Assembly: GCA_047495785.1 (NCBI GenBank)
Contig: JBLDXI010000084.1
Location: 49,964-113,963, forward strand
Direction: 5' to 3'
DNA: 64,000 nt
Source of the DNA: Lepidodermella squamata
Lineage: Eukaryota > Animalia > Gastrotricha
Position numbers and translations under genes: made by a program. The notes below the pieces were generated by a model. The model made no database searches. It saw only the letters and a list, made by a program, of their open reading frames with translations, and was not told the DNA's origin. Shown piece by piece: positions 1-64,000 of this stretch; the stretch's first letter is position 1, and each line of letters begins with the position of its first letter.

Positions 1-9174: not shown

Positions 9175-9245
9175 ATTACTTTTGCAACAGGTGAAAGTGC
9201 CGGCTAAATGTAATGCTGCTCTGAGAATAGCCGCCATTTGCAATG

Positions 9246-9318
9246 GCCTTCCTAGCTCAGTCGGTAGAGCATGTGACTTTTAATCACAGGGTCGGGGGTT
9301 CGAGTCCCCCGGAGGGCG
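9246..9318 (+). tRNA. tRNA-Lys(TTT)
   Basis: Copy of 3940-4012. Confidence 0.95.
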
Positions 9319-9389
9319 CAAGCTTTTTCAAAGCAATTTAACGAAGCCACAGTTTTAATCATAGCAATAAATTGTCTAGTTAATACCAC

Positions 9390-9462
9390 GGGGGATTAGC
9401 TCAAATGGTAGAGCGCTCGCTTAGCATGCGAGAGGTAACGGGATCGACGCCCGTATCCTCCA
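9390..9462 (+). tRNA. tRNA-Ala(AGC)
   Basis: Copy of 4084-4156. Confidence 0.95.
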
Positions 9463-9538
9463 ATTTTTCTCGCTGAATTTCATAACCTGGCTAGACTTCT
9501 CTACAAATAATGCTACTGCTGCAAAAATACCCAGCCTC

Positions 9539-9610
9539 GGCTCAGTAGCTTAGTGGTAGAGCGTCTGCCTAGTAAGCAGAAGATCGAGGGTTCGATCCCC
9601 CCCTGAGCCT
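9539..9610 (+). tRNA. tRNA-Thr(AGT)
   Basis: Copy of 4233-4304. Confidence 0.9.
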
Positions 9611-9684
9611 TGCTTGACATTTTCGGCGGCAAGCTCTCTTTTTCGTACCAAAGCCTACAATTGACATTGCAAAGCTCAAAAACT

Positions 9685-9756
9685 TTCCCTGACCGGGAAT
9701 CGAACCCGGGCCGCCGCGGTGAAAGCGCGGAATCCTAACCACTAGACCATCAGGGA
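9685..9756 (-). tRNA. tRNA-Glu(TTC)
   Basis: Copy of 4379-4450. Confidence 0.95.
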
Positions 9757-12586
9757 GCTGCTCATGCGATTTAGTTTGCGCGGTCAATATGACGTAAACC
9801 GCGTCGCAAAAGCTACGTACTGAATGCAAAAACCTTTGGGCTATAATTTGTGGTTATTTCTGTGTGTGTGTGTGTGCCGCGCGACTTGCCTCGCAGAAGC
9901 AGCCGTTGATGGTGGCGGCGCGTCACAGGTTGTGCCGAACACCGCGCCGCGTCATTAATGCCATTTCGACGGCTGTGAGCAACGGGCTTAACTGGCAATT
10001 TTTTAAAACAAGGTTTTAAAGCAAGTTTCTGCTTTCGTTTTACCGGTTCTACCCTTAGGCCGACCGTTAGTCATTTGGCCAAAGCCACGTAATTAATTTC
10101 GTAAATGACTCTTCATTTCATGCGCGGAGCATCATATAATCTGCTATGCATTTTCATTTGCTAATCATTCTTTTTTAAATCCGATATAAAATGCAAACTA
10201 TTATTGTAATCAGGTTGGTGTTAGTGGCCTGCCCTTCTAATCCTGTAAGTAATTTCGAAATTAAATTATTATTATTATTAATAATATTAATATTATTATT
10301 ATTAAAAGTGAAATTAACATAAAAACTCTATCGATATATTTAAACAATCCCAACAATATAGATTCAATTCAAGGTAGATTTCTGAGGAATGTAAGAAATT
10401 TTTGCGAACATGAAACTCTTCAAACTGTAGATAAACCTTTCAGTAAACCTAATTTTTTTATTTTGCTCTTACAATGGCAATGGCATGGGGGAATTATTTT
10501 CTCTAGGGTTACCTATATATCGTATCAGAACTGAAATAAAAAAGTGTTGCATTATTTTCTTTGTTTCTAGACTGTAAAACCCAATCATTATTTTGTGTGT
10601 TACTTTTAGAGCTTTGATTGCCTAGTTTTGAAATATGGCTGAAGATGGCGTTGATGAAGAAACGATGCCTTACAGAAAGTGGACACCAGAGCATGAGGCG
10701 TTTTTCAACTCTGTTTTACCGCATGGTTGGTTTGCTTTCCTTCAAGCGTATATGAGTACAATTTTGTCCATTTCCAACGCAACTTTGTAAAGAAAATTCT
10801 GAAAAATTAACGACACCGGGAGCAGGGGTTGATTTGGGCTTGATTTGGATATAAAGAATTTTTCAAAAACCGCCAATTGCTCTTTCTGTGACAGTGTAAA
10901 AAAGCGCCACAATTTCGCCATTCATACCCCAACATTTTGTCTACTAATTCCTATTAGACTGAACGACAAAGAAAAAAGAGCAGAAGGGAAAATCCGGCGA
11001 AATTGGCCGTATTATTATTATTATCATGAGCCCAGCTTTACGCCTGTCAAAATGTGCGTAAAAATAAAATGAAAGCGAATAATACTCTTATAATAGTATT
11101 ATAATTTTCAATATAGTTACGGCCGAAAGGGAAGCCTCAAACAGCTCAAACATGGTCGCCGAGCTGTGCGCTGCCGTCAGCGTTGTCGACCATTCAATAG
11201 CTACACGAATGTTTGCTGCTGCCTGTGCCGCGATGCTCACCTCAGCTGCCTCTCAACGAGATGTGCAGCCGAGTGTTGCGTTGGCCAACATCGCTACTAA
11301 GCTACTGATGGCATCGCTAACGGCCAGTAAAAAATGTACGCTTTTTCTCGAATTATTACATGCGATTAAATGCAATTAAAACGCGGATCGAAAACGGCTG
11401 GCTGCTTTTGCACTAGACTGCGCAAAAAAGTCTCTTTATTCTGTCAAAGTTGGTCTTTCTCTTACCTGGTGTGTCATTTTTCATATTCTCGTAGATCGTA
11501 GACCACTGTGATTTATTTTGAGACATTTCGGCATCGGATTGGCCGTGAAATTTAGCAAAATGGAGTGTCTTGACCTCAAAGAACCCGGTAAATGTTTACA
11601 AAATTTCACTACCACAGATTATTCACGACGAAAAATGACCATTCTGATGTACGGTGGACGAGACTTTTTTGCGCAGTGCTTTTAGTTGAGACTGTAAGAT
11701 TTTGTTGCATAATATGCAAAATTATACAAAATTGTGTGTATAACAGCGCCAGCCGACGTTGAATTGGGTGACGGAGAAGTGTGCAACTCGAAAAAGCAAC
11801 CAAAGCCACCGTGACAGCAGTAACAGCAATAACCGAGTGCGCAACGTCAAGTGCGCATCAATTAGCTGCTACTTGGCGAACATATGAACCTACCTATATG
11901 CAAACCGTTGCAGCACCGTTGCAAAGTGCCAATGAACAAATGAACAAATAATGAACTTGCAACTGATTGTGTTTTTATTTACTGTTCAAAGTCGTCACAG
12001 CAATAAACCGAATGGCGAATCGTAAAAATAGTCAAATTAAGAATATAATTATAATCTACTAGTAGTATTAATATAAATGAACTCAACAACATTCCGCAAA
12101 ATAACTCGACAAATAATACGTATTCTGAACTTGTTCTTATTCAATGCAGTATAATACACGAACAAGAAGCCCGCCCGATTATTGAGAAGACTTGTTTTGC
12201 ATGTATCATTTTTTATACATCATAGAGTTGATTTTCACTGGTGCATTTTCTCACCAACCGAGTCATACATACGTAGACCGTAGACCGAGACATGAGCGAG
12301 AGAAAGCGAGAGCAACACATCTTCATCATTATTTTCATCGCATAATAAATATAAGAATAATAACAGCCGGGTTGATAATATTATTATTATTAGGTATTAT
12401 TCGTATATATCATCCGCAGTAAGTATTATCTCAACTGGTTATTAATAATTACTGATCAAGTATTGATGATTTGTTATTCGAGAGAGACACAGAGACACAG
12501 AGATAGGAGGAGGAGGCATTTCGAGAAACTATAGCAACACAATTCGTAAAACTACTACTATCATCATCTAAAGGGAGTGCAGTGTT

Positions 12587-13708
12587 TCAGTCTCGCCAGC
12601 CCCACTGCGTCGCCTTCTTCTGCGCCTCCTGCATCACAACCATAGCCACGCCTGAAAGTCACAGTCAGTCAGTCATCAGCCTGGCGAAAACTGAGTAAAG
12701 TACTTACCGGCGCCGGTGAAAGCCCGCAGCGAGCCGGGCAGCATGCCGCGGTACAGGCCGAAGAAGCCCACTTCGCGGAACAGCTTCGACAGCCGCCGCC
12801 ACGTCGAGTCGTTGGGCGAGCCGTAGCCGGCCTGGATCTGCGTTCGCACGTACTCCAGCGGCCACACCGTCCACCTGGTGAAACAAGAGACACAACACAA
12901 ACACAAACACGCTATGAATCGATCGGCCATTTATATAATATGAGAGGTAACGATAGAAACCTTTTCTCCAGAAAGCTTTCCAACCCAATAATTTCAGTTT
13001 TTCTCACAAAATCGACCGAAAATATAGACTCCTCACCATGCTGAGGTGGCGGCGAAGCCTGACGTGAAGAGCGGGCCGAAGAACGGGTACGTGAAAGCGT
13101 CGGGGCAGTTGCGGCGCATCGTGTCGACAATGACAAAGTACGACGTGAGGAGGGGCGCCGAGCGGATCAGCAACGAGCCGTAGCCGTGGAACAACTCGCG
13201 GAAGTGCCACGTTTCGCCGATTTGCCGCTTGATCTTCGCGTATTCCAGCGGGCACTCGACGATGGAGCGCAGACAGCCGGACACGACGCCGCCGGCGAGC
13301 ACGCGCAACTGCAGCCCACCAGTATATGGAATTTCGGTGCGGCACGCGTCGTTGTCCAGCAGCGTGTAAGTGGCTTCGAATGCGGCGAACTGCACAGACC
13401 GGTAAATGGCTGAGCCCCACAGCGGTGGGATGCAGCCGCGGTACAGGCCGATGAAGCCGTCCTGTTTGACGGTGCGGCCGAGTGCCTGGACGATGCCGAG
13501 CTTCTCGAAGCCAGCCTGCGCCTGCATTTTCGTCTTCAGCGTGTCGAACGGGTGCGCGACGATGACGTAGCTGGAGCCGTAGAGCACGCCGGCCGCCAGT
13601 GAGATGGCACCCTCGCGGATCCAGTGGCTACGATGCAATCAATGATCATGATGACATTTACATTCAATCGCGTGTGTCTACTCACCTCCGCGGTTCATTG
13701 TGCGTCAT
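12587..13708 (-). CDS. Mitochondrial carrier (SLC25 family), 4 exons: 13708-13686, 13627-13037, 12874-12708, 12651-12587 (281 aa)
   Basis: Three Px[DE]xx[KR] signatures (HPFDTLKTKMQ, CPLEYAKIKRQ, WPLEYVRTQIQ), GLYRG motifs; GT-AG introns join in frame. Confidence 0.9.
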
Positions 13709-14484
13709 CTATGCTCGCTAAGTGGCTATGCTCGCCAATTTCACAGCCTTTTGCTTGTTGCAATAATAGTCGTAAGACAGACACACTACAGAGATTCTGG
13801 CGTAAAACCTCTACAATAACGTCATGAATGATCAACCTTTATTGAGAATTGTGTTTTTTCTTCTTGTCATTTTTCAAAGCAGCTGCCCTGCTCTCTCTCT
13901 CTCACAAGTTAGTTTTGTATATCTTGAAGCAGCAGCTGCGAGATCTTTTTTTCATATAGGTAAGACCATTAAAGATGATGATTTCAACACTTGATCATTA
14001 TTATTATCCCGAAATAAGCATCATCATCATCATTGGCAAGGCGCATTGTCGATTCGTAAAAAAATGCATCATCATTGTCATTTTAATTTGTTAGCTTCTC
14101 AATTTGTTATGCAGCTACTACATACTTAGCAGATATCGTCATCATCGTCATTCGTTCATTCGAATATAAAGGTAGAAGTAAACAATCATCGATTCAAAAA
14201 AAGCATAATGACAATGCATCAGTATCATCGTATCATCGTAGTATTTAGGCGCCGAAAAGCGACGCACACACACGCACAATTAGTTAGAACACAGCCATAA
14301 AAGACGACTGCCGCACGTACGTACAAAAAAACAAGAAAAAAAGTTACGCATGATTACTGATTACGTAAGAACTGCGATTCTCGACAGGAGAAAAAAAACA
14401 TAAAGAGGCACCGATGTATTACTATAACAAAAATTACGCTTAGATTTCAGACGACGACGACGACGACGAAAAGACAAGCCGTAT

Positions 14485-17400
14485 CTAGTCTGAATCGCTG
14501 TTGGTGGCTGTCGTGCTGCTGCTGCTGCTGCTGCCAGCCGTGCCTGCCTTTGCCCGGCGGCCGTACGTTTGCCGCACAGCAGCCGGCCGAAGACCAGCAG
14601 CAGCCGTAGCGACTGGTGGCGGCTTGTTCGCCCTTTTGTTGCCGCTAATCGCCATGTTGTTGTCGTTGTCTTCGCCTGATGACGACGACGATGATGTTCC
14701 TGGTGGGGTGGCTAGACTCTGAGTCGCAGCCGCAGCCGCAGCAGCTGGCTTGTTGTTGCTGTTGCTGTTGTGCATGCGATTGGCGGCGTCGTAGCGCTCG
14801 AGGATGCGCGACACCGTCTCGAGCGTGCGGTCGTCCATGCCGTTGACGAGAGCCATGAACGTGAGGAACTTCTTGAGCACGTCGACGGCGGCGTCGAAGG
14901 ACGCACCAGCGAACAGGCGCCGCACCGCCTCGACGCCGCCGCGCTTCGCCTCGAGCGCCTCGCTCGCGTAGAACACGATGATGACGCAGCACGCCGCCAG
15001 GAAGTTCAGCTCCATGTGCCGCGTGCCAGCCGCGTGCAACACTGCAAAATGCAATGGCATGACATCAATTGTCAAAAGAAACAAGCATGATTGAATCAAT
15101 CAATCAATCACATCGCTCTCTAGTTCAAAACCGAATTTTCGAATCAGGTAAAAACAATCAGGTGACACAAACATCCAAGCTAAGTCAATGCCAAGTTTCT
15201 AAAAACCGTGTTAACCCAACAGAGTGACCCAATATTTCATATTCACTTGCAAGCAGAGCTGCTAAACTTGTCCAAATTCCAAGATTACATATGCCGCTAT
15301 GTCTTCCTATGTCTTACGGTAGAGTGTGTAAATGACTTACTAGCATCGAGCGCCTCGTCATCGCCGCCGAGGCCGAAGCCGCTGCTACTCGCGCCGCCAC
15401 CACCACCACCACTCGCCAATGGGGTGTCAGCTGCTGCTGCTGTGGCAGACGTTGAGGAGGGGCGGCGAGGGTTGCTCGAAGACGCAGCAGCAGCCGCTGT
15501 CGATGAAGACGACGGTCGCAGAGTATCGTCGAGACCGCCACCGATGCCGGACGTCGCCGTCGAAGTTTGCGAGGACGACGCCGAGGCGGCAGTGCGTTGT
15601 TGTAGCTGCTGCTGCTGTTGTTGCTGTTGCTGTTGCTGCGATGACGAGATGTGTTCGTCGGCCTCGCGCTCGCACTCGGCGGCGGCGGCGCACAGTTGGT
15701 TGAAAAAGTCGATGAGGAGTTGCGGGAGCGCGGGCCCGTCGACGCCGTACGGCCGCGAGACAGCCGCCGCCACCGGCGAGAACTCGGCAATGTTCACGAG
15801 TACGAAGAAGCTCTGTTCAATGGTCAAGTCAAATGAAACCAAGGCAAGGCAGGCAGCAACAACTTACGAGGATGCTCAGGTCAAAGTGCGCGTGCACCTG
15901 GTCGATGGAGGCGCGGCCGACGATGGCGAGCCGCAGCGACGCCGCCACAAAGTCCGGGCACTCGCTCGCCAACACGCCGCACGTCGTTTCTGGTCGAGCA
16001 GATGAAAACACAGTCGTTAATTAGAGTACAAAAGAGTCGCAGGTCGCAGTTAAGTCGGTTAAGTATGCTAGCCCGGCAAACCCCATACTTTAGAGTACAA
16101 TCAATGCAAGTTAACTAAACCAAGCTGCCCAAGTTAACTTCAATTCATCGTAGCAATGAAACTCTGGGTCCATTTCGTTTACCTGATGGCTAACACAAAG
16201 CACATGGAACAACCAACCAAACGATTTCCGCCAGCAATTCAGAAATACTTAACTAGACATCATTGGGATTTCACGTATGCCCAAGAAACAAATAATGAGG
16301 CGCGTTATCACAGTTCTACGCTTTTGTTATAAATTCTCAAATTGCCTACGATTGAAAAAGGGATATAAAAAAACACATGAACAGAAACTCACTGGTGTCA
16401 CAGCACAGCGTCATCAGCAGGTTGTAGATCTGCGACAGCAGGCGCGAGTCGGCTTCACTCACCGACCACTGCTGTGTTGAGTTTTCACATGAAGTCGATG
16501 ACGATGGCTGCTGCAACTGCAGAGGAGGCAGCAACTGCGTGGCGTAGTTGGCGAGGGCGCGCGGCAGCAGCGAGTTGTCGCGCTCGCCCGCCACGCGCTT
16601 CGACTCCTTGTTCTTCGCCACCAGTTTGCCAATGCCCGACAGCACGTGTTTGAGGCGACGAGCGTCGAGCACCGACTGCGATGTCTGCTGTCCAAGTGCG
16701 ACATTCGAGGCGGTTGCGGTGGTCGCCGAGGCGAGCGTCCGCGCGCAGTCGTCGACGAGCACGTCGAGGGCGTGCGAGTCGCGGAACTGCGCCTGCGCCG
16801 CCTCCGACGAGCACCGCTGGCACAGCGTGTGCAGCGCCGACAGCGCCAAATCACGCACCACCGCCGGCGAGTCGACGCTCACGCCCGACGACGACGAGTG
16901 CAACAGCTCGGCGCCGTACTTGCGCACCAGCGTCTTCAGGAGGGCCGCCACGCCGCTCGTCACGCGCTCCACGATCGGCGCAGGCACCGCCGTCGACCAC
17001 CCGCCGCCGCCACTGCTGTGGCTGCTGCTAGGCGGCTTCGCATTCGAAGGCGATGAAGCTGATGAAGCTGAGTCGAGGCGAACGAGGCGCACGAGCAGCG
17101 CCATGGCCGGCGTGTCCAGGTCGACCTGCGACCGGTCCGCCGACAGCACCACGAACATCGCCGCCGCGCACAACGCCAACAACTGTCGGAAAAGCATTAT
17201 CGAAAAAGTTGCTCATTAGAAGGATTTTGCAAGCACAACAGATCGAGACTTGATTCTTGAAAATGTGAGTTCCTACATTTTTGATTCAACTAGACTAGAC
17301 CAGTCTACATTACTTCCTCGCTATTTCTAGGTTCGAAGCAATTTCATTCTCAAATTCGAATGCCAGTACGTTTCAATCGATCAAGTGTCTTGAAATGAAC

Positions 17401-18727
17401 CATCACCTCTGATATATCATGAACCTTGCAATACTGAAAATGAGCCAATGCAACTTACGTCGTGCTGGTCCGCGTCGTGCAGCTTCGAAAACAGCTCCGG
17501 CAGCTTGCCCGTCGACTTCAGGTAGAGCCTGAACTCGGACGAGTCGGCGCACTTGGACGCGAGCTGGAAGGCGGAGAGGCAGCGCGACGACAACTGCGCC
17601 GTCGGCCCCACGCACTCGATCAGGTACGTGTAGTCGCCGTCGAACTCGAGCGACGTCGACTCGGCCTGCAGCTCGCTCACGCCCCGCACGTGCCGCACCA
17701 CCGCGTACTTGTCGCGCTCCGACCGGGCGACCCGCACCACCCGCTTGCCTGTCGCAGCATCGACCACCGTCGACACGACGCCGCCGCCGCCCGCTGCCAC
17801 TGATTTGTCCGAGCCGGAGCCGGATGCATGGCGTCGTGGCCGGTCGATCCGCGAATTATGCAAATCTGCTTGACTCGTACTCACCGACGACATCGCGACC
17901 GATGATTCCTTCTTCTCCGGTAAACGATAAGCATCAGCAGCTTCGCCTTCGTCATCGTCGTCATCGTCCACGGCGAACCACGATTTCGGATTAGCCACTT
18001 TTTTCCGCTCTCCTCGCACTGTCGTAAAAATTCGCGGCTGAGGTGCGGCGGGCTGCCTCACCACAGCTGCTGTTGTTGTTTCACTGTCGAGTTTTTGCTT
18101 CTTCGCAGCTTGTGGTGCGATTTTCTCTTCTTGCTCGTCAACGTCGTCGTCTTTTGACGACTCTTCCTCGATGTTGGGTAACTCTTTTGGTGACGGTTGC
18201 TTCTCAACAATCGGTGGTGATGTCGAAACTACTGGTTCCACTGCCGGCGGAGCAGCAGCTTTGCTAACTGAAGATGCTTTCAGCCGAGGCAAAGACACGG
18301 TAAATGAGTCGATTTTCATTTGATTATCAGCTTTCAGCAACGTGTCAGTTTCTTCAAATAACGGCGTCGATTTGCTGGTGTTTTTGCGAGTCGTGCTTTT
18401 CGCAACGGGTTTCGCACTCATCTTTGGTTCAGCTTGCCGCCTTGTTGTTTGCTGAGGTTTACTATCACTAAAATCTTCGTCAAAGGCAAATGGGTCAGGT
18501 TTTGCATGCTTCTGCGGCGGCGGTCGGTCGCTCGAGGAAAATTCGAATGGGTCGCCAGCCGCAAACGACTCTGTCTTATGCTTGTTGCCAAACAGCATGT
18601 CAAACGAGTCTGGTTTTCGTTGAGCTCGATTGAAAGTCGATCCGCCCGAGTCGGCAACTGCTTCCGCGGTTGATTTTGCCGACCGGCCGTATGTTTTGAT
18701 AGGGGCCTTAGCACGTCGACTTTCCAT
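14485..18727 (-). CDS. WAPL: Wings apart-like cohesin release factor, multi-exon (approx. 18727-17459, 17182-16392, ~15990-15340, ~15042-14485; internal boundaries uncertain)
   Basis: N-terminal KTYGR and DPFxF motifs in a disordered region; WAPL domain start (YAVVRHV...RCLSAFQLASKC...FRLYLK) and end (HAAGTRHME...VLKKFLTFM...VSRILERY). Confidence 0.88.
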
Positions 18728-20093
18728 TCATGTCAATATTCGACATAAAAACCTACAAAACCAACATATTTAACTTTTAACTATATAGGGTTCCCAATAA
18801 GCATCAAGCATCTGCTGTGAACACAGAGCTACGCAGCTGAAAAGGGCAAGAAAAACTGATAAAGTACACATTTTTTAAAGCGAAAGTCGATAATAAAATT
18901 CCACCCTAAATTGTCAGCTATAAAGTTTTCTGTATTTCCAAGCATACAGTAACGCTTTTCCTATATCGTTTTAAGTCTAAATCATAGGAGGAAGACGCTA
19001 TTACTGTGTCTTGTAAGCATTAAAAAGATCTACACTTAAGCGGTGAATCTAGAAATCTGCATAAATGTCCTTCGGCATTTATAAACATTTGTTTAAACGG
19101 TTTGGCTTAACTTCATATGAACTAGAACCAATATGTATTAAGTTATGTCAAACTCCATTTACAGCAGCAGCAGCAACAAGACATGGATAAACGATAAACG
19201 ATAAACGCCATTCGCCATTGGCCAATTATATTCTGCATAACAGTTGTGATGGCATGGGAAAACAGCGATTATGATTATGAGAAGCCTTGGAAATAGAAAA
19301 TATTTTCAAATAGAAAACAGAAAAGGCTGGAGTGGTTGCTGGGTGCATCCGTATCGATGGCTCTCGATCATCTCGGTCACCTCTCCAACACACATCGCTA
19401 GGCATTTAACATTAACATGAGCATTAACACAAGTCAAGGGATAAGTGAGAAGATCATGACTACTGAATCCTTTGGTTGACGAAAAGATGCATGAAAGAAA
19501 TGGAAAAAAATTGAAGTTCCCGCGGACTTGTTCCTGGACAAGGACCCTCCATTTCGTGCAATAAATCATTCGTAAAATATTTCTAACAGCCATTCAGAAT
19601 GTTTATTGAAATATAACTAAAGCAAAAGCTATAATTTGCGAAACTTTCGGTGTCAATAATTAATGAATAAATTAAGTTTACTGTTGTTGTCAGGCGACAG
19701 AGTTGTTGGGTGCGATCGAAAGGTCCTAAATCCCAGTAAAGCTACGAGTTCCAGTCAAAAGGAATGCCAAACTACATTCTACAGTTTTCTTGACTACCTA
19801 GTACGCTTACATTCTCTATTATGGCGCTGACTTGCCCGGAGCAACTGCGTACTCATATCCCACGTCAAGCGGGAGAGATGAGAATTGCTTATATGTAATT
19901 TGTAGTTTTTACCGGGATTTCGTGAAATAATATATAATATCCATCTTTTAGCTCGAAAAAGCTCAATCGCGTGCCACAAGTTGCACAAAGGAAAGAGAAA
20001 GATTACTGCGGAAAGAATAAAGAGGCCCCACATTTACCAATACCCAAATTTTCTAATCTGCTTTTAGTGCATTTGCTACAAAGTGTTTGAATA

Positions 20094-20345
20094 ATGCCAT
20101 CAGAGAACGAAAAATTGGATCAAACTTTAAATTTGCAAAGTGTCGGTTGGCAGTTGGGCATATCTGCGGCTGCTTCCAATCAAGCGAAATACGCCGAGCC
20201 ATTCAGCGTTTTACAATTAAAGCTGAGCTCTGATTGTAGCTCGGGAGAAAAACAGCTTCAAATGGAATTGAACCACGATTCCCTTGTGAAACTGTACAAC
20301 GAAATGGAGGCTATTCAACAACAACTTGATACATTAGCCGGTTGA
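20094..20345 (+). CDS. COMMD10: COMM-domain protein, COMMD10-like (COMM domain only visible)
   Basis: LQSVGWQL...QAK...P.SVLQL...LYNEMEAIQQQLDTL resembles the COMMD10 C-terminal COMM domain; in-frame TGA just upstream of the ATG. Confidence 0.75.
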   Translation: MPSENEKLDQTLNLQSVGWQLGISAAASNQAKYAEPFSVLQLKLSSDCSSGEKQLQMELNHDSLVKLYNEMEAIQQQLDTLAG

Positions 20346-20642
20346 TACATTGCATCGTCGCTGTTAAACGCCTCAATTACGCTCTAAATTATAGGCTTTT
20401 TACGCAGTTGATTACAATGGCTTGCCAATCGTAACCAACCTTGTTCTTTCTCATGTTTCCAATTTTAGGTGTAACTTAATGATATTTACACACGAGCGAA
20501 AAAGCGCCGCAATCTGAACTGATATCAACATTCGCGGTTCGCTCAAATTAAATCACGTGACGCGACTTGCGAGCAGCAGGGCCTTGAAAGACGGAAAGAT
20601 AGGAAAGAGAAAGATCAAGTTGAAAGAATAAATAAGTGAGAC

Positions 20643-21629
20643 ATGGCAAAGTTATCGTCGCTGTCATGTTTGCGTTTGTCCTTTTCCTTTTTCAGGTAGG
20701 TCATTCGCTTATTGAATTTAAAAAAATTCAAATAATTTTGTTATGTCGTTAGCACCTTGACGTTCTCGATCGGATGCGGGCTTATCGCGCTAGGAGTATA
20801 CGTCCTCCTCGGAGGTCTGCGAGATCTAGATATTTACACGCGAACGATTGAAAAAGCCCCACAATCTGAACTGATATCAACATTCGCCGTTTGCTTAATA
20901 GCCGCTGGCTCGTGCGCCAGCCTTGTTTCCTTTCTCGGTTGCTGTGGTGCTGCGACGTCGTCTCGCGGAATGCTTCTTGCCTATGCTGCTATTCTGTCGT
21001 CGATAGTCGCAGCTCAGCTGATCTTGCTAGGTCTGGGCGCAATTTTCCGCAAGGACATTGACGCGTTTTTGCGACGCGAAATTAGCCGAGATATCATTCA
21101 ACGCTACCGAGCTGATGTGCGAGTGGCTAAAGCGTGGGATCGTCTGCAATCGAGCATGATGTGCTGTGGCGTGCAGTCGCCTCGTGATTGGCAGTCTTCG
21201 ACGGCTGAGGGCGGCAGTTCGGATTCGATTCCAGCATCGTGTTGCCGAGAGCCTACGGAGGAATGCCCGATGGATAGCGCGTACGCCGCTGGATGTTACG
21301 ACACTTTTGTGAAAATGCTATTCGTCGATCGGTACCACATTCTCATGGGCGTGTTTGGCTCGCTAGTGGGTCTTCAAGCCTTGTCGCTGTTCATCGTATT
21401 CGTATTAGTTCGAATGCTAGCTAGGCAGCTATCGAGACGAGCCGCATTCAGGCGAAATAGCAGTGACGAAGATGCAGCGCTAGTGAGCAATAACAACACT
21501 GCTTCACGGCGGCAAAACTCGGAACCAGCCTTGAATAATGCTGTGGGGAATGTCGAGGCCAACGCACCGTTGATCTCGAATGGTCAGATTTCAGCGATAT
21601 CAGGCGCTCGTTACTATCAACGCGAATAA
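20643..21629 (+). CDS. Tetraspanin, 2 exons (20643-20695, 20753-21629)
   Basis: Four TM segments, FLGCCGA, large loop with CCG and PxSCC motifs; 57-nt GT-AG intron joins in frame. Confidence 0.92.
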
Positions 21630-22387
21630 GCTCATGATTTCCTGCCTGTTGTCAACATTCTTTTACGAATGTATTCTCAATTGCTCTTGCGAACATTTCG
21701 GCTCTCATTTTTCATGGTTATTCTTGTTGTTGACTATGTTTGTGAAAAAAATCATTTTGAAATCTCAGCGTTGTTCTTTTGACCCATTGTCAATATGAAG
21801 ATGCTCAACCGACTTTGTTGCCCTGCTTGATTTTCTTTCTCATTTATTGATATTATCATAACCCGTATTATAATATATCGTTCGAAAAAGGTGCATAGCG
21901 TAGTTTGTATTACGAATCATTGAAATGTCATCGGCTGCTACTTTCCATTTTTGCTGTTGATTTTTGTTCCCGCAAATGTGTCTAGTCGCACAGTTTTACA
22001 GACGTCGAATGATGAATTTTACCATTTTCTATATATGTATCTGTTTTATTTAACCATCCTAATGCTGCCCTGTTAATTTTCTTACCACTGCAGAGTTGAT
22101 ATTATCTTTATTGCTATTGTTAGTCTTATTATTGTGCCGTTATTCAACAAAAAAAACTGCATCATGTTACTACTATTTTCCCAAAAAGTTGTGATGCTCA
22201 TGCGACGCGGATGATGATGATGATTATTGTAAACGAATTGTCGACGACCTTTCATTTTTTTCACTCTCCATCATTGAATTTTTTCCGTTTCAATCGATTG
22301 ATTATTAGAAAGCGCAAGAAAAACTTGTTTCTAACGATTGCCATGTTTTTTTTATTTAGATAAATTTGTTAGAGAGTTAGTTGTTGG

Positions 22388-22902
22388 ATGGCGTTTGCGA
22401 ATCAGAACAAGAAGGCGAATGTAAGTTGTGTGTTGTATCTTTCAATACAAGTTATAATGATTTGTGTGCTTATTTGACAGATTCGCCTGCCGCCGGAAGT
22501 GAACCGCATTCTGTACGTGAAGAACCTGCCGTTCAAGATCACGGCGGACGAAATGTACGACATTTTCGGCAAGTACGGCGCGATCCGGCAGATCCGGCTG
22601 GGCGCGACGCCGGAGACGCGCGGCACCGCCTTCGTCGTCTACGAGGACATTTTCGACGCGAAGAACGCGTGCGACCACTTGTCCGGCTTCAACGTCTGCG
22701 ATCGCTACCTCGTCGTGCTCTACTACCAACCCACCAAGGCGTAAGTAGTTGTTTTTCAGTGTTTCTCTTCACTTGTGTTTCACTAACTCGTGTTTGACTG
22801 GCTGTGGCTTTTTGCAGGTACGCGGCCGCCGACCTCGACAAGCAGCAGGCCGAGCTGACGAAACTCAAGGCCAAGTTCAACCTGGCGACGCCGCAAATCT
22901 AG
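22388..22902 (+). CDS. SF3B6: Splicing factor 3B subunit 6 (p14), 3 exons (22388-22420, 22481-22740, 22818-22902)
   Basis: [20 protein letters not shown]...[25 protein letters not shown], the highly conserved p14 RRM; canonical introns. Confidence 0.96.
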
Positions 22903-25297
22903 CCGAGCTGTCAGTTGGCTTTTTTATACACGTAACAATGTACACATTCGAATACTGTTCTTGGTGATTAGAACAATAATAAAAATCGTCACTTTGTATA
23001 ACGACATGTGCGATTTCAATACGAGTGTTTTGTTATGCTTTTCAGCTGTTATGCTGTTTGTTCACCTAATTCAGGCGAATGTGAAAGGGAGACAGCGGTT
23101 GAACAGTAGCTGTTATGGTTCATCGATCAACAACCGATTCAGGACGAATCGGCCGGGAAGGCTATATTGATGATGATGCAGGAGTTGATACGCATCACTT
23201 TAAAAAAATGTTACCTTCCCAGCCCCGTCCTTTATTCTCCGTCGCTGACACTATCATCTAGTATCTAGTGCTGCCGTGCCACGTCATCTGATGAAGTAAC
23301 GCGAGATTGCGCTGAATGATCCCCTTTCAATGTGACGTGAGAGCACGAGCCCGCAAAATCCTCTGATCACAGGAACGGCAACTCGGCCCAGAATTGGTTG
23401 AATTTAACAAACCTGAAAAGTTGTTGCGAATCGTTAGATAGCTTTCGACATAGACATAATTAGATGCATAAATTCGAAGAGGGCGCCGACCCCTCACTAA
23501 AAGCCTGGGCGCAGAGAGACGACGGGCGAAAGGTTGCTGGCGCCTAACAATACCGATACATATACATACATACCTTTACCTGAGCGCGCAACCTACAGAA
23601 ACAACAAATATTATGGGTTGATTGGTTTATGCGTGGCCGTAAAATCATCATCGCGTATGATCGTTATGAGGATGATGATGCGCGGCAGGCGGGCGCTGTC
23701 TGCGTGGCTCCGAAATGTAACGAATACTGTTACTTACCAGCTTCAGGGAGAAACGGTGGGGCGAAAACAAGCGCGAAAACAAACATCAACAAGACGGGGA
23801 ATAGCGGAGAAACGGAGACTGCTTATAGCTCTAGCGAAGGCAACAAGCCAGTGGGCTCGCCCCAGGTGCCGGCCATTATCGGCTGATGAGCCGCCAAAAA
23901 ACACGGCCGCTCGTTTTAATTATCTCCCGATGCTTATTGTTTTCTGCTCAACCGGTGAGATGTTTTGCGGCCGAGTGAGATGTGATAACCGCAGGCTACC
24001 ATGCTAATCAACAAGCGTATACTAGTGGCAATCGCTCGGCAATCGCTACTGAAAAAACTGCGGCGCCTCGCGATTACGCATGAGCAGTGTTAGGCGATCT
24101 TGCTGATCACTGATTGACCCATTACCGAAAAGAATGGGTGATCGTGCTTCTTCGTTTTATTTTTGAATTATTACTATGAGAGGGTGCGCTCGGTGGTGCG
24201 CGAAGTTGCAAGTAGTTGCGCCATGTAAGCATATATAAGAATGTGGTAAGAATATGTTGACTAATCGACTCTGCGCGAAATTCATCGCCGTTATCAGCAG
24301 CAGCAGCAGCAGCAGCAATTCGATTAACGCCTCGCGACATTGCTTCGAGTGTTTGGTCGCGATTTCTTGATTAACCAGAAAGGCGCCGGCATGAATTTAG
24401 TAATAATCGCATTAGTTGCTCGCTGTTCGCGTGTTCGCCTCGCCGCTTCGCACTTGAGCGTTTTTTGTTTGCAAATACTATACAACTACTGCTTTCGCCT
24501 TTGTGTTCGCCGCAATCACTGTTTCTGTTGTCGCCCAAATATCGTTGTAGCTGCGGCAGTTGTAGTAGTAGCATTAGTAGTAGTAGTAGTAGTAGTATTC
24601 GTTTTTCGCCGGTTAAACGGCGCTGCTTGCGTCGTTAGCGCCGGCCATTAGCAGTAGCGGCCAATATAACGCAAGAATAACGCCCGTGATAGCGAGACTC
24701 GAAGTAAAACAGCGTGATTGCGGAATAACGACGCGTGAAGCGATCGCTAACGAGCCAGCCAATTGGCTTGACATTCCGATAGCCGATAGCCATATCGATA
24801 TCGCCGCTTACTTTATATTTTCGCGTTCTTTCTTGTTCTCGGCTGCTCCGCCTTCGTATTGCGACATTATTTCTCTCTTCTCACGCTGTGTCATGCTATT
24901 TCTGTGGCTGGGTCGCATTACGCATGGCGATGATGTATCTTCTACTGCCTTGTTTACAGTGTATCGAATAGCGCCGGTCAATCGCGCTTCCGCAACCACC
25001 CTCTCAATATCGCTTTTTTCGGATCGTGGCCGGTGTCCTCATGTCGTCCTCACTACCATCATCTGGCCTATATTTTTGCTATTGTTTGTCCTTGTGTGTC
25101 CGAAGAGCGTAATAATTTGTCTCGATTTTTACGTCAAGTAGGTAAATATATACATACTTATCTGTGTAATTCTTTTGCGCTTACGTATGCTTGCGTTATG
25201 AATCGCCTGGTTTGATGGCGCCTTTCAGAGCTGGCTGGCACAGAAATGCACAAGTCATCGATGCTTTGACTCGATCGGCTGTTGAGAAGAGGTGTTG

Positions 25298-28200
25298 ATG
25301 CCTCCGCTCGGAACCTCGCTACTCCTGTTTTTCAGCCTGCTGTTACTACTGCTGCTGTTCGATGCGACGCTGGCTGGATCGCAACAGCCGCGCTTCGCTT
25401 TCCTCGCCGCCGCCCCGCCGCCGGCGCCGGATTTTGGATCTCTTTTCATCGAAGCGGTAAGTCCAAACTCAATGATGTCTCAAAAAAATTGCGTATACCT
25501 GAATTTGTGCCATACGACGGGCCTTACTTCATTTCCCTCTCAAAAATTGGTCGCTTTTGCTGGAATTTATTTCTAGCGGCACCTTAATTCCTTGTCACCT
25601 TAATATCTCAATTTCATTTCTTAAATTTGGGAAAAATTACTCGTAAAATATTACACATTGCATCAGAAAATCATTGCAATTTTCACTAAAAAACGCAAAA
25701 ACAACCTATGAGCTACATCTTGATCTAGATTCTGATTTCGGGTAAAGTAACACGCCTGCAGTTTTTATCAATAGGTTCAACGGTTGCAAATAGTATTTGA
25801 TTAGAATGATTAGGATGTTATTCAAAGAAAATTTCCTAGCAGTCATCTTTCAACAGAGGCAAATTCCCCATATTTGTGCCCAGATTTGAGCCAAGATGCG
25901 AGGATAACAGTAGTTGCTTGCAGCTCCTAGAATCGACCTTGCAACATAAAGAGACGGAACTTGATTTGCTTTTAAATTCCCATCGAAAGGTTTCAATGTC
26001 GATCGTGTTTCCCAATCCTAGCAATTCGAAATGCTAGAATTGTTATTCCAATGGATTCGAGTTACCTTCATTAAAAGCCTTATCTTCGAATTACCTATTC
26101 TTGATTTACATCAGGTGCTCAATGGAACGCGAACAGCCGTGGAGCGATTCCTGGCGACCGCGGAGGACGGGTCGTCGTTGTGCCACGCGCTGTCGCTGCG
26201 CCTCGACAACCGGCCCGTCGCCAATTTTTCCACGCTGCAGGTGCGTCCTTCGAATACTTATCGGGTATTTCATGCGGGGCAGTATTCAGTATTCAGTTTT
26301 CAGTTTAAAGCCAAGTGGGCGGAGGCAACATTTTGCAAATCAAGTAAAATGAAGCTAGCCAAGCGATCAATTCGAAGCCATTTTTTGCCGAATGTACTTG
26401 AATCGGTCCACTTCTTTTTTAGGTGCTAATGATAGACCAACAGCGCGTGCAGATGCGCGTGCGAGCCGCGCCCGGCTTCTGCCGTCTGCGCCTCGTCGTC
26501 GCCGGCGCCCCGCTTCCATCCGTACGATTGAACATCCTGAGCGGAGGGCCGCCCATTGCTTACCTGAGGCCCGCGTCCCCGGCAGCAGGCGCCGCCGCAG
26601 CAGCTGCGCTAGAGCAGCCAGTGCCAGGCGTCGACTACCCATCAGCAGCGGAGGCACCTGAAACAATGGTCGAGGACGCCGAGGTGCCCGGCGATATCTG
26701 GTTCGGCGGCGGCGGCGACGACAACAGCGCCTCATCGCCGGTGATGGAGCGCGGCGTGATGTTCAACCTGACGGCAGGCGAGGCGCTCGAGTTCGGCGCC
26801 GAGCTCATCGGAGACTTTCTCGGCTACGCCACCGTCGCCCTGCAACTGCAGCAGAACGCCACCGCGTGGGCCGAGCTCTACCGCCTGCGCATCTCCGTAA
26901 GTTTCAGGCTTTTATGCTTATCTTTCTCTCGTCAATTTATCAGCTTTCATCTGATTCTGTATGATTTGTCTAGGTTGCTCGCGTACAACCACTGGCGCAT
27001 TTCGCTCTGCACCAGTCGACCGTGGTCGTGCTGTTCCTGGCGAACCTTGCCGCCGGCCTGCACACCGACGCGGCTCTGTTGCGCGCGGCGCTGCGCTCGA
27101 CCGGCGCCGGCGTGTTCGCCGCCCTCGTCGCCAAACTCGGCGTCGCGCCGCTCGTCGTCGGCGCGCTCTTCCGCTGGCACGAGTTCGCGCCCGACCTGTC
27201 CGCGGCCGGGCTCTTCGCCGCCGTGTTCGCGCCCTCCGGCCTCGAAGCCGTGCTGCACGTCGTCCTGCTGACGGCGCCCACCGCCTCGTCGTCGTCATCA
27301 GCCGCGCAGTCACTGAGCCGGTCGCAGTCGCTGACGCAGGCATGGCCGCCCCGCCACCACCTGCAACGCATCGCCTCGCTGCGCCTAGCCGCCTCGGAGG
27401 CTGAGCTGGGCCACGCGCTCGCCGTCGCAGCCTCGGTCGCTGCGTCGGCCTGTCTAGGCGTCGCCGCTCTCGCCAGTCTGCCACTCGCCGTCTACGTCGC
27501 ACGGGGCGCATCTCTGCCGGCTAGCCTGATCGACGATGCCGGCGACAAGTTTCTATTCTTCGAAGCCGCACCGCCTGGCTTTGAAGTGCTGCCCTACGCC
27601 GCGCTCGCCATCTCGCTCGGCTGCCTGCTGCTGCCGTTCGCAGTCGGCACCGTCATCCGCCATCGGTGGCGCGAGGCAGCTGCCCGCCTAGACGCGTAAG
27701 TTTTTTCGGCTATCAGCAATCAGCTCTCTCTAATATACCTACATTTTATTTTTCTAGGTGCCTGTTAGCTGTTGTTGCCGTCGGCCTCGTGCACATGTGC
27801 GTCGCCCATGGGCTGGCAAATATCGGCCACGTGCTAGCCTACGCGACGTGGTCGACGCTGTTCGCCGGCGCGTGTCTCTGCCTCGCATCCGCCGCAGCCG
27901 CCGCGGTCTTGGCGCTGTGTCTGCGACAACGGGCGCCCGTCGTCATCGCCGCCGCCGTCGTGGTCGCCATGCCGAATGTCACGATCGCGCTGCAACTGCT
28001 GCAAGCCAACCTGGAACCGCCGGCGACCGACCTCGCCGCGATGCTGCCGACTGCCGCGTCGCTGCTCGTGCAGGTGCCGCTGCTGTCCATCGCCCTCGTG
28101 CGCTACCTCATCGCCGCGTGCTGCATGCGCCGCGACGGCAAGAAGGCCGCGAAGCAGTTCGAGTTGTCTCGGCCACGCCTCGACACGGCTGAGTCGTACA

Positions 28201-29256
28201 ACAAGCAGTCTGCCGGTGACCGCACGCCCACGTCGCCCTTCAACAGCGCCAGTCTGCACAGTACTACGCTCAACGAGGCCCTCGCTACGGCTGCTGCTAG
28301 TGCCAGCAACGGCTCGCCGAGCAATCACGTCTCCGCAACAACTTCTTCTTCTACCGAGTCGACGCCGAAGAAGACAACTGATGCTCCCGCTACGGCGCCG
28401 CCGCTTAGAAACCAGCCGTACCATTACGATGAAACGCTCAAGGCCGTTAGCGATTCTGACGTCGACGCGCCTGCTCGGCTCATTTCCAAGTCAGCTACGC
28501 GTCAAACTTCGTCTGTATCCACGCGCCGCAGTAGGAAAACAGCTAAAAACGTGGTATCAGCGTCCTCCGACGAAGAAATAACTAGCAAAACAGTGAGGAA
28601 TCTTCCTTATAAAGCTGGCAAGGAGATAAAAAGCGGGAAAGAGAAAGACAGGAAAGAGGAAGATGGAAAGAACAAAGAGTCGCCTGCTGTCGTTCGTTTT
28701 CACCCCCTATTCAGCGCTACGATTTCGCACCGGCATAGCAAGCAGAGCAGCGACATTGTTGTCGATGAACCGTCGTACATGCTGTTGGAAGGTGCGCAGT
28801 CACGCTTCAATTCTTCCACTCGCAGTGCCACCACTGGCCGGCCAAGTGGCAGCCAACTAAAGCAGCGCTACGTACACTTCAACGAAAACTCATCTTCTGG
28901 CTACCTCAGCAGTAACACCACCGGTATCAGCGTGGACAACGTGCAGGTTTGATGCCAATTCAATTATTTATAATCAAAACTATAAGTGCATTTTACCTTA
29001 GGATTGGAGCCGGTTTCTATCGAAAACTTCTGTGCCTGCGCAAGTGCGAACGCCGACATTGCCGGCGCGACCAATTTCGCCGACATCCACTAACACGGCT
29101 ATTCTCTCGGCGTCGCATTCAGCCAACAGTTTCGCATCGCACACGCTAGTCAGGAATAAAGAGCACGCGGGTCGCAAGACGAAAAATCGCTCTAGCATCG
29201 GTGACGCTGCCAACAACAACGCCATCGTTCCAGTTGTGCTTGAAACTGTTGTTTGA
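25298..29256 (+). CDS. SLC10/bile acid:Na+ symporter-like membrane protein (P3/SLC10A3-A5 architecture: signal peptide, ectodomain, TM core, long S/T-rich tail); ~6 exons
   Basis: Hydrophobic N-terminus; TM pattern GVFAALVAKLGVAPL...AGLFAAVFAPSG...LPYAALAISLGCLLLPFAVGTVIR...PNVTIALQLL fits the SBF fold; splice sites at ~25456, 26115-26240, ~26423-26896, ~26973-27695, ~27758-28945, 29002. Confidence 0.6.
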
Positions 29257-29485
29257 TTGATTCTATGTTTTCTCATACACTTGTGCCATCATGATTGTTT
29301 CTGACTGAATATGAATCAATGTCCGCAACAACATCCACTGTATTTTTTGTTATTTTTATATCAAGTTAAGGAAGCAAATGAAGATAATAAACAATGACTA
29401 AAGCGAAGATCGGAGCCTTCGTTAATTTTGTTATAATTCAGAAATATTGAATTGTCCTGAAAGATATAGGCCGAGTAGCTTGGCC

Positions 29486-29849
29486 AATTCGATATTTGTC
29501 TGACGAGTACGAGCACGAGTACAGAGTCTATATCTGAACGGAGCCGGCCGAGATTTACGAATCGGAACGAGTCGCAGACGAGTGGAGATGAGTAAATCGA
29601 GTACGGCGAGTTCAGATATAAACGATTTACGAGTGCTGTATCAAAAAATATTGCATGAGCAATATCAAAAAATACTAACACTATATTTTTGAAACGAATG
29701 CTATATTTTTATAACATTCGTATATCTGAACTCGTCGTACTCGATTTACTCATCTCTACTCGCCTCCGGCTCGTTTCGATTCGTAAATCCCGGCCGGCTC
29801 CGTTCAGATATGAACTCTTTACTAATGTTATACCATACAAATATGAATT
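29486..29849. mobile_element. Foldback/MITE-like long imperfect inverted repeat
   Basis: atatctgaacggagccggccgagatttacgaatc... at ~29530 is reverse-complementary to ...gattcgtaaatcccggccggctccgttcagatat at ~29780-29810; arms roughly 150 bp. Confidence 0.7.
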
Positions 29850-30081
29850 AGTGAAATTGCATTAAGTATTGAATTGTCTGAGTTTCGAAAGCTCCTCAGG
29901 GTGCGATCAAGAAATGTAAGAATGTCAAGCGCACTCCGAAGCTAAGGCCGTCATGAGACATGACAACGAATTCGATTTGTTACAAATATCACAAGAAGTA
30001 CGCGGCCTTCAACCATCGAATTATAAGGCACTGCCTTCTATTTTTTCGGAGGGTTTGCGCGCGTTCGCCACCGTTGTTTAT

Positions 30082-30173
30082 CGGGTCCCCAAAACGTCAT
30101 CATAATGAAAAAATGTGTCCCTTTCTGGTCATATCTATTGTTTTTGACGTCATGATGACGTTTTGGGGACCCG
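30082..30173. mobile_element. 92-bp MITE-like element with 22-bp perfect inverted repeats
   Basis: CGGGTCCCCAAAACGTCATCAT ... ATGATGACGTTTTGGGGACCCG; no clear TSD. Confidence 0.55.
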
Positions 30174-31153
30174 TTGCGAGCGGGTGCAATCCAGAAAATT
30201 GAATTACTCGCCTGCTCAAGATCAATGGAAAGCAGGCCTTAAATTCTTAGGATAGGTTTGCCCCTGCCTTTATTTCGGTCCTGCCTTGTAATTCGGTAAT
30301 GGTATTCATTCATGGGTGCGCGATAAAATATAGATGAAAGATTTATCTCTATATCACCTGCTCGAACTTTCTTGAAGCGTCTTCGAAGCGATGCTTCCAT
30401 GCTCTCGGTTTAACACCGGCTGTCCACTTGTTCATATCACTAGCTTCACAGCTTCCAGATGGGGAATTCTCAAGTCACCGTGGGTGGCTTAGCGTCAAAG
30501 TTCAAAGCCGTTCGGTGTCGGTGAACCTTCAAAATCAAATAAACAAACTACCCTGAACCCTGAAACTGAAATCGCAGAAGCTTATCAGCCGAAGATTCGC
30601 GATACCATGCAGCAAAACGACACGCGAAAATTGTATACAAATTTATTCATAAATGTTAATTATTAATTTAGTTGACGAAATTGTGGTTTAATTTTCAACC
30701 TTGACAACACTTCATGCCGGTTTTTTCACTGGGCTGCGAGCAGCAGGGCCTGAAAGAGAAAGATAGGAAAGAGGAAGATGAACCTTGCAAGAATAAAGAG
30801 CATGCGTTCAACGGTATATCGAGGCCAACGGCGAATCGGGCAACCGTTTCCCTTGTTTGTTGTGTGTGCTAAAAAGTATTTTCCCTTGCCCCACCATCCC
30901 CCTCGTTTATTGGCATCAGTGGCGCAAAATTCGAAATTCTACTGTTTGTTTCACGTAATGATCACGGACTGGACTGCACAGCCAAGTTGGATGTTGGATG
31001 CTTTCAACTTTGATGCGCCCATAATGTATTTGTAGTTGGCGGTCGCAATTTTGGTAGGTTTGGCTGAACACTGAATTTCATCTGGTCAGTGGTAGATGGT
31101 CTTCATTCTCAATTCCGAGAGTATGGTTCGACTATGGTCCATCCAATCCAATC

Positions 31154-31247
31154 CAGGGACGGCGCCAGGGTAAGACAGTAAAGGGAGGGGGCAAGTGGAG
31201 TTGGTAGTGCGCCCCAGCTTACCCCCTCCCCCCTGGCGCCGTCACTG
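31154..31247. mobile_element. 94-bp hAT-like MITE remnant
   Basis: CAGGGACGGCGCCAGGG ... CCCTGGCGCCGTCACTG (17 bp, 1 mismatch); TSD not evident. Confidence 0.45.
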
Positions 31248-31569
31248 TCCCTATATCTGTTCACACGGCTCTCCATGCCTTTGAGGGAAAGTGATTCCTA
31301 TTCACATTAATACGGTTTGCAATGGAGTAGGGCTTGTAAATACCTGGGCTTTCAACTTCATCTTTCTCTTTAGTGAGCATCTAAGTATTCATTTCTCGCA
31401 TGTCTTCGTGCTTGAATTTGACTGACAAAGAAGACGAAGAACAATGAAAAGGACTTGCAAGCAGCAGGGCCTGAAAGACGGAAAGATACAGGAAAGAGAA
31501 AGATTGCTGCAAGAATAAAGAATCATTTGTTTTTTTTCGGATATAGATTTATAATTATTCACACTAGTA

Positions 31570-32640
31570 ATGGATTGTGACATTCGGTTGGACAACTGCA
31601 TCTTTGGATTTTACAAGCCGGAAGATGAAGTTGTTGGAACTGTTGTATTGCGCACAGCTAATATTGCTCGTGTGAACAAAATTTTGCTGGCTGCCGTCGG
31701 CACTGGTTACATCCAGTGGACGGAGAAGCACGGCGACTCGAAGGTCGTTTACAAACGCACCGAAAATTATATTAACAGCGAGCTGAAGCTGGCGACAGGA
31801 GGGCCAAATGAGCCGTTGCACATGCCATCGGGAACGCACACGTTTCAGTTCGGTTTTACTCTACCGAAGGATATTCCGCAATCGGCTGAGATTACAAGTG
31901 ACCCTGGCACATTCGGTTACGTGCGTTACTCGCTGAAAGTAACCGTCGACATTGACGAGAACGTGCCAGAGAACAACAAGCTGTTTGAGATGCCGTTTTA
32001 CGTATGCGGCTGTCTCGATCTGAACAAGTTCGGCTTCGCGCTGAAGCCGATCGAGTACCGCAACAAACTCGGATCGGACAACTGTTGTTCGGTCAACAAT
32101 TTGACGATTAATCTGAGGATGAAACGCACAGCTTTCAACCCTGGCGAGGACATCGTGCTCGACGGCGAGTTTGTGAACAACACATCGGAGACGGTGAAGG
32201 GACTGCAGATCTCGTTGTGCGAGAAGGTGGTGTTCGTCGCCTACGACAAGCTCGTCGGGTCGATTATGCTGACGAACACGCTGCAGAACGTGTTGTCGTC
32301 GTCGACTCGTGGCGAAATCAAGGCCGGCTGTCGCGATGTGTTTCGTAACCTGCCGATCGAAGTGCCGTGGACGGCGGTTCCGCAACTCGTCGGCTGCACC
32401 GTGATAGAGCTGCAGTACAGCCTGCGCGTGTTGGTCATCCAGACGAACGGACGGTCGCGTCACATTTTGACGATCCCTGTTGTTGTGGGTGTGATCCCGC
32501 CGGCTGTCACCGCAACGTCAATTGCCGCCGGGCTGGCTGGTTCGGCGATGACTGGCGCATCAACGGCTGTTCACGTGCAGACGCAGAGCAACCGGCCTCT
32601 GCCGCCGGAACGACTGCCTCTGTTGTCTTCGACAGCGTAA
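31570..32640 (+). CDS. Alpha-arrestin (ARRDC-like), single exon, 356 aa
   Basis: Arrestin-N (FYKPEDEVVGTV, GTHTFQFGFTLP..IPQS, GYVRYSLKVTVD) and arrestin-C (AFNPGEDI...IELQYSLRV...IPVVVGVIP). Confidence 0.9.
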   Translation: MDCDIRLDNCIFGFYKPEDEVVGTVVLRTANIARVNKILLAAVGTGYIQWTEKHGDSKVVYKRTENYINSELKLATGGPNEPLHMPSGTHTFQFGFTLPKDIPQSAEITSDPGTFGYVRYSLKVTVDIDENVPENNKLFEMPFYVCGCLDLNKFGFALKPIEYRNKLGSDNCCSVNNLTINLRMKRTAFNPGEDIVLDGEFVNNTSETVKGLQISLCEKVVFVAYDKLVGSIMLTNTLQNVLSSSTRGEIKAGCRDVFRNLPIEVPWTAVPQLVGCTVIELQYSLRVLVIQTNGRSRHILTIPVVVGVIPPAVTATSIAAGLAGSAMTGASTAVHVQTQSNRPLPPERLPLLSSTA

Positions 32641-33311
32641 GCTGCTGCTGCTGATGGGAGCGTCTCGACTTGATTGTGCGCAGAAGAAAATCTCATTCTA
32701 TAACTAAGTGTTATTTATCAATATAAACTGCTGATTGGTGCTTTACACGTCTGGAATTACCTATTATTATTATGTGGATTAATCTGAATGTACTGTAATT
32801 GAATTGATAAAAAGGAATCTTCATTTTGTAATGTGTTGCTGTGTTGCTGTGCCCATTTTTCACCTCTGTCTGATGATACTGCTAATTTTCTACTAATTAC
32901 TTGTATGTACGACTGACTCTATTGTTGAATTTCACATCGAGTATTTTGCAAAGTTCTGCTAATTTTTTTGCATCTCAAATCTTGTGCTATTGAATAATTA
33001 CCTATTCTAATGCTATTATATTTATATCGACGCTTTAACGTACGAGTAGTTGCGAAGTGCCTCGTTTGCTACTTCTGCTGACTGAAAAAGATAGAGAGAG
33101 AGCATGAAATGACTGCGCTTCCTCGTCGAATTTTTATTATCTGGAACTGTCATCGCGATGATGTCCGAAATTGTTGGAAAATATGCAATTTATCGTATTT
33201 ATTATGCATTTATTAATAAACTTGATATTTACACTACTGCCAAACTCGAGCTTTAATAATGTTTTTATTCTGTTTTTTTCAATTAGAAAAACAATAAGTA
33301 AAGAGGGTGAA

Positions 33312-33539
33312 ATGGTGAATGAGTTTTACGGCGAACTGCTCGATGTCGACTGGCGTCTCGGTGTGATTTGCGCCACCGATCACGCTCGCAAACAGCAGCG
33401 CGAACTGTATGTCCGCGTGAAGTTCGCCGCCGAAGCAGCGACATCGGCAAAACGGGCATTTTGGGTGGAGATGACGGTGTCGCAGTTCTACCACATGCTG
33501 CAAGAACTCGAGAAGGCTCAATCGGCTTTGCAACGCTAG
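33312..33539 (+). CDS. COMM-domain protein, COMMD7-like (COMM domain only visible)
   Basis: ELLDVDWRLGV...WVEMTVSQFYHMLQELEKAQ is a COMM domain, closest by eye to COMMD7; acceptor tttttttcaattag at 33286. Confidence 0.72.
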   Translation: MVNEFYGELLDVDWRLGVICATDHARKQQRELYVRVKFAAEAATSAKRAFWVEMTVSQFYHMLQELEKAQSALQR

Positions 33540-33744
33540 CCGAAGATGACGAAGAAAATATGCACTTGCTTGCTTTCATCTGCTTAATCTATTTATTGCC
33601 ACGCAATCGTCTTTTTTATACGCGCGACTGATTGAATGAATCGACTGATTGATTGATCTATATCGTGCTCGTTTTCGATAGGTGCGAGCATCGGCGCTTG
33701 ATTACACTTGAGGAGAGTAAAGAGAAAAAAGGCGAATCGCAGAT

Positions 33745-36700
33745 ATGTCGTTCGACGTCAAGTCTTTCCGGATGCAGTGGCTGTTCCGCAAGAAGCGGTT
33801 CGATCTGACGAACATGGAGACGTCGCAGTTGTCGCGGTGCCTCGGCCTCATCGAGTTGACAGCCCTCGGCATCGGCGCCACGCTCGGAGCCGGTATCTAC
33901 GTCGTCACGCCCGACTCTGTGCGAACAGCTGTAAGCTGCAACAACATTGTACTATTGAGGTGCAGATGTATTACGCTTTTTGGTTTGAAAACAGGGCGGT
34001 CCAGCCATGTGCATTTCGTTTCTGATCGCTGCCATCGCGTCGGTGCTCTCCGGCCTGTGCTACGCCGAACTGGGTGCTCGAGTGCCACGTGCCGGCTCAG
34101 CCTACGTCTATTCGTACGTTGATTCGTATCAACCTTACAACTGTTCATTCATTTTTTTTTCAAATTCTAGTTATGTGGCTGTGGGTGAATTCTGGGCTTT
34201 CGTCGTCGGCTGGAACATGATTCTAGAGTACGTCATTGGCACGGCGTCAGTCGCCCGCGCCGGCGTCACCTACGTGGACGTCCTGGCGAATGACGCGTTG
34301 AAAACGGCCTTCTCATCCGCCTTCCCCATCAACATTTCGTTTTTGGGCGCCTACTTCGACCCGCTCGCTTTCGGCATCACAATGTTCCTTACTGGTAAGT
34401 TTGTTTTTCCACCGACCGAAGTCCACCGTGTTTTAGGAATAATGATTTGTATTATTTGATTTGCAATGTGATTTGAGAGAACACCTTTACTAGCAATGCT
34501 GTTGCTACTGGTGTAGTATATAAGTGGTCGAACATTGCCCGGCTAATTCGGCATCTGCGGGCTTTAACGCGGGGCCGTGTAGTATTTCGCATGTATAATA
34601 TTATTATATAAGTAGAGGTACCTCCTGCGCTGCGTTTTTCTCTTTTGTTTCAGCTGCTCGCTCGCTTGCGCATTGCCGATTCATGCCTAGCTGTGCTGTG
34701 CTGTGTATGTGTATGCGCCTTGCGTACGCTGAAACGATCATAGAACATTGAACGTTTGCTCGTAGTAGGTACCTTCATAAGAAAGAAAGATGCTGCTGCT
34801 GCTGCTTGTGATACTGAATAGTACGTACCTACTAGGTTGGTTGGTTGGTACCAGCGCATATAGCCGTCTGCTGCTAAAGATAACTACTTATTGCTTGTTA
34901 GTAATAATAATAATAACAATACCGACTCGCAAAGGATACCTCAAGGCCAACTACATACTACTACTGACTTGGGATGATGATGATGATGTAGGTAGGGTGA
35001 GTTACCACCAATTGGTACATACATACCAACCACCGAGTAACTAACTGTGTACAGACAGACGAACGGACGGCATGCGTTGGCGCGAGGAGTCATCATCTCG
35101 TTTAGGTAGGTGCACGTGCCGCCGCGTGTTTCACAGTCTCGTAATAGTAGTAGAACAAATGAATGAATGAATGAATGACGGATTGAATTAGCACTGGAAT
35201 AGCCGATCTACCGCTGGCTGATTGGTGCGCTTATTAGTTAGTGATCGACGGCAGGCGGCTATACTTGAACTTGACAAAACTATTACTAGGAGATAACATA
35301 GCAAGCTAGATGATTTCGGGGATAAATTATAACGAGCCACGTGTAGTTCTCCTATTGCAGGTGATTTGAGTCTCCGTTTAATTAGGCAGAATTCCCGCTT
35401 CCTGCGCTGCAGGCTATTTCCTACTGCTGCTGCTGCTGCTGCTGCTGCTTGTAAGGCACGCGGCGTTTGATAGATCAACGAGAGAAGCGTACGTTTTTAC
35501 AATTTCCATCGATTAGCTGGTTTGTTATAACAAACAGCAAGCTGCCTAATAAAACCCACAAAAACGTGTGATAATAAAATCACCAAGTCGGTAATTAGTA
35601 ATAATTAGAAGCCGCGTCTGAATTTTGTGTACTGTGTTTCCGGCGGTGATCCTGATCTTATTATTATTATTATTATCACATTATTATTTTGAAACAGTGC
35701 TTTTGGCGGTGGGTGTCAGTGAATCGACGTTCGTTAACAACGTGCTCGTCATCATCAACACCGGCATTTTATGTGAGTTCACGCACAGATCAGAGAAGAT
35801 GACAATGAAATATTACAAAATATTACAAAATATACAGGCTACGTCATTGTTGTTGGGTTGGTGTACGCTGAACCCGCCAACTGGGCGCTCACCCTCGAAC
35901 AGGTTCGAACATTTCGAACAGTTTCGAACATTTAATCAAGTACATCATCAATGATCAGTGTGTGTGAGAGAATGATTGATCAAAATTGAGAGAAATTTAG
36001 TAATACCTAACTGTTGAATATTATGATGTGCACAACAGGTTCAGTACGAGACTGGTACGAATGGAACACAGTTTGGCACGGGTGGCTTTATGCCGTACGG
36101 CTTTGGCGGGGTCATGACGGCTGCGTCGGCTGCCTTCTACTCGTTCGTCGGCTTCGACTGCATCGCGACAACCGGCGAGGAGGTGGCGAATCCGCGCCGC
36201 AACATCCCCCTCTCGATCGTGCTGTCGCTGACGGTGTGCGCCGTCGCCTACTTCGCCGTCTCGGTCGTCTTCACCCTCGACACGCCCTACTACAACTTGT
36301 CGTCGAAAACGCTGCTGCCCGCCGTGCCCTATGGCAAGGTATGATGAGTCTATTGTCGTCTATTGCCGCCGCTGCTATCATTTCTAATATCTTTCTATTA
36401 ACATTACTCTGACAACCGCTCGAGTACTCATGAATAATCTTGAATGTAAATTATAGCCAAAAGTTAACTAATTGCTCGTTTTATTCCGCTGGAACTTGAA
36501 ATTTGAACTTGCACAACTTGAGTCCAAATTCAAAAAAAAGAAGAATCGGTTTGCAGTTGAAGTTGGGTCTACAGGAGATGAAGCTTGAGAGTAAGTACAC
36601 CAGTGATATATAAGGAGGACGTCTGTGGGTACCGCCACTACGTTACTATGTTAGGCGCTAAGATAAGTTGCTGAAATTGTTCTGTTTCGTCGTAATTCGT

Positions 36701-39700
36701 CCTCCCATCTCTCCATCTCTGTGCGCGTTAAAGAGAAGGAAGGAGCCGTGACACACTATAGAGGTATGTAATAGGGGCAATGTCGCCTTGGTATGTAGTA
36801 GCGCCTTTCGCCACACTTGCGTAGAAGCGCTTCCGGGCCCACCATGTAGAAGACGGTGACGACGGCCAGCAGCCTCGACCTTGCCACCAAGCAGCGGCTG
36901 TTGCTGATCGCTGCAACAAAGGCGTCGTGCTGCTGTTGCGAACCGATGGCAAAACAAATTCTAAATACAAAATTTTTTAAATTGTAAATGTTAAAATGTT
37001 AAGATGAGACTTGGAGTATATGTACTATGTGAATGAGATGCAAGAGTACATGGCCTGTGTGCAATGTAAAACATTGAAACCACGGACGAAGATTTTAGGG
37101 TGTTGGGCACTTGGGTTGAGCCGCGGGCTTTCAGCAACTCGGCGTCTTCAAGGCGACGGAACGCAATAGTCGGCGTTGATGGTGATCGCGTGATACACCG
37201 TCGCCTTGCCGGTGAGCTCCTGCCTAACCACCTCGTACTTGGCCGTGATGCCAAGCACGAGGGCCAGCTTGGCGCCGACCTTGCCCTGCTGCGGCAGCAG
37301 CGACACCGCGAGGGAACGGCAAGCAATCGTCAGCATCATAAAATTGAATTTAAATTTAAATTGTGATTATTTTCTTGGATGTTGACGTTATATTCGTTGA
37401 TCAACATTGGTCGTCTCATAGATTTCATAGAATAATAATTATTGCATTCAGATAAAACTAAGGCTTCTTCAGTAACGAAGATACTTATTAGATGGGTCGG
37501 TAACAGGTATATTGGTGAAGCATCTAATTTTCCGTCTTCAGACTTATATCAATTGACTGCGTTGACGCTTTGCGAAGATGGCTCATCAAGATTATCAAGA
37601 ATTTCTTCTTTAAAATCATTGAAATTTTCACACTCAACGAGATTCAATAATTCAGATTTTGTCATGATATAAGAATTGTGATGCCATTCGCCTATACTTC
37701 TGCTATGATGAATATTATTAGGTATATGAAGGAACAGCTTAATTCGAATATTCCATTTGATAGTAACCTCAAGGCAGCGGTAGGCAGGGGAATTCGCAGG
37801 GGAATCGATTAGCGAACGACTAGGTATCGCAGCAACGAATAGATCGCACCGAAGGGCTTTCAAACAGTTTATATAGCGGTCTAACCAGTTTCTCCAGCAC
37901 AATCTTCACCGGCTGGTAGTTTACAGGAAAAGCTAAAGAGGCTGAAGGTTCCTTCTAAATCAAACACTTCCACCACTCACCACAGTAATTATGCGGCCAA
38001 TGAATTATGCCGCGAACTGCTGAAAATTGGCCGTTGTTCTGCTGAAAACTGGAAGCTGCAATTATCGGCATGAATTCCACGCCGAATTGGACGAAAATGT
38101 GTCCCTGAAAGAGAAAGAGAAAGACTGGGTAGAGGAAGATTGCTTTAAATAAAATGAGGGCAGGCACGTGCTGCGGGTGGAAAGAAAGCAGCGTGCGAGC
38201 CCCAGTGCGAACGAGCCCATCAGCCTTAAACAAAAGCTGGAACGCATAGCACCAGATTGAGCGGCGCTTTAGAATAAAATCTGCATTTACTATTTCGAGC
38301 AGTTCAAACTCTTGCTGCCCCCGGATGATGACGTGTAGGCGCTGCTTAGTAGGGCTTTCGAGTGTCAAATAGCAGCGCCTGACTGGACGTTTGTCCTTTG
38401 GGTGTGGACAATGCCGGCCGGCTCGAAACCGACAACGGCGGCACCAGCTAGTGACAAGTTCACCTCACCGTCGCAACCGTCCAACGGCCGAACGAAGCGA
38501 TGATAATCGTCGTCCGAATACCGGAATGGCGGCGGCGAAGGCAAACTGAGCGCATCCTTCGGCTGTGCGACGATCGCGATCGACGACGCCTCCTTGAAAT
38601 CGAGCATGCGCCGATTGTGCGGCGGCACGATTTCGTCGGTGAAGCCCGTAGGAGACGTCGAGGGGACGCAAGCAGAGCGCACATCCGGCGGGAAGAAGCG
38701 CTCATTCTGGGCGGGGATTTCATTGAAAATGAAGAATTACTTCAGTTCCAATTTTAAGGTTTTTGAATACGCGATCAGACTGCAGCCAAGTCCACCATCG
38801 CTAACCTGGGATAAGAGAACTCGCAGGGTGGTCATCCGCCTCGGACTTGGCCGTGATGCCCCAAGCACGAGGAGGACCAGCTTGTCGCCGAATTTGGCTG
38901 CGCGGCGACCTTGACCTGCTGTGGCAGCAGCAGCAACTCCGCCAGGGAACGGCAGGACATCATCGGCATCATCATCGCCGGCATCCAGCTGTATGCCATC
39001 ACAAGTTCACACTGTTGTCTAATGTAGCACACATTTAATTTGCAAATCAAGTATAGTAAATGATAAAAACACACCATCGACGGCGTGCGGCAGCACCGAG
39101 TTTAGGAAGACTAAAAGCTCGGGCGTGACTGGTTTGAACTGAGGCAAAGGCTCATCGGCTGAAAATTACCGCAATGATTTAACACTCATACTTATATAGC
39201 CGAGATAATTTGATTTTTACCAGTGAGAAACGCAATTTGCTCCGCCGTCAACTGTCTAAATTCGGCGGGCGCAGCGTCCATCCCCTCTGCAGCAGCAGGC
39301 ACATCATGCTCTTCGAAAAAAGCAAATAAAGCAGATGGGTCGCGGTACTCCATTTCGTTACTCAAATCTAACCGAAATGAAAGAAATTGGTAAAAAAAAT
39401 TGTAACCTGATCTGAACCCACAAAACAGTTGAAACAAGTCTTATTGCCTTTCCAACTTTTATTTCAAGTATTATTTCCAGTATTGTATAAGTGGTAGTAT
39501 TATTTCCCGTCAAAAATCTTTTTAACATAATATGTGTTATACTGCAACAATAAGTCGTCAATAACAATAAGTAACAATAAGAATTTAATTTGCGAGGTAT
39601 ATAAATCAACACGTGTTATAGAATCACATTTTTCGGTAAAAAAATTGATTATTAATGAATTAATGAATAAGGTGCACCGGCCATCTATTTTAACTTTCGC

Positions 39701-40964
39701 TGATAAACGTTTGAAAGTTAAATCGAAAATGAAAAAAAGCAAAATACAGTCGTGCGGTATAAGATAGTACTTTCGACCAAGTTTGATTTTGATCGATGAT
39801 ATTGTGCATTTCATCAGCTAGTCGCAATCTAAATTAGATATTAGATTACGTCATGATCATTCAGACTAATTGTTGTTCGTTGATATTATTTTAGATTGTC
39901 GTGTCGATCGGTGCGATTCTGTGCGCGTCGACATCGCTGTTGGGCGGCATGTTCCCCCTGCCTCGTGTCATTTACGCGATGGCGGAAGACGGCCTGCTGT
40001 TTTCATTCCTCGCTAAAGTGAGCCCGCGCTTCAAGACGCCGCTCATCGCCACTTTCCTGTCTGGCTTTCTAACGGCCGGCTTCGCGTCCGTGTTCGACGT
40101 CGGCCAACTCGTCGACATGTTGTCGATTGGCACGCTGATGGCGTACTCGCTCGTCGCCGCCTCTGTCCTTGTGCTGCGTTACAAGCAGACGTTCCTCGAC
40201 ATCGTCGATGACGATGACGACGACGACGACGACGACGACAAGGCGGTGAGCGAATACGGCGCGACGAACAACTCGGACACGATGCCACTCGGCGGCGGCG
40301 GCGTCGTCGCCACACCGACGTCGGCGGCGGATGCGACGGCGAAAGACTACCTGCGGGCGGCGTTCGATTTCACGGCGCGGTCGAACCCGCCGACGCCGAA
40401 CGCGTTCACCGAGTTCCTCGCCATCCTGCTCTGCTGCGCGTGCACCGTCACCATGTTCTTCACCGTGTTCTTCGCGATGGTACTCGTGACGATGGCGCAC
40501 GGCAACCTGTGGCCGCTCGGCTTCATCATCCTCTTCGCCCTGATGTCTCTCGTCATCGGCATTCGGTTGTACCGTCTGCCGCAGGTATGAATACATGCAT
40601 TTTTGAGCTGATGTCAGATTGATTGATTGATCTGATTGTTTAGAACCGCCGCTTCTCGACGTTCCAAGTGCCGTGGGTGCCGGCGCTGCCACTGCTGGCG
40701 CTCGGCGTCAACTTCTACCTGCTGGTCAGCCTCAACGTGGACACGTGGATCCGGTTCGGCGTGTGGATGGCGCTCGGCTTCGTCATCTACTTCGGCTACG
40801 GCCTGTGGCAGTCGAAGGAGCGCGACAACGTCGGCGCCGCCCTCGCCGCCCCGCTCGCCTCCGCCTCGGCTTCGTCGTCACGCTCGTCATCCGCAGCCGC
40901 CGCAGCCGCAGCAGGTGCAACGACGACGACGCAGGTGCACAAGCGGCTGAGCGCAGATGAGTAA
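33745..40964 (+). CDS. Cationic amino-acid transporter (SLC7A1-4/slimfast family), ~8 exons: 33745-33930, 33995-34113, 34171-34394, ~35698-35772, ~35838-35902, ~36039-36338, 39895-40584, ~40643-40964
   Basis: [76 protein letters not shown]...TWIRFGVWM. Confidence 0.93.
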
Positions 40965-42077
40965 TGAATGATGCAACGTCACCTTATAGTAGTCACCTAA
41001 CACAAACACACTCAATCGCAGTCAACAATGCCTTCCTATTCCTGTTTAATACCTACCTATTTTGTTCAATTATTATTTCTTGATGTTGCAACTTGTACGC
41101 GTATTTTTAAATGATGCCATTGCAATTTTTGTGTTTTATTGATTCGCTTTACTACAAGGATTCTTCATCATCAACAACAACAACAACAACGGTGATTTCA
41201 TATTATTTAAAATGTGTACTTATGATTCAAGCTCTTGCAATACCAGCAACACGTTGATATTTCCGTATACCTAGAGTGATGATGATATACAATCAATTGT
41301 TTCATCTGTTTGAGGTAATGATGGCCAATAGTACCAAGTTGATGATGATGATGATAAGGCCAGCATTGCCGCTGATGTGATTTACTGACATGCCAACATG
41401 ACTTCTTACTTGTTCGTCTTTATCTTTCATTGACCGAGTGTCAAACTGTTTTTCATCATCAAATGCAACTGCTATTATTGCTATTATTATTATTATGGTT
41501 CCAATCAATTCCAATCGCCATGACGATGAGCGGCTATAGACGCAGGCCAAATTTTCTACTTTTAAACGCATGTTCAATGTTTGTAACAAGCTTGCGAGGT
41601 TTTTCTTGGCCGGGCTGCTGCAAAGAAATGCTATTTTTAGTAGTAGTATTATTATTATCTCACCGTGTTATATCGGTATTTTATTTATACATACTTACTC
41701 GTCGTTCTTCGTTTACATTTCAATTGATTGATTGATTGATTGATTAAAGAACCGGTTCTAAGGCAAACCACGACATTCGACTTGCTATGCTATGCTATGG
41801 TTGTTTGACATGGCACGGCAATTTTTAATGCATGCCTCGATTTGTTTTGTTTCGGTTGTTTTCAAACTTTTCTAATAATTAATTTATTGATTGCTATTAT
41901 TTTACTATCGCTGCTGCTGCTGCTGTTATCATTGTCAATGTTACAATTACCTACTGATGAATTGGAAAACTGCAGTTGAATAAATGAGAAAGTCTATTTT
42001 CATTCGATTGGATTCAGCCTTGCCATTCATTACTGATTGTTTTTTATAGGCCGTTGCTATATAATATAAAAACCAGA

Positions 42078-42458
42078 ATGCTGGCGGTGCAGCAACGTGT
42101 GTTGGCGACGCTGACGGCGACGACGAAAACCGTGCGCAAACACGTGCCGATGATCCGCTTCCGCAAGGCCGCCGGCGCCGCCCCCGCCGCATCGCCAAGC
42201 AGCAGCAACACCATGGCGACTTCCGCATCAGCGTCGGCTGCAGCTTCATCGACATCGACATCGTCGAGGAGCGGCCGGCTGGTGGCGCGCGTGCTGTCGT
42301 ACGACGACGCGCGGTTGGCGCCGCTGCGACTCCGCCGCTCGCCGCTCGCCGCCGACGAGATCGACGCCGTCAACTCGGGCGGCGCTTCCATCTTCTTCTC
42401 ACCACCGCCACCGTCGGCGCCGAAACAAGGCGCGGCCAAGACGACCAAGTCCAAGTGA
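42078..42458 (+). CDS. MRPS36: KGD4/MRPS36-like mitochondrial 2-oxoglutarate dehydrogenase adaptor
   Basis: Presequence-like N-terminus, HVPMIRF motif, low-complexity linker, C-terminal RLRRSPL..DEIDAVNSGG motif. Confidence 0.75.
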   Translation: MLAVQQRVLATLTATTKTVRKHVPMIRFRKAAGAAPAASPSSSNTMATSASASAAASSTSTSSRSGRLVARVLSYDDARLAPLRLRRSPLAADEIDAVNSGGASIFFSPPPPSAPKQGAAKTTKSK

Positions 42459-43586
42459 CCCCCAAGATTTATTCGCTAATCTAGAGACGAATCTTCCCCG
42501 CGCTCGCGAGCCCACTCTCGTCGTGTATTTTATGCCTGTTAGATTGAAAATGAATGACCACAACCCATCCTGAGCCATTCTATTTTTGACTAATTTTCTG
42601 ATCGAAACAAAGAAAAGAATAAAAGAATTCTGCGATTGTCGTAGCACATGGCTTTCACGTTTGCTTTTTTTTAAATGTAATTTGATGTAAATACGTACAG
42701 AGCACGCGAGTCTTCCACCTTGCCTTCCACGCAGACACAATCGAGGAGAAAAGACAGGAAAATCACGAAATGCATGCTATTCCAGAATAGATTATTTATT
42801 CAGAAATAGATTGTTTACCTGAGTTTTAATTACCTATAACTATCATAACATGGCATTTTTAACATCATCTTTATGTTATCATTGCCTTCATACTAATAGC
42901 CAACAATATTCAACAAAAGATGAGAAGAAGAAAGGCAAGACACTCAGGAGTACCCGTGAAGCAAGGCGGGACGATAATTGAATTCCGGTAAGCTCTCGTA
43001 GGTAGACCGGTAGCAAGCTACCTATCATGGTCATCAACAATTTTTTAATTTCACCAAAAAAGCTATGCAATTTTTGTCGCCGGGTAGTTCTATAGCAATC
43101 TATAGCCGAGCACCATAGGCCGCATAGCAAGCGCCCTTGCCTGATTCCGCGGCTGCTGGCTTCTAATCGCTACGCCGGTAGTTGCGCCCGTTGTGGCAGC
43201 CAGCGACAACAACGCGTACATGTCAGCATTCTGCAGCGTTTCGTACCAACGAACGTGGGCACGGTCGTGGGTTCGATTCCCGCATGCGAAGTAACCCGAA
43301 ATCGTCGCCTGATGTCGAATTAAACGCGGTTAGCGCTATTGCAACGCCCGCAACGCATAGCTGCAGAACATCGTTGCCGATGATCACTGCAATGCTTATT
43401 TCAGCCGATATTCACTAGATCAGCAGGGAAATGAGCACCATCGGCCGCATAGCAAGCGCCCTTGCCTGATTCCGCCGCTGCTGGCTTCTTATCGCTACGC
43501 CGGTAGTTGCGCCCGTTGTGGCAGCCAGTGACGACAGCGCGTACATGTCAGCATTCTGCAGCGTTTCGTACCAACGAACGTGGGCA

Positions 43587-45165
43587 CACTGTAAAAATTT
43601 GCACGGGTTTTGCTGGCGGAGGTTTAGCCAAAAAACAATTACAATACTAAAAGAATAATTACAACAGTCGTCGCACGAAAAAAGTCTGTTAACAATCGTT
43701 GTTGTAACGCTTCCTGCAGCTGTGAGACTCGACCACCCATCACAAAAGCAATTACAAAACCGAAATTGTTCTGATAACGGTTCCTGTAACGTTTCGGTGC
43801 AATGCCTCCCGGAATCTATAACTGCCATCCCGTCTAGTGAGATTTGAAATGGGCCAAAGAACACGCATTTTTGGGTCGGCAGTTCGCATTATTAGGGGTA
43901 ATAAAAATAACGCACGCGCGCGCACTGGCCACACTGGCATGCCACGTCGTTCGTTTTTACTTATTACGCTCGTCGTCATTCATAAAATAACGTTCGTTAG
44001 CTTAAGAGCTGAAGACTTTAACTCACGATTATTCTTATAACTTATCAATGATTTCTACCATGTCCTACAAGTGATTTGAGTGATTTGAAATTTGAAGGTA
44101 ATTTTGCCGCTCTTGAAATTAATGAAACTAAAATTGTATTCCAGCTAGGCTCCTATGGCTCATCCTCTGCGTCAAGCGCCAGCGGGAATTTAAATTCGGA
44201 TAATGCCTATCAGGTCGAGTTCGAAGCTTAGCTTTTTCAATTATTTCTCATTTCTTTCATACCAACAGGTAAAATCTTGTGCAGGCGCTCTGTGTACACC
44301 TTGACTGGACATCGGTCCTGGCATCCTTAATCCGAATAATGCTGCCCACTATTTCCCACAAAATCTCCTTCTCGATCCTGTGCATGATTTTATCTGAAGG
44401 TTGGTTTTGTTATTGCAACTACCTATATCTCGGACTTATTTTTTGTAATTCCAACATAGGAGTCGATCGATACCTGTTATCCGACTCGCTTAGTTTCGCT
44501 GTCACTTGGTACGGTTTGACTGCAGGAGACTTGAACGCAGCCCTCGAAGGATTTCAATGGGACAGCCTGGAGAAATGCGAAGGACATCCCCGAACCCGAG
44601 TTGTACAGCCCAGCTCGACTTCCATCTCTATCAAGCTGTCTGCTACTCATCGCAGAATTTCGACATCTCGTTTAGAACTACCTATATAGAGTGACCCTAG
44701 AGTGACCTGACTTGCTGTCTCGCTGACTGACTGAACTTTGACTGCGTGATCTTTCGACCTCTTCTCCATAGCACAGCTATTGCTAGACAATGCGCACTGT
44801 ATGTTTCTTGTTTTTCGATTTTGCACAATGTCTGGTGCCATAGATTTTCATTGAATTTTTGATTCTTATTCTAATTCAAAGTCTTTTGTTAAGATTTTCT
44901 TTACTTATATAATGCCCTACAATATTGCTTATATTACCTTATATTGCTCCTCAATAAAGTCAGACATGAATGGCAGAAAAACGACTTGTAATGGGTTTTA
45001 CAGGCACAAGGAAGTGTTACATTGAGGTGAGCACCGCGACGGGAAATTAACAGTTACACAACGGCTTTTCGTAATTCCTTTTGCAATGGGTTCTACTGTA
45101 CTTTTGTAATGCTAAGCTGTAACTGTTTTTTCATATAGTAAAAAATCGTTCAAATTTTTACAGTG
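43587..45165. mobile_element. Non-autonomous CACTA/EnSpm (CMC)-type DNA transposon, 1579 bp
   Basis: TIRs CACTGTAAAAATTTG(C/A)ACG (19 bp, 1 mismatch), 2-bp TSD CA when compared with empty monomers, subterminal repeats, no transposase ORF. Confidence 0.88.
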
Positions 45166-45563
45166 CACGGTCGTGGGTTCGATTCCCGCATGCGAAGTAA
45201 TCCGAAATCGTCGCCTGATGTCGAATTAAACGCGGTTAGCGCTATTGCAACGCCCGCAACGCATAGCTGCAGAACATCGTTGCCGATGAGCACTGCAATG
45301 CCTATTTCAGCCGATATTCACTTGATCAGCAGCGAAATGAGCACCATCGGCCGCATAGCAAGCGCCCTTGCCTGATTCCGCGGCTGCTGGCTTCTAATCG
45401 CTACGACGGTAGTTGCGCCCGTTGTGGCAGCCAGTGACGACAACGCGTACATGTCAGCATTCTGCAGCGATTCGTACCAACGAACGTGGGCACGGTCGTG
45501 GGTTCGATTCCCGCATGCGAAGTAACCCGAAATCGCCATGGCCCATCACAGCAAGCTCTCGCC

Positions 45564-46643
45564 ATGGCCCATCACAGCAAGCTCGTGGCTGTGTTCTTGG
45601 ACTTCAAGGCCGCCTTCGATACGGTCTGGCACGCAGGGCTTATACAAAAACTGATCGATTCTGGAGCCCCGGAGCCTTTGGTGCGATGGACAGCGAACTT
45701 CCTAGACGACCGATCGTTTCAGGTCCGAGTTGGAGACGAGCTCAGCGAATCAAGAAAAATCGGCTGCGGTGTGCCACAAGGTAGCCCGTTGAGTCCGCTG
45801 CTGTTCATATTTTACTGCGCGGATATGCAGCCTCCGGAGTCAAACCCTGACGACGGGAGAAAAGCGGTCGCCGCCGGGACCTACGCAGACGACGCCGCAA
45901 ACTGGGCATGGGGCCCGCATTACGAGCAGTGCGTTGTAAGACTACAAGCCCGCCTCCGATCCACCGAAGCGTGGTGCGCGAAATGGCGTCTAGAACTTAA
46001 TCCGGCGAAATGCGAAAGCATTCTAATCGGCCACACTGGCGCTTCGTCCCCGTCGGTTCTTCTCTCCATTGCTGGTCGACGAATCCCTCAAGTCAACGAA
46101 GTAAAATACCTAGGAATCACGATCACGGCGAAATTGTCGTGGGAACGCCACCTCGACCGTCTGTCTGCGAAGACGAAACCGCGAGCTGCCTGCCTCAGAG
46201 GAATAGCTTGTAGGCGCATTGTCCCCAGCGATCTTTGCATCATGTTCAGCCGAGTCCTCATCGACAGCTTGCTCACATATGGATCTCCAGCCTGGTACTG
46301 TCTGCCAAAAACCTCCGAACTGCGCCTTTTCAACTTTCAAGCACACGGGTTAAGAGCAGCAATGGATCTGCCATTTGAGTGCGATTCCTTCGGAGTCGTC
46401 GTCGAAGCGAAGGCGGCAGCAATCAGCGACGTCTTTGAGAAGCAACTGGAGCGCTATGGCGAACGCTGTCTCACCGCGGACAATGGCATGAAAGAGTACT
46501 TGCAGTATATCGCCAGTCAGCAGCCTGATGCCTTCGGCAAGCGGATGCTCGACCTACACTGTCCAGCCTGGCACCTACGCCGCAATGTCGCCCCCTCAAT
46601 GGCGCAAAATAAGAGAATCACAGATTTCTTCAACCCTCGATAG
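45564..46643 (+). CDS. C-terminal part of LINE reverse transcriptase (uninterrupted frame, N-terminus lost)
   Basis: FLDFKAAFDTVWH, GVPQGSPLSPLLF, YADD, KYLGITI motifs. Confidence 0.9.
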   Translation: MAHHSKLVAVFLDFKAAFDTVWHAGLIQKLIDSGAPEPLVRWTANFLDDRSFQVRVGDELSESRKIGCGVPQGSPLSPLLFIFYCADMQPPESNPDDGRKAVAAGTYADDAANWAWGPHYEQCVVRLQARLRSTEAWCAKWRLELNPAKCESILIGHTGASSPSVLLSIAGRRIPQVNEVKYLGITITAKLSWERHLDRLSAKTKPRAACLRGIACRRIVPSDLCIMFSRVLIDSLLTYGSPAWYCLPKTSELRLFNFQAHGLRAAMDLPFECDSFGVVVEAKAAAISDVFEKQLERYGERCLTADNGMKEYLQYIASQQPDAFGKRMLDLHCPAWHLRRNVAPSMAQNKRITDFFNPR

Positions 46644-46779
46644 CCTTTACTGCCTTGTTTTATTGTTGCGTTCCCTTGTTGAGCCTTTAGGTCCTTGGAG
46701 CCCCTGTGCACGAGCCCTAAGCCTTCCCGAACCTGGAACGTAAGTCACGTTAAATGAGCCTCTGTAATTTCTTGTTCCA

Positions 46780-46875
46780 GAGCCTGAGCCTGAGCCTGAG
46801 CCCTGAGCCTGAGCCTGAGCCTGACATCTAACACCGGATTCTTGAGCCTGAGCCCTGACCCTTTGAGCCTTCAGC
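46780..46875 (+). repeat. (GAGCCT)n microsatellite in LINE 3' UTR
   Basis: gagcctgagcctgagcctgagccctgagcctgagcctgagcctga plus degenerate copies. Confidence 0.85.
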
Positions 46876-47577
46876 CCTATGAAGAGCCTGATGTGATATG
46901 GGTGTATATATGCATCGTAAGCCGTTTTCAAATGAGTTAACCCCTGCCTTCGATCTTTTCAGAAAATCCGCCCTGAGCCCTAGCCACTATAGCCCTGAAA
47001 TGAGCCTTTCAACTTGCCCGTCAAAGCCGCGAAGGTCGACCAACGAATCAACAATTTTCTACTTTTCTATTCAAACCAATATAAAAAACCGGCAAGAAAA
47101 AAAAATATATATATATATAAACAATAACAACTATAAAAAACTCCTATGATCGAGATACATGCGTGTTCGACTAGAGCCCTGATTAGCATGGGGGCAAGTT
47201 ATTTCTGTAATCTTTCTAACTCATGTGCCTATAGCGTCGAAAGGCGGAGGGCCTATAATAATAAAACTACAACATGCTAAGTAACCCGAAATCGTCGCCT
47301 GATGTCGAATTAAACGCGGTTAGCGCTATTGCAACGCCCGCAACGCATAGCTGCAGAACATCGTTGCCGATGAGCACTGCAATGCCTATTTCAGCCGATA
47401 TTCACTTGATCAGCAGCGAAATGAGCACCATCGGCCGCATAGCAAGCGCCCTTGCCTGATTCCGCGGCTGCTGGCTTCTAATCGCTATGCCGGTGGTTGC
47501 GTACGTTGTGGCAGCCAGTGACGACAGCGCGTACATGTCAGCATTCTGCAGCGATTCGTACCAACGAACGTGGGCAC

Positions 47578-47598
47578 GGTCGTGGGTTCGATTCCCGC
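47578..47598 (+). promoter_or_regulatory. Pol III B-box within tRNA T-arm-like hairpin (representative copy; one per satellite monomer)
   Basis: GGTC-GTGGG-TTCGATT-CCCGC matches GGTTCGANTCC and forms a 5-bp stem with a 7-nt loop. Confidence 0.7.
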
Positions 47599-50500
47599 AT
47601 GCGAAGTAACCCGAAATCGTCGCCTGATGTCGAATTAAACGCTGTTAGAGCTATTGCAACGCCCGCAACGCATAGCTGCAGAACATCGTTGCCGATGAGC
47701 ACTGCAATGCCTATTTCAGCCGATATTCACTTGATCAGCAGCGAAATGAGCACCATCGGCCGCATAGCAAGCGCCCTTGCCTGATTCCGCGGCTGCTGGC
47801 TTCTAATCGCTACGCCGGTGGTTGCGTACGTTGTGGCAGCCAGTGACGACAGCGCGTACATGTCAGCATTCTGCAGCGATTCGTACCAACGAACGTGGGC
47901 ACGGTCGTGGGTTCGATTCCCGCATGCGAAGTAATCCGAAATCGTCGCCTGATGTCGAATTAAACGCTGTTAGAGCTATTGCAACGCCCGCAACGCATAG
48001 CTGCAGAACATCGTTGCCGATGAGCACTGCAATGCCTATTTCAGCCGATATTCACTTGATCAGCAGCGAAATGAGCACCATCGGCCGCATAGCAAGCGCC
48101 CTTGCCTGATTCCGCGGCTGCTGGCTTCTAATCGCTACGCCGGTAGTTGCGCCCGTTGTGGCAGCCAGCGACAACAACGCGTACATGTCAGCATTCTGCA
48201 GCGTTTCGTACCAACGAACGTGGGCACGGTCGTGGGTTCGATTCCCGCATGCGAAGTAACCCGAAATCGTCGCCTGATGTCGAATTAAACGCTGTTAGAG
48301 CTATTGCAACGCCCGCAACGCATAGCTGCAGAACATCGTTGCCGATGAGCACTGCAATGCCTATTTCAGCCGATATTCACTTGATCAGCAGCGAAATGAG
48401 CACCATCGGCCGCATAGCAAGCGCCCTTGCCTGATTCCGCGGCTGCTGGCTTCTTATCGCTACGCCGGTAGTTGCGCCCGTTGTGGCAGCCAGCGACAAC
48501 AACGCGTACATGTCAGCATTCTGCAGCGTTTCGTACCAACGAACGTGGGCACGGTCGTGGGTTCGATTCCCGCATGCGAAGTAACCCGAAATCGTCGCCT
48601 GATGTCGAATTAAACGCGGTTAGCGCTATTGCAACGCCCGCAACGCATAGCTGCAGAACATCGTTGCCGATGAGCACTGCAATGCTTATTTCAGCCGATA
48701 TTCACTAGATCAGCAGCGAAATGAGCACCATCGGCCGCATAGCAAGCGCCCTTGCCTGATTCCGCGGCTTCTGGCTTCTAATCGCTACGACGGTAGTTGC
48801 GCCCGTTGTGACAGCCAGTGACGACAACGCGTACATGTCAGCATTCTGCAGCGATTCGGACCAACGAACGTGGGCACGGTCGTGGGTTCGATTCCCGCAT
48901 GCGAAGTAACCCGAAATCGTCACCTGATGTCGAATTAAACGCGGTTAGCGCTATTGCAACGCCCGCAACGCATAGCTGCAGAACATCGTTGCCGATGAGC
49001 ACTGCAATGCTTATTTCAGCCGATATTCACTAGATCAGCAGCGAAATGAGCACCATCGGCCGCATAGCAAGCGCCCTTGCCTGATTCCGCGGCTGCTGGC
49101 TTCTAATCGCTACGCCGGTAGTTGCGCCCGTTGTGGCAGCCAGTGACGACAGCGCGTACATGTCAGCATTCTGCAGCGTTTCGTACCAACGAACGTGGGC
49201 ACGGTCGTGGGTTCGATTCCTGCATGCGAAGTAACCCGAAATCGTCGCCTGATGTCGAATTAAACGCGGTTAGCGCTATTGCAACGCCCGCAACGCATAG
49301 CTGCAGAACATCGTTGCCGATGAGCACTGCAATGCTTATTTCAGCCGATATTCACTAGATCAGCAGCGAAATGAGCACCATCGGCCGCATAGCAAGCGCC
49401 CTTGCCTGATTCCGCGGCTTCTGGCTTCTAATCGCTACGACGGTAGTTGCGCCCGTTGTGACAGCCAGTGACGACAACGCGTACATGTCAGCATTCTGCA
49501 GCGATTCGGACCAACGAACGTGGGCACGGTCGTGGGTTCGATTCCCGCATGCGAAGTAACCCGAAATCGTCGCCTGATGTCGAATTAAACGCGGTTAGAG
49601 CTATTGCAACGCCCGCAACGCATAGCTGCAGAACATCGTTGCCGAGGAGCACTGCAATGCCTATTTCAGCCGATATTCACTTGATCAGCAGCGAAATGAG
49701 CACCATCGGCCGCATAGCAAGCGCCCTTGCCTGATTCCGCGGCTTCTGGCTTCTAATCGCTACGCCGGTAGTTGCGCCCGTTGTGGCAGCCAGTGACGAC
49801 AACGCGTACATGTCAGCATTCTGCAGCGTTTCGTACCAACGAACGTGGGCACGGTCGTGGGTTCGATTCCCGCATGCGAAGTAACCCGAAATCGTCGCCT
49901 GATGTCGAATTAAACGCGGTTAGCGCTATTGCAACGCCCGCAACACATAGCTGCAGAACATCGTTGCCGATGAGCACTGCAATGCCTATTTCAGCCGATA
50001 TTCACTAGATCAGCAGCGAAATGAGCACCATCGGCCGCATAGCAAGCGCCCTTGCCTGATTCCGCGGCTTCTGGCTTCTAATCGCTACGACGGTAGTTGC
50101 GCCCGTTGTGACAGCCAGTGACGACAACGCGTACATGTCAGCATTCTGCAGCGATTCGGACCAACGAACGTGGGCACGGTCGTGGGTTCGATTCCCGCAT
50201 GCGAAGTAACCCGAAATCGTCGCCTGATGTCGAATTAAACGCGGTTAGAGCTATTGCAACGCCCGCAACGCATAGCTGCAGAACATCGTTGCCGAGGAGC
50301 ACTGCAATGCCTATTTCAGCCGATATTCACTTGATCAGCAGCGAAATGAGCACCATCGGCCGCATAGCAAGCGCCCTTGCCTGATTCCGCGGCTGCTGGC
50401 TTCTAATCGCTACGCCGGTAGTTGCGCCCGTTGTGGCAGCCAGCGACAACAACGCGTACATGTCAGCATTCTGCAGCGTTTCGTACCAACGAACGTGGGC

Positions 50501-53500
50501 ACGGTCGTGGGTTCGATTCCCGCATGCGAAGTAACCCGAAATCGTCGCCTGATGTCGAATTAAACGCGGTTAGCGCTATTGCAACGCCCGCAACGCATAG
50601 CTGCAGAACATCGTTGCCGATGAGCACTGCAATGCCTATTTCAGCCGATATTCACTAGATCAGCAGCGAAATGAGCACCATCGGCCGCATAGCAAGCGCC
50701 CTTGCCTGATTCCGCGGCTGCTGGCTTCTTATCGCTACGCCGGTAGTTGCGCCCGTTGTGACAGCCAGTGACGACAGCGCGTACATGTCAGCATTCTCCA
50801 GCGTTTCGTACCAACGAACGTGGGCACGGTCGTGGGTTCGATTCCCGCATGCGAAGTAATCCGAAATCGTCGCCTGATGTCGAATTAAACGCTGTTAGAG
50901 CTATTGCAACGCCCGCAACGCATAGCTGCAGAACATCGTTGCCGATGAGCACTGCAATGCCTATTTCAGCCGATATTCACTTGATCAGCAGCGAAATGAG
51001 CACCATCGGCCGCATAGCAAGCGCCCTTGCCTGATTCCGCGGCTGCTGGCTTCTAATCGCTACGACGGTAGTTGCGCCCGTTGTGACAGCCAGTGACGAC
51101 AACGCGTACATGTCAGCATTTTGCAGCGATTCGGACCAACGAACGTGGGCACGGTCGTGGGTTCGATTCCCGCATGCGAAGTAACCCGAAATCGTCGCCT
51201 GATGTCGAATTAAACGCGGTTAGCGCTTTTGCAACGCCCGCAACGCATAGCTGCAGAACATCGTTGCCGATGAGCACTGCAATGCCTATTTCAGCCGATA
51301 TTCACTAGATCAGCAGCGAAATGAGCACCATCGGCCGCATAGCAAGCGCCCTTGCCTGATTCCGCGGCTGCTGGCTTCTAATCGCTACGCCGGTGGTTGC
51401 GTACGTTGTGGCAGCCAGTGACGACAGCGCGTACATGTCAGCATTCTGCAGCGATTCGTACCAACGAACGTGGGCACGGTCGTGGGTTCGATTCCCGCAT
51501 GCGAAGTAACCCGAAATCGTCGCCTGATGTCGAATTAAACGCGGTTAGCGCTATTGCAACGCCCGCAACGCATAGCTGCAGAACATCGTTGCCGATGAGC
51601 ACTGCAATGCCTATTTCAGCCGATATTCACTAGATCAGCAGCGAAATGAGCACCATCGGCCGCATAGCAAGCGCCCTTGCCTGATTCCGCGGCTGCTGGC
51701 TTCTAATCGCTACGACGGTAGTTGCGCCCGTTGTGACAGCCAGTGACGACAACGCGTACATGTCAGCATTTTGCAGCGATTCGGACCAACGAACGTGGGC
51801 ACGGTCGTGGGTTCGATTCCCGCATGCGAAGTAACCCGAAATCGTCGCCTGATGTCGAATTAAACGCTGTTAGAGCTATTGCAACGCCCGCAACGCATAG
51901 CTGCAGAACATCGTTGCCGATGAGCACTGCAATGCCTATTTCAGCCGATATTCACTTGATCAGCAGCGAAATGAGCACCATCGGCCGCATAGCAAGCGCC
52001 CTTGCCTGATTCCGCGGCTGCTGGCTTCTAATCGCTACGACGGTAGTTGCGCCCGTTGTGACAGCCAGTGACGACAACGCGTACATGTCAGCATTTTGCA
52101 GCGATTCGGACCAACGAACGTGGGCACGGTCGTGGGTTCGATTCCCGCATGCGAAGTAACCCGAAATCGTCGCCTGATGTCGAATTAAACGCGGTTAGCG
52201 CTTTTGCAACGCCCGCAACGCATAGCTGCAGAACATCGTTGCCGATGAGCACTGCAATGCCTATTTCAGCCGATATTCACTAGATCAGCAGCGAAATGAG
52301 CACCATCGGCCGCATAGCAAGCGCCCTTGCCTGATTCCGCGGCTGCTGGCTTCTAATCGCTACGCCGGTGGTTGCGTACGTTGTGGCAGCCAGTGACGAC
52401 AGCGCGTACATGTCAGCATTCTGCAGCGATTCGTACCAACGAACGTGGGCACGGTCGTGGGTTCGATTCCCGCATGCGAAGTAACCCGAAATCGTCGCCT
52501 GATGTCGAATTAAACGCGGTTAGCGCTATTGCAACGCCCGCAACGCATAGCTGCAGAACATCGTTGCCGATGAGCACTGCAATGCCTATTTCAGCCGATA
52601 TTCACTAGATCAGCAGCGAAATGAGCACCATCGGCCGCATAGCAAGCGCCCTTGCCTGATTCCGCGGCTGCTGGCTTCTTATCGCTACGCCGGTAGTTGC
52701 GCCCGTTGTGGCAGCCAGTGACGACAGCGCGTACATGTCAGCATTCTGCAGCGTTTCGTACCAACGAACGTGGGCACGGTCGTGGGTTCGATTCCCGCAT
52801 GCGAAGTAATCCGAAATCGTCGCCTGATGTCGAATTAAACGCTGTTAGAGCTATTGCAACGCCCGCAACGCATAGCTGCAGAACATCGTTGCCGATGAGC
52901 ACTGCTATGCCTATTTCAGCCGATATTCACTTGATCAGCAGCGAAATGAGCACCATCGGCCGCATAGCAAGCGCCCTTGCCTGATTCCGCGGCTGCTGGC
53001 TTCTTATCGCTACGCCGGTAGTTGCGCCCGTTGTGGCAGCCAGCGACAACAACGCGTACATGTCAGCATTCTGCAGCGTTTCGTACCAACGAACGTGGGC
53101 ACCGTCGTGGGTTCGATTCCCGCATGCGAAGTAACCCGAAATCGTCGCCTGATGTCGAATTAAACGCGGTTAGCGCTATTGCAACGCCCGCAACGCATAG
53201 CTGCAGAACATCGTTGCCGATGAGCACTGCAATGCTTATTTCAGCCGATATTCACTAGATCAGCAGCGAAATGAGCACCATCGGCCGCATAGCAAGCGCC
53301 CTTGCCTGATTCCGCGGCTGCTGGCTTCTTATCGCTACGCCGGTAGTTGCGCCCGTTGTGGCAGCCAGTGACGACAGCGCGTACATGTCAGCATTCTGCA
53401 GCGTTTCGTACCAACGAACGTGGGCACGGTCGTGGGTTCGATTCCCGCATGCGAAGTAATCCGAAATCGTCGCCTGATGTCGAATTAAACGCTGTTAGAG

Positions 53501-56500
53501 CTATTGCAACGCCCGCAACGCATAGCTGCAGAACATCGTTGCCGATGAGCACTGCAATGCCTATTTCAGCCGATATTCACTTGATCAGCAGCGAAATGAG
53601 CACCATCGGCCGCATAGCAAGCGCCCTTGCCTGATTCCGCGGCTGCTGGCTTCTAATCGCTACGACGGTAGTTGCGCCCGTTGTGACAGCCAGTGACGAC
53701 AACGCGTACATGTCAGCATTCTGCAGCGATTCGGACCAACGAACGTGGGCACGGTCGTGGGTTCGATTCCCGCATGCGAAGTAATCCGAAATCGTCGCCT
53801 GATGTCGAATTAAACGCGGTTAGCGCTATTGCAACGCCCGCAACGCATAGCTGCAGAACATCGTTGCCGATGAGCACTGCAATGCTTATTTCAGCCGATA
53901 TTCACTAGATCAGCAGCGAAATGAGCACCATCGGCCGCATAGCAAGCGCCCTTGCCTGATTCCGCGGCTGCTGGCTTCTTATCGCTACGCCGGTAGTTGC
54001 GCCCGTTGTGGCAGCCAGTGACGACAGCGCGTACATGTCAGCATTCTGCAGCGATTCGTACCAACGAACGTGGGCACGGTCGTGGGTTCGATTCCCGCAT
54101 GCGAAGTAATCCGAAATCGTCGCCTGATGTCGAATTAAACGCGGTTAGCGCTATTGCAACGCCCGCAACGCATAGCTGCAGAACATCGTTGCCGATGAGC
54201 ACTGCAATGCTTATTTCAGCCGATATTCACTAGATCAGCAGCGAAATGAGCACCATCGGCCGCATAGCAAGCACCCTTGCCTGATTCCGCGGCTGCTGGC
54301 TTCTTATCGGTACGCCGGTAGTTGCGCCCGTTGTGGCAGCCAGTGACGACAGCGCGTACATGTCAGCATTCTGCAGCGTTTCGTACCAACGAACGTGGGC
54401 ACGGTCGTGGGTTCGATTCCCGCATGCGAAGTAACCCGAAATCGTCGCCTAATGTCGAATTAAACGCGGTTAGCGCTATTGCAACGCCCGCAACGCATAG
54501 CTGCAGAACATCGTTGCCGATGAGCACTGCAATGCTTATTTCAGCCGATATTCACTAGATCAGCAGCGAAATGAGCACCATCGGCCGCATAGCAAGCGCC
54601 CTTGCCTGATTCCGCGGCTGCTGGCTTCTTATCGCTACGCCGGTAGTTGCGCCCGTTGTGGCAGCCAGTGACGACAGCGCGTACATGTCAGCATTCTGCA
54701 GCGTTTCGTACCAACGAACGTGGGCACGGTCGTGGGTTCGATTCCCGCATGCGAAGTAACCCGAAATCGTCGCCTGATGTCGAATTAAACGCGGTTAGCG
54801 CTATTGCAACGCCCGCAACGCATAGCTGCAGAACATCGTTGCCGATGAGCACTGCAATGCCTATTTCAGCCGATATTCACTAGATCAGCAGCGAAATGAG
54901 CACCATCGGCCGCATAGCAAGCGCCCTTGCCTGATTCCGCGGCTGCTGGCTTCTTATCGCTACGCCGGTAGTTGCGCCCGTTGTGACAGCCAGTGACGAC
55001 AGCGCGTACATGTCAGCATTCTCCAGCGTTTCGTACCAACGAACGTGGGCACGGTCGTGGGTTCGATTCCCGCATGCGAAGTAATCCGAAATCGTCGCCT
55101 GATGTCGAATTAAACGCTGTTAGAGCTATTGCAACGCCCGCAACGCATAGCTGCAGAACATCGTTGCCGATGAGCACTGCAATGCCTATTTCAGCCGATA
55201 TTCACTTGATCAGCAGCGAAATGAGCACCATCGGCCGCATAGCAAGCGCCCTTGCCTGATTCCGCGGCTGCTGGCTTCTAATCGCTACGACGGTAGTTGC
55301 GCCCGTTGTGACAGCCAGTGACGACAACGCGTACATGTCAGCATTTTGCAGCGATTCGGACCAACGAACGTGGGCACGGTCGTGGGTTCGATTCCCGCAT
55401 GCGAAGTAACCCGAAATCGTCGCCTGATGTCGAATTAAACGCGGTTAGCGCTTTTGCAACGCCCGCAACGCATAGCTGCAGAACATCGTTGCCGATGAGC
55501 ACTGCAATGCCTATTTCAGCCGATATTCACTTGATCAGCAGCGAAATGAGCACCATCGGCCGCATAGCAAGCGCCCTTGCCTGATTCCGCGGCTGCTGGC
55601 TTCTTATCGCTACGCCGGTGGTTGCGTACGTTGTGGCAGCCAGTGACGACAGCGCGTACATGTCAGCATTCTGCAGCGATTCGTACCAACGAACGTGGGC
55701 ACGGTCGTGGGTTCGATTCCCGCATGCGAAGTAACCCGAAATCGTCGCCTGATGTCGAATTAAACGCGGTTAGCGCTATTGCAACGCCCGCAACGCATAG
55801 CTGCAGAACATCGTTGCCGATGAGCACTGCAATGCCTATTTCAGCCGATATTCACTTGATCAGCAGCGAAATGAGCACCATCGGCCGCATAGCAAGCGCC
55901 CTTGCCTGATTCCGCGGCTGCTGGCTTCTAATCGCTACGACGGTAGTTGCGCCCGTTGTGACAGCCAGTGACGACAACGCGTACATGTCAGCATTTTGCA
56001 GCGATTCGGACCAACGAACGTGGGCACGGTCGTGGGTTCGATTCCCGCATGCGAAGTAACCCGAAATCGTCGCCTGATGTCGAATTAAACGCTGTTAGAG
56101 CTATTGCAACGCCCGCAACGCATAGCTGCAGAACATCGTTGCCGATGAGCACTGCAATGCCTATTTCAGCCGATATTCACTTGATCAGCAGCGAAATGAG
56201 CACCATCGGCCGCATAGCAAGCGCCCTTGCCTGATTCCGCGGCTGCTGGCTTCTAATCGCTACGACGGTAGTTGCGCCCGTTGTGACAGCCAGTGACGAC
56301 AACGCGTACATGTCAGCATTTTGCAGCGATTCGGACCAACGAACGTGGGCACGGTCGTGGGTTCGATTCCCGCATGCGAAGTAACCCGAAATCGTCGCCT
56401 GATGTCGAATTAAACGCGGTTAGCGCTTTTGCAACGCCCGCAACGCATAGCTGCAGAACATCGTTGCCGATGAGCACTGCAATGCCTATTTCAGCCGATA

Positions 56501-59500
56501 TTCACTAGATCAGCAGCGAAATGAGCACCATCGGCCGCATAGCAAGCGCCCTTGCCTGATTCCGCGGCTGCTGGCTTCTAATCGCTACGCCGGTGGTTGC
56601 GTACGTTGTGGCAGCCAGTGACGACAGCGCGTACATGTCAGCATTCTGCAGCGATTCGTACCAACGAACGTGGGCACGGTCGTGGGTTCGATTCCCGCAT
56701 GCGAAGTAACCCGAAATCGTCGCCTGATGTCGAATTAAACGCGGTTAGCGCTATTGCAACGCCCGCAACGCATAGCTGCAGAACATCGTTGCCGATGAGC
56801 ACTGCAATGCCTATTTCAGCCGATATTCACTAGATCAGCAGCGAAATGAGCACCATCGGCCGCATAGCAAGCGCCCTTGCCTGATTCCGCGGCTGCTGGC
56901 TTCTTATCGCTACGCCGGTAGTTGCGCCCGTTGTGGCAGCCAGTGACGACAGCGCGTACATGTCAGCATTCTGCAGCGTTTCGTACCAACGAACGTGGGC
57001 ACGGTCGTGGGTTCGATTCCCGCATGCGAAGTAATCCGAAATCGTCGCCTGATGTCGAATTAAACGCTGTTAGAGCTATTGCAACGCCCGCAACGCATAG
57101 CTGCAGAACATCGTTGCCGATGAGCACTGCAATGCCTATTTCAGCCGATATTCACTTGATCAGCAGCGAAATGAGCACCATCGGCCGCATAGCAAGCGCC
57201 CTTGCCTGATTCCGCGGCTGCTGGCTTCTAATCGCTACGACGGTAGTTGCGCCCGTTGTGACAGCCAGTGACGACAACGCGTACATGTCAGCATTCTGCA
57301 GCGATTCGGACCAACGAACGTGGGCACGGTCGTGGGTTCGATTCCCGCATGCGAAGTAATCCGAAATCGTCGCCTGATGTCGAATTAAACGCGGTTAGCG
57401 CTATTGCAACGCCCGCAACGCATAGCTGCAGAACATCGTTGCCGATGAGCACTGCAATGCTTATTTCAGCCGATATTCACTAGATCAGCAGCGAAATGAG
57501 CACCATCGGCCGCATAGCAAGCGCCCTTGCCTGATTCCGCGGCTGCTGGCTTCTTATCGCTACGCCGGTAGTTGCGCCCGTTGTGGCAGCCAGTGACGAC
57601 AGCGCGTACATGTCAGCATTCTGCAGCGATTCGTACCAACGAACGTGGGCACGGTCGTGGGTTCGATTCCCGCATGCGAAGTAATCCGAAATCGTCGCCT
57701 GATGTCGAATTAAACGCGGTTAGCGCTATTGCAACGCCCGCAACGCATAGCTGCAGAACATCGTTGCCGATGAGCACTGCAATGCTTATTTCAGCCGATA
57801 TTCACTAGATCAGCAGCGAAATGAGCACCATCGGCCGCATAGCAAGCACCCTTGCCTGATTCCGCGGCTGCTGGCTTCTTATCGGTACGCCGGTAGTTGC
57901 GCCCGTTGTGGCAGCCAGTGACGACAGCGCGTACATGTCAGCATTCTGCAGCGTTTCGTACCAACGAACGTGGGCACGGTCGTGGGTTCGATTCCCGCAT
58001 GCGAAGTAACCCGAAATCGTCGCCTAATGTCGAATTAAACGCGGTTAGCGCTATTGCAACGCCCGCAACGCATAGCTGCAGAACATCGTTGCCGATGAGC
58101 ACTGCAATGCTTATTTCAGCCGATATTCACTAGATCAGCAGCGAAATGAGCACCATCGGCCGCATAGCAAGCGCCCTTGCCTGATTCCGCGGCTGCTGGC
58201 TTCTTATCGCTACGCCGGTAGTTGCGCCCGTTGTGGCAGCCAGTGACGACAGCGCGTACATGTCAGCATTCTCCAGCGTTTCGTACCAACGAACGTGGGC
58301 ACGGTCGTGGGTTCGATTCCCGCATGCGAAGTAACCCGAAATCGTCGCCTGATGTCGAATTAAACGCGGTTAGCGCTATTGCAACGCCCGCAACGCATAG
58401 CTGCAGAACATCGTTGCCGATGAGCACTGCAATGCCTATTTCAGCCGATATTCACTAGATCAGCAGCGAAATGAGCACCATCGGCCGCATAGCAAGCGCC
58501 CTTGCCTGATTCCGCGGCTGCTGGCTTCTTATCGCTACGCCGGTAGTTGCGCCCGTTGTGACAGCCAGTGACGACAGCGCGTACATGTCAGCATTCTCCA
58601 GCGTTTCGTACCAACGAACGTGGGCACGGTCGTGGGTTCGATTCCCGCATGCGAAGTAATCCGAAATCGTCGCCTGATGTCGAATTAAACGCTGTTAGAG
58701 CTATTGCAACGCCCGCAACGCATAGCTGCAGAACATCGTTGCCGATGAGCACTGCAATGCCTATTTCAGCCGATATTCACTTGATCAGCAGCGAAATGAG
58801 CACCATCGGCCGCATAGCAAGCGCCCTTGCCTGATTCCGCGGCTGCTGGCTTCTAATCGCTACGACGGTAGTTGCGCCCGTTGTGACAGCCAGTGACGAC
58901 AACGCGTACATGTCAGCATTTTGCAGCGATTCGGACCAACGAACGTGGGCACGGTCGTGGGTTCGATTCCCGCATGCGAAGTAACCCGAAATCGTCGCCT
59001 GATGTCGAATTAAACGCGGTTAGCGCTTTTGCAACGCCCGCAACGCATAGCTGCAGAACATCGTTGCCGATGAGCACTGCAATGCCTATTTCAGCCGATA
59101 TTCACTAGATCAGCAGCGAAATGAGCACCATCGGCCGCATAGCAAGCGCCCTTGCCTGATTCCGCGGCTGCTGGCTTCTAATCGCTACGCCGGTGGTTGC
59201 GTACGTTGTGGCAGCCAGTGACGACAGCGCGTACATGTCAGCATTCTGCAGCGATTCGTACCAACGAACGTGGGCACGGTCGTGGGTTCGATTCCCGCAT
59301 GCGAAGTAACCCGAAATCGTCGCCTGATGTCGAATTAAACGCGGTTAGCGCTATTGCAACGCCCGCAACGCATAGCTGCAGAACATCGTTGCCGATGAGC
59401 ACTGCAATGCCTATTTCAGCCGATATTCACTTGATCAGCAGCGAAATGAGCACCATCGGCCGCATAGCAAGCGCCCTTGCCTGATTCCGCGGCTGCTGGC

Positions 59501-62500
59501 TTCTAATCGCTACGACGGTAGTTGCGCCCGTTGTGACAGCCAGTGACGACAACGCGTACATGTCAGCATTTTGCAGCGATTCGGACCAACGAACGTGGGC
59601 ACGGTCGTGGGTTCGATTCCCGCATGCGAAGTAACCCGAAATCGTCGCCTGATGTCGAATTAAACGCTGTTAGAGCTATTGCAACGCCCGCAACGCATAG
59701 CTGCAGAACATCGTTGCCGATGAGCACTGCAATGCCTATTTCAGCCGATATTCACTTGATCAGCAGCGAAATGAGCACCATCGGCCGCATAGCAAGCGCC
59801 CTTGCCTGATTCCGCGGCTGCTGGCTTCTAATCGCTACGACGGTAGTTGCGCCCGTTGTGACAGCCAGTGACGACAACGCGTACATGTCAGCATTTTGCA
59901 GCGATTCGGACCAACGAACGTGGGCACGGTCGTGGGTTCGATTCCCGCATGCGAAGTAACCCGAAATCGTCGCCTGATGTCGAATTAAACGCGGTTAGCG
60001 CTTTTGCAACGCCCGCAACGCATAGCTGCAGAACATCGTTGCCGATGAGCACTGCAATGCCTATTTCAGCCGATATTCACTAGATCAGCAGCGAAATGAG
60101 CACCATCGGCCGCATAGCAAGCGCCCTTGCCTGATTCCGCGGCTGCTGGCTTCTAATCGCTACGCCGGTGGTTGCGTACGTTGTGGCAGCCAGTGACGAC
60201 AGCGCGTACATGTCAGCATTCTGCAGCGATTCGTACCAACGAACGTGGGCACGGTCGTGGGTTCGATTCCCGCATGCGAAGTAACCCGAAATCGTCGCCT
60301 GATGTCGAATTAAACGCGGTTAGCGCTATTGCAACGCCCGCAACGCATAGCTGCAGAACATCGTTGCCGATGAGCACTGCAATGCCTATTTCAGCCGATA
60401 TTCACTAGATCAGCAGCGAAATGAGCACCATCGGCCGCATAGCAAGCGCCCTTGCCTGATTCCGCGGCTGCTGGCTTCTTATCGCTACGCCGGTAGTTGC
60501 GCCCGTTGTGGCAGCCAGTGACGACAGCGCGTACATGTCAGCATTCTGCAGCGTTTCGTACCAACGAACGTGGGCACGGTCGTGGGTTCGATTCCCGCAT
60601 GCGAAGTAATCCGAAATCGTCGCCTGATGTCGAATTAAACGCTGTTAGAGCTATTGCAACGCCCGCAACGCATAGCTGCAGAACATCGTTGCCGATGAGC
60701 ACTGCTATGCCTATTTCAGCCGATATTCACTTGATCAGCAGCGAAATGAGCACCATCGGCCGCATAGCAAGCGCCCTTGCCTGATTCCGCGGCTGCTGGC
60801 TTCTTATCGCTACGCCGGTAGTTGCGCCCGTTGTGGCAGCCAGCGACAACAACGCGTACATGTCAGCATTCTGCAGCGTTTCGTACCAACGAACGTGGGC
60901 ACCGTCGTGGGTTCGATTCCCGCATGCGAAGTAACCCGAAATCGTCGCCTGATGTCGAATTAAACGCGGTTAGCGCTATTGCAACGCCCGCAACGCATAG
61001 CTGCAGAACATCGTTGCCGATGAGCACTGCAATGCTTATTTCAGCCGATATTCACTAGATCAGCAGCGAAATGAGCACCATCGGCCGCATAGCAAGCGCC
61101 CTTGCCTGATTCCGCGGCTGCTGGCTTCTTATCGCTACGCCGGTAGTTGCGCCCGTTGTGGCAGCCAGTGACGACAGCGCGTACATGTCAGCATTCTGCA
61201 GCGTTTCGTACCAACGAACGTGGGCACGGTCGTGGGTTCGATTCCCGCATGCGAAGTAATCCGAAATCGTCGCCTGATGTCGAATTAAACGCTGTTAGAG
61301 CTATTGCAACGCCCGCAACGCATAGCTGCAGAACATCGTTGCCGATGAGCACTGCAATGCCTATTTCAGCCGATATTCACTTGATCAGCAGCGAAATGAG
61401 CACCATCGGCCGCATAGCAAGCGCCCTTGCCTGATTCCGCGGCTGCTGGCTTCTAATCGCTACGACGGTAGTTGCGCCCGTTGTGACAGCCAGTGACGAC
61501 AACGCGTACATGTCAGCATTCTGCAGCGATTCGGACCAACGAACGTGGGCACGGTCGTGGGTTCGATTCCCGCATGCGAAGTAATCCGAAATCGTCGCCT
61601 GATGTCGAATTAAACGCGGTTAGCGCTATTGCAACGCCCGCAACGCATAGCTGCAGAACATCGTTGCCGATGAGCACTGCAATGCTTATTTCAGCCGATA
61701 TTCACTAGATCAGCAGCGAAATGAGCACCATCGGCCGCATAGCAAGCGCCCTTGCCTGATTCCGCGGCTGCTGGCTTCTTATCGCTACGCCGGTAGTTGC
61801 GCCCGTTGTGGCAGCCAGTGACGACAGCGCGTACATGTCAGCATTCTGCAGCGATTCGTACCAACGAACGTGGGCACGGTCGTGGGTTCGATTCCCGCAT
61901 GCGAAGTAATCCGAAATCGTCGCCTGATGTCGAATTAAACGCGGTTAGCGCTATTGCAACGCCCGCAACGCATAGCTGCAGAACATCGTTGCCGATGAGC
62001 ACTGCAATGCTTATTTCAGCCGATATTCACTAGATCAGCAGCGAAATGAGCACCATCGGCCGCATAGCAAGCACCCTTGCCTGATTCCGCGGCTGCTGGC
62101 TTCTTATCGGTACGCCGGTAGTTGCGCCCGTTGTGGCAGCCAGTGACGACAGCGCGTACATGTCAGCATTCTGCAGCGTTTCGTACCAACGAACGTGGGC
62201 ACGGTCGTGGGTTCGATTCCCGCATGCGAAGTAACCCGAAATCGTCGCCTAATGTCGAATTAAACGCGGTTAGCGCTATTGCAACGCCCGCAACGCATAG
62301 CTGCAGAACATCGTTGCCGATGAGCACTGCAATGCTTATTTCAGCCGATATTCACTAGATCAGCAGCGAAATGAGCACCATCGGCCGCATAGCAAGCGCC
62401 CTTGCCTGATTCCGCGGCTGCTGGCTTCTTATCGCTACGCCGGTAGTTGCGCCCGTTGTGGCAGCCAGTGACGACAGCGCGTACATGTCAGCATTCTCCA

Positions 62501-64000
62501 GCGTTTCGTACCAACGAACGTGGGCACGGTCGTGGGTTCGATTCCCGCATGCGAAGTAACCCGAAATCGTCGCCTGATGTCGAATTAAACGCGGTTAGCG
62601 CTATTGCAACGCCCGCAACGCATAGCTGCAGAACATCGTTGCCGATGAGCACTGCAATGCTTATTTCAGCCGATATTCACTAGATCAGCAGCGAAATGAG
62701 CACCATCGGCCGCATAGCAAGCGCCCTTGCCTGATTCCGCGGCTGCTGGCTTCTAATCGCTACGACGGTAGTTGCGCCCGTTGTGACAGCCAGTGACGAC
62801 AACGCGTACATGTCAGCATTCTGCAGCGTTTCGTACCAACGAACGTGGGCACGGTCGTGGGTTCGATTCCCGCATGCGAAGTAACCCGAAATCGTCGCCT
62901 GATGTCGAATTAAACGCGGTTAGCGCTATTGCAACGCCCGCAACGCATAGCTGCAGAACATCGTTGCCGATGAGCACTGCAATGCCTATTTCAGCCGATA
63001 TTCACTTGATCAGCAGCGAAATGAGCACCATCGGCCGCATAGCAAGCGCCCTTGCCTGATTCCGCGGCTGCTGGCTTCTTATCGCTACGCCGGTAGTTGC
63101 GCCCGTTGTGGCAGCCAGTGACGACAGCGCGTACATGTCAGCATTCTGCAGCGTTTCGTACCAACGAACGTGGGCACGGTCGTGGGTTCGATTCCCGCAT
63201 GCGAAGTAATCCGAAATCGTCGCCTGATGTCGAATTAAACGCTGTTAGAGCTATTGCAACGCCCGCAACGCATAGCTGCAGAACATCGTTGCCGATGAGC
63301 ACTGCTATGCCTATTTCAGCCGATATTCACTTGATCAGCAGCGAAATGAGCACCATCGGCCGCATAGCAAGCGCCCTTGCCTGATTCCGCGGCTGCTGGC
63401 TTCTTATCGCTACGCCGGTAGTTGCGCCCGTTGTGACAGCCAGTGACGACAACGCGTACATGTCAGCATTCTGCAGCGTTTCGTACCAACGAACGTGGGC
63501 ACGGTCGTGGGTTCGATTCCCGCATGCGAAGTAACCCGAAATCGTCGCCTGATGTCGAATTAAACGCGGTTAGCGCTATTGCAACGCCCGCAACGCATAG
63601 CTGCAGAACATCGTTGCCGATGAGCACTGCAATGCCTATTTCAGCCGATATTCACTTGATCAGCAGCGAAATGAGCACCATCGGCCGCATAGCAAGCACC
63701 CTTGCCTGATTCCGCGGCTGCTGGCTTCTTATCGCTACGCCGGTAGTTGCGCCCGTTGTGGCAGCCAGTGACGACAGCGCGTACATGTCAGCATTCTGCA
63801 GCGTTTCGTACCAACGAACGTGGGCACGGTCGTGGGTTCGATTCCCGCATGCGAAGTAATCCGAAATCGTCGCCTGATGTCGAATTAAACGCTGTTAGAG
63901 CTATTGCAACGCCCGCAACGCATAGCTGCAGAACATCGTTGCCGATGAGCACTGCTATGCCTATTTCAGCCGATATTCACTTGATCAACTCTCACGAGAT

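Follow-up and report, generated by a model that had tools for sequence, protein, structure and literature searches.

The literature already contains tandem repeats in which a tRNA-related stretch keeps its B box, with cases from newt, Xenopus, frogs, and snakes (PMC10702118). The amphibian cases are PolIII/TAN of the newt Cynops, with a unit of about 360 nt, OAX/satellite I of Xenopus, and Rana/polIII (PMC10702118). In snakes, sSat3 is derived from a SINE, and its 67-nt unit, which includes box B, corresponds to the 3' part of the SINE head (PMC10702118). The locus analyzed here, a 325-bp satellite in a 64,000-nt window of the genome of the gastrotrich Lepidodermella squamata, resembles the amphibian repeats in being built of tandem units, each a few hundred bases long, that contain a tRNA-related stretch and for which no matching SINE is known, and its unit length is close to that of PolIII/TAN. 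However, the tRNA-like region of the amphibian units is longer (64 nt in Rana/polIII) than the approximately 21–26 nt found in the 325-bp monomer, which moreover lacks an A box. PolIII/TAN also differs from this monomer in being transcription-capable in vitro (PMC10702118), and the amphibian repeats are abundant across the genome, whereas the satellite described here is confined to one locus with about 54 copies. With sSat3 it shares the retention of box B, and not of box A, of a tRNA-related head. The parent SINE of sSat3, Squam3, has been identified, and the whole unit aligns with it; the SINE match of the 325-bp monomer, in contrast, covers just 19 of 21 bases, and no source was found for the other ~300 bases.

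Comparable features exist outside these repeats. The ETC/COC sites of yeast likewise consist of a B box without A box or Pol III unit and may share with the satellite a boundary position near tRNA genes (PMC3395662). ETC sites, however, are single, conserved, and defined by measured TFIIIC occupancy, whereas the satellite motif resides in a homogenised repeat. The schistosome satellite SM-alpha, which has a Pol III-type internal promoter and is cited as functional (PMC2220036), offers a further parallel, but in the 325-bp satellite no hammerhead reaches the Rfam threshold and the promoter is incomplete.

A first-pass annotation had placed a satellite of about 54 units at 43108–63987, and its extent and copy number proved correct: 54 monomers of 325 bp run from 43108 to 63987 on the forward strand, in three blocks that are split by a 1.6-kb terminal inverted repeat (TIR) element and a 5'-truncated LINE. 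Block 1 (43108–43587) comprises monomer positions 151–325 and then 1–305; block 2 (45166–45535) comprises positions 303–325, one full monomer, and positions 1–22. The main array (47273–63987) contains 51.4 copies according to TRF, with 97% matches, no indels, and a pairwise identity of ~97.5%. It has a higher-order period of 24 monomers, identity reaching 98.6% at lag 24, and it terminates or is broken off at monomer position 140; the window and the contig both end 13 bases further on, and these bases (63988–64000) are non-satellite sequence. Variation among 63 monomers is confined to 34 of the 325 sites. Its head-to-tail copies, their homogenisation, and the higher-order period identify the array as satellite DNA. 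ORFs of 61–95 aa recur across it; a coding unit was nevertheless rejected, the monomer length of 325 not being divisible by 3.

In the genome as a whole, the monomer and a 25-mer consisting of T arm plus acceptor were found solely on the contig of the window (C84) and on contig C99, in 67 copies, apart from one fragment of the monomer on contig C28 that is 91 bp long, has 82–84% identity, and does not include the T arm. C99 is collinear with C84 at 89–99% identity and has the identical junction between unique DNA and satellite (43107/43108 in the window). This is a single locus that was assembled twice, representing either two haplotypes or a recent duplicate. Next to the start of the array, positions 42996–43093 match a dispersed family of 120-bp repeats. 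Dispersed SINE-like monomers with target site duplications, which the first-pass annotation had suggested looking for, did not turn up in the genome search, and no relatives of the monomer were detected in the metagenome contigs or prokaryotic genome contigs scanned.

The tRNA-like part of the monomer is a 21-mer, GGTCGTGGGTTCGATTCCCGC, which recurs every 325 bp and is exemplified by the copy at 47577–47597 (forward strand). It reads as a variable loop (GGTC) followed by a T stem (GTGGG/CCCGC) that encloses the T loop TTCGATT, and it contains the 11-base B box GGTTCGATTCC (47585–47595 in the same copy). Of the 54 copies, 51 match the 21-mer exactly and three have one mismatch each; the 13 copies on C99 all match exactly. 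The B box occurs 54 times in the satellite, at an exact spacing of 325 bp inside the blocks, so that the perfect B box in a tRNA variable loop plus T arm proposed at first reading is indeed present in 54/54 monomers; together with the copies on C99 it is intact in 67/67. It is identical to the B box of the Gly-GCC, Asp, and Glu tRNA genes of the same genome, and the reported 14/15 identity to the Ile gene was confirmed. As had also been noted, the monomer has no D arm or anticodon arm; it also has no A box or terminator. The A-box-like sequence TGGCAGCCAGTG does exist, but it does not fit the A-box consensus, and neither strand of the monomer contains a match within two mismatches of TRGCNNAGTGG. 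Likewise, the monomer consensus contains no T4 run that could serve as oligo-T terminator. In terms of sequence all 67 copies resemble ETC sites in having a consensus B box outside any functional Pol III unit.

How far the likeness to tRNAs or SINEs extends was addressed by several searches. The closest matches of the monomer are to tRNA-Thr-TGT (19/20), tRNA-Lys-CTT (22/26), and the SINE of the same genome (19/21), and neither nhmmer with a SINE profile, which scored 6.5 bits on the T arm alone, nor blastn extended these matches of 20–26 bases. The description as a "tRNA/SINE-derived satellite" can thus be upheld for at most 20–26 of the 325 bases. A pseudogene check gave no tRNA call for the monomer: ARAGORN predicted 56 tRNAs in the window, none of them past 9756 and hence none in the array, and a search of 43000–49000 against Rfam returned merely partial matches to the T arm of tmRNA (15–20 bits, compared with a gathering score of 47) and no hammerhead or other family at threshold. 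Several candidate sources were considered and rejected. Firstly, ARAGORN, Rfam, and an alignment to 44 tRNAs all speak against reading the whole monomer as a tRNA that has lost arms or carries a long intron. Secondly, an intron-bearing tRNA-Tyr was considered; a genome search with a Tyr 5' half matched at least 225 Tyr genes, which differ from the satellite in T arm and acceptor. Thirdly, the alignment with the ~275-bp tRNA-derived SINE of the genome is limited to the T arm. Lastly, sensitive blastn detected no similarity to the spacers of the neighboring tRNA cluster or to the two inserted elements. A 9-mer, CATGCGAAG, is common to the satellite and one of four SINE copies, which is not significant. 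The monomer also lacks the features of a tRNA-derived SINE, as it has no A box, no tail, and no dispersed copies. It thus represents neither a tRNA gene nor a SINE, and it does not amount to a complete Pol III transcription unit.

The 21-mer might not be tRNA-derived at all, and a GC-rich monomer could have acquired a B-box-like palindromic stretch by accident. Similarity alone is indeed borderline, with a blastn E-value of 0.07 against 128 kb of tRNA-rich DNA and an alignment to 44 distinct tRNAs that was equaled or surpassed by 7 of 2000 shuffles, and some accidental B boxes are to be expected when very many windows are surveyed. However, among random sequences matched to the monomer in length and dinucleotide composition a B box occurred in 0.2% (42/20000; 856/400000), and a B box combined with the full 5-bp T stem in just 0.016% (64/400000, or 1.6e-4). 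In addition, the GGTC variable loop stands in the correct register, and the genome, with its very many tRNA genes in arrays and its tRNA-derived SINE, is a likely source of such a fragment. For one monomer the motif is beyond chance, though it rests on about 21 bases, and an accidental origin appears improbable to us. Judged by the comparison with random sequences, the 21-mer is very probably a remnant that stems from a tRNA gene or from an element derived from one.

The monomer could also encode a small tRNA-like minihelix RNA that would either be transcribed by Pol III or be cut from longer transcripts by tRNA-processing enzymes. The proposed region (47555–47605 in the example monomer, forward strand) consists of TTCGTA, 21 nt, the T arm, and TGCGAA, and the two outer hexamers can indeed pair around the T arm like an acceptor stem, forming six pairs including one G.T. 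The fold itself, however, is not favored: at −8.5 kcal/mol it is 12.7 kcal/mol worse than the minimum free energy structure (−21.2 kcal/mol), and the z-scores are near zero (−0.11 for 71 nt and +0.83 for the whole monomer). Furthermore, 15 of 51 monomers have a T-to-G change at position 287, and the resulting uncompensated G.G mismatch breaks the acceptor stem. The missing A box and terminator and the lack of an ARAGORN or Rfam tRNA call also weigh against such an RNA, as does its distribution: no exact copy of the 24-mer that joins T arm and acceptor was found in 185,579 prokaryotic genomes or the JGI metagenomes, and the 25-mer, with three mismatches allowed, is confined to the array within its own genome. 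We therefore regard a minihelix RNA as very improbable. The missing A box and T4 run would argue against Pol III transcription of the monomer in general.

Conservation gave no indication that the B box is maintained for its own sake. As many as 28% of the 11-nt windows of the monomer are as invariant as the B box, and the 21-mer contains two variable sites compared with a mean of 2.2. The B box is thus not better conserved than other sites, a result that the first-pass annotation had itself named as speaking against its proposal, although the test has low power because the array is ~97.5% uniform, and selection on the B box may have escaped it. A T stem that is fully paired and a B box like that of working tRNA genes are slightly unexpected for an old, decaying remnant.

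Taken together, the locus is probably an ordinary single-locus satellite in which a short tRNA-derived remnant was amplified as a passenger. The 325-bp monomer would be a composite that contains a remnant of approximately 21–26 bases of a tRNA or tRNA-derived element, and it would have a consensus B box because this remnant happens to be the variable loop plus T arm. After amplification of the unit, unequal crossing-over and gene conversion would have preserved its uniformity, and the higher-order period of 24 monomers may be a trace of these processes. The intact B box in all copies would then be due to array-wide uniformity and not to selection on the motif, and we infer that it is a passenger. 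Binding of TFIIIC to a perfect B box is nonetheless plausible, but the sequence gives no sign that such binding is important.

Alternatively, TFIIIC might occupy each B box without Pol III, as at ETC sites, and the array might act as a chromatin barrier or nuclear anchor that, together with the tRNA cluster, brackets a 33-kb gene island. The bracketing proposed at first reading does exist on this contig, with the satellite on one side of the island and tRNA genes on the other. The 56 genes in the window (4–9756) are only the tip of a cluster that spans at least 59.8 kb, reaches upstream of the window to the start of C84, and has a density of ~5.6 genes per kb as estimated from three 10-kb samples. 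Besides this arrangement, an ETC-like role would be consistent with the consensus B box in every copy and its identity to that of functional tRNA gene families, with the lack of A box and terminator, and with the finding that B-box-only sites bind TFIIIC and act as boundaries in yeast (PMC3395662). On C99, however, the tRNA array does not exceed about 4.7 kb, and bracketing is thus not a fixed design. The B box also shows no excess conservation, the motif is kept at no other locus or related sequence in the genome itself or in the prokaryotic and metagenome contigs, and the satellite may be heterochromatic. An ETC-like array is, on this evidence, unlikely.

The two insertions that split the satellite have also been considered in this context. 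The TIR element (1.58 kb, 43588–45165) has the terminal inverted repeats (C)ACTGTAAAAATTTG and a target duplication of GCAC or CA; it inserted behind monomer position 305, 4 nt ahead of the T stem, and related copies are present at other sites in the genome. The second insertion is a 5'-truncated non-LTR retrotransposon (45536–47272, forward strand) with a reverse-transcriptase ORF (RVT_1, E = 2.9e-24) and a 3' tail; the target duplication on either side of it is 22 bp long and corresponds to monomer positions 1–22. Both are absent from C99, where the array runs uninterrupted. The borders of the T arm lie within a few bases of both insertions, an observation that was made post hoc and comprises two cases. 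It might indicate that a factor is bound there or that the site is fragile, and it would agree with TFIIIC occupancy. In its most extended form, such occupancy would produce a phased array of at least 54 TFIIIC-only sites, one every 325 bp or about two nucleosomes, which would act as a pair with the tRNA megacluster, serving as chromatin boundary or nuclear tether on the two sides of the 33-kb island, the bound factor making the T-arm borders preferred sites for breakage and transposon entry. This extended scenario is improbable.

If TFIIIC occupancy were true, the locus would be a naturally occurring animal example of B-box-only sites at regular intervals, located beside one of the densest tRNA clusters seen, and would lend itself well to studies of TFIIIC as an architectural protein. 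On present evidence it is one more tandem repeat with a captured piece of a tRNA, and a spiralian addition to a list that consists mostly of amphibians and reptiles. As such, the satellite fits a genome in which tRNA genes have been massively amplified and are often fragmented.

The satellite of 325-bp monomers has the extent given in the first-pass annotation. Tandem Repeats Finder reports an array at 47273–63987 (51.4 copies, 97% matches, zero indels), and direct reading of the sequence places the satellite start upstream of it, at 43108. Block 1 (43108–43587) consists of monomer positions 151–325 followed by 1–305, and block 2 (45166–45535) of positions 303–325, one complete monomer and positions 1–22. 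The array is split by an element of 1.58 kb that has terminal inverted repeats (TIRs) and a short target duplication (43588–45165), relatives of which are present elsewhere in the genome, and by a 5'-truncated non-LTR retrotransposon (LINE) at 45536–47272 (RVT_1, E = 2.9e-24), whose 22-bp target duplication corresponds to monomer positions 1–22. A perfect 26-bp direct duplication (45533–45584) lies at the LINE's 5' junction and includes the final 3 satellite bases. Inter-monomer identity is highest at a lag of 24 units. The end of the window is also the end of its contig, C84; the final 13 bases (63988–64000) are non-satellite, and this junction occurs once in the assembly.

Every monomer carries a 21-mer, GGTCGTGGGTTCGATTCCCGC, arranged like the variable loop and T arm of a tRNA: GGTC corresponds to the variable loop, GTGGG and CCCGC to the T stem (five pairs, including one G.U) and TTCGATT to the T loop. 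The satellite contains 54 copies of the B box, GGTTCGATTCC, spaced at exactly 325 bp inside the blocks, and this box is identical to that of the window's Gly-GCC, Asp and Glu tRNA genes; the previously noted 14/15 match of the T-arm stretch to the Ile gene is correct. Genome-wide, 64 exact and three one-mismatch copies of the 21-mer were found, all within the satellite. Among random sequences of monomer length and dinucleotide content, about 0.2% contain the B box and 64 of 400,000 (1.6e-4) the B box with a complete T stem. In local alignments to 44 distinct tRNAs, 7 of 2000 shuffles equalled or exceeded the monomer; blastn of the monomer against 128 kb of tRNA-rich DNA gave E = 0.07. Judged from similarity alone, the tRNA match is only borderline. 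Because it is in register with the whole T arm, and because the genome is rich in tRNA genes and tRNA-derived elements, we nevertheless regard the 21-mer as very probably a genuine tRNA-derived remnant, which is a judgement and not a computed probability.

The likeness to tRNAs or SINEs ends after 20–26 bases, as in the matches to tRNA-Thr-TGT on contig C17 (19/20), to tRNA-Lys-CTT (22/26) and to a dispersed tRNA-derived SINE of ~275 bp (19/21), the profile of which aligned to the monomer in the T arm only (6.5 bits). This SINE combines A and B boxes with a CORE/MIR-like middle (…CCTTGAGCAAG…) and ends in an (ATT)n tail; at least eight near-identical copies exist, seen for example around position 445–720 of the element-bearing strand in the genome stretches L053, L055, L056 and L057. 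ARAGORN called 56 tRNAs over the window and none inside the array, and Rfam, applied to 43000–49000, returned only sub-threshold tmRNA T-arm matches. The proposed A-box-like element TGGCAGCCAGTG does not qualify, since every site on either strand of the monomer deviates from the A-box consensus by more than two mismatches; a run of four Ts is likewise absent from both strands of the consensus monomer. A T-arm-plus-acceptor 25-mer has no genomic site outside the satellite at up to three mismatches, and no exact match to the 24-mer was found in 185,579 prokaryotic genomes or the JGI metagenomes; these searches therefore revealed neither dispersed SINE-like monomers nor a tRNA with the same 3' end. 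The suggested tRNA/SINE origin of the satellite would hold for at most these 20–26 of its 325 bases.

The acceptor-like pairing of TTCGTA with TGCGAA is possible, but the resulting minihelix (-8.5 kcal/mol) is weaker than the minimum free energy fold of the same 71 nt (-21.2), and folding is no better than in shuffled sequences (local region, z = -0.11; monomer, z = +0.83). Moreover, 15 of 51 monomers have G in place of T at monomer position 287, within TTCGTA; this turns G.U into G.G, and a compensating change at its partner was never seen in the monomers. This argues against a maintained helix around the T arm.

Per-site variation was assessed in 63 in-register monomers (51 from C84 and 12 from contig C99). 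They differ at only 34 of their 325 sites, and the longest stretch free of variation measures 40 nt. The 11-nt B box contains no variable site, but 28% of the monomer's 11-nt windows likewise have none; the 21-mer contains two against a mean of 2.2. The B box is hence not more conserved than the rest of the monomer, a result that counts against the first-pass interpretation, although this test has low power because the array is so uniform. Homogenisation by itself predicts intact B boxes in all copies. In yeast, ETC sites consisting of a B box only bind TFIIIC and have boundary activity (PMC3395662), and the present B boxes might likewise form a functional TFIIIC array. Both transposon insertions sit close to a T-arm border, no more than a few bases away: the TIR element (43587/43588) 4 nt ahead of the T stem, and the LINE (45535/45536, 47272/47273) with its 3' junction inside the 3' strand of the stem; as two cases noticed afterwards they are only a lead in this direction. 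Overall, we consider a functional TFIIIC array unlikely. The best explanation is probably an ordinary satellite in which a short tRNA-derived remnant would have been amplified as a passenger.

The monomer occurs at three places only in the whole assembly (121.2 Mb in 151 contigs as searched; 122 Mb in 157 contigs for the published L. squamata assembly, in a paper that mentions neither tRNA clusters nor satellites nor SINEs; PMC11660948): in the window, at the start of C99 (13 monomers in opposite orientation) and as one fragment on contig C28. Since C84 and C99 have the unique/satellite junction in common and C99 is collinear with window positions 9700–43107 at 89–99% identity, they represent a single locus, either as its two haplotypes or through a recent duplication. 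C99 has neither the TIR element nor the LINE, so both insertions are young. The solitary C28 fragment (22136–22226; L022 2137–2227), which has a MITE-like repeat on one side and a 5'-truncated retrotransposon on the other, is 91 bp long with 82–84% identity to monomer positions 26–117; it lacks the T arm and might be left over from a lost array or from the source of the monomer. A match (68% identity) to a ~120-bp dispersed repeat, which has at least 13 other genomic copies with identical scores, lies at 42996–43093, 15 nt before the satellite start.

On C84 the 33-kb gene island is indeed bracketed, by the satellite at one end and by a tRNA cluster spanning at least 59.8 kb at the other. The first 9.8 kb of the window hold 56 tRNA genes, and 10-kb samples of C84 upstream of it (1–10,000; 20,001–30,000; 40,001–50,000) hold 55–57 each. 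On C99, however, the tRNA array measures at most ~4.7 kb, because C99:49–59 kb is devoid of tRNA genes; the bracketing arrangement is therefore variable, and the two copies of the locus, be they haplotypes or duplicates, differ strongly in structure. Compared with C84, C99 also has 3.5 kb of additional DNA near the island edge; these differences lie at C99:39460–42950 and 44336–49000. The megacluster (C84:1–59770, its tip at window positions 4–9756) consists of repeated cassettes on both strands and extends to the contig start; 142-bp cassette pieces have identical copies in arrays on C1 and C20. Two tRNA-Phe copies in it (C84:21879–21951 and 26240–26312; L069 1879–1951 and 6240–6312) carry the anticodon AAA instead of GAA. 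At least 225 intron-bearing tRNA-Tyr genes, missed by the default ARAGORN scan, form tandem arrays with periods of ~3.4–6 kb on C1, C9, C10, C20 and C24 (e.g., L075 near position 1500).

Comparable repeats are known from other animals. A schistosome satellite has a functional Pol III promoter according to PMC2220036, and snake satellites retain box B of a SINE head (PMC10702118). The same review of SINE-derived satellites lists newt PolIII/TAN (~360 nt), Xenopus OAX/satellite I and Rana/polIII as tandem families in which part of the unit is tRNA-related and for which no SINE has been identified (PMC10702118). The array in L. squamata joins these already known tandem repeats as a further case; its tRNA-related part is unusually short, and it occupies a single locus.
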